A stretch of DNA of 61,352 bases, filler included, from Nemertoderma westbladi (Eukaryota > Animalia > Xenacoelomorpha), in assembly GCA_032718475.1 (NCBI GenBank). It is 3 parts of 3 records of this genome, joined end to end, with 100 filler letters (N's around TTAATTAATTAA, not from the genome) between each part and the next. Parts side by side here need not be neighbours in the genome. Positions count along the whole stretch, not along the records: positions 25,609 to 47,011 come from JAUCBJ010008066.1; 2 more parts are not named here. One strand, written 5' to 3'. Positions 1 through 61,352 of this stretch are shown in pieces (positions within the stretch are counted from its first letter, which is position 1; each line of letters begins with the position of its first letter). The notes beneath the pieces are model-generated. The model ran no database searches and was not told where the DNA came from. It worked only from the letters and a program-made list of their open reading frames with translations. Both the position numbers and the translations under genes were made by a program.

Positions 1-971
1 TAACTATCAGGCGAAATTTTGCGAATATAATTCTGCACCGCTAGGTGGCGCTGCAAATTTTGGCTGAATTTTTTAGGTTTGTTATAAATAGTATTAAATT
101 TTATTACCAAGTAATTTCGAAAATGTTGTCTGATACTTTTATGCTGGGTGGTTATGTAGACACCCACAGAAGGTTTCCAGACTAATTGCTCTAAAATTAT
201 AGAAGTAGTAGGGTTTTGAAGTTGACAATTTCATAAAAAAAATATTTGGAGATAATCGACCTTTCATTATACATAGTAATAGTAATTTCAATACGAATCC
301 CTAAATGGAAATTGTTATAACTTGAAAACTAAAAGAGCTATTAAATAGCGGTTTTCAGATAAGGAAACACCATTCAATGGTGCATTATAATAGACCATAA
401 AAAAATTCGACATATTTTTGACCAAAATGGTGTACCCCCCCTTAAGCCACAGAATCTACGACTACCGGTTACCAATTCATTATCTAATTCTGTGATTGAT
501 AATGGCTGCGATCTGCAGTTGAAATATATTTCTCTTATATATACTTTATACCTACCGTACTGCCATACCGTTTCGAATTTTATATATTATATAGTACCTA
601 ATATACTGCTTGACAATTTTTATAACTCCGAATTAAACTTATTATTTTCTTACTTATTCTTACCCTTCATCATTAACTTTTATAAATAAAATTTCATATT
701 GTGTATAAAAAATATAATTTGTTTACTAATTTCCTTTATTTATTAATGCTATGTAAAATTACCTTTTCGTGCCTCGATCTAACTTAGTCACCACGCTCGC
801 TGCGCTCAGTTGGTAGATAAGATAACCTCGGAGAATCGCAAACAATAGATAATGTTTTATTTTTGTACAAGTTATAATTTGTTCACTATCAATCTAGAAT
901 AGACCAGTTTTAGTTGAAGTACGATTTATATTAGGTTACTGTCCCTTATTATCTGGGACGCTTTGTCGGGC

Positions 972-1043
972 TCCTCGATAGTATAGTGGTTAGTATCTGC
1001 GTCTGTCACATGCAAGACCCGGGTTCAATTCCCGGTCGGGGAG
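972..1043 (+). tRNA. tRNA-Asp(GTC), copy 1
   Basis: TCCTCGATAGTATAGTGGTTAGTAT...CTGTCAC...GGTTCAATTCCCGGTCGGGGAG; 72 nt, A and B boxes, anticodon stem TGCGT/ATGCA, T-stem CCGGG/CCCGG. Confidence 0.93.
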
Positions 1044-1242
1044 TTGTTTCCTTTTGTAAGATGGCGCCTGGTAACTTATTGATAAATACTCACGTTGTTT
1101 TAGGTAGATTTCTACCATTATAAATGTTGCTAAAGTTAAATGTAAAATGAAAAGTTATCTGTTCATTTTGAGTTTATTTCCATTTTCCTTTGAATGAGCA
1201 TTAAAATTATTTTCTTTTATCATCTGGTACACATTGTCGATC

Positions 1243-1314
1243 TCCTCGATAGTATAGTGGTTAGTATCTGCGTCTGTCACATGCAAGACCCGGGTTCAAT
1301 TCCCGGTCGGGGAG
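1243..1314 (+). tRNA. tRNA-Asp(GTC), copy 2
   Basis: Identical to 972-1043; followed by an oligo-T Pol III terminator (~1323-1329). Confidence 0.93.
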
Positions 1315-2093
1315 AGGCTTTGTTTTTTTAAGGTCCCGGAAATCTGCATTCCTCAGCGTAAAGCAGCGGGCCATAACAATACATATTTTTTTCTATGGTG
1401 AAAAAAGTGTTGTCAAAAAGTTGTGACTTTGACCTGAAGATGAAGCTGATTTTACAATTGTCCTCATCAAACCTCTCGACCGGGACCCTTCCCTACACCA
1501 TGCCCGCTGATCTAGAATTGGTGGGACAGCGACACCGGGGTGACTGACCAGTGACCATACTCCTTATCTACGAGGTATTAGTCAGCGGCCGTCACAATTA
1601 TCTGACATCAACATAAAATATGTGAATATATGAAATTCTGACGTATCATATTCATGTGTCTTTTTTAATTCAGATTTTATATCGAACATAAAATGGAGTC
1701 ATGAAGATGAGTGGTGTACTTTTTAACGTCATTTTCACAACTTTTTCACTTCAAAATTATTAAAAATATATAAAATCGCCGTCATATTCACGTCAGAATA
1801 TTTTGATACGTAAATATTAAGTTATGACAACAACAGAGATAGGGGGAAATTGGAAGTAAATCCCATCTCGGCGAATTAATTTCAATTTATTAACAATTAA
1901 GGTTGCAGTGGCGCGTTATTATAACCAAAACAATAAACTAAAGTCAATAGAACAGGTCTCAGTGAAATTATAAACTGGGGATATAATCCAATAACAGGGT
2001 AGTTTATTAGTATTAGCGTGTACCTGTACCGTAACAAAAGGCAACCTTTATACCTCTAATAAGGCAAAATTAACTGTTGAAACCATCACTACC

Positions 2094-2329
2094 CTACTAC
2101 TACTAGGATCGGCATGCTGCATTGCAGCTGCATTTTTAAGAATTCTGTGCCGGCTTATCGACAAAATTGCACCGCCACAACTCCCTATCACCCATGACAT
2201 TTGCTAGATCATCCGCATCTTCAAGGCCAGTGTCCTTTAAGATGCGTCTCAAGAAAGTCATGGGCTGTCCACCATGCTTATTCACTCCATGAGGCTGCCA
2301 AAGTACAAGATTATGCACTGGCTGGTCCT
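2094..2329 (-). mobile_element. 5'-truncated 3' end of the RTE-type LINE at 32871-35720
   Basis: Near-identical to 32871-33108 including the (TAG)n tail and C-terminus DQPVHNLVLWQPHG...DKPAQ. Confidence 0.92.
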
Positions 2330-2384
2330 GGCTGGCTTTAAACCTTACTTTGAACCTTACTTTTAAACTGCGAACTTTAGACAA

Positions 2385-2520
2385 TAGTACCTACGCCTAC
2401 CCAGAGCGGGAGCGGTATAATGTGAACCTTGCTTGCTGGGGTAATAATAATAACAGCGCATTGAGTATAAGTAGTAGAAAAGTGCTATATAAATAGTTAA
2501 GTATTATTATTATTATTATT
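2385..2520 (+). mobile_element. SINE 3' fragment with (ATT)n tail
   Basis: Similar to 31260-31390 (cctacgcc..cccag..gcggtataatg..gctggggtaat..gctatataaata..(att)n). Confidence 0.65.
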
Positions 2521-2552
2521 AAAAGTGCCTTAAACTCATTATGAATTACAGA

Positions 2553-3437
2553 CAGTGGCGTAGCAACATTTTCGACTGGGGGGTGCAGGACCTCGAAAAG
2601 CCCCCCCCCCCCCCCCCCCCAAGGTAAAAATTTTAATTTTGTATGGGGAGTGAAAATTCTCTGTTACACCGATAAAATATATTATAATGAGAGTAGAGTA
2701 GAGTACTAGAGTAGAGTATCGCGGTTTATTTAAAAAAAAATGTACCCAAATCAAACATTTGGGCCTTCTTACCGGAATTTTCCCTCGCCTACCCAACTAA
2801 AAAATCCTGGCTACGGGCCTGCACCAGGCTAATACCTGCTCTAGGTCTGTTTAAGGCTTCCGTTCCTAATCGTAGTATATTGCTTTAATGCTGCCAAGTA
2901 GTGAGGCTGAGGCTGGCAACAGGCAACCACAATACAATATAGCTTTGGAGGCTCCTCCACACCCGTCCTGGTTTGTGGTTATGTTTACTAACATTGCCTG
3001 TCAGTGTGGCTGTTTGTGGACAGAGAAACACCACAGTAACACTACAACTACATTAATTAATTTATTAAATTAATTTATAAAATCCCTCTCTATTTATAAT
3101 GAAATTTGGTCCGGCCTCAACCACATTTTTTCAAAGGGGGAACTCCCCTCCCCTAAATCTGCCACTTCGCAGTAGAAGACTGTGACTTCAGGACTTACTG
3201 ATAACTTCCCCATAGCTGAATAGGTTTGATTTTGACAAATATTTATATTGTTTGAAATGTTTTTGTTTATTTTATAATTTGTCATTATTTTTTGTAGGCC
3301 TACATATAAGAAATATATTTTTTATTTTCTCATGCCAGATTTTGCGCCCCTTCTCGGTGCGCCCCCTCTCGTATCACTGTGTGGGGAGGGGGGGGGGGGG
3401 GGGCTGCCCACCCCTGTCCCCCCTAGCTACGCCACTG
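2553..3437. mobile_element. Non-autonomous hAT-type element (MITE)
   Basis: 12-bp TIR CAGTGGCGTAGC/GCTACGCCACTG; 8-bp TSD ATTACAGA at 2545-2552 and 3438-3445. Confidence 0.88.
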
Positions 3438-4699
3438 ATTACAGATTGGTATCCTTCCTCTCTCACTCCCAATGAAAATACAACTAAAATACCAAATCGT
3501 CTGATAAACTGTCTGCTGCCCCCAAGTCTGACATTTATTCTAAACAGTGTATATGTGTTCCAGAGCAAAAAACGAATGACGATTTTTGCCAACTTCAATT
3601 CAAAAGCAGTTATATTGATTAATTTTTTAGATTTACTCTAGATCTTGATTTGAAAATTTGTATTTTACATTTCTATAAGGCAGTTGCTAGTAGTTTTAAG
3701 TCATATTGTTGTTTCAATGCTATTAAAACCACTTGATACCTAACTATCACTTAATAATGGGGTTCACAACTCAATTTCAAAACCAGATTAATTAAGATGC
3801 AATAATATCACAGAAACACAATGGCGTTTATAGAATTCAATTAGATGCTAAAATAGCCGAGATATTGGTGTTTTCAGTTGAAAAATTATTCAAAATTTGA
3901 AAATGATCTGTGATTGGTTGTAAGTGAGTGATCACTGTATGCCTCCGAATCACATTGATATCAACATTCAGATACCTAATACCATCTTTGTATAAATTAG
4001 GCAGTTTAATAGGTTGGGACTTCTACATTAGTACTGTATTAGTAGTGTACATTCCCCGAGGGGCTTCTCGAGTTCAGGAACTCTCCTCGCGAAACAGGTT
4101 TCTCCCCAGCTGAGATTCTTTTCAGCCACCCGATTCGGAGTAAAGTACCTGCCCACAGTCGTGCATTCACAGCAATGCACCAATCCGTTCGTAATCAGCG
4201 TGATGGAATAACTCCACAGCTGAAACAGCGAGCCGAGTCCAGTTACAACCATGGGGAGAAACCACTGTATGCACCAAAATGGCCACTGCAGATGATCACG
4301 GCAGTCTGTGAATGTTGGAATATAGATACTGTACTGGTGCCGGTAGGTAGGTTATATTTTGCTGTATCACTTTACCTCTGTACTTTGTACTGGTGATTTC
4401 CTACTATTTCCGGGACCAGTGTGATTTCATCTGTACTTTATAGTTAGAAGTCTACTGGAACTGATAGGCATATATATTTCACTATATCGACATTATCGAG
4501 GCCTATTCGTACAAAACACCCCATACAATATGATGGCTTTGATGTTGAAAGCGATGATGAGAAGTCTTCCAATGAAAATGAAGATGATGTCAATGAGTCC
4601 ATAGGGTGTAACTGCAGCGATTCGAGTAGCTGCGGTGATTACAGTAGCAGTAACAACTCTGCATTGGGTATTGGGCGAGGTTTGGCAATTTGTTAATCC

Positions 4700-6360
4700 A
4701 ATGAGTGATACCGGTACCGCTTCTGGTGCTAATTTAGATTTTACACCAACACACTCTCCAGGTTGGTGACCAGGAATTACTAAACCTTCCGACCTGGGCA
4801 CTGAAGCTGTGAACTATTTAGAAATATTTCTTCCCAACGACCTTTTTGTTTCGATCATAGACTGGACCAATAAGAGAGCGAAGTTGCTGCATGAAGAAAA
4901 ACTGAGCAAAGGAGAGCCGACAAAGAACTGATTTTTGATTATTGATAGTAACAATGTGTTGGCAAGATAAGTTATTTTTGGTAAAATAAACTTATCATTC
5001 GAGGTTAAGAACCCTAGATCCCTTCCTATAATAAATGTACCAAGAACTGGAAAGATGTTTCTAAACCGAAAATGATGAAGTTTATTAGTCTTACACTTCA
5101 GATGGGTATTATTAGAAAGCCGTGAGATTGTACTGGGAAACAAATTCTCAAATGTGTACTCCGTTTTTTTATCGCCTAATTCGATGAGCAGAGATCAATA
5201 CCTTGCCATTTTGAAGTAATTCGTTTCGCCAACCAAGATGATGTCATCAAAGAAGTAAAAGAATCTCGAGTAGCAACCTTTCTGACAATGGTGGACACCA
5301 TTTGTAAACAGTATATACCTGATATGAACCTTGCTCTCGATGAAGCCCTTATTCTACATAAGGGCAGATTGGGATTCAAGGTGTTTATTCAAAAAAAGCT
5401 TGCAAGGTACGGAATAAAGGAGTTCATTTTATGTGATTTTATGGGGTACATGTTGTCAGCAATGTTGTATTTCGGCCCTAATAGTACACTGGTCCTGGTA
5501 CTCGTCACTGGTACTCAAACATACTGAAAATATTGTGGTGCTGATGCTCAAAAACGCAAAACTACTTGGGTAGGGATATGTAGTACACATAGACAATTGG
5601 TATACCAGTGTTCGCCTAGCTACCTACCCAATGGATAACTCAACTGGTATGCGTGGGACTATCCATCCAGCTCGTGGGATTCTCGATGAATTTACAAAGC
5701 GGAAGCAGAAGCCGATAAGTTGTTTTTTTTATGAGAAAGGGGTTGCTTCTTGGCGTTAAATTCACCGATAAACGCGATGTTTATGTGCTATCAACTGCTG
5801 ACAAGGCTGGATTGGTTCCAAAGTCTCGTATAGTGAGATTTGGGGAAACCGTGGATTATGAGAAGCCAGTTACCATTGAGAAGTACAACAAGTTTATGGG
5901 AGGAGTTGATATTCAGGATCAACTGATTCACTATTACAATCCAGTGAGACGCAGCCAAGCTTGGTTTAAGAAGATGGAATAAATATGATTATGCGTCTAG
6001 CTATCATAAAATTTAGTATCTTGCTTAATGAGGAGACTTCAATTACTTCCGTTGACAAAATTGCTACAAATGAAAATTTATAGAACTCTTCCCATATCAA
6101 AATCTCAAAATATTGTTATAAAAAACTGGCCTCTTTTTAAGAGGCCAGTTCAAGTGACCTGTTAGGCCGTATAAATATAGTAGGCCATGCATATATCAAG
6201 GTGAAGGGGTTTTTAACCTTCAAGTGATTGGTGTTGCGCTCAGTGTGCCACAGAAGAAAGGGAAACAAAGTACAATAGTGCTCCGGTAGTTCTATTGCCA
6301 AAAAAGTCGATAGAAGGAGAGTCCAGTCGACAAATATCGACCGAGAATAGTTGCCATGTT
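4700..6360 (+). pseudogene. Degenerate piggyBac (PGBD4-like) transposase
   Basis: Fragments LALDEALILHKGRLGFKVFIQKKLARYGIK, IDNWYTS, YNKFMGGVDIQDQLIHYY; many stops and frameshifts; element ends not located. Confidence 0.85.
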
Positions 6361-6850
6361 TGCCACTGCAACTATGGCACACCTGAGGATATACGATTTT
6401 ACAGTTTTGGATCTGTTGTACGAAGCACAAATAACAAAACTCAAATACACACAACTACAAAAACAAAATAATCAAAACACAAATAATACTTATTCTAAAA
6501 CTATACAACATAAACCAGATAATAATACTATAATCAATGAAAAGTATCTTCAACAGTAATTCTATGAATCATTAACTTGTATATAAATAATTAAACAATT
6601 ACTAATTTAAATACGAATTAAAATACTTTTTTTAGTGTCTGGTGCCATGGAAAGTGCCTGTGTTTCTATCAGTTAAAGAAGAGAGAAGGCGACCATATGG
6701 AGTGGATGTGCTGCACTCATGTAGAGGCTTTGCCCTTAAAGTCGTTAAAAAGAAAGAAGTAAAACTCATATACTGGACTCATATACTGGAATGAACGTTT
6801 TTAATATTTTACAATATACTTATAATTATAATTAGATTGATTAATTACTC

Positions 6851-7900
6851 TTACAACAATAATTGTTCCACTATTTTTAGTATGTCAGTTTTTGTTTTTG
6901 CCTGTGCAATATTTTTAAGGAAGGCAATTCTTTCTTTATTATTGACAGTTTCAAAAAGTTCCAATGCCTTTGTATGTAATTCCTCCTTTGTCCAGTTTTT
7001 TATTTGTGCCATGCGAATGGCTTCATTCTCAGTTACAGGAAGTATTTGGTTTCGTTTGTCCTTGGAAAATCTAGGGCCCTTCATGACAATGTCAACCACT
7101 GCAGCCTGTAAACGCTCTCTCCCTTGACCATACCCAATACCCTTGACGGGTATTCCTCTGAAAGAATTTCTGAGAACCCTTTAGCACAACGGGTATTCCT
7201 CTGAAAGAATTTCTGAGAACCCTTTAGCAGTGGTTGTTCCATCTCTCTGATGAATTGTGCACCATGCTGTTCGTGGTGTGAAATCTTCTTTACTGATCTT
7301 TTTAAATGATTCACCTCTTAAATTAAGTGATAACGCGATCGTGAAACTTGTATTTGAGTTTAAAAAATCCCTAACGTGTGGAGGAAGGAAAATTTGCTGG
7401 GCCAAAGCATAGGCAGTAATTCTCTGATAGGTAGAATTGCTACATGCAAAAATAACTGGTGAGGAGTAGATCTGAGCAGTTTCTATGAACAGCAATTCTG
7501 AACATCATTATGCTGAGGCACAATGTAAATGTAAAGTGGTACAAACTGTAACAGTGTACAGTTGTAAAGTGGTACAGGTTTCGTCTGTAACTCACTCTAT
7601 AAACAGGCTCAATTCGCCAACAGTGACATACGTGCCATTCTCAATCTGATTCTCTACAAATGGCTTAAGAAGCTCCCACGCCAAACCATGAAGGACAATC
7701 TCCAAGGCTTCCCAGGACTTGTGGTGGTCAGTCGCATTCCTAAAATGCTGTATAGCTCGATCAGAGCAGTAGCTGTTCGTTAAAGCGTATCTATGAAACA
7801 CAATCTCCCATCCAAAGTTTATTATCATTGACAATATATTTTTTTCATAGTGCGCCCACCCAGGCACAGGTATGATTTTTTCAGCCCAGCTGACATTTTC
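6851..7900 (-). pseudogene. Fragmented ORF, possibly a DDE transposase remnant (Academ/DUF6589-like?)
   Basis: Collinear broken ORFs 7592-7867 (PGWAHYEKNIL), 7181-7495 and 6851-7099; family call is only a motif impression. Confidence 0.3.
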
Positions 7901-7914
7901 CTCACATGTGAAAA

Positions 7915-8460
7915 TTCCTGCTCCTTACGGCGATACTACCTTAACAGAAAGGGGTACAGTAGCATTAACTTTCACGCAATTTGTGATGTAAAATGTTAAT
8001 TTTTGAATATGGTCGCTGACTGGCCTGAAAGTGCCCATGACCCCGTATTTGGTCCAATAGCTCACTTGGAATGGAGTACGATCAGGGAAAATGAAAGGAG
8101 CTAATTTTAGGCGATAGTGGCTATCCTTTACACCTCTTCTTTTAACTCCGCTTCTCAACCCAAAGACTAAAGCGGAAATTAAATACAACCGGGCGCAAAT
8201 CAAGACACGCAATACAGTTGAAAGGGCATTTGGGCAGTTAAAGAGAAAGTTCCATTGCTTGCATGGCGAAATTAGAATGCAGCCAGTTCGAGTGTGCCGC
8301 GTGATTTCGGCTTGTTTCGTATTGCACAATATTGCCAAAATAAGGGGTGAACAGTTTGAGGAAGATGAGAATGTGGAGGAATTAGATAACAGTGAAGATT
8401 ATTCTGGTTCACAAAATGGTCAAACATATCGTGACGCACATTTCATTGTTTCCAAACTAC
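7915..8460 (+). pseudogene. PIF/Harbinger (HARBI1-like) transposase fragment
   Basis: NRKGYSSIN, GDSGYP, YNRAQIKTRNTVERAFGQLKRKFHCL, ACFVLHNIA motifs across frameshifts. Confidence 0.88.
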
Positions 8461-8753
8461 ATATCAAACTAGCAAACCATTGTACTGTACTCTAGACTTA
8501 ATGTAAATTACATAATGAATGATGAATTGCACAGTATATTATATAAACAATTATATTATACTACTGTATATTTAGCACTGTTTTCAGATTCACAAATAGT
8601 CTCCAGAAAGAAAATATCCGCTGTGGCATCCACCATGTCATCCGGAGCCGCGGGAGGCAGCATACCAGTAAGAGCCGAAACTTCTGCTTTTGCCTTAATT
8701 GTCTTCAAATAGATAAGATAGCGGTTATCTCGGATCAACTGGCGATTCTCCGC

Positions 8754-8773
8754 AGTAGTAGGGGTTTGGCCGG
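8754..8773 (+). mobile_element. Terminus of a Polinton-like TIR, split by the BEL insertion
   Basis: AGTAGTAGGGGTTTGGCCGG continues at 20297 as CTCGGTGACAGTTGGACCCC, homologous to the TIR starting at 38119. Confidence 0.8.
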
Positions 8774-10032
8774 TGTAAAAGCTTCTGTGGGATATAACTG
8801 GCCCCTTTGCTTCGCAATCCAGTTTCCCCCCAGGCGCTGGAATACTCTAAAAAAGGTTCTCTAACTGTATATATATTCCCCTCGCCCGCAAGGTACCGTT
8901 ACAGGTGTTTTAACGGACATAAAAGTCATTCTGCTATATACGTGTTTTAGCGGACATGGTAAGGCAAAAAACCCGCAATATGGCAAATACTTTTACACAG
9001 CTTAGCCGTGATGATTCAGATTACGACATCTAGCAGCTGGTTGCTGACATGGAAACAGCCATTGGACGCATGGTTCTTTGTTTGGCTTGAGCCAATCAGA
9101 GCGTTTTTTCCTGTCGACGTGTAGCTTTTCGGCCGATCATAAGGAGAGTGTTCAGTCTTACTGTTTTTACTTGGTACTTTGTTGTTATTGCTGTCTAAGC
9201 CAGAAACACCGGCTCTAGAGTTAATTCTTTTCATACTTTAAGAAGAAACATTAGTAGGCTTAAATTATAGAGCGTATGACTGTTATCAGTCAAATCCATT
9301 CACAATTCAATACTTTGTTGTTATTACTGTTCAACATACATTATTATACTGCTATTTACTGTTGTGTTTGGTTGAATATTATTTGGAGAACATATATAAA
9401 GAACCCAAATTTCCCAATTTTCTTGATACACTACAGGTTAGAGAGACGGGTTATATATATAGCGATTGCGACTTATATTGTTGTGGTTTGTAGTGAATTT
9501 AATGCTATTTGATAAGCACTACATTGGTCCGTTGCTATTCCCTTTATATATGATAAAATACATTGACGGGCGGCAAATTAATGAGCAGTATTGTGTGTTA
9601 CCGGTAGTGTGCATGATTGTGACCGATAACTAAGCATTTCCTAAAGAATGCGCCTCATACGTGAATCATAAGCCTTACCGACTTACCGTTGTGATTAGTA
9701 TAAGTCATATCTCTGTTTACTTAGATAGAGCGCCACGTCCTAAAGGAACTGTTAATATTTCCCGAAAGTAAATAATATTAGTCAGAAATTAATTATTAAT
9801 GATCAATCGAATAATACAATACCGTAAGCTTCACTGCAATAATAATCTAAGCCGACAGAATCCAGTCTCCCGGGATTATCCAGCGGGTGAATGGACGCGC
9901 ACTAGGCTGGCTTCTGCTAATGTTGTGTTTATTGGTATTAAATATTTGTCATCTTCTAAAGTATATTTGTAAACCAAAAGACATATAAATTTTGGCAGGT
10001 TAAACTGCTAAAGGTCTTCAAAAGCGCGTACA
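8774..10032 (+). repeat. 5' LTR (1259 bp)
   Basis: TGTAAAAGC...GCGCGTACA; no differences from 19033-20291 seen by eye; both give identical ORF translations. Confidence 0.95.
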
Positions 10033-10043
10033 ATAACAGTCAT
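10033..10043 (+). promoter_or_regulatory. Non-tRNA primer-binding site, complementary to LTR positions 9276-9286
   Basis: ATAACAGTCAT directly after the LTR; reverse complement ATGACTGTTAT at 9276-9286; no TGG start. Confidence 0.7.
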
Positions 10044-10319
10044 TGACTTTATTGCAGTAAGCAATAAAGTTGAAAGTACCGGTAAACCTGAACCGGTACT
10101 TCTGTAGGTCTGTAGGCCCAACTGTCCTAACCGGTACTGCTGTATCAGTACATTAGTATTATTCGATTTTGATTATTGTATACCGGTAGGTCTCGATATT
10201 AAATCGGGGACGCCTGGTTTTTATTGGGATTTTACTTAGGTCTATTTCTGTCAGTTTTATTTACTAGTAGGCTAATATTGAGCAGAAGGCGTGTGACCCT
10301 GCTCAGATTGTTCAGATAA

Positions 10320-10890
10320 TTGTAGGCCGGACTGTTGTTAGATTGTTGTTGGGTTTGGAGAGATTACGGCGTGTGTAGAGTTTGTCTGATAGAGTGCCGT
10401 TAGTAAGTTGGGGCAGCCATATGCTGCAAGGTCAATCCCCTCTTAAAGAATAAGTCGTACTACCGTGTTAGAACGCATACTAACTAACTATTTCAGAATC
10501 TGCACATACTGTAGTTTATTTAGGCTTGACAGTATTCTGCCAGCGTTTTGGCTTGTGTTTGTTTGTGTGGTCTGTTCAGATACCGTAATAGTTATTACTC
10601 AGATATTTTGTAGGCTGGATTGTTGTCTAGCTATTATTGGGTCTGAAGAGATTGCTGTGTGTGTGGAGTTGGTCTGATAAAGTGCTGTTAGTAAGTTGGG
10701 GCAGCCATATGCTGTAAGGTCAATCCCCTCTTAAAGAATAAGTCGTACTACCGTGTTAGCACGCATACTAACTAACCATTTCAGAATCTACACGTACGGT
10801 AGTTTATTTAGGCTTGGTGGTAGTCTGCCAGCGTTTTGGTTTGTATTTGTTTGAGTATTCTGTACGGGTAGCGTAATATTTATTATTCAG
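10320..10890 (+). repeat. ~288-bp tandem duplication in the BEL leader
   Basis: gtg(c/t)..ttagtaagttggggcagccatatgctg at ~10394 and ~10682; also duplicated in copy 2 (~27550-28120). Confidence 0.85.
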
Positions 10891-12197
10891 AGTTTATGCG
10901 ATTATTCGCAACATTCATGTCCCCAAGTTTATTCCTACAGTAATTGTGTTTGTTACACATACCGTTATAGTTAAATTAACCCCGGTACTACACGGGCTGC
11001 TTGGCGTAGGTAAAGACTGGTGACTTTGTGCTTCGGTCGCTCCAGCAGATGCCGTGGTTCTTTTAACTGTTCAAGTATATTTAACTACTGATTATTTGTT
11101 ATACCGGTACTTGTACCTAATTTAGGGTTTAGTGTACAGTGCTTTCCGAAGTAATTAGTGTGTAGGCAGTATATTTGTGTTGTAAAGTGGTTGATAGGCA
11201 CATTCGTTAGCTCTATTAACTTCTGGGTAGGAACAATCCGTGATACATAACGTAGTACCTATAGCGATACGGTTATAGGTCGTCAGGCGGTGGTATTTTC
11301 CTATCTGGACAACGCAGTGTATTTACTACTACTTATTATTTCAAATACCGTAGTACCCTGTCCATTGTAATAACCAGAATTCTAACCCTTTGTTAGGCTG
11401 GTTTGTAGACTTCCTGTAAAATTACCCTAAAAAATTCGTACGTAATATTTTGTTGTGTTTAATTAGAGAATTAATCTCACCCATATCGTAAGTAATTTGT
11501 AGTATTAAGTAACTTAGGTAAATTAGAATTATCTGTTTTAGTGTCCCATAGGTAGCACTTCACTGAGAGCGCACAGCTTCTGTGTAGTGACTCCCCCAGA
11601 AATAATAACATTTATTTCAAATATTGACAAAACCCTTTTAAACGGGTATATAAATATTATAAATCAACTCAAACGATTTATAAATAGTAGGCCTGCCATA
11701 CAACAACTAGGTCTCAAAATCAGTTGGACTACTGCTTAAATAACGGTAACAAAGTAAGTTAAAGTAACCAAGTAACCCTAAAATATTCAGAAATTCAATT
11801 ATTCTAAAATAATTGATATACCGGTATTTACCATAGGCTTATTATATTTATTTCAATAAATTTGTGCTGAAATCATACCGGTACTCTGTAATTAATTATA
11901 GTCCAGAATTATACTTATATACTATAAGTGTAGGCTGTATACCGGTATTCACGATAGGCCTATTATATATTTATATATATTTGTGCTAAAATTATATACC
12001 GGTACTCTGTGACAAATCTAGTCTGTAATAATACTTATATATATTATAAGCATACCGGTATTCTAATATATTATATATATATCACGCTACACTGAGTAGC
12101 AGTATCGGTAATTAATTATTAGGCTAACAGTGATACTGAATTACTAGACTTGCTTTAACTGTAATATAGCAGTAGACATTCAACTGTACAATCAAAC

Positions 12198-13715
12198 ATG
12201 GCTGACACAAGGCAAACTCTGTCAGATAGTCTCCTAGAAACAACAGCCTGTTTCTCAGATCAAAGTGTAGAGAATCCCAGACCGAGGTCTGAAACCCCTC
12301 ATACTGTAAGAAGGGCAACCCCTGCAATGGTTGTGTCAGAACCTAGGTTGGTAGAAAAGATTTCGCAATTTGCGAAGTTAGTGAAGCGCCGTTGGTCTGC
12401 CATAGGCACTCGGGCCCAAGTCAAGCGGGATCAAGAAGAAGCTATAAAACAGCAGCAACCTCCTAGCCAAGAACCTAGTTCTCAGCGGCCCGATAGCTCC
12501 AGTAGTTCGGATACTGTTGAGCGGATGCCCGAACGCGGAGCGAAGATGGAGGATACGGTTTATGATGAGCGGCCAACCTATGAAGAATCAACCGACGCCA
12601 CTTCTTCTCAAGTGGAAAGTGAGGTGGAAAGCGAAGTGGAAAGCGAGGTGGAAAGCGAAGTGGAAAGCGAATTAACATCAGCAGAGAAGCCGCGAACTAG
12701 AGACGCTATCGACATTTATTTGTCCGACTATCAGCGATTCCTAGGAGACGAAGAGTTGAGGAGACGGCTGTCTGGACTTTCCCCTAATAGTGAAGGAAAC
12801 AAGCTTGTGTTGGACTCAATCGATGCCGAAATGTTAGCTGCAAACCAAGCTGAATGTGATGAAAAACTCCGCCTCGTTAGAGTCCAAGAAGAAGAAGTAA
12901 AGAAAGAACTGATAGAGAGAAGAAAGGTAGCAGCAGCAGCGGCGGCGGAAGCAGAAGCAGAAAGAAAAGAAGCAGAAGCCGAAAGAAAGGCAAAAGCGGC
13001 GGAAGCAGAAGCAGAAAGAAAAGAAGCAGAAGCCGAAAGAAAGACAAAAGCGGCAGAAGCAGAAGCAGAAAGAAAAGCGGCGGAAGCCGAAAGAAAGGCA
13101 ACAGTGGCAGAAGCAGAACGGAGAGCGTCCGAGGAGACTATCCAACTAGAGTTGGAAAATCTGCAAGAGACGCAAGACAGTATAAATAAACAGTTTACTG
13201 CTAATCAGATGCAGATGATGAGAAAATCTACTCCCAAGCGCCAGGGATACACATCCTCGGAGGAAGGCGATACTACCGATCCTGAAGGTGGAGGAAATAG
13301 ATCCCATCTAAGTAGGCGTAGAAAAACATCTTACCGTCACAAATTGCCTGATTTGCCCCCAGCTGTTAGAAGACAGCTAGCTAGCACAGACTTGAGTAGT
13401 ATAGAACCCACAGAACAAATTATTCAGGTCACAAGACTCCCTACAATAGTTGATGAGCCTGAAATAATTAGGCCTGTCGTTCCCAAAGTCACTTCTGTGT
13501 TAGAGACCCCTGTACTTCCAGAGCTTAACTCTAAATTCCCTTTGCATAGTACTACACTGCCTGTACCCGGTGGAACAGTCCAAGAGAATATCCCTGTCCA
13601 GATAGCAGAGAGAGAAATCAAAAATTTGTCTCCCGTCGTGCCGCGTCAGCCCGCTACTATGTTGGCGACTCCCGCTTCGGCGGTTGAGTGGGTGGAAGAG
13701 GGACGGGGGGGATGA
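12198..13715 (+). CDS. N-terminal Gag-associated ORF (coiled-coil, low complexity)
   Basis: 505-aa ORF with (VESE)n and (AEAERK)n repeats; abuts the gag ORF at a G7 run. Confidence 0.7.
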   Translation: MADTRQTLSDSLLETTACFSDQSVENPRPRSETPHTVRRATPAMVVSEPRLVEKISQFAKLVKRRWSAIGTRAQVKRDQEEAIKQQQPPSQEPSSQRPDSSSSSDTVERMPERGAKMEDTVYDERPTYEESTDATSSQVESEVESEVESEVESEVESELTSAEKPRTRDAIDIYLSDYQRFLGDEELRRRLSGLSPNSEGNKLVLDSIDAEMLAANQAECDEKLRLVRVQEEEVKKELIERRKVAAAAAAEAEAERKEAEAERKAKAAEAEAERKEAEAERKTKAAEAEAERKAAEAERKATVAEAERRASEETIQLELENLQETQDSINKQFTANQMQMMRKSTPKRQGYTSSEEGDTTDPEGGGNRSHLSRRRKTSYRHKLPDLPPAVRRQLASTDLSSIEPTEQIIQVTRLPTIVDEPEIIRPVVPKVTSVLETPVLPELNSKFPLHSTTLPVPGGTVQENIPVQIAEREIKNLSPVVPRQPATMLATPASAVEWVEEGRGG

Positions 13716-15637
13716 ATCTCCTGCTAGGACAGATGCAGGAGACTGTCCACCAACTTAAGGGAACAGTGAGGGAAGGTAGAGCAGAGTTGCAAGAAGTGCA
13801 GCAAAGTATCGCGCTAGAACGCGACAAATTAGTCAATATACAAAAGGGCATACCAATACCCCCTGTAACATTGTGTCAACCTGTTAGGTCTGAAGTATTA
13901 CATGCGCAAGGTGTGGAGCCTACACGCATCTATACTGCTAGTGAAGTTGAAACTCCTATAGCAAACCCTATTAAGGGTGATTATAGACCTGTTATTAATG
14001 ATATTCCCTATAGACCTGATAATGATCCGATAAATTTATATACCGATAATTCGATATTAAATAACACGATGGCCCAAGAAAGCTTTACGCGTCAGATGGC
14101 TAGAACAGAAGCCCGCCAAGCGGTCAAAGTGGGAGAGATCGTCAAATTCAATGGAGATGAGATGAAATGGTTACCTTTCAACGAATATTACAAAGATAGC
14201 ATACAGAACTCTGTACTATCTAACGGAGAGAAACTTAGATTCCTCATCAAGTGCTTGGAAGGACCTCCCAAGTTAATGGCGTTAAAGTTTATTGGACATC
14301 CAGATGGATTAAGACAAGTTTGGGATACATTAAACATCAGGTATGGTAACAAGGATAACATAGCTAAGTATTTGTATGCAAAATTAGTAGCCCCCCGACA
14401 CTTCCTTAGTAGCGGGATTATAGAGTTTTCCGATGAAATTCAAGAGATCTGTAGACAACTGGACTGGTTAGGTAAGTCGCATGAATATCAGAGTTCCATG
14501 GTTATTGGAGCCGTAGTCTCTACTTTACCAAAGGGTGGAGTATGTACACGCTGGGACAAGAAAGTGTTGTACATGAATGAACAACAACGACGAAGTCCTA
14601 CCATGGCTGATCTCATGTCTTTCTTAGATAGTGAAGTAAAATTACAACTCATAAGGCAGTCCAGAGAGAAAACATCGGAAAATAAGGTAAGTGAGAAACC
14701 CGTTTCTAGGAGAAGGATAATACCAGTGTGTTATACTGACGACGGCGAAAGCCAAGCTTCTCAAGAAGAGGACAGCGGGAAAGACACAGCAAAATCTTAC
14801 TATGACAACAAGAACTATAAAGACGTAAGTAAATACAAGTCTCGAACCAGTGACAGGAGAGAACAGGTAACAACAACGCCTCCTACGTCTCCTAAGAGAA
14901 TTCACGGAAGAAAGCCCGAAGAAAGAACGAGAGTGCAGAACGTTAACCAAGTTAAGGTGAGTAACATCAAACCAAAATGTGCGCTGTGCGACGGGCCCCA
15001 CCGTTTGAGTGCGTGTGCAGAATTCCTAAAGAAATCCCTGGCAGATAGACGTGGAGTCCTGTGGGATAAGCGGTTATGTTATAACTGTCTCAGACGCGGA
15101 CACCAGCGGCGAACCTGTTACTCTGACGCAAGGTGTGCTAAGTGCGGCGCGAAACATCATAGCTTGTTGCACACGGAATTCGAACGAAACAGCCCGAGTC
15201 AGGTAAGTGAGCCCAAATCACATGTCCAATTCAGTGATGTGAACGACACTGACCAAAGTTCTGAGTGGGAAGGATTCTATACGGACGAATTCTCCGATGC
15301 CAACGAATCCTGTTATCTAATAAATACCGCAGTGTATCGAGCACTTACGTACGAAAAAGACACCGACACGGAGTTCCCCCCAACCACCTTTGACAAACAA
15401 CCATCTTGGAAAGCTCCAGCTTCCAACGTAGGAATCAGAGAATTTCCTGTAGTTCAAGTAAGAGTTCACGGTCTTAACAAAAGCTACATAGTGAACGCCC
15501 TCCTTGACTCCGGCAGCACAGGAACATTCATCGATCAAGAACTAGCCGAAGATATCTTTGCTGGACAACCCAAGTTCCGGACCCTTCCCGTAGAACTCTC
15601 AAAGAGAGATTACCTCAACAACAGGTATACCAAGTAA
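13688..15637 (+). CDS. gag: BEL/Pao Gag + aspartic protease
   Basis: KFNGDEMKWLPF..LSNGEKLRFLIKCLEG (DUF1759-like), three Cys/His fingers CALCDGPHRLSAC / CYNCLRRGHQRRTC / CAKCGAKHHSLLH, protease ALLDSGS. Confidence 0.93.
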   Translation: MGGRGTGGMNLLLGQMQETVHQLKGTVREGRAELQEVQQSIALERDKLVNIQKGIPIPPVTLCQPVRSEVLHAQGVEPTRIYTASEVETPIANPIKGDYRPVINDIPYRPDNDPINLYTDNSILNNTMAQESFTRQMARTEARQAVKVGEIVKFNGDEMKWLPFNEYYKDSIQNSVLSNGEKLRFLIKCLEGPPKLMALKFIGHPDGLRQVWDTLNIRYGNKDNIAKYLYAKLVAPRHFLSSGIIEFSDEIQEICRQLDWLGKSHEYQSSMVIGAVVSTLPKGGVCTRWDKKVLYMNEQQRRSPTMADLMSFLDSEVKLQLIRQSREKTSENKVSEKPVSRRRIIPVCYTDDGESQASQEEDSGKDTAKSYYDNKNYKDVSKYKSRTSDRREQVTTTPPTSPKRIHGRKPEERTRVQNVNQVKVSNIKPKCALCDGPHRLSACAEFLKKSLADRRGVLWDKRLCYNCLRRGHQRRTCYSDARCAKCGAKHHSLLHTEFERNSPSQVSEPKSHVQFSDVNDTDQSSEWEGFYTDEFSDANESCYLINTAVYRALTYEKDTDTEFPPTTFDKQPSWKAPASNVGIREFPVVQVRVHGLNKSYIVNALLDSGSTGTFIDQELAEDIFAGQPKFRTLPVELSKRDYLNNRYTK

Positions 15638-15645
15638 AGGGGGAA

Positions 15646-16053
15646 GTGGAGAGCAGTGATGTGGACGATCCAACTGAGGGAACACCATACTCCTCAGATA
15701 ATGACGATATTAACTCCAATGTAGATCAATGGAGACATTGCCTTGGGACGATTAATCCAGCCGACATCGATTCCAGAGGAGCAACTCCTCAAGAACTGAT
15801 AGATACTCCAGGCTGGTTAGGTGGATCCAACTCCTTAAGTAAGGAAGAAGAAGAATGGCCTCCTCATCTTACCACGGCAGAAATTAGACAGGCCAAGGGA
15901 GCGGAGAAAGTAACACAACAACTCAATCGCCCAGCTAGTCGTTTATGTTTACTGGAAAGAGACCGAAAACTGTCCGGAAACTATGGAAGGCAAGATACTC
16001 TTCCTACGACTACTTCCCTAATCCGACAAATATCTAGGGACTCCATAACGTGA
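15646..16053 (+). pseudogene. Pol remnant: end of Pao RNase H joined to the extreme C-terminal motif
   Basis: WRHCLGTINPADIDSRG...WLGG...WP followed by RPASRLCLL; RT and integrase core absent. Confidence 0.8.
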
Positions 16054-17675
16054 TAGCATGTGGAGTGGGCGTGTGACTATATCATTTTATATTTGTTTTT
16101 ATTTTATATTTATGTATGTATTATTATATAATTTTATTATAATCGTTTTCTTTAATTTTATTTAGTAGAATGTTATTTTAGAATATTTAGTAAATTAGTG
16201 CAATATATTAGTGTTTATTACGTATTTAATTACTTACAATATATTTAGTGCGACGGCAAGAAATAATTATTTTTCTCTTTCCTTACTGTCCGTATTATAT
16301 TATAAATGCGAGACTATAGTAAGATGACATGTCAGTACTTCTTAAAGTACAATAAAGCCACTACTATATTTAAGTATTATTGGTAGGCAGAGTATTAGGA
16401 ATGCAAAGTTCAGATCCTCGTGTCTCGGCTAAACCAAGCTCTGGGTAGACCTTGGAAACGACTTGCCTCTTCACACTGACATTGCTTCGTGCGATATTGC
16501 TCTTCTACCTTATAACAAATAATACATATAGTAGCGTGATGTCCCTCTAACAGTAGCGTAAATCGCAAATAAATCTGTTAAACTTTTTGACCATCTGTAA
16601 TTCTAGTCGATTAAGATATCGCGGCACCCACCGATATACTTGAAAGACAAATTCTAGAATCAGTGGTTAACGTCCCCAGACAAGTTCTGGAATAAATCGG
16701 TGCCCATCTTAAATATTAATTTAATATTTAGTAAAAATCTGTAAAATTCAGGTCCCAATTTCTAGTCAATTAAGATATCGCAGCACTTACCGATACTCTT
16801 AAAAGACAATTTTATAGAATTAAGGATCCTATGTCCCCAGACTTGCTCTGGAATCAAATTGTGTCAATTTTAACATCAAATAATAAAATTCACGGGAATA
16901 AATTCAAATTCATATTTTAAATGAATTGCATAAATTGTCATTTTGTACAATTTATAACATTCCCAAAATTCCATTAATTAATAGATCATGGGAGCGGAGA
17001 TTCATCCTATTGAGTGTATTAGAGTGTGAGAATCTCCAACATATAGTCAATAGCCGATAAAATTAATAAAATCATGCATAAAGAGGATATTGACAATTAA
17101 AGAATTATTATTAAATAGCATCCCAGATCTGTATGCATGAGAATTACCCTAATTCTACCGCTAGCATTCCATAATGTCACCATAGCAACACCCACGCTAG
17201 AATTAGAAGCAAGTTAAGAAAACAATAGAAAGCTTGTCACATTGCATAGCATAGAGAATACATAGCACGCTGTTAGTATCCAAGGATACACAGTAATAAC
17301 GTGACATTCTGGAAGGCACTGACTAACGGACAAATGGCCTGTATGTGTACAATTGGTGACAGTTGTGTGGAATTTGTGCGTTTGTAGGTGAATGTTACTG
17401 CTAAGGTGTGTTTACAGTAGCTAGTCGCAATTGTGAAAGTAACCCAACTCTCCTATAGAAAGAACCTAAAGTGGATTCAAGCCTTTGGGACAGACAGTGG
17501 AGTGACTTGTGCCGGTTGTCGTTGTCGTACTGTTGCTACATGTTGGCGTAAACACCGCGACAACGGTATATCGGCGCTGAGGATCCCACTGTCCGGGGGC
17601 AAAGAGAGGTAGGCAGCGACGTCCGCTCGCCTAAACATAAACTCATTTCGATATTAACAAACTCAGATAGCAGAT

Positions 17676-18074
17676 ATGACGGAGTTGATAGAAGATGATC
17701 TTGGTATCAAGGAGCGATATACTCTACCTTTGCAAGCCTTTGTGGATAGCTTAATACGCGGTGAAGCCGATCCAACCATTACGGAGGACGATGGTCGTTA
17801 TATCGAACCGCCGATGTCCCAAGAGCAACTTACGCGTGAATTGGACTATCGAAAATTCACCGCTCGCTATACGCATCGTAATAATACGTATATGGACCTC
17901 CTAACTACCGGCCATCCTATCGATTTACATGATACGGACGATGTAGACACCGAAAGGGAAATGGTTCTATTTAAATATCATACCCAGCGGCGTCGTAACG
18001 ATAAATCGAGAATAGATCACGAAAATTCTATTCGTAACAGACTGGGAAGACGAACCAATATGCCTAGAATCTGA
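17676..18074 (+). CDS. Unknown accessory ORF A in the BEL 3' region
   Basis: 132-aa ATG ORF in a GC-richer block; no recognisable motif. Confidence 0.5.
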   Translation: MTELIEDDLGIKERYTLPLQAFVDSLIRGEADPTITEDDGRYIEPPMSQEQLTRELDYRKFTARYTHRNNTYMDLLTTGHPIDLHDTDDVDTEREMVLFKYHTQRRRNDKSRIDHENSIRNRLGRRTNMPRI

Positions 18075-18124
18075 GGAGATTCAGCCTATCGCGCTCGGAA
18101 CAGCGACAACGATTACATCCTGGA

Positions 18125-18655
18125 ATGGTATCAAGGTCCACTGCGTACGATTATCGCCATGACAACTGTGTTTCTCGGCAACGTTGTCGGTTATGCGCAT
18201 CGAGAGACCATGTTACGCCCATGGACACAGACGTCCGCTGTTCCTATTTCCACGAACAACCGGCGATGGAAATTTATTGCGCGTATTGCAGATTTAATGA
18301 TTTGCACGTTTTTGCGGTTTGCCCTCAATTTGTGACTCAATGTCACCATTGTCAACTGGGGGGACACGCCAGTTTCGATTGCCCTTTTAATCGCGATTTG
18401 GAGGGCGTGGATGAAATGATCACACTACGTTACATTAGAGCTTGGGAAGCGAAGGCTGATTTACATCGTGATTCGCGCCATCGCTATTATCCTGGACGCG
18501 CTTACGAAGGAATTTATGCGTTCCATCCTTATCTATTCGCTTCTGTCGAACAGAAATCACGCATATCGAGTTACAGGAAGTATATCGACGGCCTTACGAA
18601 TACCGAGCCCGTGAACGCGAGTTGGAAAGGACCATTAAACCCCGGAGGTTTCTAG
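18125..18655 (+). CDS. Accessory zinc-knuckle protein (ORF B)
   Basis: CRLCASRDH, CAYCRFNDLHVFAVC, CHHCQLGGHASFDC (CX2CX4HX4C). Confidence 0.65.
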   Translation: MVSRSTAYDYRHDNCVSRQRCRLCASRDHVTPMDTDVRCSYFHEQPAMEIYCAYCRFNDLHVFAVCPQFVTQCHHCQLGGHASFDCPFNRDLEGVDEMITLRYIRAWEAKADLHRDSRHRYYPGRAYEGIYAFHPYLFASVEQKSRISSYRKYIDGLTNTEPVNASWKGPLNPGGF

Positions 18656-18954
18656 CTGCCTATAGTCCACCCACGACCCTCGTTCGGACCACTCGTAAAG
18701 GACCCGTAAGAGCGGCTGTCTTAAAACGCGCTCTCAAAGCCGTTAGACCCCTCTCCCCCGACGTTGATGTCAATCAACCCGGCACTTCGACTGGCGGATA
18801 CACCGACCATAATCCTACACCCTCTGATGCAATCATATTGCACCCTTCACCCAGGAGTTATAGCCCTCCTTGTAAAGTGGCTCGCCCCAAAGAGAAAAGG
18901 ACTCTGGCTAGCTTTAAAAAACTGCGTAAACGCCGTCCGCGCAAGAAAGACTAA
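18622..18954 (+). CDS. Accessory basic/Pro-rich ORF C
   Basis: Ends FKKLRKRRPRKKD*; C-terminus and stop retained in copy 3 (~47252-47377). Confidence 0.5.
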   Translation: MERTIKPRRFLAAYSPPTTLVRTTRKGPVRAAVLKRALKAVRPLSPDVDVNQPGTSTGGYTDHNPTPSDAIILHPSPRSYSPPCKVARPKEKRTLASFKKLRKRRPRKKD

Positions 18955-19032
18955 CTGTTTAGAGTATTTACGTATATTAGAAACTGTGATTTTGTATATT
19001 TCATAGACTCAAATCCCATTTTCTGGGAGCGG

Positions 19033-20291
19033 TGTAAAAGCTTCTGTGGGATATAACTGGCCCCTTTGCTTCGCAATCCAGTTTCCCCCCAGGCGCTGGA
19101 ATACTCTAAAAAAGGTTCTCTAACTGTATATATATTCCCCTCGCCCGCAAGGTACCGTTACAGGTGTTTTAACGGACATAAAAGTCATTCTGCTATATAC
19201 GTGTTTTAGCGGACATGGTAAGGCAAAAAACCCGCAATATGGCAAATACTTTTACACAGCTTAGCCGTGATGATTCAGATTACGACATCTAGCAGCTGGT
19301 TGCTGACATGGAAACAGCCATTGGACGCATGGTTCTTTGTTTGGCTTGAGCCAATCAGAGCGTTTTTTCCTGTCGACGTGTAGCTTTTCGGCCGATCATA
19401 AGGAGAGTGTTCAGTCTTACTGTTTTTACTTGGTACTTTGTTGTTATTGCTGTCTAAGCCAGAAACACCGGCTCTAGAGTTAATTCTTTTCATACTTTAA
19501 GAAGAAACATTAGTAGGCTTAAATTATAGAGCGTATGACTGTTATCAGTCAAATCCATTCACAATTCAATACTTTGTTGTTATTACTGTTCAACATACAT
19601 TATTATACTGCTATTTACTGTTGTGTTTGGTTGAATATTATTTGGAGAACATATATAAAGAACCCAAATTTCCCAATTTTCTTGATACACTACAGGTTAG
19701 AGAGACGGGTTATATATATAGCGATTGCGACTTATATTGTTGTGGTTTGTAGTGAATTTAATGCTATTTGATAAGCACTACATTGGTCCGTTGCTATTCC
19801 CTTTATATATGATAAAATACATTGACGGGCGGCAAATTAATGAGCAGTATTGTGTGTTACCGGTAGTGTGCATGATTGTGACCGATAACTAAGCATTTCC
19901 TAAAGAATGCGCCTCATACGTGAATCATAAGCCTTACCGACTTACCGTTGTGATTAGTATAAGTCATATCTCTGTTTACTTAGATAGAGCGCCACGTCCT
20001 AAAGGAACTGTTAATATTTCCCGAAAGTAAATAATATTAGTCAGAAATTAATTATTAATGATCAATCGAATAATACAATACCGTAAGCTTCACTGCAATA
20101 ATAATCTAAGCCGACAGAATCCAGTCTCCCGGGATTATCCAGCGGGTGAATGGACGCGCACTAGGCTGGCTTCTGCTAATGTTGTGTTTATTGGTATTAA
20201 ATATTTGTCATCTTCTAAAGTATATTTGTAAACCAAAAGACATATAAATTTTGGCAGGTTAAACTGCTAAAGGTCTTCAAAAGCGCGTACA
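19033..20291 (+). repeat. 3' LTR (1259 bp)
   Basis: Direct repeat of 8774-10032, preceded by PPT. Confidence 0.95.
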
Positions 20292-20296
20292 GCCGG

Positions 20297-20690
20297 CTCG
20301 GTGACAGTTGGACCCCACTGACACACTTTGGGTGTCATATGACACCCAATTATCACTCATAGGGTGTCATTGGCGCGAGACTGTCAGGGTGACACCTCCC
20401 AATTAGACTAATTAGACCCTAATTGACGGTTATCATCAATTAAGTAGTACATTTAATCCCTAATAGGTGTCTTATGACTCCTAATTAGGGTTTAATTGAT
20501 TATTCTAATTAATCACACCGATTAGTGCCCTGACACAATGGGTCATCAGTGTTGTCCAACCATCACCTAGAGGCCCAAATAGGTGTCTTAAGTGACACCT
20601 CTGGTCTTTTATTTATTGATACTTAATTATTTGTATTTAAGTTGGTATTTAAGTATTTAAGTCAGTAAGTTATTTAATTTGTTCGACTTT
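20297..20690 (+). mobile_element. Diverged Polinton-like TIR (remainder)
   Basis: Collinear with ~38139-38500 (gggtgtcatatgacacccaattatcac...ctaattaggg...). Confidence 0.85.
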
Positions 20691-21093
20691 AGGCTCTGGT
20701 CCAAGTCCATCAGGATCAAGCCGTCCTATTCTAGGTCTGGTATTACACAATGTCATTATTAATGACGTCTACATCGTTTGTATATAATCATTGTTATTGT
20801 TGTTATGTTGCTATGCAACGTTACGAAAATCCTTGTACTGTTAGCCTGGCTCGTTCCAGCATTGCAACACTAGTGGTTGATCTGAGTAATTCAGTTAGCT
20901 AGTTTTTGTTAGCTAGTAAAATTTTTTAAAATTATATTGTCTTCTAATTTTATTTGGAATACAACACTTTACTTGGAAAGCCAAAATATTTTAGAATAAG
21001 CAAAAAAATGTACCATAAATAAAATATAAAAAATAAGTTTTAATAGGATTGGTGACTCAAAAAAAAATTGTATATTTTATATAATTTGTATAT

Positions 21094-22136
21094 TTGTATT
21101 GGCCGGGAATGTTTAATGACATAACCTCATTTATTAGTTCATGTCGCTTCTGCCAAGAGAGATTACCAGCCAAACCAAGGGATCCTCTTATACAAAAGCC
21201 ATTACCAGAACGACCATTTCAAGAAATAGCCAGTGATATCGCTATAGTTAGTGGAAAACAATACCTGATCAATGTATGCTGCTACAGTGACTGGCCTGAG
21301 ATACATTGTTTGGGAAATAATTCCACATCCCCTGCAATCATTGACTCTCTAAAAGACTTCTTTGTCCGGACATCAGTCCCAGATGTATTTTGGTCTGACA
21401 ATGGCCCCCAATTCAAATGTCATAAAATGAAAGAATTTCTGGCTGACTGGGGAATAGAACATAAAACCAGCAGCCCCCACCATCCACAGTCGAATGGAAA
21501 AGCAGAAGCAACTGTAAAATCAATGAAAAAGTTAATTCAATCCAACCATAAAGGACACGTACTCAATATTAACGGTCTGAGACGCGCTCTTCTTTCATAC
21601 AGAAATACGCCATGTCGCCGCGATGGCCTATCCCCTGCTATGAAACTGTACGGCCGACCAATTCAGGATCGCCTACCAGCTCACCGTTCTTCGTACAATT
21701 GATACTACACAGTACACTGTGTGAAATTACACAGATAATTACAAAATTGAAATATACAGATGAAGGCTAAAGCATACTTCGACATACATACACGGCCCAA
21801 TGACTCATTCAAAATAGGGCAAATGTTTTAATATGGAATATGATAACCCGTCGGTGGAACTTATCTGGTAGCGTTATAGAGGTAATAAACCCACGTAAAT
21901 ACGTTGTTCGAACTACCAGCGGGCGTGTTCTAACGCGCAATAGAAAACATCTACATCGCCAACAAATGCTACCTGCTGCCATTCCGGTGAACGTCAAACC
22001 GCACGTAGATCACTCGGAAAATCCACAACCGATGAACACTATGGAAAAACCAATACATTCTACAACATGTCCACCTCCGCGTAGAAGTTCTAGGCAAGTT
22101 CGAAGACCAATACGCTTAATAGAGGAGATGGAATAA
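21094..22136 (+). pseudogene. Ty3/Gypsy integrase fragment
   Basis: YWPGM..CRFC, PFQEIASD, SDNGPQF, SSPHHPQSNGKAE, RVLTRNRKHL; internal stop. Confidence 0.9.
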
Positions 22137-22200
22137 AAACTGTTTTCATTCTAAACCTGAATCAATAACTGAACAATACACCGATTCAGGTTGGGGGAGG

Positions 22201-22400
22201 TGTAAGATAGTGATCACTATCAGTATCAACTGTATGTACATACTGTATAAATGTAAACCTATATAAGTAACAAGGGAGATTATTATTCTAGAACTGAGAT
22301 GAAAGAACATAGGTACATTATACGAATATCTTGTATTCTAATATTTATATAATTAAAGTAATACATGAAAATATACTCAATGTCACTTCTTTCATTATCA
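22201..22400 (+). repeat. Putative 3' LTR of the Gypsy fragment
   Basis: PPT GGGGGAGG (22193-22200) then TGT; right end uncertain. Confidence 0.5.
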
Positions 22401-22449
22401 TACATACTGGACTGTTGTTGTATAAATAAAATTGAATAATCTCTTTCTA

Positions 22450-23420
22450 TATTGCCAATTCAGTACCCAATCCCTTTTTAAATCCAAATTGTGCGTCCGT
22501 TGTAGTTAGGAATTTCAAAAATTGTTTATATTAAACAGATTCTAAGACCTTACTTGAGATATTGGCAACACAAATGCCGCGATAATTGTCATCATCAGTG
22601 AGATCTGCATTTTTATCTTTTATTAATGGATACAAATTCGAGTCTATCAACTCTTGTGGCAAACAACCTTGCACATTAATATAAGTAAATATATAAGAAA
22701 AATGTAATGAACAGTTACTGTACGGGGGGCATACTTAAAGTGCTCCGCAACTAGTCCATCCGGACCTGCGGACCTGCTGTAGCTAGCTTACTGAAAGCAT
22801 CAGAAACATCAGCCGTTGTACCAATCATATCATTCGAGTATTCAATTGATCTAACAAACCTTCGACATTATTTTTGTCCTTATTCACAGAGTTATATAAT
22901 GCACTAAATTTATCTTTAAAATGGTTACAAATTGGGGTTTCGCCAGTGGCATTACCAACTTTATTAGATAGCGGGACTGATGAGTTGTTACAATGTTTAG
23001 TAACATTTCTCCAAAAGTCATTACAGTTATCTTTGTAGAGCGAATTTGCAAGCTTGTCACAACGCAGCTGTTGTTCATTCCTCTTACATTTACGCATTGC
23101 ACGTTTGAATTGTAACTTAGACTGCATATATTCATTAAAAATAGGACCTGAACGGGGGCATTTATTAGCACGCCATAATTTAACATTTAATCTAGAAATA
23201 TTATATTTACATTGTACGATATCGTTCCATCCGGGAATATTATTATCATTAGAGTATTTACCGTTAGGTTTTAACGGAATGCATTCACTAGCAACTTGAT
23301 TAATAGCACCAATTACAGAATTATAATATAAGTTTTTAGCTTAATACTATGAGAATCTAGGGTACAATGTGCATCCCTACAGTTTAAAACATCTGAGGGA
23401 GCCATAATATCAGAATCACA
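22450..23420 (-). pseudogene. Non-LTR retrotransposon RT fragment
   Basis: KRAMRKCKRNEQ...DFWRNV, PLIKDKNADLTDDDNYRGIC, AQFGFKKGLGT; disrupted. Confidence 0.8.
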
Positions 23421-24122
23421 GAATATTTAAAACTTTAGTCGACGACAGCGTAGCCAGCCATCTACGACCGAATTCATTCACAACTCGAAGTATAATCTTT
23501 GCACAACGCCCTAAATACAGCTTCCACCAGCTTTACTCTACCAACGCAATAAAGTTTACAATTGAATACAGTCCGCAGTGGTGAAAAACTTAATTACCTT
23601 GATGTCACAATACGCCACAGTAATACCGGCATACCACAGTATACATAAACCACCTCAAACAAACTACCAATCCACTTCACCAAGTAACTCCAGGAAAACC
23701 AGCAATTTCAAAGAATTCTGCTTAAACTTTTGAATCTCGCTGGGTGTAGAAGGGAATTTTACAAACTGGTTTACTTTTCGGGTCAGGGTGATTGAACTAG
23801 TGGATGATTTGTGAATTGTCAAACTGTCTCCAGCTAGCTGGCTAGATTCAGGAAGCTCACACTTGCATAAAATCGTAGGGTCACTGCTAGCTTCAACTTC
23901 AACAGTCAGGCCTTTGTTTCCAGTTTGGATTCTGTCGAGTTCAGGACGAATCAGATTGCAGATATACCGAAAATTGTCCTTTCAGAACCGGAATCGGTCA
24001 TAAAATCCTGTTTCATTATACAGTTCGTAAATGTTTGGCCGCGTGGGGTACGATTTCCTATTCTGAGGGCGACGGCTTTGTAAACATAATATTGGTATCA
24101 CTGAAATTTCCGCTAATATTAA

Positions 24123-25508
24123 CCCTATTACCACTGGGGGGGGGGGGGGGGGGGGGGCGAAGCGGCCCCTTCCTAGTTTTTAGTTGCTGTAACTATGCAA
24201 CCACATTACGTACCGGCCCAATTTTTTGTGAGAATTAGCCAAATTTAATGCCGCATCTTTTGCAAAAAACGCCGTTGCAATTGGATTTCTACTTTTCGAT
24301 GTGGGTGCCACCTCAAAATTTGGTCTCCAGCACCAAATTTTTTGAAATTTTCGAATTTTACAAAGTAATTCGTGATTTAGTAATTATTTATGTTTGGGCT
24401 ATTTTTATTTATTTTTATTGGTTTGGATCACTCTAATGTTCTATACAAGTATGTAAGTGTAGTGGTACGTCATTTTTGGAGCACCAAAATTAGGGCGTGG
24501 CACTTCAAATTTTGAAAAATACGAGATTCGGAAAATACACTAAAGTTTTGATTTGCAAAGCATTTTTATAGGTTTTCTGGAGCGCTGCATCGTTTGAAAG
24601 TAATATAGAAGCCTGAAGACTTAGTGGTTCGCCATTTTTGGTGCACCAAAATTAGGGCGTGGTACTTCAAATTTCGAATACTTCAATACGAGATTCGGAA
24701 AATTCACTAAAGTTTTGATTTCAAATTAATTTTATAGTTTTTCTGGAGCGCTGAATCGATTGAAAGTAATATAGAAGCCTCAAATCCTTTGTGTACGTAA
24801 TTTTCGGTGCACCAAAATTAGGGCGTGGCACTTCAAATTTTCAAAATTACTTTATTCGGAAAAAACACTAAAGTTTTGATTTCAAAAAATGGCTAACTTC
24901 TAAGTCTTCAGGCTTCTATATTACTTTCAATCGATTCAGCGGTCTGGAAAACCTATATAAATACGTTAAAATTTCAATTTTGGTTAATTTTCCGAATCTC
25001 GTATTTTTTTAAATTTGAAGTGCCACGCCCTAATTTTGGTGCACCAAAAATGGCGAACCACTCAGTCTTCAGGCTTCTATATTACTTTCAATCGATTCAG
25101 CGGCCCAGAAAACCCATAAAAATGCGTTGAAATAAAAAAATTAGGCTCATTTTCTGAATATCTAATTTTTCAAAATTTGAAGTGCCACGCCCACTTCTTA
25201 GGTGCACGAAAAATAGCATCCACTTCAATTTTTGGAAGTGGAATATAATCACATTCGATTCAGCGTCTTGAAAAACCTACTAAATCTAGCCAACACTGCC
25301 ACACTATTAGTTTTTAGAAAACGAAAAATTTTGTAATTTTGTCCTGGGACTACTTTTATTTTTCATCAAAATTATGAGTCCCTGCTTATGAAATTTTAAC
25401 TTTTTAAGGTTTGGTAGTGTTCATCTATAGTTGTTTCACCAACAGCCCAAATTTTGTAGGATTTCATTGGACGACTACAAAAATATAGTGGGTGGGCCGA
25501 ATCGCCCC
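24123..25508. mobile_element. piggyBac-like non-autonomous element with internal ~170-180-bp direct and inverted repeats
   Basis: TTAA|CCCT start; gggcgaagcggccc vs gggccgaatcgcccc at the gap; attagggcgtgg.acttcaaatt x3 forward and x2 inverted; right end lost in gap. Confidence 0.7.
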
Positions 25509-25608
25509 NNNNNNNNNNNNNNNNNNNNNNNNNNNNNNNNNNNNNNNNNNNNTTAATTAATTAANNNNNNNNNNNNNNNNNNNNNNNNNNNNNNNNNNNN
25601 NNNNNNNN
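25509..25608. other. Assembly gap spacer
   Basis: N-run + TTAATTAATTAA + N-run; same at 47012-47111. Confidence 0.95.
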
Positions 25609-28600
25609 TCAACACGTATCCTACTGCAGGACTGGTAGGTTGCTCGGTTGAATGGATTGGCGACAGCCGTGGTGAGTTGGCGATCGATTCGATATAATAG
25701 GGTAGTGTGGGGCTAGCCACACGATGAGAGGTTTGGGTACGCGAAGATGAATATGCTATGGTTGGTTGATGCAACGACGCGAACCAATACTGACGGGAGG
25801 TAACAGCTGTAGGAGTAAGGAGGGCATCGCGAGGTTAGGCTACGCGTAGGTGATACGCAGCGATTGGTTGAAGGCAACGACGCGAATCAATACTGTTGGT
25901 GACAGATGGTCATTAAACACCTCGATTTAGCACCGGAATTTGGCATTTTTTAATTGCCTCCGAGATGTGGCCCGTAGCCCAGGCTAGGGAGGAGTTAGCC
26001 GAGAACTATGCTTCTCCTACTACTGGCATCCAACACAAGCTTGGTTCCTTCACTATTAGGGCTAAGTCCCTCTAACCTTCTCCTCAACTCGTCATCACCT
26101 AAAAAAACGTTGATAGTCTGACAGATAGATGTCAATGGCATCCCTCTTATGCGGTTTCTCTGCCATCACTTCGCTCTCGGTTGTATCTAGTAGACTGTCT
26201 GACAGGTTCTGCTTTGCGTCAGACATGTTTGTTTATACAGTTGAATGCCTACTGCTATATTACAGTTAAAGCAAGTCTAGTAATTCAGTATTAACTGCTA
26301 GCCTAGTAATTAATTACCGATACTGCTACTCAGTGTAGCTTGATATATATAATATATTATAATACCGGTATGCTTATAGTATATATAACTATATAAGTAT
26401 TATTACAGACTAGGTTTATCACAGAATACCGGTATAATTTTAGCACAAATATATAAATATATAATAGGCCTATCGGGAATACCGGTATACAGCTTACAGT
26501 TTGTAGTATATATAATTCTGAACTAGAATAAATTACAAGTACCGGTATAATTTCAGCCTAAATTTATAGAAATAAAGATAATAGGCCTATCGTAAATACC
26601 GGTATATCAATTATTTTAAATAATTGAATTTCTGAATTTTAGAGTTACTTGGTTACTTTACTTACTTTATTACCGTTATTTGAGCAGTAATCCAACTGAT
26701 ATTGAGACCTAATGGTTGTATGGTAGGCCTACTATTTATAAATCGTTAGATTTGATTTATAATATATATATACCCGTTTTAATGGGTTTTGTCAATGTTT
26801 GAAATAAATGTTATTATTTCTAGGGAGTAATCACTACACAAAGCGGTGCGCTTTCAGTGAAGTGTTACTTATAGGACACTAAAACAAATAATACTAATTT
26901 ACCTAAGTTACTTAATACTACAAATTACGTACAATTCGGGTGAGATTACAATCTCTAAGTAAACACAAAAAATTTACAAAAACACAAAATACGAATTTTC
27001 AGGGTAATTTTACAAGAAGTCTACAAACCAGCCTAACAAAAGGTTAGAAATCTGGTTATTACAACGGACAGGGTACTACGGTATTTGAAAATAATAAGTA
27101 GTAGTAAGTACACTGCGTTGTCCAGATAGGAAAATACCACCGCCTGACGACCTATAGCCGTATCGCTACAGGTACTACGTTATGTATCACGGAGTGTTCC
27201 TACCTAGAAGTTAATAGAGCTAATCGAACGTGCCTATCAACCACTTTACAACACGAATGTAATGCCTACTAATTACTTTCGGAAAGCACTGTACACTAAA
27301 CCCTAAATTAGGTACGAGTACTTGTATAACATATAATCTGTAGTTAAATATACTTGAACAGCTAAAAGAACCACGGCATCTGCTGGAGTGACCGATGCAC
27401 AAAATCACCAGTCTTTACCTACGCCAAGCAGCCCGTGTAGTACCGGGGTTAATTTAACTATAGCGGTATGTATAACAAACACAATTACTGTAGGAACAAA
27501 CTTGGGGAATGAATGTTGCGAATAATCGCATAAACTCTGAATAATAAATATTACGCTACGCGTACAAACCACTCAAACAAAATGCAGACCAAACACTGAC
27601 AGACTACTATCAAGCCTAAACAAACTACGGTATATGTAGACTCCGAAATGGTTAAGTAGTATGCGTTCTAACCCAGTAGTACGACTTATTCTTTAGATGG
27701 GGGTTTACCTTACAGCTTTTGCTGCCCCTACTTCCTAACCGTTCTTTATCGGACAGATGCTTTACACACACTGAAATTTCCTCAAACCCAACAGCAGCCA
27801 GACAACTATCCAGCCTACAAATTATCTAAATAAATTATACGCTACCTGTACAGACTACACAAACAAAGTACAGACTCAACGATGGCAGACTACTCTCAAG
27901 CCTAAATAAACTACAGGACATGCAGACTCCGAAATAATTAGGTAGTATGCGTTCTAACCCAGTAGTACGACTTATTCTTTAGTTGGGGGTTTACCTTACA
28001 GTATTTGCTGCCCCTACTTCCTAACCGTTCTTTATCGGACAGGTGATCTACACGCACTGCAATCCGTTCAGACTTAACAACAATCAGACAACAGCTCAGC
28101 CTACAAATTGTCTGTACAATCTGATCAGGCTTACACGCCTTCTGTTCAATACTGGCCTACAACAAATAAAACTTGACAGAAATAAGTAAAAATCTCAATA
28201 AAAAACCAGGGCGGCCGTTCCCTGATTAAGTACTAAGACCTACCGGTATATAACTATCAAATTCGAATAATACTAATGTACTTATACTGGAAGTACCGGT
28301 TAGGACAGTTGGGCCTACTGACCTACAGATGTACCATTCAGGTTTACCGGTTGACCGGTACTTTCAACTTTATTGCTTACCGCAATAAAGAAGCATATAT
28401 CCGTTATTGTTCGCGCTTTCAGACCTTTGGCAGTTTAACCCGCCAAATTAGGATGTCTTCTAGATAATAAATCACCTTTAGCCTATGACAAGTATTTAAT
28501 TCACTACACTAGTCGAAACCAATCTGTGCGCGATCATTCACCCGCTGGATATACCCGGGAGATTGGGTTCGACGGCTTAATTTTATTGCTATGTAAGCCT

Positions 28601-29605
28601 AATGTATTATTCGACTGACAGTATTATATAATCTCTGACAATATTATTCACCTTCGGGGAATATTAACAGTTCCTTTAGGACGTGGCGCTCTATCTATAC
28701 AAACAGAGTTATGACTTAAACTACTCACAACGATATGGCTTAGTTATAATTCACATATATGGCGCATTCTTTAGGAAATGCTTCGTTATCAGTCTCACTC
28801 ATACACAATGCTGCACAATACTGCACACTAATCTGCCGATCTTCACTGATTTTAGTCACATATAAAAGGAACACGGACCGAATCATGTAGGGTCTATCAA
28901 ATAACATTAGATTCACTTCAAACCACTTTAACATAAGTCACAATTGTTATATGTAACCCTTCTCTCTTACCTTCGGTATATCAAGAATATTGGGTTTCGG
29001 GGTTATTTACCGTTATTCCAAATATAATAATTCATCAACCATATTATGAAGAACTGACAGTAAATAGCAGTATAACAATATAAAGTATGCACAGGTTGTT
29101 CGATTAGGTATGGTATGTTATGTTGTGATAAATGCAGATAACGGATATATGTCCTTATAATTAAGCCTACTAGTGTAGGGCTAAAGCCGTTCTTCCTGGC
29201 TTAGAATCACCAACAACACTAAAAACTGAAAAAGAATAACTATAAGAATACCAGCTACCCTTATTCTACAAAGATCTCATCCACCACAGAGAATGAGCAT
29301 ACAGATAGGAAATTCAGTTCAGTAGATCTGTGATAGGTCAAAATCAAAACCAACTCAAATCCTATTGGCAGATACAGAAAGCAGGGCTTATGGGGCAACG
29401 TGGCAATATCAGCCGTTAGCCGTCGTCATGGTAGCGACACTGTTTTCAAGAGTATAAATCCTCTAAAGTACAAATACAGAAGAAATGGCTTTTATGTCCT
29501 CCAAAACACCAGTACAGCAAGGACACGGCCTTTTTATGCCTGGTAAACCAACCACAGAGTACTTTACGGGGATAATAACCGGCTAATTACGCAAAAGCTT
29601 TTACA
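25609..29605 (-). mobile_element. BEL/Pao family copy 2 (5' LTR, leader and degenerate ORF start; cut by gap)
   Basis: LTR 28408-29605 (TGTAAAAGC...GCGCGAACA on minus); 26050-28400 collinear with copy 1 leader and ORF start. Confidence 0.9.
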
Positions 29606-30230
29606 GCTTGACCCCATTGTTTATATCGTATTGGGGCTGTTAAATGCCTATGTACCGTGTATTAATTGTATTGTATACCTTGGAGTCGTTGTTGAAGCTT
29701 GGCCCCATTGTTTATATCGTATTGGGGCTGTTAAATGCCTATGTACCGTGTATTAATTGTATTGTATACCTTGGAGTCGTTGTTGAAGCTTGACCCCATT
29801 GTTTATATCGTATTGGGGCTGTTAAATGCCTATGTACCGTGTATTAATTGTATTGTATACCTTGGAGTCGTTGTTGAAGCTTGACCCCATTGTTTATATC
29901 GTATTGGGGCTGTTAAATGCCTATGTACCGTGTATTAATTGTATTGTATACCTTGGAGTCGTTGTTGAAGCTTGACCCCATTGTTTATATCGTATTGGGG
30001 CTGTTAAATGCCTATGTACCGTGTATTAATTGTATTGTATACCTTGGAGTCGTTGTTGAAGCTTGACCCCATTGTTTATATCGTATTGGGGCTGTTAAAT
30101 GCCTATGTACCGTGTATTAATTGCATTGTATACCTTGGAGTCGTTGTTGAAGCTTGACCCCATTGTTTATATCGTAGTGGTGCTGTTAAACGCCTACCGT
30201 GTATTAATTGCATTGTATACCTTGAAAACA
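29606..30230 (+). repeat. 91-bp tandem array, ~7 copies
   Basis: gcttgaccccattgtttatatcgtattgggg... starting at 29606, 29697, 29788, 29879, 29970, 30061, 30152. Confidence 0.95.
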
Positions 30231-31164
30231 TTATAGAAGCTTGGCATGTTGCTGTCCCATTGTTTATCACACTTATAGTGTATACCTCGAACATATAATA
30301 TCTATAATGAGCTAAAACTGTCTACCTTGGTATAAAAATGTCTACCTTGGAACGAACAAACTCTTTCACTTCCAAGGGATACAAATTCCAAGGGATACCG
30401 TCTTATACCAAGGTATACCAATATACTGCAGTATCATAGAAACGGGAAGGGCAGCGACAATTTATCTTAGCCAACACAAAGGGCTCTATAGAAGTAATTA
30501 AAATTGTAAGTGCCGATATAAACCCGTTCGTTTGTAGAAAATGACAGGCAGTCAAAGTTATGTTCCAAGGGTATACATATTTATCCAAAATCGTATCCTA
30601 CCCTCCTTAAACAGATTGTGTGGTCAAATTGCAGGAAGTAGGAGGGTCGAATAGATATAATTTGGGAAGCAGAATCAATACTCATTACAATAAATGTTTA
30701 TTTGGCGGCATTCCGACACCATGTAGACAGTCTGTAGATGTTGTTTATACACCATTTTTTTAAAGAAAAAAGTGAAATTCTATATAGTTTGTTATGCTAG
30801 ACGTTGTTTTAAGCCATGGGTCATGTTTATGTGCCCTTTGTGATTAAATGAAGAAGCAACGTCCACTCTATCGATTGGTATATAATATTGGCCAAGATAT
30901 TCAAGTCATATTTTTGTATGGCAGCTTATTTCATGGGGACTATATTTTGCAACGCCCAAGGTAGACACCAAGGTATACATTTTTATGACTTGACTTCTTG
31001 TAGTGAAAATACAATATTAGTGTGCAACTCAGATTTTATCTATGTTGTAGAGCTCGCTCTAATCTTCCAAACGAGCCATCAACCATTAAAATCGGTTGAT
31101 GTAAACTGGATTTATAAGCAAAAGTGTGAATTTGCAAAAATGTGCCATCCTTACTGACCAATGA

Positions 31165-31390
31165 CCATAATAGTGTTTGGTGGCGCAGGTTCGAATCCGA
31201 CTAAAGGCTGTAGAAATTTCGCACTGTTGTGTCCCTAGGCAAGACACTTTAGACATTAGTGCCTACGCCAACCCAGCGGTATAATGGGAACCTGGCTTTG
31301 CTGGGGTAATGATAATAAAAGCGCTTTGAGTATGCCGAGCATAATAAAGCGCTATATAAATAACCAATATTATTATTATTATTATTATTA
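31165..31390 (+). mobile_element. tRNA-derived SINE with CORE-like centre and L2-like tail
   Basis: B box GGTTCGAATCC, gtgtccctaggcaagacactt, aagcgctttgag..aaagcgctatataaat, (ATT)n. Confidence 0.75.
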
Positions 31391-31998
31391 ACCATTTTAT
31401 TGCGTAATCAGGCGTCATTGGATATATTAGGACCGTAATCAGGCGTCATTGGATATATTAGGACTACATAGAAGTTCATATAACGTTTTTACTCGAATAA
31501 GAGCCTGGGCGTTTAAGTTTATAAATTGCCAATTGGGGAGGCGTTAATTGTATGGTTCGAGTGGGGGAGTTTATGCTTATGTTCTAGATTTTCAGAATTT
31601 TGAATCTAAATACCTAATAAAGAATGTTGTTACGAATGCTCTCAAGGGGAAAATCGATAAAATGCTAACTAGCAAACAACTCACAAAAATTAAAAATTAT
31701 ATTAATATTCAAAATAAATATTAACAATATCATGACAAGAAAAGTAGTGTTACCGTATTCGCGCATCTCTCTTGTATGTTTGGTTTCTCACTACTGTATT
31801 TTAGTTTCAGTTATAGACTAGACTAGACCTTCAGTTTGCTCTTGAGCTAAAAACCTGCCAAATCTAATTATAATAATGTGATAATAATTGTAACATTCGG
31901 TTAATGTACCGGTAATTACTATTTCATTTAGTAACTTCCGCTGTCTGCACTTGTTTATAGATCTCGGAATTATTGCCTTTCACATCTTTAATAACTCA

Positions 31999-32463
31999 TT
32001 ACGTGACCCATTTGAGACAACGCGTGTCTCTATGTGTACCCAGACACCGAACCGAGCAGTACCTAGCGCCACACGGCACGCATGTATAAGTAGAAGGGAA
32101 CCCGCAAACCGCGCAAAACTTACGCGCGGGCAGTTGTGAGGGGCGCGCCGCGGCCGTGAAGTAATTTGGTCTCGTTTCCTTGGTAACCGAATACTCTTCG
32201 TCGAGTAGTTGGGCCAGGGTCTTACGGAAACGCTGTTTAAAGTGGTCGGATCTTGTCACCTTTTTCCGACGTCCGCCCAGTTTCGGGCTGCCACTGTCCG
32301 CCGTTGGTTCCGCGAATTTATTGTTTTTTACGCCGCCGTTTTGTTTAGCGCCACCTCCTGGTTCTTCGTGGTAATTATCCCGCTCTAGGTCGGCCAGCTG
32401 ACGGTTCTGTCGGCGTTTCCGTGACAACGTGTCCAGTACCTGTCCGGGTCGACGCGATTCCAT
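31999..32463 (-). CDS. ZNHIT1: Zinc finger HIT domain protein 1 (Vps71/SWC6, SRCAP complex)
   Basis: LERDNYHEE, FKQRFRKT, PNYFTAAARPS.LPARKFCAVCGFPSTYTCVPCGARYCSVRCLGTHRDTRCLKW; complete single-exon ORF. Confidence 0.96.
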   Translation of the reverse strand: MESRRPGQVLDTLSRKRRQNRQLADLERDNYHEEPGGGAKQNGGVKNNKFAEPTADSGSPKLGGRRKKVTRSDHFKQRFRKTLAQLLDEEYSVTKETRPNYFTAAARPSQLPARKFCAVCGFPSTYTCVPCGARYCSVRCLGTHRDTRCLKWVT

Positions 32464-32599
32464 TTCGTATTTTCGTGGGTACCGTTGTTATGGCGCGAAA
32501 ACGATAAACCTTACCGGTAGCGGTAGGGGATTCGAGAATGTTAAGAGGGAAATGCAGAAATGTACAATCCTGCAATCTCGAGCAGAAAGGCCACAGCTG

Positions 32600-32870
32600 C
32601 AGGGTATAACTTTTCGCCGTATCCGTATGCATTTGCCGTATCCGTATACGCATACACGTATGTGCGTATGTAATGGATTCCTATGGAGAATAATCCGTAT
32701 GTGATTTTAAAGATTAGGCATTGCGCACCAGTAAGAAGTGCACAGCACACATGCAGACTGAAGACAGGTAGGCCTACTTAAAAGCGATATGATTTAAAGA
32801 TTGCGGCTGCCGCTACCTAAGTACCTAACTGCCTAATGGCAAATAAATATTGTAGGTCCAGGATGAGTGA
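32600..32870. repeat. Dispersed ~310-bp repeat, interrupted by the LINE
   Basis: Reverse-complement copies at 53538-53850 (uninterrupted) and 38000-38113 (partial). Confidence 0.85.
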
Positions 32871-35720
32871 CTACTACTACTACTAGGATCGGCATGCTGC
32901 ATTGCAGCTGCATTTTTAAGAATGCTGTGCCGGCTTATCGACAAAATCGCACCGCCACAACTCCCTATCACCCATGACATTTGCTAGATCATCCGCATCT
33001 TCAAGGCCAGTGTCCTTTAAGATGCGTCTCAAGAAAGTCATGGGTTGTCCACCATGCTTATTCACTCCATGAGGCTGCCAAAGTACAAGATTATGCACTG
33101 GCTGGTCCTCACGGCGAAAGCAATGTCCTGCAAAGCGGAGCCGATTTTGTTCTAGTGTCAAGCTTGGGGGAACCAATGAGACACCTCCAATGTTATATAG
33201 TGTCTGGTTGGAGATGTGTGCATTGTACTTGACACAATGTACCCGGCGTAGCATTCTTGTGAATGTGCCATCCAGAGATTTGGTGTCCTCAGCAGTTAGA
33301 GCCCAGCATGGACTCCCGTAGAGGAGTACTGGAACTACTGCTGCTCTAAATAACCGGACCTTAAGTTTCCGATTAATTCTAGGTGACTTCCAAATCCTGG
33401 AAAGCCTATTCAAGGCTGCCCATGCCTTTCCCTTACGTATTCGAAGGTCCTCACCTGACTTCCGGATCCATGATCCCAGGTAACAGAAGTCGTCCACATG
33501 CTCAAGCATACCATCCTTTGAGCTTATGCTCATCCGATCAGAGACTTGCTGAGGACTTTCAAAGTTAACTGTCAGAATTTTGGTCTTTCTGGAGTTAATA
33601 AAAAGACCAACACTAGAAGCAGCATGTTCTAATGAGCTGAGGAGCCGCTGGGCTCCCTCTAATGATTCTGAGAGTACTCCTAAGTCATCAGCAAAGTCTA
33701 GATCAGTTAGGTACTTGGCAGGATTTCCTCGACTTCTGGAGCCAGTAGGTGGAGTTATCATCACCCCATCATCATTATGATGATCTAAGGACATGCGTAG
33801 AACATAGTCAACCACAATAATGAACAAGAATGGTGCAAGTGTGTCTCCTTGGAGGACGCCCCATAACACTTCAAATGGTTCTGTGTCACCGTCAACAGTA
33901 GACACAAATGTTGTTGAACCATCGTATACTGATCTGATTGCTGCAATAATTTCATCAGGAATCCCATATAATGAAAGTATGCTGAACATACGTGAGCGAG
34001 AGACTGAATCAAAGGCCTTGAAGAAGTCAACAAAGATAACAGCCAGATGCCTGTCTTTCTTTTTTGATAACTCTTCAATTATCCTTCTAAGTGCCAAAAT
34101 GGGCTCCATGGTCCCACGACCTTTACGGAACCCATTCTGATTTCCACGTAGCAGTCTCTCAATGGGATCCCTGATGCGATTTAATAGAATTCTATTGTAT
34201 AGTTTTGCAGCAATCGAGATCAATGAGATTCCCCGAAAAGAACCATAGAGTGTTAGGTTGCCTTTCTTGGGAACTGGCACCAACTTATTTGTTTTCATTT
34301 CTTGTGGGACTCTTGTTGTACGGTACATGTCTACTATGATGGGATAGATGAGCTCTAAACACTCAGGTATTTTAAAGACCTCAGGGGGAACACCATCTAC
34401 TCCACTGGCACGATTGGTCTTAATGCTCTTTGCAGCAGCATTCACTTCTGCAAAGGAGATATCGCCAATGGGAATATCTGGGAGTACAGACTCAGACACT
34501 TTTACTTCTATAAAGTTATCAGGCAATACCCTGTCATTATTGAGGAGCTTTTCAAAGTGGGCTTTCCAACCATTGAGGCGATCGGCTGGTGATTCAGCCT
34601 TAACCTTGGTGGTTGGTTGGCTTTTCCGCCCAGTAAGCAGATTGATCGATTTCCATGCCTGGGATGATTGCCTGCTGTCGTCAGCATCATTGATGGCATC
34701 AACCTGTTGGTTTATTAGCTCCTGTAGATTAACAGAGTACTGCCTGTTCAGGGACCTAGATGCAGCTTTAACTGCATTCTTGGCCGCTGTAGTCTGTTTG
34801 AGTCGGGACTCTTTCTGCGCCTTATGAAGGTCATTTCGGCACTTCTGAATTTTGTTGTCAGTCCAGGGGGCCCTTTTCCTGTTTCGAGGGTATACAGGAA
34901 CTGTTTCTGCAGCTGCTAACTTAACTGCTTCTGTAAAGGCAGTATAGCCCTCACAGTGATCTGCCGCCTCAGAGGCAAGAGCCTCATACCTGTTGCTCAG
35001 CTGTAGTGTGAAGCTGGATCTCACACTTGGCTGTTGCAACAGAGAGGACCAGTCATGCCGTGGCAAGGCAGATTTCGTTCTTCTGCTAGCACGCAGACTA
35101 AGTCTTACCTTGGCCACAATAAGGCGGTGATCACTGGAGAAGGGTCGAAGTGTAAATGCATTACAGTCTTGTATAGAGCTCCTGTATTTCCTACGAAACA
35201 GAATATGGTCTATCTGGGACTTGTGACCACTGGGTCCACTATGAGTCCATAGCTTTCCAGTTCGCTTCTTGAACTGGGTTCCAGCCGAAAACAATCCATT
35301 TCCAGAGATAAAATCCTGAAGATGGACAGAATTTCGGTTAACACTATTGCTATAGACCCAGGGTGATGTCGGTGATTGATGCAGACTTGCATTAAAGTCT
35401 CCCAGGAATGTTAAGAATGCATGCTGATCCACTCCATCAGTAGCTGCTTGTAGATTGTGGTAGAAATTTTCCACCTCCTCTACAGGGGCAACACTAGTTG
35501 GAGAGTAGCACACAATCAGAACCACCTTAGGAAACTTCTTAGCCAGTCTTCCAGAACATGAGAAGTGGCAACGGATGATGCGGTTAGAGATTTGGTCTAT
35601 TTTGTCCAATGCTGCATGTGCAGTTGGATTCATCAATAGACCAATTCCACCATTGCCACTATCATCTGCTGACGCGAGGGCGAGTCGCCAACCACCCCCC
35701 ATGTCCCTGACAGTGACAGA
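32871..35720 (-). mobile_element. RTE-type non-LTR retrotransposon, slightly 5'-truncated
   Basis: Uninterrupted APE+RT ORF, very short 3' UTR, (TAG)n tail. Confidence 0.92.
32916..35702 (-). CDS. APE endonuclease + reverse transcriptase
   Basis: YSPT, GDFNA, QIDHIL, SDHRL; QNGFRKGR, FVDFFKAFDS, GVLQGDTLAP, FADD, YLGS. Confidence 0.95.
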   Translation of the reverse strand: MGGGWRLALASADDSGNGGIGLLMNPTAHAALDKIDQISNRIIRCHFSCSGRLAKKFPKVVLIVCYSPTSVAPVEEVENFYHNLQAATDGVDQHAFLTFLGDFNASLHQSPTSPWVYSNSVNRNSVHLQDFISGNGLFSAGTQFKKRTGKLWTHSGPSGHKSQIDHILFRRKYRSSIQDCNAFTLRPFSSDHRLIVAKVRLSLRASRRTKSALPRHDWSSLLQQPSVRSSFTLQLSNRYEALASEAADHCEGYTAFTEAVKLAAAETVPVYPRNRKRAPWTDNKIQKCRNDLHKAQKESRLKQTTAAKNAVKAASRSLNRQYSVNLQELINQQVDAINDADDSRQSSQAWKSINLLTGRKSQPTTKVKAESPADRLNGWKAHFEKLLNNDRVLPDNFIEVKVSESVLPDIPIGDISFAEVNAAAKSIKTNRASGVDGVPPEVFKIPECLELIYPIIVDMYRTTRVPQEMKTNKLVPVPKKGNLTLYGSFRGISLISIAAKLYNRILLNRIRDPIERLLRGNQNGFRKGRGTMEPILALRRIIEELSKKKDRHLAVIFVDFFKAFDSVSRSRMFSILSLYGIPDEIIAAIRSVYDGSTTFVSTVDGDTEPFEVLWGVLQGDTLAPFLFIIVVDYVLRMSLDHHNDDGVMITPPTGSRSRGNPAKYLTDLDFADDLGVLSESLEGAQRLLSSLEHAASSVGLFINSRKTKILTVNFESPQQVSDRMSISSKDGMLEHVDDFCYLGSWIRKSGEDLRIRKGKAWAALNRLSRIWKSPRINRKLKVRLFRAAVVPVLLYGSPCWALTAEDTKSLDGTFTRMLRRVHCVKYNAHISNQTLYNIGGVSLVPPSLTLEQNRLRFAGHCFRREDQPVHNLVLWQPHGVNKHGGQPMTFLRRILKDTGLEDADDLANVMGDRELWRCDFVDKPAQHS

Positions 35721-37089
35721 TGATGTCCTTCAGCCCCGGGATGCACCACAGCGCTTGTTTTATTGTACTAACTAACTGACACCTGGCCGCCCGGTTGGAC
35801 TTAGATTAATTACTGGCACCCGGTTGCACTCGCTGACAAGTGGTTTGACTAACTAGCACTAGGTTGGACTTGTTGGCACTTGGTTGCATAGGGCCTGCTA
35901 TGGTTAACTAAATACTGGCCCCGAAACAGCGAAAGTAAAGGTACATACTGTATTATATTATATGTTAATAAATTCACAAAGACAGACACGACGGTTTTCA
36001 ATATCTGTGCGAATGTTTATTCCCGTAGCATTATCATTGCTGCTTCTACAGTACCGGTATCAGTCTATAGTCTATACTATGTTAGTGCCATATACTGCAG
36101 CAACCAACAACATTCTATATAGCCAGGTTCATTGAGGGATATATCTTTTTACAGAACACAGCAGAACACAGTAGAACACAGCAGAACACAATAGAATACA
36201 GGCGGAACATAGGCGAACACAGCTGTAATTAAAATGTACACCAAAAAATAACACACTTGGGGATAGTACCGGATTTATAGATATAGATAATATATATAAA
36301 TTGAAATGAATATACTAAAATAACTAACCTCTCTTTTGTGGTAGGTGTCAAGTCATTTGTTTGTATCATATCTGAGGTATCTTCAATGGCATCTGTAGAG
36401 GTAGTCATGGTAACCTGTGAAGGAGTGTTGTCTGAAATGCCATTTAGATGTCACTTGTTATTTTAAAGTGATTTGTAGTCACATCTTGATTGTTTTTTAT
36501 TGGCATAAATATTGTTATAAAGTTATTATTTTGAAACAGAGTGGAATGAGATTAAATTGATGAACAATAAAAATATTTCAAACATGGGTATATCTTTGGA
36601 ACCATATATCACCGTTATAACAAAACAGGTTTAGCTCTCAGTATACCAAAATTTTCCAAAACTAATATTCAATAAAATGTGGCAATTTGTTTTTAAAATA
36701 ATGGTATTGTTCTAGAATGGTAGCTATTTTTCTAAAACATGTCAGTTTTCATTTAACAGCGTTCCCATGGTAACAATAATTATATTCCAGAATTTTATGT
36801 CACATTTAGAATTGTTAGACCAGTAGCTATCTTTTTCAAAAGATGCGATGAATTTATATTATAATACTACAGCATGTTTGTTGTTTTACCATTTCCATGA
36901 CAACCGGTGATAACACCAAGTCAGCTACCGATTGAGATTTGTTATCATATCAAAATGAATGGCCAGAAGCTAGGTCTTCCCAAAAATATAAGTTCCGGGT
37001 GGTTACCAAAAAGTATCCCCTATGCTGGCTGGCCCATGGACTACAGTATATACTGAATAAGCGACATGGTTATTTTTACTGAACCTTCT

Positions 37090-37560
37090 CACCTCCTACG
37101 TAACGGAACCGCACCCGCTTTACTACCCCAGAAACACACGGTAGCAGCCACACAGTCGTTCTCCTACCTTGGCCCATATCTGTGGAATAAACTCCCCAAT
37201 GCGATCAAAGAAATTAAGAGTGTGGAAAGTTTTAAGCATAAGTTAAAGGGTCATTTTTTATAACTTTTATCCGCATCAATGAATCGTCTTCATATAAGTA
37301 ACTTATAATTTTTACCATCTATATTTTCATTATATATCATTTGACCACCACATTAACTCAAACAAAAGATTGAAGATCCATTTTTATAATTTTTATTTAA
37401 TAGTAAATGTTTTATATTTTTGTTTTATACATTATTTTAGAATTTTTATCCTGCACGACCTTATATACCTTTTATTCTGAACCCCAATCTACAGGACCCC
37501 TGTGGAAATGAGACTGTCTCTCAGGGTAATCCTGGACAAACAAAGCTTACACTATGACGA
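37090..37560 (+). mobile_element. 3' end of an L2/CR1-group LINE
   Basis: SFSYLGPYLWNKLPNAIKEIKSVESFKHKLKGHFL* terminal motif. Confidence 0.7.
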
Positions 37561-38774
37561 TACAGAACTATTTACTCTACTCTGCCGTGCAATTACTAAC
37601 TCTATACTGTATAAAATATATTATAATTTTTAATTATTTTTACATTCTCAAATATGGTGCGTATATTTTATATTATATTATATTATATATATTTTACTTC
37701 GTTTGTCAAATAAATAATTCCAATTCCAATGCCTAATTAAGTTAAAAGGTAAGTGAGGATACGAGTGATGTGTGGGCGTGGGGTAAGAATGGTATGCTAT
37801 CTGCTTTACATGCTTACGATATATATCCGATACTCCGCTTCCTTATTGTATTTACATATAGTGCTTTTGTTGTCGCAATTGTCAACGGTGGCTGGTGTAA
37901 TGGGACTACCCGACTAGCCACCGACTACTTGATTAACTATTTTAATTAATCGCGTCAATTTATTAATTTGTAGTGAATTGTTTGATAAAAATAATAATAA
38001 TAATCTCTAAAATCACATACGGATTATTCTCCATAGGAATCCATTACATACGCGTATGTACATACGGATACGGTAAATGCATACGGATACGGATACGGCG
38101 AAAAGTTATACCCATAGCAGTAGTAGGGTCTTGGGCGGCTCTGCGACAGTTAGACCCAACTGACACCCATTGGGTGTCATATGACACCCAATTATCACCC
38201 TATGGGTGTCATTGGCGCCAGACTGTCTGGGTGACACCTCCCAATTAGGCTAATTAGACCCTAATTGAAAGGTGTCATCAATTAATTAGTACAATTAAAC
38301 CCTAACAGATGTCATATGACTCCTAATTAGGGTTTAATTGATTATCCTAATTAATCAGACTGATTAGCGCCCTGACACACAATGGGTCATCAGTGTTGTC
38401 TAACTGTCGCAGAGCCGACTCAAGAGGGTGTCATAAGTGACACCGCAGCCCTTTTTTTCATTAATACTTATTTATTTATATTTAATTTTAATTAATTATT
38501 TGTATTCTATTTTACTTTATTTATTCATTTGTACTTTATTTTAAATTAAATATTTGTATTACTTTTACTTTATACATTGATTTCTATTTTTAGATTAATT
38601 AGTTTTTATATTACCAACGAGATCACTATGACATAATGTCTATATTTAGCTCCATGGTTTATAGATCCCTTATCGTTAACTTTATAATCTTTCCTCTCGC
38701 GGCCCCTTTGTCTTCGTTATTCAATGGCGCCACTCTGTCTACCATTGAATAACATTGGGCAATCATTATCTCGC

Positions 38775-38880
38775 CTGATGTGACGTCATCAAAGCTGCTC
38801 TCTGATTGGTTTAATTATACAATCTTTTCTCCCTCCTGTTCCCTGATTGGCTAACCCATTCTAGCCCCCTCTATAATAGC
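38775..38880 (+). promoter_or_regulatory. Pol II promoter of the 569-aa ORF
   Basis: TGACGTCA (CRE) ~38781, two CTGATTGG (inverted CCAAT) ~38802 and ~38843, TATAATA ~38872. Confidence 0.65.
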
Positions 38881-38997
38881 CCCCGTTCACCACATTCCCA
38901 ATCATTGTCTCTTTGTTTTCCTGAAAAGTTTTAATTATTTTCGTAAAAGTATTTATTTATTTTTATTTCCTAAACGAGTTACCGGTACACAATCACG

Positions 38998-40707
38998 ATG
39001 GCACATTCAGAAATCAGCTATTCAAGCAACGATCTGGTTTGCAACGAAAATCAGTTTATGCTACAAGACAACTTGTTTGGTCTATATTTCGATTCGGCGA
39101 ACAAACTCTTCCCGTTAACGATAAATACAACCTTAAACCAACCCATCCCGATTCCGGCAAACTACGCGCACTTTATTTTCCGCGCCTGCTACGAACTTCA
39201 CGATGGACAATATCAAACCCTCGACGATAATAAACTTCATTCCTCCAACCACGGTTTCAAACTTTTAAAAAGGGACAACAAAATAACGTTCAATCTAACT
39301 ACTTCGCCTGAGACGTTTATGATTCCAACTAGCATAGTCGATTTTATTCGAGAAAACATCAACCAAGATGTGGCAAATCGTTTACTGGGTTTAACCACTC
39401 TCGTAACCTCCTTCTTCTCCGATGATCGCTTATTCGATTTTCATAGTATCGCAAACTCGATTCTTCTTCTCATCTGGAACTCGTCGACTCTGACCGAGGA
39501 AGAGGAGACTCGTTTCTTTAAACTTTTCGAGATTGATGTTCTCGCTTTCGGCGAGAAATTGAATGAGCTCACATGCATTTACGCCAATAAAGTCTCCTAT
39601 TACTTTGGATTCAATTATAGAGTTGGCACCTATGGAAGTATTAACCCAGTGAATCCACTCGAGTTAATAAAGCTGGAAGACACTGTAAACAGTTCATGGA
39701 TCACCTTTTCCGTCGCCTGCGCCAATTTATTTCAACAATATGTAAACATCTGTCGCCCTTTTATTAATCCTACTACTCACCTTGTCCTAAAACCGGGCAA
39801 TTGGGTTGCTTTTGACTATTGCACTTTTGGGTTTGTTACAAATATTCGGAACGAGCGCAATTTAGCGATCACCAATGGCTACAGGGTTGACGATGGAAAG
39901 GCTATTGTTTCTTCTAGGGGCATGATTCTTCTTACACCAAGCGAGGTCGGCGAATTGAAATGGTTCGTTGCAACCTTCGAGGATAGTGAATGTGTCTGCT
40001 ACGATGAACTTATCGTCTACAAAGACAACATTTCCGAGCGAATATCGATACAAAGTTGTATCAGTGATTCAGAAATTGATTTACAGATAACCGAGAGAAA
40101 ATTTAACGAATCCTTTACTATAGCTAACACGATTCAAGCGCGCGAGGCTCTAATCAGATTCAAGGCTATGGCTATACAATTTGCTTTCAAACCAAAGCAG
40201 ATTACGATCCCCAATCACCAACGCTATCTCATAAATAGCAGTATCGCAGCCTTTATCTATAAGTTCAAATCCGAAAAATATGTCGCTATCTGGCCCATTT
40301 TAATGAAAGACGAAGAGAATACCACTTTTCAGTTCACCAACGGTCTCAATATTAGGGGCAGCGATTTTCTCACGATAAATATAACCAACCCACCCAACTC
40401 TCACTACTATCTACGTCCTTACATTCATATCGAGAACAAACCAACAGAAATTATATTCACCAATACGAAAAATACCAACACTATCACCCTACCCAATGAC
40501 TTTACCATCGCGCGCCTTTTCAATTCACTAAAACGCTCTCTCAGAGAAGGCATCTTTCTCCCGCAGCAAACACACCTTAATCTATTTCAGCCCCCAAGAA
40601 AAGGTTATCTCAACAAACTATTAAAGAGAAAATTATCGCAGCCATTAATAGTATCGGACCCTAAAAGGGTTAAACCAGTTATTCTCGGAGGCCAGCAACC
40701 CTATTAA
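38998..40707 (+). CDS. Orphan 569-aa protein, possibly with tandem PC4-like ssDNA-binding domains and a C-terminal NLS
   Basis: Intact single-exon ORF; AATAAA at ~40725; FIYKFKSEKYVAIW..NGLNI and DDGKAIVSSRGMILLTPSEVGEL resemble PC4 by eye; KRK..PKRVK tail. Confidence 0.8.
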   Translation: MAHSEISYSSNDLVCNENQFMLQDNLFGLYFDSANKLFPLTINTTLNQPIPIPANYAHFIFRACYELHDGQYQTLDDNKLHSSNHGFKLLKRDNKITFNLTTSPETFMIPTSIVDFIRENINQDVANRLLGLTTLVTSFFSDDRLFDFHSIANSILLLIWNSSTLTEEEETRFFKLFEIDVLAFGEKLNELTCIYANKVSYYFGFNYRVGTYGSINPVNPLELIKLEDTVNSSWITFSVACANLFQQYVNICRPFINPTTHLVLKPGNWVAFDYCTFGFVTNIRNERNLAITNGYRVDDGKAIVSSRGMILLTPSEVGELKWFVATFEDSECVCYDELIVYKDNISERISIQSCISDSEIDLQITERKFNESFTIANTIQAREALIRFKAMAIQFAFKPKQITIPNHQRYLINSSIAAFIYKFKSEKYVAIWPILMKDEENTTFQFTNGLNIRGSDFLTINITNPPNSHYYLRPYIHIENKPTEIIFTNTKNTNTITLPNDFTIARLFNSLKRSLREGIFLPQQTHLNLFQPPRKGYLNKLLKRKLSQPLIVSDPKRVKPVILGGQQPY

Positions 40708-41094
40708 TATAAACAGTCTTTTTCAATAAAACTATTCTGATTATATCTTTTGTTAATGTTGATGTTCTTATATTATTTATTATTAATGTTGTTGGTAAAT
40801 TATTTATCTGATGTTGTTATATTATTTATTATTGATGTTGTCGGTAAATTATTTATTCTTGTTTCCCCATAATGTTTAAAAAATATACGATGCTTAACCG
40901 GCTATTTTTCATTTTTCTCTACTAGTTAATCTATACTATGAGAGCGAGCCATGAAATAAGTGAGTCTCAGCATACCATTAATGACCCCTACTGCTCGTTC
41001 ATAATCATTTTGAATGTTAACCCCTAAATAAACAGCCAATCCCTATGAATTCTTTACAAACTCGATATGCAAGTTGTTTATCAGAGTTGAATTT

Positions 41095-41461
41095 AGGCAC
41101 TGAGGCATAGACTATGACTCACTGAGGCATAGACTATGCCTCACTGGGGCACTGAGGCATAGACTATGCCTCACTGAGGCATAGACTATGACTCACTGAG
41201 GCATAGACTATGCCTCACTGGGGCACTAAGGCATAGACTATGGCTCACTGAGGCATAGACTATGCCTCACTGAGGCATAGACTATGCCTCACTGAGGCAC
41301 TGAGGCATAGTCTATGCCTCACTGAGGCACTGAGGCATAGTCTATGCCTCAGTGAGTCATAGTCTATGCCTCAGTGAGGCATAGTCTATGCCTCAGTGAG
41401 TCATAGTCTATGCCTCAGTGAGACATAGTCTATGCCTCAGTGCCTCAGTGAGGCATAGTCT
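41095..41461. repeat. Palindromic 22-bp repeat array with orientation switch
   Basis: (ACTGAGGCATAGACTATGCCTC)n changing to (GAGGCATAGTCTATGCCTCAGT)n. Confidence 0.95.
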
Positions 41462-41699
41462 GTGTCAGATCTTAAATGAGAGTCTTACAAATTCGAACGT
41501 CAACGAACAAATTCGAAGGTTACTGTTCCACCTTGGTGTAGTGGTTGCGTTGAATTCACTTCTCCCGTATGTCATGGGTTCGATCCTCACATGAACCAGG
41601 GCAGTTTTCGTTTGGTTAGCAATAGGCCTAACGTTGCAAAATGCAGTATTATTGCCTAGTAACCAATTCATGGCTATCGTATGGTTTTCACTTTAAGGC

Positions 41700-42352
41700 A
41701 TTTCGCCCTCTAGCGGCAGACTGGGGAACTTCAGACTACTCTGTGACTCTGCAAAAGATATAGCCTATGCCGTAGTAGATGGCGATTGGGGGGTCAAATT
41801 AGGTAATAATATATCTAAATAAGCCACAAACATCTTGCCTCATGGCTCGCCCCTTAGAACTCTTAAGCAATATAACTTCATAGTTTTGCGGATTGTAAAT
41901 AACAAAGCTAGAGAAGATGTAAATTTTTAAATAATACGCCCTCTAGCGGTAGACTGGAGAACTTCAGACTACTCTGTGACTCCGCAAAAGATATAGCCTA
42001 TGCCGTAGTAGATGGCGATTGGGGGGTCAAATTAAGTAATAATATATCTAAATAAGCCTCAAACATCTTGCCTCATGGCTCGCCCCTTAGAACCCTTAAG
42101 CAATATAACTTCATAGTTTTGCGGATTGTAAATAACAAAGCTAGAGAAGATGTTAATTTTTAAATAATACGCCATCTAGCGGTAGACAGGGGAACTTCAT
42201 ACTACTTTATGGCTCCGCAAAAGATATGGCCTAAGCCGTACTGTAGTAGATGCCTACCGAGTTTAAACCCATTCGGAATGAAAATAGCAAAGTTAGAGAA
42301 GATGTTAATTTCAGATCATACGCCCTCTAGCGGCAGACTATGGAACTGCAGA
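41700..42352 (+). repeat. 233-bp tandem repeat (two full units plus truncated units)
   Basis: gcc(c/a)tctagcgg at 41705, 41938, 42171, 42322. Confidence 0.9.
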
Positions 42353-45300
42353 CGGCTGGATATAGGTAAGAGTAATTAGTAATCAGAGCTGTCACGGGAT
42401 GGGGGGCGGGGCGCTTGGATACAACTATTATTATTAAGCTGTTGCTTGGTTAAAGCTAATTGGGGGTCAAAGGTCAAAGGTCAACGATAAAGCTGTCTGG
42501 AGTAATTAGTTACCAGTAAGGGAGCTGTATACCCTATGTCTAAGTATAACGAGATGAAAGTCCATGAGGTCATATAGAAACCAATATATAAAACTAATTA
42601 TTGGTAAATCTAAAATAAAGTACAATTAATTAATTAAAATTAAATATAAATAAATAGGTATTAATGAATAAAAGAGCCGCGGTGTCACTTATGACACCCT
42701 CTTGAGCCGGCTCTGCGACAGTTAGACAACACTGATGACCCACTGTGTGTCAGGGCGCTAATCAGTCTGATTAATTAGGATAATCAATTAAACCCTAATT
42801 AGGAGTCATATGACACCTGTTAGGGTTTAATTGTACTAATTAATTGATGACACCTGTCAATTAGGGTCTAATTAGCCTAATTGGGAGGTGTCACCCAGAC
42901 AGTCTGGCGCCAATGACACCCAATGACACCCATAGGGTGATAATTGGGTGTCATATGACACCCAATGGGTGTCAGTGTGGTCTAACTGTCGCAGAGCCGC
43001 CCAAGACCCTACTACTCACAGCTGCAGAGGTTGTCTGGTTGTTAGTACTGGTACCGGTACTGGCTGACTTCGTCTTTCCGTAAGCAGGGATGGAAAATAG
43101 GGTTTTACTTTTCAACGTATGCCGTACGTATCCACGTACAGTATGTGCGTACGTATCCACGTATCTATACATTTCATTGGGCGATTTGACATACGCGTAT
43201 GCATACGCGTATACTGTTTCCTGATTGGTCCAGATGAGATACGAGAGAAATGTATGCAAAACGCTTAGGCCTCAGTTAATTAGATTCGACACAGCCCATG
43301 GGACCGGTACATACAGTTTAATATGCTAAAAAGCCGAAACAACTGGAAACACATCACAGATACGATTTGGAATACAGTACTGTTCTCCAGTGGCAGTGGC
43401 GTTGCGTAGCGGGGGGGTGGGGGCGAGTCGACCCGGGCGCGCTCAGGCCAGATGGGGGCGAAAAATAAGCCGGAGCCAAGCAGCCAAGCTTTTAATACTG
43501 TACTGTATGTAATTTATGTATTGAAACCCGTTTTGTTGACCGCACGAAAAATGTTATTACACCCCACCAACGATTGTATATGGATACTCACATCGACTGT
43601 CAATATCTTCACCGAATTATTGTCTACTGTTGCTAGTTTCTTCCTCTCTCTTTCAATATACTGTATAAACAGTCCTAATAGTCGCCTCTTTCGGAATGGG
43701 CAGTAAATCACATAGGGTTTGGCAGCTTTTAACAATGCTATTACTGTAACTACCGTTATTTATATCTAGAGCCCAGGTCATAAATATTCATTTCAGAAAA
43801 TATATATATTTAATTTAGTAATTCAATTTATTAATGAAACAAAGTACCCAGCAAGACACATCCGGCTAATATCCGGATAATATCCAGCTAAACCGCGTTA
43901 AACCCCGCTAGCTTTGTTTTTGGCGTTTTAATATCCAGCTAATAGCTGGATAATAGTATCCGCCAATTCTCTGGAGAAAATAATCCACTAAATATCTGGA
44001 AAAAATCGTTGATCTAGCTTCACTTTAGCGTCGAATAAATGGACCTAATAAATCACGGGGTTTTAGCGTCAATTTAGCATGTAGAGAAGCTAAAACTAAC
44101 TGAGAGTAGCGGGATTTTAGCACCAATTTAGTCGCTAAATATACAGTACTTTTTACAAATTCCATATCATTTTACCAACAACTTGTCTCAAGAAGTTCCA
44201 AGAGGTTTCCACTGGCCAAGAACCTCCAAGAGGTGAAAATTTCCTCAAAGAGGGACCAAGAACCCTCAAGAGTGACCAACAGAGTTTTGCCTTCAAATCA
44301 AATCAGGAATGTCGAACTTTTCAGAAGATGATTCCTTCTTCTTGATTGGACATTGTGATTAAATTAATAGACAACATTTTTTTTACCGCACACTACTGCT
44401 GTATCAATATCGTTCCATATTGTTTGTGTATTATCAGATAATGTATTATTCTTTATTAATATGTTTCAAAACGTTTTCAGTTCCACACCACACTATGTTT
44501 AAAGGACGCCAATTTAAAAGTAATAATAATGAGCGAAAGTGGTAGTATCAAAACCATTAACCAACCCAAATATCCCCAATTCCTAAGAACTAGTAACCTT
44601 ATATAAGGGACTTTACAAGTGGGCTGTAAACATGACCTCATTAATGCGCCACTATCTGGCATCACAACATTATAAGCATAAAAAAATGTTAGGCAGTTTT
44701 ATACTTTGAGTTCTGTGTGCCACATGAACGAAGCCCCGCTTTAAACATTCTTGCCGCAACTATTGGAGACCCATGAGAAGAGTTGGCCAATAATTGTGCG
44801 AAGTTGGTAAAAGGATGGTGGACGGAGACGTGGGGGGGTTGTACTTGACACAAATCCCTCTCGGTGAATTAATATCTCGTCTCATTGTTAATTTATTATC
44901 AATAAATTAATGAAAAGGTATAGGATAGAGTGGCACTTTTCAAACGAAAACAATAAATTAAACTGAATAGCACTACATATCGTTACTTATTCAATTTTCA
45001 CCCATGATGTAATAATCTATGAGACAATGTTTAGATTAGGTACAACATATGCAGACATTACCAGTGAAATACCCCAATTTGACATTTTAAAATACTGTAA
45101 TGTACTGTAATAACTTTAATCACTACAGTAGCTGAACTAAATTAAATATGAACCAACACATTCAATAATGATGATCGTTCACTTTTCATTCACTTTTGTG
45201 TCCCTTTATTTATATCAACAATACTGTACTTCGAAAATACATATCCAGCGATTAGCGTGCTAATAGCGGGATGTACCATCCTGCGAATATCCCGCTATCT

Positions 45301-47011
45301 TTATAAGGTTATATCCGGATAATCGCCGTAACAGCGTCACGTACAGTCTTGTTTGTTATTCAGTACTGTACTTGAGTTTGGCGGTGCCGGTGGTTGTTGG
45401 TACAGCAAAAATGAACACCGCAGTACACCCATCATTGCATCATCTTGCTTTTTAAGGAGTTGACAGTCATACTTAATAAGCAGCAAAGGCAATTCCTATT
45501 TGATTGGTGATTGGCTGGAACACCTTTTCCATCTTTTGCTTTAGGCCTACATATAGAGTGCTTGTGCTACATACAGTTTTACTAATTGGTAGTACAGTAG
45601 TATCACTGTCATTCATACAGTCATAGGCCTACTACAGTACTATACCGTGTATACTGCTATACTACTGTAAACTTTGCTCATACTATTCAGCTATTTCTTC
45701 ACACTTCAGTACCAGTAACTGCAGTATTTTTGTATTTAGCGTAGTCAGGCAGTAGCTAAGTTTGTCAGTAGGCCTATACACTACAGTACAGCGCCAGACA
45801 GCCTGATAGCAGTTGTAGGTGTAGCCTTGCTGCCTTGTACAGTTCAGTTAGGAACTTTCACCCGTCAAACGGCTGGACAGACACCCCTCAAACGGGTGGA
45901 TGAGTTTGTATTTCTCCACACAAATCCCTATTAAAAATTAAAATTAAATTCGCATTGCTATTTTTTTAGACGCACGAGTAAAATTGGTATTGTGACATAG
46001 AGCAGGCAAAACTACATATTTTGGTCCTGTAAAAATTAAAATTACAGCATAGTTAACTTTTAATTAAGAATTAATTGAATTCCACCCGTCAAACGGGTGG
46101 ATTTGTACAATTTTATCTGCTACTCGTCATCCCCCTGAGGCAAGCAGATTCCTTCCCATCTATGGAGCCAGGCTGCCAATCAACACACCAGAGAGCAGAC
46201 CTCCACTGTCTACCACTACCATCCTTCCTAGTATACACACACACACACTGTGTACTAATTGAGGCAGCCAGCATAGCATTGGCTTTCTTATTATACTTAC
46301 TGTATTACATATTACTCTGCAGCTCTTGTCCGACATTAGCTGAGTTACCTAACATGGCATCTGCTATGCCTTAGGCAAACCTACACAAAAGCGCCCGGCT
46401 GATGGCTGGTGGGGTGGCTGCTGGGCTGGACTGCTACACTACACTACTGGTAGTATCCTAATTATATCCCTTTATGAAGACATTAAGTTAATATACTGGC
46501 GGTAAGTTACTGGCGGTAAGTTACAAGTTATTTCTTTATGCTCTATGAAGTTAAGTTCTCCTTCACACAGGCTAGAGCAGAGGACTAGGACACCATTTCA
46601 CAATTCCTTCAATTTGCTGATTTGGCCTTGAATTGCTGACTTGCACTGGCGCCCAGCCAGCTCATTTCTGCATTACTGCTCAGTTCATTTTTGACTGTTT
46701 GGCTAACCATAAGTCTGTAAGTAAGAGTAATGTAAAAATATGATAATTGAAATCCTGATCCCGAAATTAATTAAAGTTAATTAACTCAATTAGGCAAAAA
46801 TAATTAATTTAATTAATTACAGTTATAAAATACAGTTAGGTACGGTATTCACAGCGAGATTTGATTGCACAGTGATAGCAAACCTCACAGTCGTGGTGCA
46901 CAGATTTTCTAAATTGGAGCCAAATTTTTCTAAAAACCGTAAATTAGAATTGCATGAATTATATGAATTGCATGAATTTTGTAACAGATTCCTCCATCTT
47001 ATTGCTGTATT

Positions 47012-47111
47012 NNNNNNNNNNNNNNNNNNNNNNNNNNNNNNNNNNNNNNNNNNNNTTAATTAATTAANNNNNNNNNNNNNNNNNNNNNNNNNNNNNNNNN
47101 NNNNNNNNNNN
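47012..47111. other. Assembly gap spacer
   Basis: N-run + TTAATTAATTAA + N-run. Confidence 0.95.
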
Positions 47112-48652
47112 ATTGGTCTGTTCAACAGTTCTGCTGTTAGTATAGAGGTCGCGGTTGTTTATCATATCCAGCTACGAGCGGAGGAAAATCAGCTCGAGGA
47201 GAAGCATATCGAAATGGACGAGACACCGACCGTAAACCCAAACCTTTTAATGCAATCATATTGCACCCTTCACCCAGGAGTTATGGCCCTCCTAGTAAAG
47301 TGGCTTCCCCCAAAGAGAAAATGACTCTTGATAGCTTTAAAAAACTGCGTAAACGCCGTCCGCCCAAGAAAGACTAACTGTTTAGAGTATTTTTATATTT
47401 TAGAAACTGTGATTTTGTATATTTTATAGACTTAAATCCCATTTTCTGGGAGCGGTGTAAAAGCTTTTGTGGGATAACTGATTAGTTTGCCTTGTTGGCC
47501 AGTTCCCCCCCCCAGTCGCTAAGAATACTCTCAAAGTGATCTATAACTAAAAATAGTGCAAGTTACCAGCTTATTGGCTGATTTGCTATACGCAGGCATC
47601 TGGGCTCTGTTTAATCGGCCAACAAGCCTAGGGAGGTTGCGTCATAGCCTTATTTTTGTATCTCCCAATAGAATTTGAGTTAGCCTTGATTTTGACCAAT
47701 CACAGAGTACTGAACTGAAAATTTCCTATCTCACTGCTCTTTCTCTGTGTTGAACGGGAGCTTCGTGGAATAAGAGTGGTTGGTATACTCGTATAGAGCA
47801 GTAGTCACGAGTTTTTCAAAGCCACGAAAGAACGGCTTTTTAGTGTTTTGTGCTTTCTGCTTTTTAGCTCAACACTAGTAGGTTTAATTACAAGGACATA
47901 TATCCTTTAACTGACGAAACAAACACTCTGCAATTTCGTAATCACTGCATACTGCAGTACTGCATAACTGGCTTTGTGAATACTGCATACTGCTATTTGT
48001 TGTCGGTTATTCATTATATTTGTTGATGAATTATTATATTGGAATAACGAGAAATAACCCCGACACCCAATATTCTTGATATACCGAAGGTAAGAGAGAA
48101 AGGTTACAGATAAACGATTGTGACTTATGTTAAAGTGGTTTGAAGTGAATCTAATGTTATTTGATAGACCCTACATGAGTCAGTCTGTGTTCCTTTTATA
48201 TGTGACTAAAATCAGTGAAGATCGGCAGATTAGTGTGCAGTATTGTGCAGCATTGTGTATGAGTGAGTCTGTTAAAGAAGCATTCCTAAAGAATGCGCCA
48301 TATATGTGAATTATAATTAAGCCATATCGTTGTGAGTAGTTTAAGTCATAACTCTGTTTATGTAGATAAAGCGCCACGTCCTAAAGGAACTGTTAATATT
48401 ACCGAAGGTGAATAATATTGTCAGAGATTATATAATACTGTCAGTCGAATAATACATTAGGCTTACATAGCAACAAAATTAAACCGTCGAACCCAATCTC
48501 CCGGGAATATCCAGCGGGTGAATGGTCGCGCACGGATTGGTTTCGACTAGTGTAGTGAATCAAATACTTGTCATAGGCTAAAAAGCGATTTAATATCTAG
48601 AAGACATCTTAATTTGGCGGGTTAAACTGCCAAAGGTCTAAAAGCGCGAACA
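47112..48652 (+). mobile_element. BEL/Pao family copy 3 (3' internal end, PPT and 3' LTR 47456-48652)
   Basis: 47250-47455 near-identical to 18828-19032; TGTAAAAGC...GCGCGAACA LTR. Confidence 0.92.
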
Positions 48653-49570
48653 ATTTTCATTGATGATACTAAACTCTACAGGGACATACACAACGCAACT
48701 GACATACAGGCCTTACAGACTGATCTTGATAGACTAGTTGAATGGTGTAACCACTGGAAATTGCAGTTCAATGATTCCAAGTGCAAGGTTATGCATCTAG
48801 GTTCAAGAAATCCCAAAGTTACTTGTACAATGAATGGACAGTCACTTTCAACAGTAACCGAGGAAAATGATTCCAAGTGCAAGGTAATGCATCTAGGTTC
48901 AAGAGTATGGAGACTAGACAGTCACTTTCAACAGTATCTGAGGAACATGATTTGGGTATAACATTCACATCAGACATGTCCTTCACAACTCAATGCTCAC
49001 AGACAGCAGCCCGCGCCATGCGAGTCATCCATCTAATACTGTACGTAGAACTTTTACCTTTTTAGAAGCTCTAATGTTCACCCTGTTGTACAAATCCCTT
49101 GTACGACCTCTCCTCGAATATAGTACCTACAGTAGTCTGGTCGCCGTACCTTCAGCGTGATATTCACACCCTTGAACAAGTGCAACACCGTACCACTCGC
49201 CTTGTCCCTTCTCTGACTGACCTGACTTATGAAAACCGACTTAGGACAATCAAATTACCAACATTAATATATCGACATGTACGAGCAGACCTTATAACAA
49301 CATACAAGTTTATTCACAGGATTGACAATATCGAACGAAGTAATTTCTTTCTCAATTTCGTACTGAACTTCACCAGTACTCAACACGGGGATCCTCCTTG
49401 GCACTGTATAAACGATCGAACTGTAGGACTCAAAGAAGATGCAACAACTTCGCGGACAGGGTGGTCAACATTTGGAACCTTTTACTGGACTGTGTTGTAA
49501 ATGCACGTAATGCCCTTGGTATTCCATGTTTGAATGCGTTCAAAATCAAAAATAGACTAGACTGAAATGT
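48653..49570 (+). pseudogene. CR1-type LINE RT C-terminal fragment
   Basis: DDTKLY, LQTDLDRL, QFNDSKCKVMHLG, WSPYLQRDIHTLEQVQHRTTRLVP; internal ~95-bp duplication. Confidence 0.88.
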
Positions 49571-50497
49571 CCCGTAAAATGAATATATACAGCGACACTC
49601 CTGTGCGCCAAGTGGCAGTAGCAAACTTTATCCTTCAAAGATATCTTTATTAGACACTTCGGTTAAATCTTTATATATATTTCCCTTTTTTTATTTAATT
49701 TAATATTAATACCCCCTGTATATTTTATTTATGTTCCTTGTTAGTCTGTATAGTCCGTATTGGCAGCCTATAATTATTTTTGAGAACATTACTTACAAAT
49801 ATTTTTAGCTATATTTTTAGTATTTTCACATATTTTAATGTAATTATATTTGAGATCATTGTTATTTGTAATTATTTTAAGCTATTCTGTATTGACGTAA
49901 TTATATTTGAGAACATTAATTGTAATTATTTGTAGCTACTGTACCTAATATCTCTACACAACATTATTTGAAATTGTTTTTGAAAACCGTTATTATTTTG
50001 TAAGTAAGACAAACATATTGTAAATATACCCTTTTTTTAGCAACTACTTTACAGTATGTAAATGTCAGCTATGTATATTTTATTCTTATTTTAAAATTAC
50101 CTAGTCGGTTTTACTTATTTTTACATAGAGGGGGGGGGGGGGGGGGGGGGGGTAGCTACCCCAAATATATCTTTTCATTACAATTGATTTTATTATGTAC
50201 GTACTGTAAACTTGCCATTTTACATTCACTTTATAAATACTGTAGGTCTAAATACTATTCGTATATTTTTAATTATTACAATGTGATATTTTTATCTTCA
50301 TATGCGCTGATTAGCGTACTTTTGCCAGATATGTGTGTATGCAGTATCTCTAAATTTAAAGGTGCAATCATGAACTTATTGTTACTCTGGCGTCATTAAT
50401 AACATAACATAACAAATATGTTGGACAATCCATATACATTGTTTGGTGTATTTGTTATTGTTTTTACATAGGCCTCTAATGTATAAATAAATCTGAA

Positions 50498-50605
50498 AAG
50501 GAGGGTCGACGACTTCCAGTACCTAGGATCATGGATAGAGAGTAGCAAAAATGACATAGAAGTTAGGAAAGCAAAGGCTTGGGTAGCTCTATCAAAAATG
50601 GATAC
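50498..50605 (+). pseudogene. Short RTE-type RT fragment
   Basis: VDDFQYLGSWIESSKNDIEVRKAKAWVAL, homologous to the LINE's VDDFCYLGSWI..RKGKAWAAL. Confidence 0.75.
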
Positions 50606-53540
50606 TGTTATGGGCCACTTATCTACTGTATATTTGGATATGCCCCACTCGTATAATATGTTTATTACTTATTCATCACAGACTTAATGGTTTTAGGTGT
50701 GTTGTTCAGCTGGTGATTTGGAGAGTGCCATTTGATTTAAGTACCAGTGTTGGGGGCGGATAAAGTATCTTGTTTATTTGATTAATAGAGAGATAATTAT
50801 GTAAACTTTATTAGTTGTTAATTTGCCCGGTAGAACATTGGCGACGAGGATGTCGAGTCCAAAAATATATTTAAATAATATTTGTTAATTAATTTTGTTA
50901 CTGTATAATAATATTTTATTACTATAATAATTTATTATGCATCTTGCCCTGGAATGTTTATCTATTGATTATTTGCAGGAAATTTGCCAACAATACAAAC
51001 TGCTTTATACTGGCAAAACTAAACCGGAGATTATTGATGTCATTCAACAATTTATGGTCGAGCATGGTTTAGGGCTCGATGTCTTATTGGGTCTTGTTCA
51101 AGCCTCAAATGTTTCGGATGTCCCGATGGCGCCATCTCCGAATTTACCTCTAAATCTAAATCAGCCAGCAGCTTTTGATATGCATGAGTCTGGTCATGAT
51201 CGTCGCTGGGAGGCGTACTGAAGGGATTTTGATACATACCTTCAGGCATTAGGTCCATCAATTATTGACGCACAGAAGAGGGCTCTGTTTTTGCATTGTG
51301 CAGGTCCAGATCTGGCAAGATCGGTGGAAACCATGGTCATTTCTGAGCAAGCTGATGAATCAAGCTATGATTCTTTGATATGCCACATTGGGCTCAAATT
51401 TAGACCTATTGATTCTAAATTGTTTGAAATATATCGGCTGGGAGAAATGTCACAAGAGCAAGCAGAGTCCACTGGTGATTACGTAATGCGACTCAGGAAA
51501 CAAGCGAAATTTTGCAAGCTAACATGCAGCAATTGTTCTGCAACAATGGAAGATGATCGTCTATTAGACATATTGCTCCGCCATACAATGATACCATTAT
51601 TGCGTACACGTGTATTTGAAAGACGTCTTGATAAGCTAGATACCGTTTGGGCCTTGGATAGAGCCATGGAAGTAGCCAAACGGCAATCCGAAGCAATGAA
51701 TGGGACTTCACCATCAGATGTCAATACGAGCAAGCTTTTTGACAACAAAAGAGCACCAGCATTAGCTAAAGATAGACCAGCAGGGCAACATGAGCAGCCA
51801 ATAAAATGTAAATTTTGTGGCGGTTTTCATCGGCTAAGTCGAGAGGTTTGTCCGCATTTGGCAAGCATTGTGGTTTTTGCAAAGGGGGGAATCATTTCGC
51901 ACGATGCTGGCCAGCAAGATTCAACAACTTCGCCCCTAGAAACTCCACTTAGGTTCCTCGAAGGCGGGCCTTCACAATCGCAGCCGTCCACCAATATGAT
52001 TGGTCACGAGAATGTTGTTCTGGGAGAAGATTTTGCAAACGACACTGATTGCTCATATTCATTCCTTGTAAAAGGGAGGTTGCAAATTTTTGGTACCTTA
52101 GTAATTGAAGAAACACCTAGAAAATTGCTGTTAGATTCAGGGGCATCTAGGAACATAATTCCGATTTCATATTTACCTGGTCGATATCAGTTGTCGAAAA
52201 CAGCAGCATTGTGTGTGTTTGGTAAATCGACTGTAATCCCACTTGGGGCAGCAAATTTGTCAGTTTGTCTTCCGGGACATAAGGAAGTTTCTCGTGAATT
52301 CATTATAGTTCAAGACAATATTGGTCCTCCAATCCTTGGACTTCAGTTATGTGTAGAGTTTAACTTTATTTCTCTGAATCCAGATACAGTTCATGCAGTA
52401 GAACCGATAACCAAAACACCCTGGAATAATTTAATTGACTTGGTCAATGCATATTCCGATATTTTTTCACCCAAAATAGGGAAAGTGAAAGGGTTTCAAG
52501 CTCATATTTACCTAAAACGTGACGCGAAGCCAGTGTATAGGAAAGCGAGACATGTGCGCTTAGTGCTACAGTCGAAGGTTAAGGACATATTGGAAGACAT
52601 GGTAAAACGGGGTACACTTAAGCCAGTGGCCAAATCAGACTGGGCATCACCAATGGTTACAGTTGCTAAGCCAGGTGGTGAGGTAAGACTTTGTGCAGAC
52701 TACAAAGGCACGGTTGATGGACAAATTGACACAGAAGCATATTCCCTTCCACTATTTGATGATATATTCGCAAAATTGGCAAATAAAAAATTATTCACGA
52801 AATTGGATATGCGGACTAGTTACGAACAATTCGAACTAGATGTGACCTCCAAGGAAATTCTTACAGTTAACACAACAAAAGGTCTCATGCAATACCAACG
52901 ATTACCCTACGGAATATCCTCAGCCTCTGGCATAGTTCAAAGAGAAATGTACATCTGTAGAAGATATTGTCAGGAATAGATAATGCAGATGTTATAATCG
53001 ATGACATTCTATTATATTCAGAAGATTTAGAGTCTCATCTGAAGTTAGTGGAAAATGTTTTCTCCCGGCTTCGTGACGCAGGTATAAAACTTAAGAAGGA
53101 AAAGTGCATATTTGCTTTAGATTCTGTGAAATATTTAGGATTCATAATCTCAACGGAAGGCAGATCAGTCGATCCGGAGTGCATTTGAGCTATAGTTGAT
53201 ATGGTAGAGCCAGGTAATCTCAAGAGCTTACAAAGTTTTCTAGGCATGGTGAAATTTTACTCCACATTCGTTGAAAACCTCTCTTCCCTGGCACAACCAT
53301 TGTATTTGTTATTAAGGAAGAACGCTGAATGGTTGTGGTCAACTGTCCAGCAAAAAGCTTTCCAGGATATAAAGAACGTGCTAATGGCAGCACCTGTCCT
53401 AACACATTACCACTCTGACAAAATCCTGGTTTTATCATGTGACGCTAGCAACAAAGGTCTAGGAGCAGTTCTCTCACATAGAGTAGACAACAAAGAATAT
53501 CCAATCGCTTATGGTTCAGGGACATTAACCAAAGCAGCAT
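50606..53540 (+). mobile_element. Degenerate, 3'-truncated Ty3/Gypsy (Mag-like) element
   Basis: Putative LTR 50606-50837 (TGT..ACA), PBS TGGCGACGAGGAT (tRNA-Ser GCT type), gag, LLDSGAS protease, RT (WASP, ADYK, PYGISSA, IIDD), RNase H start CDAS; stops and frameshifts. Confidence 0.9.
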
Positions 53541-53850
53541 CCCGGGGCTGGGGGACACCGGCTATCACTCACCCTGGACTGGTCCTGCATTGTTTATTTG
53601 ACATAAGGTAGCGGCAGCCACACTCTTTTTAAATCACTTAGCTTTTTAAGTAGACCTACCTGTCTTCAGTCTGCATGTGTGTTGTGCACTTCTTACTGCT
53701 GTACTGGTCCGCAATGCCTAATCTCTAAAATCACATACGGATTATTCTCCATACAGCCATAGGAATCCATTACATACGGCACATATGCGTATGTACATAC
53801 GGATACGGCAAATGCATACGGATACGGATACGGCGAAAAGTTATACCCCA
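53538..53850. repeat. Uninterrupted copy of the dispersed ~310-bp repeat
   Basis: Reverse complement of 32600-32870 joined to ~35725-35745. Confidence 0.85.
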
Positions 53851-54287
53851 GAATTGTGGGGTTAGGCTGTTAGGCCACGCAACCCTACTATACTATAACT
53901 ATACTGCTATAACAGTATAAGTTATGCTGTTATACCTGATAAAGCTACATACTGACAGATTACTGGATTAGGGGTAGGCCTAATGTCTGACTCTGAAAGT
54001 TTTTATAATATATCTTACAGTGACCGAGTGATACAGTCTTATTCACTTAACACTTTGCACTTAACACTTAATACTTAACTGCTTTGTAACAGCTTTTAAC
54101 TGTAGTACAGTAGTAGTAGTAGTAGTTAGTAGTTGTATAAATAAATCTATCTATCTACTAGGCCTATCTGACTATGGTCAGATGTGATGGTCAAGGTAAT
54201 CTTGTAGGTTCCTATTCTATTCAGCTATTCTAATCAGCTAAAACAGTAATAGTTCAGTCAGTCCACAGTCAGTAGGCTGGTAGGTAG

Positions 54288-56874
54288 CAGGCCCGTAGCC
54301 AGTAGCCTATAAGGCTAAGGTAGGCGCCGCCTAGGCCTACCCAAACGTGGGTCTCGCCTACCCAATTTTTGGAAGAAATTTTACTGCATTAGTAATAATT
54401 TTACATTTTTACACAACCATTTTTTGGTTCCACGCGCCTTCTTCAGTTCTTTAACCCTCCCCCGGTAACGTGGGGTAAAATAATACCCCAAGGGGATTAC
54501 TTTTGATATTTTTCGACAATCTCTCATATTATGTATGTCCAACTTCATAGTATCTTCCAAAAAACTTGTAATCTAACGATTGTGTGGGTCAAACCCATAA
54601 AATTTTGTTTATGAAAAATGTTATGGGCCCTTAATTTGAAAACAACTTAGTTAGGTAAGACAGTAAGATGGGGTATAAAAATACCCCATAACGTTATGGT
54701 GCTCGTTTAGCAGCGTTTAGTGGTGCTTTGTGACTCATTTTGGTTTCATTGGAACCACAATCAGACAATGGTCGATTTAGTTGTACTAGACAGCTAGAGG
54801 CATGTTTTAACTTTGACTTTTAAGACCAAATTATCAGTAGGCCTATCTGCCTATTATGTTTATGTAGCTACTGTCAGACTGTATTGTGTATGGCCTGTAT
54901 TTCACAAGCCAAGACTTCGGCCTAATCGCGATGTGATAGATTGCTAAGTAGGCTATACTGCTATATGTGAATAATTCTTATTGTAGGCTTTCTTAGACAT
55001 TAGAGGTGTTCTGGCCTTTTGGGTCTCATTTTGGGTTCATTGAAACTGCAATGTATAATTTAGTTCGACAATAATCACATTTTATGACCAAATCATCAGT
55101 ACTTTTGCAGTCATGGTGTATATTTTTTCATATTACAATTCAAGATCTTGTGCTATTGCGAGGTGATATATCTGTATATGTATACTGTACTGATATATAT
55201 CACTTTATTGATGATTGACTTTTAGTGGTGGTATTTGACTCATTTTACTGTTTTATGCTTATTGGAACTGCAATGGTATATTTCAGGGTGTACTTGACCC
55301 ATAACACCACTAAAAAACCTAAAATGAGAAACACTCTATGATAGTATCTTGTTGCAAAACGCCCCATCGCGAGCGACGTTAACGATGATCGTGATTGTAG
55401 TGGGATAACTTTTGTGGCATTGAGCGTTGGGTAGACTTCAACCAAATTGAAAAAAAAATTCCCAACTTATTTTTTCACCATTTGGCAAATTCTGGGAGGG
55501 GGATTGCAAGTGTTTTTCTGTTTAATGTTAGGCCTACTTAAAATGTCTTATCAATTTGGGGTATAAAAATACCCCATGTTACCGGTGAAGGATAATTTTT
55601 TACCATATGCCATACCGGCTGACCGGGGGAGGGTTAAACATTAGCCTTGTAGTAATCAAACACCGGTACATATAATTGGAAAATAAGCTGCAAAGCTTTA
55701 GGTGTTAGGGGTAATCCTATATGTTATGTTGGACAATACCTTTATACCAGTACATTGTTTGGTGTATTTGTTATTGTTTTTACATAATGTATAAAATAAA
55801 TCTATATTTCACTCAGATTGTAAGTTACTTTCATTTTAATAATACATTCAGTAGGCCAACACTGTTTCTACTACTACAGTATAGTAGGTACTGGTCCTGT
55901 ACAGCTGTAAGGTACGCAGCAAACTTCCCCCGTGTCCAATCTTCGCCTGGAGCAATCTTCGCCCACTAAACAATGATTGTTTTAGTGAGAAAAAGCCGTC
56001 TCTGTAACCTTCTCCTTTCCTTCAATTGGTAACAACATCGGTTATTGTTTTTGTTAGAAAAAGCCGTCTCTGTAACCTGCTCCTTTCCCTCAATCTGTCA
56101 ATTGGTAACTAAAATGGTTTCTAACACAAATCTTATCTGCTTATTGGGCGAAGGTTACTCGCGGGCGAAGATTGCCTTGCGGGTGAAGGTTGGACTCGGA
56201 CGAAGATAGGACACGGGCGAACGTTGCACCCAACCATCATGTAATGGTACATACAGTATTTTGCTCAGAATAGAATCTGCTTATGATGTAGTAGATACTC
56301 TAGGTATCTGTTGAGTGTGTTCTCAAGTGTGTTGTCAAGGGATGTTTATCTGCAACTCTCCCTCGCCTTTTTAGGTCCACATAGCAAGACCATGCGACGT
56401 AGATATTCACTCTGTTGTTGGTGTTATGGTGTTCTTGTTTTTAATTTCCAGTTGGTTTTAGTTTTATAAAAGTTTAGTTTAGTTTAGAAAATTTTAGCTT
56501 CATACGGCGCAGTGGCGAAGTTGGTAGAGCGTTGGATTTGGAATCTATACATACCGAGTTCTATTTGGACTTTCCGGTGATTTTTTTTGGTAGTAAGATT
56601 GGTAATAAGCCATTCAAGGAGACAGTTCATGCGTTAGTAGACTGGTCTGCTAGTAGACGCGGACCTGCGCGATTTCGCGCTTGTTAATGTTGTGCTTTGT
56701 ATACAATTGATGAACTGATGGCGGACTCCATGTAGGTAGACTCTACTGTAGTTTTGCTTTCTACCTACTGTATAAAATTAAATCTATTATAAAATTTATC
56801 CAAATTAACATTTGCGCCTGCCTACCCTGATATCGCCTCGCCTACCCAACTAAAAAATCCTGGCTACGGGCCTG
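54288..56874. mobile_element. Non-autonomous hAT element with nested inserts
   Basis: 15-bp TIR CAGGCCCGTAGCCAG/CTGGCTACGGGCCTG; 8-bp TSD GTAGGTAG (54280-54287, 56875-56882). Confidence 0.9.
54455..55633. mobile_element. Non-autonomous piggyBac element
   Basis: TTAA on both sides; TIR CCCTCCCCCGGT/ACCGGGGGAGGG; subterminal palindromes GGGGTA...TACCCC. Confidence 0.9.
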
Positions 56875-56983
56875 GTAGGTAGACCTAGTTCTCCTTGTAC
56901 AGTTGTAATGCTGTAATGTAATGCTGTCAGACTGTAATAGTCTGATAGACCTGTAGTCCTAGATTCTAGTCAAATACAGAAAT

Positions 56984-58921
56984 ATGCTCACAGCATTAAA
57001 GAAATTGGTAAAGACTGAGTCGGAAGGGGGTGTTGTAAGAGTCCCCGATGGGATTCGGTCAATGGGACACAATCTCCAGCGAAAGTTCGCCAAAGGAGTT
57101 CAATACAACATGAAAGTGATCATCAAAGGCGACAGAAACTCTGGTAAAACCTGTTTGTTCCATAGACTGCAAGGCGGTCGATTCAGCGAGGCTTACGAAG
57201 CAACCAACGAGATACAAGCTGGAGGGATCCAATGGGATTACAAGGCCACGGACGATGTAGTTAAAGTCGATGTTTGGGATGTAGTGGACAAGGGAAAGGG
57301 GAAGAAGAAGACCGATAATAAACTGAAACTCCTTAATGAGGAAACAGTGGAAGAGAATGTTGGAAAGGATGAAGGTGATCATTGTCTGGATGCGGAGTTC
57401 CTCGATGTTTATAAGGGTACCAACGGCGTCCTAATGATATTCGATATAACTAAACAATGGACCTTCGAGTACATAAAGCGGGAGCTACCAAGAGTTCCTA
57501 AACACATCCCGGTTCTTATTCTGGGTAACTGCAGAGACTTGGAGGAGAGCCGAGTCGTAAAGGAGTTCGACGTCCGTGTCTTTCTGGAGACGTTCGAGCG
57601 ATCTAAAGGCGCCGCCCCCGTTCTCTACACCGAGTCCTCCATGCGGAACGGGTTCGGGTTGAAGTATCTGTATAAGTTCCTCAACCTTCCGTTCCTTCAG
57701 CTGCAGCGGGAAACTCTGGTCAGACAACTGGAAACCAACACCGCGGAGATTCAGTCCACCATGACGGAACTCAGCACGTTGGGGGGCTGCGAGGAACAAA
57801 ACTACGATATGTATCTGGAAACGCTGCGAAACAGACGAGTTAGCCGACAGGCGGACAAACCGACTGACAAACCGACTGACAAACCGACCGACAAACAGGT
57901 GGACAGAGCGACGGAGGCCGTCCCGTCCGAGTCGATCCCGGCCCCCTCGACCCCCCGACGAGGGCCCCCCTCCCCCGGGATCGTCGATCAGCCCCCCGGA
58001 TCCGAGTTCCGTCGCCGATCGTTGGGCCAGCGACTCACCCGGTGGATCAGCAAGGATGGCGACACTGAACCGACACGTAGGAGACCGTCGGACAGACAGA
58101 CCGACACCGCGGCCGACGATAACATCGACACTTTCCTGTCGGCGTCGCCTCCGACAACCCCGCAGCCGGGCAGACAGACTGACCGACAAACGGACAGCGA
58201 TTCCGACGACCCGACCGCTATTAACCCCATGGTGGCGACTTTCTACGAAGACTTTGATTCCGATATGGAGATTAAAATACCCGCGGAAGCCCATCTAACG
58301 GACACCCACCGCCCTGCCCTGCTGATAGACTCAGACGACCCGCCGGTCTCCAACCGTTTGGTCCCGGTCCGTAACGATGCGCCCTCTAGCGACGACTCGG
58401 ACCCCCCGACCCGCCACATCCCACTGGCTCCCGTACCGGACAGTAACTCTCACAGACTGTCGGAGTACGAACTCCCAGAGGCGGAGCAACGTGCGAGCCA
58501 ATCAGCGTCTAGTAAACACGCGGTCCCAGCCAATCAGGAACTCGTGTTGGACTTTGCTGATCTCGACTTTCTTGAGGCGAAGGCGGGTCTAACTAAGTCG
58601 GATGTCCGACAGTCCGACAGCAGACAGGAACCGTCTGGATCCGCAGCCGACGAAGTGTCGGTAACAAAAAAGGTAAAGAAAAAATCGAGAAGTTCTATAG
58701 ATACGGACGGTGAGAAAAAGAAACATCGTAAGAAACACAGAGAGGTGGAGAGAGTTGAGGATGAGTCGGAGAAAGGCGAGAGGAGGAAAAGGGACGTCAA
58801 TAAAAAGTCGCACAGAAAGAAAAAACCTCCTGGGGAAACCGCGGTAAAACCTGAGAAAGTACCGGAAGTAGATGACCTGGAGTCATTCCTCACTGGAGTT
58901 AATGATTACGAGACGTTGTAG
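56984..58921 (+). CDS. RABL6: Rab-like protein 6 (RBEL1/PARF)
   Basis: LQRKFAKGVQYNMKVIIKGDRNSGKTCL, KATDDVVKVDVWDVVDKG, LDAEFLDVYK, NPMVA, Lys-rich tail ending DYETL; single exon. Confidence 0.96.
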   Translation: MLTALKKLVKTESEGGVVRVPDGIRSMGHNLQRKFAKGVQYNMKVIIKGDRNSGKTCLFHRLQGGRFSEAYEATNEIQAGGIQWDYKATDDVVKVDVWDVVDKGKGKKKTDNKLKLLNEETVEENVGKDEGDHCLDAEFLDVYKGTNGVLMIFDITKQWTFEYIKRELPRVPKHIPVLILGNCRDLEESRVVKEFDVRVFLETFERSKGAAPVLYTESSMRNGFGLKYLYKFLNLPFLQLQRETLVRQLETNTAEIQSTMTELSTLGGCEEQNYDMYLETLRNRRVSRQADKPTDKPTDKPTDKQVDRATEAVPSESIPAPSTPRRGPPSPGIVDQPPGSEFRRRSLGQRLTRWISKDGDTEPTRRRPSDRQTDTAADDNIDTFLSASPPTTPQPGRQTDRQTDSDSDDPTAINPMVATFYEDFDSDMEIKIPAEAHLTDTHRPALLIDSDDPPVSNRLVPVRNDAPSSDDSDPPTRHIPLAPVPDSNSHRLSEYELPEAEQRASQSASSKHAVPANQELVLDFADLDFLEAKAGLTKSDVRQSDSRQEPSGSAADEVSVTKKVKKKSRSSIDTDGEKKKHRKKHREVERVEDESEKGERRKRDVNKKSHRKKKPPGETAVKPEKVPEVDDLESFLTGVNDYETL

Positions 58922-59629
58922 ATGTTTATCCTGCCAACCGCGTTGTTTAGATTTGGTGTCAACAATTTGTTTGTTAGTACCGGTAGCATAAAATAGTGTT
59001 GGGACTCTTAGAGTTCGAATTGTTATGCAGTATTTACTTAGTAATTCACCATGTCCTACAATATTTTAGTTTAATTCAAGTGACCCCCCCCCCCCCCCCC
59101 CCCCCTTTAATACTATAATACTAATTTTATTACGATCTTTAACATTTTTTTTTTTTCGGAAACCAGTGTTCAATTAATTTCGAGAGTAATTATTATTATT
59201 TAAACATATACCAAAAAATTATTGCTATTAACATTTTGATAGTCTCATGTAGAAACTCTAGTTCTTATGAAATATATTTACATATTTGGAATGTTTGCCA
59301 ATAACAGACAAACACACCTATATATTAGAGTGACACCAAAAATTACGAATATTAAACATTTATTCTCTCACCCCCTAGATGTATTTATAACATGTTATTG
59401 TGTTAGAGTCAACCACTACAAGTTACTGCCAAAGTGCCTTACCCATCGCTCAGTTATCGCAATACATTGAACCCATTCTACGTCGTATCTCATTTTGTAA
59501 ATCGTACAGACCTCATTGTCAGATTGTCTCATTTAAATCTCTAAAATCGTTTTATTGGGGTGGTAGACATCACCGTCGGCAATGAGTAGTGTTATCAGTT
59601 CTCGAGATATGGTGAAGGGGTCCCAAGCA

Positions 59630-60281
59630 CTGACAGCACCCAGTTACTAATCCAGCCGGCTGTACTTTCTGACAGCGCCCAGTTACTAATCCAGCCGGCT
59701 GTACTTTCTGACAGCACCCAGTTACTAATCGACCCGGCTGTACTTTCTGACAGCACCCAGTTACTAATCGACCCGGCTGTACTTTCTGGCAGCACCCAGT
59801 TACTAATCCACCCGGCTGTACTTTCTGACAGCACCCAGTTACTAATCCACCCGGATGTACTTTCTGACAGCACCCAGTTACTAATCGACCCGGCTGTACT
59901 TTCTGACAGCACCCAGTTACTAATCAACCCGGCTGTACTTTCTGACAGCACCCAGTTACTAATCCACCCGGATGTACTTTCTGACAGCACCCAGTTACTA
60001 ATCGACCCGGCTGTACTTTCTGACAGCACCCAGTTACTAATCGACCCGGCTGTACTTTCTGACAGCACCCAGTTACTAATCAACCCGGCTGTACTTTCTG
60101 ACAGCACCCAGTTACTAATCCACCCGGTTGTACTTTCTGACAGCACCCAGTTACTAATCCACCCGGCTGTACTTTCTGACAGCACCCAGTTACTAATCGA
60201 CCCGGCTGTACTTTCTGACAGCACCCAGTTACAATCCACCCGGCTGTACTTTCTGACAGCACCCAGTTACTAATCGACCCG
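59630..60281. repeat. 39-bp minisatellite, ~16-17 copies
   Basis: ctgacagcacccagttactaatc(g/c/a)acccggctgtacttt. Confidence 0.95.
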
Positions 60282-61352
60282 GGATCGGCAGATGACGGCA
60301 CCAATTACCATTGTCCATTGTGGTCCCAACAATTAATTATGATTTTGTTTGAGATTCTAACATGGAAGTCTAACAATGAGAAATGGCACCAGATGTGTGT
60401 ATACCGCGATTACTACGATGGAGATTAAAACTGTACTCAATATCCGGCTGTACGACACACTTCGTAATATTTATCAATACGAACTAACTCATCTAGGGGG
60501 TTAGAGTTTATTATTACCAACTTATTGTTTTAGGGCCCTCCTGGTACGAATTTACATTGAGGACCGATTTTAAACTTTTGTAAAAAAAAACGTTTGAAAG
60601 CGAAAATAAATATTCATACTCAACCTCAACCAGTAAAACTCTGGAAGCCAAAATATATAATGTTTCATATTTTATGCATTCAATGTTATTTATACACGTT
60701 ATGTTGGGGGATGTGGGTTTCCAAAATTGTAACACTATTTGTAGGACATTGTGTATATTCTTAAAATTAACGAACTGGCAATTTTTATTTGGTGCATTTT
60801 GTAATTTGTGTTTAATTGTTTTCGGGTGTAGAGCAGTAATCGTTAGTATTCGTTCGATATGTCTTTGGATTGGCAGATGAGGGGGTGTTTCGACGCAATC
60901 AAAATTCATCCATATCCAGGGGAAAATGTACGACAATAACAGCTCATAACTTCCCAAAATATAACTGTATACAACCTGTTATATTGACACTATTGTTTTG
61001 GTTAGAATAACGTGCCATTGTAACCTGCCCCATTTCCTTTAATTGATATTTTAACATTGAAGCGAAATATTAATTCACCGAGATGGGATTTGCGGCAAGT
61101 CCCCCCATCCCTCTACAGACATATCCAATCGCAGGAGGACATCGTAATTGTGATATAAATTATAAATAATTGAGAACAATGGGATAAATAATTACTAAAA
61201 ATATAAATTTAATTAATTACAGATTGTAATTAAATTATCATCGCGGTTTAGTATTATGAATAATCGATAATAAAGGTGACTCATGGAGCGTGTGTACTGT
61301 AGGGATGGCATAAAGTTAAAGGCTCCGTTTTTCTATCCACCTAGTGCTTAAA

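Follow-up and report, generated by a model that had tools for sequence, protein, structure and literature searches.

A self-complementary primer-binding site in a BEL/Pao-derived retrotransposon of Nemertoderma westbladi, a candidate for Tf1-like self-priming

Belpaoviridae are regarded as primed by host tRNA, and their replication is poorly understood (ICTV, PMC8742986). The locus considered here lies in a window of 61,352 nucleotides (the whole stretch of Nemertoderma westbladi DNA that was analysed, filler included), and it raises the question of what primes minus-strand DNA synthesis in a BEL/Pao-derived element whose 5' LTR is directly followed by bases that form the exact reverse complement of a stretch within that LTR. 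A sequence-only reading had proposed that the family primes on its own RNA. Here, I weigh this proposal against the structure of the element, the changes that separate its copies, a set of control BEL/Pao elements and the rival uses to which such a pairing might be put.

The element and its copies

The first of three copies in the window (copy 1, plus strand throughout) is a BEL/Pao-derived element of 11.5 kb, with paired LTRs of 1259 nt each and a 5-bp target duplication. A raw repeat at 8771-10032 recurs at 19030-20291 with zero mismatches; the TG...CA ends and the GCCGG duplication, present on the left at 8769-8773 and on the right at 20292-20296, trim the LTRs to 8774-10032 (5') and 19033-20291 (3'), and so make 10033 the first post-LTR base. 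The call of the LTR end is further backed by a control locus with a tRNA-type LTR (L045 8615-9031), the final 8 bases of which are the same as those of the copy 1 LTR. The identical LTRs, together with the duplication, suggest a recent insertion. Judging from the sequence, a short purine-rich tract that adjoins the 3' LTR (19025-19032) is the likely PPT, and the same tract precedes the LTR of copy 3.

The coding content is that of a BEL/Pao element in part only. A frame at 13688-15637 encodes a BEL/Pao gag with zinc knuckles, followed by the start of an aspartyl protease (DUF1759, E 2.8e-12, with tblastn matches to BEL polyproteins; Asp_protease_2 at E 8e-4, under its cut-off), and a pol remnant at 15715-15861 sets in from just past the Peptidase_A17 region (with a best tblastn E of 4.8e-9, against residues 1171-1219 of a polyprotein of 1761 aa). 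When 27 full-length BEL/Pao polyproteins served as tblastn queries, they matched copy 1 in gag, in the protease and in one later piece of pol; neither RT, expected between the protease start and the remnant, nor integrase, expected after it, was detected in this search, and RT is absent from all three copies within the window. Of the BEL/Pao pol order PR-RT-RH-IN, copy 1 shows the start of the protease and then the later remnant. Among nine long proteins picked from the best 150 phmmer matches, DUF1759 occurs in 9/9 and Peptidase_A17 in 8/9. The assignment to BEL/Pao made by the sequence-only reading is thus borne out by both gag and the pol remnant, and copy 1, having a BEL gag, protease and pol piece and no detectable RT or integrase, is a non-autonomous derivative, which would have been mobilised in trans.

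Other frames surround this core. Ahead of gag lies an open frame of 516 aa (12165-13715), with a repetitive acidic/basic stretch and no Pfam family, and past the pol remnant lie two overlapping extra frames (17658-18655), the second of which carries a zinc-knuckle-like stretch (zf-CCHC_3, E 0.011, below cut-off; atlas matches <0.9). Profile and atlas searches placed none of these extra frames in a confident family. Atlas searches returned matches that were unnamed or <0.9, word-index protein searches gave 2 weak matches for gag and none for the pol remnant, and Rfam, run over 8700-20400, gave 4 weak matches, 0 at gathering score. In the leader, a tandem duplication of 286-288 nt is found in copy 1 (10320-10895) as well as in copy 2 (27543-28113).

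Copy 2, on the minus strand, consists of the 5' end only. Its 5' LTR of 1198 nt (28408-29605, delimited by alignment and length) is followed by the leader and the start of the first frame (26029-28393, blastn to copy 1), which end shortly ahead of a gap at 25509-25608. Copy 3, on the plus strand, is represented by a 3' LTR (47456-48652) that follows a gap at 47012-47111, its 5' end falling outside the window. Each of the two gaps is made of two N runs around a 12-base spacer, with copies 2 and 3 ending nearby. The LTRs of these two copies are about 95% alike across the final 600 nt; the possibility that they are both ends of one misassembled element was rejected, since their flanks and the 5' halves of their LTRs differ. 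The U3 looks either swapped or fast-evolving: over the first 400 nt (8774-9170 in copy 1) LTRs 1 and 2 are only 38-60% alike, and over the first 200 nt LTRs 2 and 3 are 35-46% alike, the LTR 3' halves being 70-97% alike. The LTR of copy 2 adjoins a 91-nt tandem array (29514-30243).

The family is highly repeated. Contigs of four sequencing runs, too short to span both of the sites discussed below, were compared with 8700-10400, and 11849 of them matched in run X1. Among the best 40 of 171 variant rows, 0 variants fall inside the primer or the primer-binding site. Contig depth, which cannot rank parts of the element, is minimal in the 9270-9326 bin in both X1 and X3, and a search of metagenome, viral and genome contigs with a 31-base LTR pattern gave no match. 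The window also holds two tRNA-Asp (GTC) genes in a 271-nt repeat (971-1044 and 1242-1315), an integrase fragment (rve, H2C2; 21085-21702), a LINE-like endonuclease-RT frame (32916-35729, minus strand) and a Ras/Roc-domain frame (56963-58921).

A site complementary to its own LTR

Minus-strand synthesis must begin at the first base after the LTR. The longest match of the LTR to the reverse complement of the post-LTR bases is 11 nt in copy 1 and 14 nt in copy 2, and in both copies the helix begins at exactly that first base, with zero pairs on the LTR side. In copy 1, the candidate self-primer, which would be the 5' end of the RNA, lies at 9276-9286 (plus strand) and is the exact reverse complement of the primer-binding-site position, 10033-10043; in copy 2, the corresponding 14-nt stretches are at 29138-29151 and 28394-28407 (minus strand). 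The spacing between primer and primer-binding site is 746 nt and 730 nt, respectively. All four strings and coordinates had been read correctly before. By alignment, the LTR primer sites of the two copies are homologous, each lying just past the motif TAGTAGGCTTAA, and a conserved motif just 5' of the candidate primer (9252-9263, plus strand) has 11 of its 12 positions in common among all three LTRs. The criterion for a self-primer set out in a part of PMC6317226 is complementarity of at least 10 bp, beginning 0-5 bp past the LTR; here, it is 11 and 14 nt long and begins with zero gap.

A TGG-type site, noted as absent by the sequence-only reading, is indeed lacking: no TGG occurs in the first 40 nt past the LTR in 2/2 copies, the nearest being at 182 nt in copy 1 and at 71 nt in copy 2. 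For this reason the element is filed as BEL/Pao-derived by its proteins rather than as a typical member.

The self-complementary feature is real and lies far beyond chance. In dinucleotide shuffles, LTR 1 reaches 11 nt in 4/5000 and LTR 2 reaches 14 nt in 0/5000; among anchors sampled across the window, 58/8807 reach a match of 11 nt in the 1259 nt ahead of them. Splicing as the source of the primer was considered and rejected, the best match across a splice joint being 8 nt in both copies as against 11 and 14 nt unspliced.

The comparison of copies 1 and 2 confirms that the primer and its site co-vary, as had been proposed for copy 2, where the pairing extends over 14 nt. Out of 11 shared pairs, 8 are identical, 3 have changed on both sides and 0 are broken; numbered from the LTR end, the identical pairs are 1-5, 7, 10 and 11, and those changed on both sides are 6, 8 and 9. 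The primer of either copy, if combined with the site of the other, forms anchored matches of 6 and 5 nt, with duplex energies of -8.7 and -2.4 kcal/mol, as against -12.4 and -17.0 kcal/mol for the native combinations. In the 3' part of the LTR, between the sites, 179/712 aligned positions differ between the two copies, so that the sites have diverged about as fast as their surroundings and the helix is kept. A rough model gives a probability of 0.003 that all 11 pairs would survive independent drift at this rate, although this covariation, drawn from the two copies that have both sites, amounts to one comparison. The primer-binding sites of both copies begin with ATAAC. In copy 3, the site at 47897-47910 matches the complement of the copy 2 primer-binding site at 12/14 positions, and one of the two mismatches falls at the predicted priming end.

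Control elements give a measure of what ordinary BEL/Pao elements do at this position. With a BEL profile, 80 loci were retrieved from metagenome contigs, and 53 of them were analysed, short or partial ones being left out; an LTR-like pair was seen in 29 and none in 24, and 13 are well delimited by TG...CA ends and a 5-bp duplication. In all of these 13 (10 LTR groups), the same TGG 14-mer occurs without variation, 0-9 nt past the LTR, even though the control LTR groups do not align with each other over 150 nt. Ordinary BEL elements therefore keep the site constant, whereas in the candidate family the site differs between copies and still pairs; the 13 controls, all taken from a single assembly, are distant relatives with shorter LTRs (309-510 nt). 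A self-match >7 nt was found in 0 of the 29 loci with an LTR-like pair, all 13 well-delimited elements included, and a splice-joint match of at least 9 nt likewise in 0/29, so that no further self-complementary BEL element emerged among them. The BEL profile had zero matches in viral contigs.

Self-priming and the alternatives

Taken together, the analysis makes it probable that this non-autonomous BEL/Pao family primes minus-strand DNA synthesis with its own RNA, in a Tf1-like manner. On this reading, the transcript would begin at or close to 9276, and its 5' end would fold back across some 750 nt to pair with 10033-10043; cleavage by RNase H behind 9286 would free a 3'-OH, from which RT would then copy U5 and R. 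Since copy 1 is without detectable RT or integrase, the enzymes for cleavage and priming would come in trans from another family member. The identical LTRs and the target duplication suggest, moreover, that copy 1, with no tRNA site, went through reverse transcription in the recent past. Self-priming, as put forward by the sequence-only reading, is thus retained as the best explanation, still inferred from two copies that hold both sites.

In its favour are the shuffle odds (4/5000 and 0/5000), the three two-sided changes, the lack of TGG and the zero-gap position. Against it count the presence of both sites in 2 copies only, the two of 14 positions at which the LTR site of copy 3 differs from the complement of the copy 2 site despite LTRs about 95% alike, and the length of the copy 1 loop, 746 nt. 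Copy 1 also has a local hairpin (9277-9292) that competes with the helix and that copy 2 lacks; it is formed by the six bases following the primer, which duplicate positions 5-10 of the primer-binding site. In copy 1, a TATA-like word stands 10 nt ahead of the primer, a distance too short for a start at 9276, and would place the start downstream of the primer; the three LTRs have no conserved TATA box at the expected distance. Between copies 2 and 3, differences are dense until about 100 nt past the primer and amount to only about 4-5% farther on, a step compatible with an R region about 100 nt long that begins with the primer, and also with a later start, with the primer in U3.

Folding predictions bear on the same point. 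A predicted hairpin near the LTR end (9991-10012, plus strand), U5-IR-like by position, has 8 pairs kept in 3/3 LTRs, with two one-sided and zero two-sided changes across them; another, directly 3' of the primer-binding site (10047-10069, plus strand), has 9 pairs identical in copies 1 and 2, and being invariant in both it carries no covariation signal. In local folds, the primer-binding site is predicted to be mostly unpaired between these two hairpins. In folds of the whole leader, for which prediction across 750 nt is unreliable in either direction, the copy 1 helix has a predicted pairing of 0.23-0.52 with the RNA 5' end at 9276, of <=0.06 with 3-10 extra 5' bases and of 0 with 26 or 76, and that of copy 2 has 0.71-1.0 with all four starts. 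To my knowledge, a fold-back of about 750 nt would be the longest known, possibly shortened by the splicing of an LTR intron of 288 nt. By eye, a candidate GT-AG intron of that length lies inside the LTR at 9437-9724 (plus strand), with donor-like and acceptor-like ends in 3/3 LTRs; it leaves the primer unsplit and, if spliced, would cut the loop to about 460 nt. The most conserved block of the LTR follows its acceptor.

The rival that survives best, though it is unlikely, takes the pairing to be a structural element, serving in packaging, dimerisation, a translation switch or 5'-3' circularisation via the copy in the 3' LTR (where the primer sequence stands at 19535-19545), while priming uses something else nearby. 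Covariation speaks for selection on the helix and not for the use to which the helix is put, and the two conserved hairpins that flank the site would suit such a role. A start downstream of 9286, which the identity step between copies 2 and 3 allows, would moreover leave the partner sequence only at the RNA 3' end. Yet the helix sits, in both copies, on the very bases that a primer must occupy, from the first post-LTR base onwards, and no TGG lies in the first 40 nt.

Less probable still is that a host tRNA fragment, or another small RNA, primes at the conserved ATAAC core, the match to the LTR being secondary. Priming by half-tRNAs is described for Osser, Bryco and Bianca in a part of PMC6317226, and the first five bases of the site are invariant in both copies. 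A host primer would nevertheless be expected to hold the site constant, as in 13/13 controls, and 3 of 11 site positions differ here, each matched by a change in the LTR. The anticodon arm of tRNA-Asn could presumably pair with 6-8 of the primer-binding-site bases; six tRNA-like genes, some of them doubtful and together no substitute for the host tRNA set (2 from the window, 4 from the fetched loci), match the site over at most 5 nt. As for an old inverted duplication or a chance match devoid of function, the many inverted repeats of the window, the 58 anchors that reach 11 nt and the limitation to two copies lend it some colour, but an unselected duplication decays one side at a time whereas all three changes are two-sided, and with the shuffle results this makes it very improbable. 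Self-priming stays the preferred reading in what follows.

Relation to known systems

A primer-binding site complementary to the element's own LTR is the hallmark of Tf1 and Tf2 of Schizosaccharomyces pombe, Tj1 of S. japonicus, the Tf1/sushi group and Tcn1 (Ty3/gypsy), and the candidate family resembles them in this respect. The Tf1 loop is several times shorter than the 730-746 nt of the candidate family. A U5 stem-loop is reportedly required in Tf1; in the candidate family such a hairpin is a prediction, as are the start site and the cleavage. Further differences from Tf1 are that the proteins of the candidate element are BEL/Pao, not gypsy, and that copy 1 is non-autonomous; membership of the Tf1/sushi group was accordingly rejected, gag and the pol remnant matching BEL/Pao and not Ty3/gypsy (chromovirus). 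Tf1 primes with its first 11 bases, RNase H cutting between bases 11 and 12 (excerpt of PMC7175516), and its primer-binding site begins with ATAAC (excerpt of PMC11042837), a start common to both candidate sites; this likeness was noticed after seeing the sequence, and then checked.

With Belpaoviridae the element shares the DUF1759 gag, the zinc knuckles, the protease, the pol remnant, the TG...CA LTRs and the 5-bp duplication. According to the ICTV description (PMC8742986), the primer site of the family is 18 nt long and fits tRNA-Arg or tRNA-Gly, the LTRs measure 0.2-1.2 kb and the genomes 4.2-10 kb; copy 1 departs from this in having no tRNA-type site, an LTR of 1259 nt, a length of 11.5 kb, and extra frames before gag and after pol. 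No precedent for self-priming in BEL/Pao was found in the titles and abstract openings of the literature searched, a scope that leaves subscription journals, Repbase entries and supplements outside, and in a BEL/Pao survey (PMC3118150) the words primer, PBS, tRNA and self are all absent.

Outside gypsy, the closest parallel is the TAR lineage of plant Ty1/copia (Houba, Osr-1), for which self-priming was predicted from LTR complementarity (PMC6317226, in part); the evidence is of the same kind, and the superfamily and kingdom differ. The extracts of PMC4600332, PMC3601003, PMC6317226, PMC13524379, PMC12440569, PMC11042837, PMC7175516, PMC5341516, PMC6934838 and PMC5445492 name self-priming only for gypsy groups and this copia lineage; as far as these extracts go, it is demonstrated in Tf1 and predicted in other gypsy groups and in the one plant copia lineage.

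A more tentative extension, which I regard as rather unlikely, is that a whole BEL/Pao branch lost tRNA priming and shares with Tf1 both the strategy and the ATAAC start of the primer site. If true, it would suggest that RNase H cleavage follows a sequence rule common to these elements, or else that self-priming is an ancient state among LTR elements. Self-priming in the present family, if true, would account for BEL elements to which annotation tools assign no primer site. It would also place self-priming in all three LTR superfamilies, gypsy, copia and BEL/Pao, and thereby bear on whether tRNA priming came late, a question raised in a part of PMC3601003.

Follow-up and report, generated by a model that had tools for sequence, protein, structure and literature searches.

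A 4.9-kb unit in the genome of the xenacoelomorph Nemertoderma westbladi (assembly GCA_032718475.1) is bounded by ends of the Polinton/Maverick type and carries a single gene, raising the question of what kind of mobile element it is and what moves it. The unit lies in the window analysed here, a stretch of 61,352 nucleotides made of three parts joined by filler, in the part derived from JAUCBJ010008066.1; positions count along the whole window (Table 1). An initial annotation had described it as a satellite-like, non-autonomous element dependent on a Polinton helper. Sources marked † were accessible in part, and statements that cite them refer to the accessible part.

Table 1 Features of the 4.9-kb element and of a second end copy in the window
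Feature	Position	Strand	Remarks
Whole element	38119–43016		4.9 kb; AGTAGT...ACTACT termini
Left target-site duplication (TSD) copy	38113–38118		CATAGC
Left terminal inverted repeat (TIR)	38119–38514	+	396 bp; begins (AGT)2
Predicted RNA polymerase II promoter	38754–38880	+	Motif scan: three inverted CCAAT boxes, TGACGTCA, TATAA
Intronless ORF	38998–40707	+	569 amino acids
Predicted poly(A) signal	40725–40730	+	AATAAA; T/GT-rich DNA follows
Palindromic minisatellite	41095–41464		22-bp unit; potential very long hairpin
Possible tRNA-derived (SINE-like) head, weak	41525–41605	+	A-box-like match only
Tandem repeat	41704–42353	+	233-bp unit, ~2.8 units; four copies of a 13-base motif
Right TIR	42611–43016	−	406 bp; terminates in (ACT)2
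Right TSD copy	43017–43022		CACAGC; 5/6 match to left copy
Second, diverged end copy, outer tip	8754–8773	+	AGTAGTAGGG; severed by an LTR retrotransposon
Second, diverged end copy, remainder of TIR	20297–20658	+	84% identical to left TIR

Polinton-type ends without recognizable core genes

The element opens with AGTAGTAGGG at 38119, and the reverse complement of this sequence ends at 43016. Its two TIRs are 94% identical, with 383 matches, 13 mismatches and one 10-base indel; the left TIR contains internal palindromes and eight occurrences of GGTGTCA (counting either strand), and the inverted repeat stops at the element edges with no outward extension. Among duplication lengths of 2–12 tried at this one insertion, 6 alone fits, matching at five of six positions, an agreement that random pairs of 6-mers from the window reach in 0.6% of draws. 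TIRs that are 94% identical and enclosed by a matching 6-bp duplication point to a single insertion event. The AGTAGT termini, ~400-bp TIRs and 6-bp flanks with one mismatch reported in the initial annotation are all present, and the Polinton hallmarks that it listed (AG/(AGT)n-type termini, long TIRs and 6-bp TSDs) agree with PMC8097293†. In that account, (AGT)2//(ACT)2 is the commonest Maverick end motif, (AG)3//(CT)3 being another; TIRs average 402 ± 276 bp (46–1447 bp in vertebrates); and the core is bordered by accessory regions. Protein-primed replication would draw on the repeated end motif, and 6-bp duplications are the footprint of the retroviral-like integrase (PMC8097293†). The IS3EU/GingerRoot superfamily, which also has 6-bp duplications, is defined by TA..TA termini and a DDE transposase, whereas the termini here are AG..CT. 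The same duplication length occurs in hAT6; hAT ends are not known to be AGT repeats.

Profile searches turned up no family of polymerases, integrases, ATPases or capsid proteins, and together with simple motif scans they gave no DDE, HUH or helicase family or motif. Genes for protein-primed DNA polymerase B (pPolB) and a retroviral-like integrase were not found in the element, and neither was an SF1 helicase with an inactive polymerase domain, the mark of transpovirons and Tlr1; capsid, packaging ATPase and protease genes gave no profile match there, although a strongly diverged capsid may escape profiles. The claimed absence of pPolB, integrase, ATPase and capsid motifs is borne out as an absence of family matches and of simple motifs. 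The element thus has the end motif, long TIRs and 6-bp duplication of autonomous Polintons, but neither their core genes nor their size (4.9 kb, outside their 12–25 kb), and because the polymerase B and integrase genes were not found, we do not count it among them. Polinton ends without core enzymes, the definition of a non-autonomous Polinton, are what it has.

A second end copy in the window, at 8754 and 20297, shares its tip with the element at 38119 and has a different interior: unrelated DNA follows the remainder of its TIR, and no partner end was found in the window. A TIR word shared by both end copies had no match in viral and metagenome contigs. An integrase fragment near the second copy (21085–21702), considered as a helper remnant, was rejected: it has rve and H2C2, with a polypurine tract and LTR-like DNA starting in TG (~22190–22400) after it, which identifies it as a piece of a Gypsy-type retrotransposon. 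Further AGTAGTAGGG matches at 204 and 2092–2101 and a near match at 26015 were set aside, being without TIR similarity.

A single gene encoding an unclassified protein

The initial annotation was also right in assigning the element one intact ORF: the next-longest stop-free frame has 101 codons, and the chance of a frame as long as the ORF, at this base composition, is ~5e-15. Its start codon has A at −3 and G at +4. Motif scanning upstream placed inverted CCAAT boxes at 38754, 38805 and 38846, TGACGTCA at 38781 and TATAA at 38872, so that the promoter and poly(A) signal claimed earlier are present as motifs, both standing as predictions. The CpG observed/expected ratio is 1.27 in the ORF versus 0.43 in a neighbouring LINE.

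No credible relative of the protein was found in Pfam (whole protein and four pieces), PHROGs (one match at E 0.15), PDB sequences (E 1.3), phage records (E 0.04), the ESM Atlas (whole protein and residues 195–400; best 0.76) or a 5.8-billion-protein set at near and longer lengths; NCBIfam and viral and metagenome contigs gave no match. Two matches among 1.84 billion representatives were rejected as prokaryote-type repeat proteins, the scores of which sum 6–8 weak repeats, the strongest individual pieces reaching 29 and 18 bits. With no homologue in any library tried, the gene can be traced to a Polinton only tentatively. AlphaFold2 without an alignment gave a pLDDT of 30 for both the whole protein and residues 201–391, and Foldseek returned nothing at E ≤ 0.001 with this model, which is too poor for the search to be meaningful.

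The protein has many predicted strands, no transmembrane-like stretch, a basic C-terminal tail and a bipartite NLS-like pattern at residues 543–559. Tentatively, it may be a soluble nuclear accessory factor that helps the element family to be expressed or to persist, a role that we put forward as possible rather than probable. One pattern match is the basis of the nuclear assignment. Against such a role, a variant without most of the basic tail reaches about one-third of the major-form depth in public run X2.

Some 1.3 kb of the interior (41095–42353), a region on which the initial annotation was silent, is made up of other repeats. The minisatellite has a fold z of −26.6, as any inverted array would, and gave only Rfam matches below gathering scores; its depth, far above that of the ORF, marks it as part of a more abundant repeat. 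The SINE-like head drew no tRNA call from ARAGORN or Rfam, has a fold z of −0.63 and is covered at very high depth in public DNA runs. The 13-base motif of the 233-bp tandem repeat bears what we take to be a putative resemblance to a CTCF site.

Copies and variants in public DNA runs

Four public DNA runs (X1–X4) were analysed, and copy multiples of the ORF were obtained from three samples (X1, X2 and X4). Single ORF contigs in X2 have depths of 980–1104 versus 38.5–38.7 for single-copy contigs (~25×), and ORF contigs reach 31–57× single-copy depth in X1 and 3–4× in X4, contig depth being a rough measure of copy number to which tandem or episomal DNA could contribute. From sample to sample, copy number seems to vary by as much as tenfold. 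The X2 ORF contigs, 296–481 bases long, are unbranched at ~25× depth, which implies near-identical, recently amplified copies. Copies diverged by ~12% also occur: of five contigs covering 260–301 of 301 bases, three carry 36–37 differences and are gapless, the remaining two having 2 gap letters each. Depth above single-copy in three samples, together with these diverged copies, excludes a single-copy accident for the gene. Two diverged contigs depart from the window sequence at 40984, which would fit a gene that is also carried by elements of another build.

Summed TIR depth is several times ORF depth in X1–X3, but not in X4; with the different interior of the second end copy, this excess points to a family of ends with varied interiors. 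In a promoter-less variant, a short stretch replaces 38651–38880 (depth 815 in X1, 350 in X2 and 54 in X4), and the variant without most of the basic tail, joined at 40561–40678, has depths of 439 (X1), 334 (X2) and 2321 (X3). At several sites, none of the four runs contains the variant letter of the window copy. The initial annotation had asked whether the 4.9-kb structure recurs: its ORF and its TIRs each occur in multiple copies, but the runs yielded no contig spanning TIR–ORF–TIR, and no 6-bp duplications at other copies were seen in their contigs.

Selection on the reading frame

Its other question, whether the ORF is under purifying selection, receives a modest yes from the diverged copies, whereas comparison with the major form looks neutral. 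Among the differences listed for the low-depth diverged copies, 16 of 36 are synonymous and none creates a stop, against an expected synonymous share of 23–31% (p = 0.003, 0.011, 0.030 and 0.058 at transition biases of 1, 2, 4 and 8), in a test based on 40 of the 58 differences, picked by support, across 301 of the 1707 bases. Differences common to at least two X2 contigs are synonymous in 5 of 14 cases, not a significant excess (p = 0.19–0.44). The dN/dS of the diverged copies is roughly 0.4–0.5, and the signal could stem from the life of the gene in a full-length parent.

The window copy differs from the major form by 5 synonymous and 16 non-synonymous codons (23 listed ORF sites, distributed 8/8/7 over codon positions; neutral expectation, 21% synonymous). 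Differences from this young form look neutral, and the protein in young mini copies is likely to be under weak or relaxed selection, partly hitchhiking. At ~2% divergence, with 4% of changes producing stops, a stop-free frame is expected about one time in four, so intactness alone is weak evidence of selection.

Origin of the element and alternative readings

The element is probably a member of a family with Polinton/Maverick-type ends, moved by a full-length Polinton elsewhere, its gene an accessory gene of the parent. Polinton ends and an insertion footprint without recognizable enzymes make dependence on such a helper likely. That helper would supply the polymerase and integrase that copy and insert the element, and would recognize the common ends in trans. 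Loss of the core module may have produced the mini-element, its one gene probably inherited from beside the parent's left end, and the other repeats may have gathered in the interior later. The ends, the 6-bp duplication, the missing core genes and the multi-copy ORF uphold the non-autonomous half of the original description; the satellite half is a possibility, making 'non-autonomous derivative' the safer term.

A true satellite would be an old, separate lineage selecting its own gene, the protein hijacking or regulating a helper Polinton or shielding the element from silencing. The intact ORF and full set of predicted expression signals within 4.9 kb, recent amplification that varies as much as tenfold from sample to sample, synonymous excess and zero stops among copies 12% apart, and the CpG ratio of the ORF (1.27 versus 0.43 in the LINE) all suit it, but the neutral-like 5 to 16 codon ratio against the major form, the common occurrence of variants missing the promoter segment or the bulk of the basic tail, and a frame that would stay open one time in four by chance make it unlikely. 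We hold equally doubtful its bolder form: an actively spreading satellite that borrows the polymerase, integrase and possibly capsid of an animal Polinton and keeps a gene of a wholly new family, with its own promoter and an insulator-like repeat shield, so as to hijack its helper or stop the host from silencing it.

Three further readings are far less probable. The many predicted strands, the basic tail and a length of 569 amino acids, of the order of a major capsid protein, would fit a capsid or other virion protein beyond recognition, and hence a capsid-only mini-Polinton. This is very improbable given the lack of Pfam, PHROG, NCBIfam and PDB sequence matches, of anything credible among 1.84 billion representatives, and of the constraint on Maverick core genes (omega ~0.001 in cyprinids versus ~0.4–0.5 here). 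Slightly less probable again is that the element is an autonomous DNA transposon, the ORF encoding the transposase or replication protein of an undescribed superfamily. A cut-and-paste element has this layout, one long ORF flanked by TIRs that contain repeated subterminal words, and the gene is multi-copy; yet both the ends and the duplication length are those of the Maverick signature (PMC8097293†), searches gave no family or motif of DDE, HUH, helicase or polymerase type, and constraint is weak for a catalytic protein. Least probable is a one-off deletion or chance pairing of ends, the gene being multi-copy only within larger elements. The lack of a spanning contig, the TSD mismatch and the window's variant letters missing from all four runs at several sites are compatible with it; the 6-bp duplication and 94%-identical TIRs, by contrast, mark one insertion, possibly followed by a deletion, and no polymerase or capsid remnant was found inside the element.

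Comparison with known systems

The derivative that we favour resembles autonomous Polintons/Mavericks in its 5′-(AGT)2//(ACT)2-3′ ends, ~400-bp TIRs and 6-bp duplication (PMC8097293†, PMC3014272†, PMC6431247†), and in an intronless ORF and an unclassified gene adjoining an end, where accessory regions lie. Those elements measure 12.7–24.6 kb and carry a core set (pPolB, integrase, ATPase, protease, and major and minor capsid proteins), none of which is detectable in the 4.9 kb here, and constraint on the ORF is far weaker than on Maverick core genes. By Repbase convention, the N in names such as that of the zebrafish Polinton-1N1_DR stands for non-autonomous. That name appears in PMC9341505†, and butterfly polintons are polB-less yet mobile (bioRxiv 10.1101/2025.02.07.637071†). 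Such elements likewise have Polinton ends without a replication enzyme and are apparently amplified, but those of butterflies still contain other core genes and carry TE cargo, whereas ours has one unclassified ORF and no core gene. Nematode Mavericks carry wasp proteases and krma kinases as cargo (bioRxiv 10.1101/2022.07.12.499685†), with a non-core gene directly inside the left TIR, as here; that cargo sits in full-size Mavericks, complete or decayed, has known folds and in some cases introns, in contrast to the lone intronless unclassified gene. Transpovirons and Tlr1 are also small or reduced TIR-bounded Polinton relatives, the former (~7 kb) without virion genes, but they encode an SF1 helicase fused to an inactive polymerase domain, not found in our element, which, unlike them, is integrated in an animal genome (PMC5499653†). 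No description of a single-orphan-gene mini-Polinton was found in the literature accessible without most subscription articles, Repbase or supplements.

Implications

Non-autonomous Polintons are already known; the novelty here lies in a mini-element that is amplifying and encodes an unclassified protein. With no relative among billions of sequences, the protein would be the first of a new family of accessory proteins associated with Polintons. In animals, the life cycle of Polintons has yet to be directly observed and their particles have not been seen (PMC8097293†), and a young, multi-copy, ends-only mini-element suggests that a ~400-bp terminal repeat suffices for copying and insertion in trans. 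If the gene merely hitchhikes, the element would be an ordinary deletion derivative whose accessory gene had gone unannotated; if it is selected in the mini-element itself, the element and its helper would be a satellite–helper pair in an animal germ line.

Element ends and flanks

The 4.9-kb mini-element is real and recently amplified; its kind is known, and the gene that it carries is new and unclassified. Its AGTAGT-type termini and long terminal inverted repeats (TIRs), noted in the initial annotation, are evident: the repeats, of 396 and 406 bp, agree at 383 aligned positions and differ by 13 mismatches and one 10-base indel. The proposed 6-bp flanks with one mismatch are CATAGC and CACAGC; of the duplication lengths from 2 to 12 compared, 6 was the sole fit, with 5 of 6 positions equal, an agreement reached by 0.6% of random 6-mers. 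The ends of hAT6 elements differ from those of this element. The commonest Maverick end is 5'-(AGT)2//(ACT)2-3', with 6-bp duplications and TIRs of 402 ± 276 bp (PMC8097293); 6-bp duplications are also described for hAT6 (PMC12730594) and for IS3EU/GingerRoot, which has TA..TA ends (PMC10045372).

Coordinates of features in the window
Feature	Position	Details
tRNA-Asp(GTC) genes	971-1044; 1242-1315	two in tandem
Second end copy, tip	8754-8773	same end as element
LTR retrotransposon	8774-20291	identical LTRs, about 1.26 kb; 5-bp duplication; DUF1759 domain
Second end copy, body	20297-20658	84% identical
Gypsy-type integrase fragment, polypurine tract, LTR-like DNA	21085-22400	just downstream of second TIR copy
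Foldback-like repeat adjoining assembly gap; two tandem arrays (91-bp, 39/78-bp spacing)	24460-25224; 29605-30243; 59630-60282	
HIT zinc-finger gene	31999-32487	single uninterrupted frame, apparently without introns
LINE frame	32916-35729	minus strand; 937 codons; endonuclease and reverse transcriptase; apparently intact
Mini-element	38119-43016	starts AGTAGTAGGG, ends with its reverse complement
ORF	38998-40707	569 codons; within element
Element interior outside ORF		22-bp palindromic minisatellite; tRNA-like head (weak); 233-bp tandem repeat
RABL6-like gene	56963-58921	single uninterrupted frame, apparently without introns

The orphan gene

The intact ORF reported initially stands; its promoter and poly(A) signal are predicted from sequence words: CCAAT, TGACGTCA and TATAA upstream (motif scan), and AATAAA 18 bases past the stop. 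No other frame in the element exceeds 101 codons, and the length of the ORF is not attributable to chance, because a frame as long has a probability of about 5e-15. Base use varies with codon position. The encoded protein has no long hydrophobic stretch; its N-terminal and middle parts are acidic and its C-terminal part basic, with one bipartite NLS-like pattern at residues 543–559. Searches of Pfam, PHROGs, NCBIfam and PDB, of 5.8 billion proteins and the ESM Atlas, and of phage records and viral and metagenome contigs gave no credible match. Two matches among 1.84 billion representatives were rejected, their scores being repeat-summing artefacts, and structure models built without an alignment were unusable for fold comparison. 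The proposed role, a nuclear factor aiding the family's expression or persistence, is a guess with well below even odds.

Copies of the element and its ends

Everything said here about the family draws on the window and on contigs from four public DNA runs of three samples (X1 and X3 from one sample, X2 and X4). Single ORF contigs in X2 have depths of 980–1104 versus 38.5–38.7 for single-copy contigs, about 25-fold, and the corresponding ratios are 31–57 in X1 and 3–4 in X4; as depth is not copy number, only such single-contig ratios were used, as rough guides. Long unbranched contigs occur in X2 at this high ORF depth, so most ORF copies are nearly identical and amplification is therefore recent. 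The window copy differs by about 1–3% from the major form, the near-identical, high-depth ORF version in the runs. The element's unique flank differs too, at four sites within 37823–37859; the window thus stems from an individual or population that is not quite that of the runs. In X1–X3, but not in X4, the TIRs reach a summed depth several times that of the ORF, suggesting that many family members lack the gene. In none of the four runs does a contig span TIR–ORF–TIR; the exact 4.9-kb unit likely recurs.

The second end copy in the window is split between tip and body by an 11.5-kb LTR retrotransposon, likely of Bel/Pao type, inserted 20 bases inside it. Beyond this TIR copy the DNA is unlike that of the 4.9-kb element; a second end to pair with it was not found in the window.

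Selection on the ORF

Within 39660–39960 the runs also contain copies that differ by about 12% and whose depth is that of single-copy DNA. Five contigs cover 260–301 bases, three with 36–37 differences and gap-free, two with 2 gap letters each. Forty of the 58 differences were listed, and 4 were set aside as belonging to the high- or mid-depth forms. The remaining 36 comprise 16 synonymous and 20 non-synonymous changes and no stops, against an expected synonymous share of 23–31% (p rising from 0.003 at a transition bias of 1 to 0.058 at a bias of 8; transitions had an observed share of 64%), giving a rough dN/dS of 0.4–0.5. The subset common to at least two X2 contigs (5 of 14 synonymous) is not significant alone. 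By contrast, at the 23 listed ORF sites where the window and the major form differ, 5 codons change synonymously and 16 non-synonymously, matching neutral expectation. Common variants replace the promoter segment 38651–38880, and others truncate the 3' end at 40561–40678, removing most of the basic tail; two diverged contigs depart from the window sequence at 40984. The signal of purifying selection is modest in the diverged copies, and differences from the young major form look neutral. The gene is thus real and was moderately constrained in its longer history; in the young mini copies selection on it may be weak or relaxed.

Repeats within and around the element

The palindromic minisatellite (41095–41464) has very high depth in X1–X3; one X4 contig connects it with the TIR region near 42974, so other members of the TIR family may be its native setting. 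At the edges of segment 41686–41736, with repeats to 42353, dozens of contigs diverge into unrelated DNA, so the segment is common to several repeat families. These repeats hold a 13-base motif that presumably resembles a CTCF site, with a fifth near-copy at 58380. CTCF is kept across most bilaterians, according to an abstract listing. A small repeat occurs at 38001–38113, 32602–32818 and 53606–53848; its end adjoins the target site of the element on the left, and a related repeat lies at about 43080–43230.

The window is animal DNA and holds many transposon pieces, including a diverged, inverted relative of the LTR retrotransposon (26180–29082). The best relatives of the RABL6-like gene are all animal proteins, with at most 63% identity to any protein found; the HIT zinc-finger gene is presumably ZNHIT1-like.

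Origin and relation to Polintons

Because the enzymes that define an autonomous Polinton are missing, the mini-element is not one. Non-autonomous or polB-less Polintons are already known: published sources name a zebrafish family (PMC9341505), describe mobile butterfly Polintons without polB (bioRxiv 10.1101/2025.02.07.637071) and note that Tlr1 is sometimes so regarded (PMC5499653), while in anole non-autonomous Polintons are apparently absent (PMC3014272; further background in PMC6431247 and 10.64898/2026.10.13.758929). The new part is the unclassified gene; no description of a single-orphan-gene mini-Polinton was found in the papers searched.

We propose helper-driven movement in trans and expression of the gene. 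A full-length Polinton would provide polymerase and integrase; Maverick end repeats act in protein-primed replication, and accessory regions adjoin the core (PMC8097293). The parent may have lost its core, leaving an accessory gene beside the left TIR. This would be the simplest origin, because the gene lies just inside the left TIR, the position in which nematode Mavericks carry cargo (bioRxiv 10.1101/2022.07.12.499685). Should the gene turn out to serve the satellite itself and to be selected for that, the finding would weigh considerably more.
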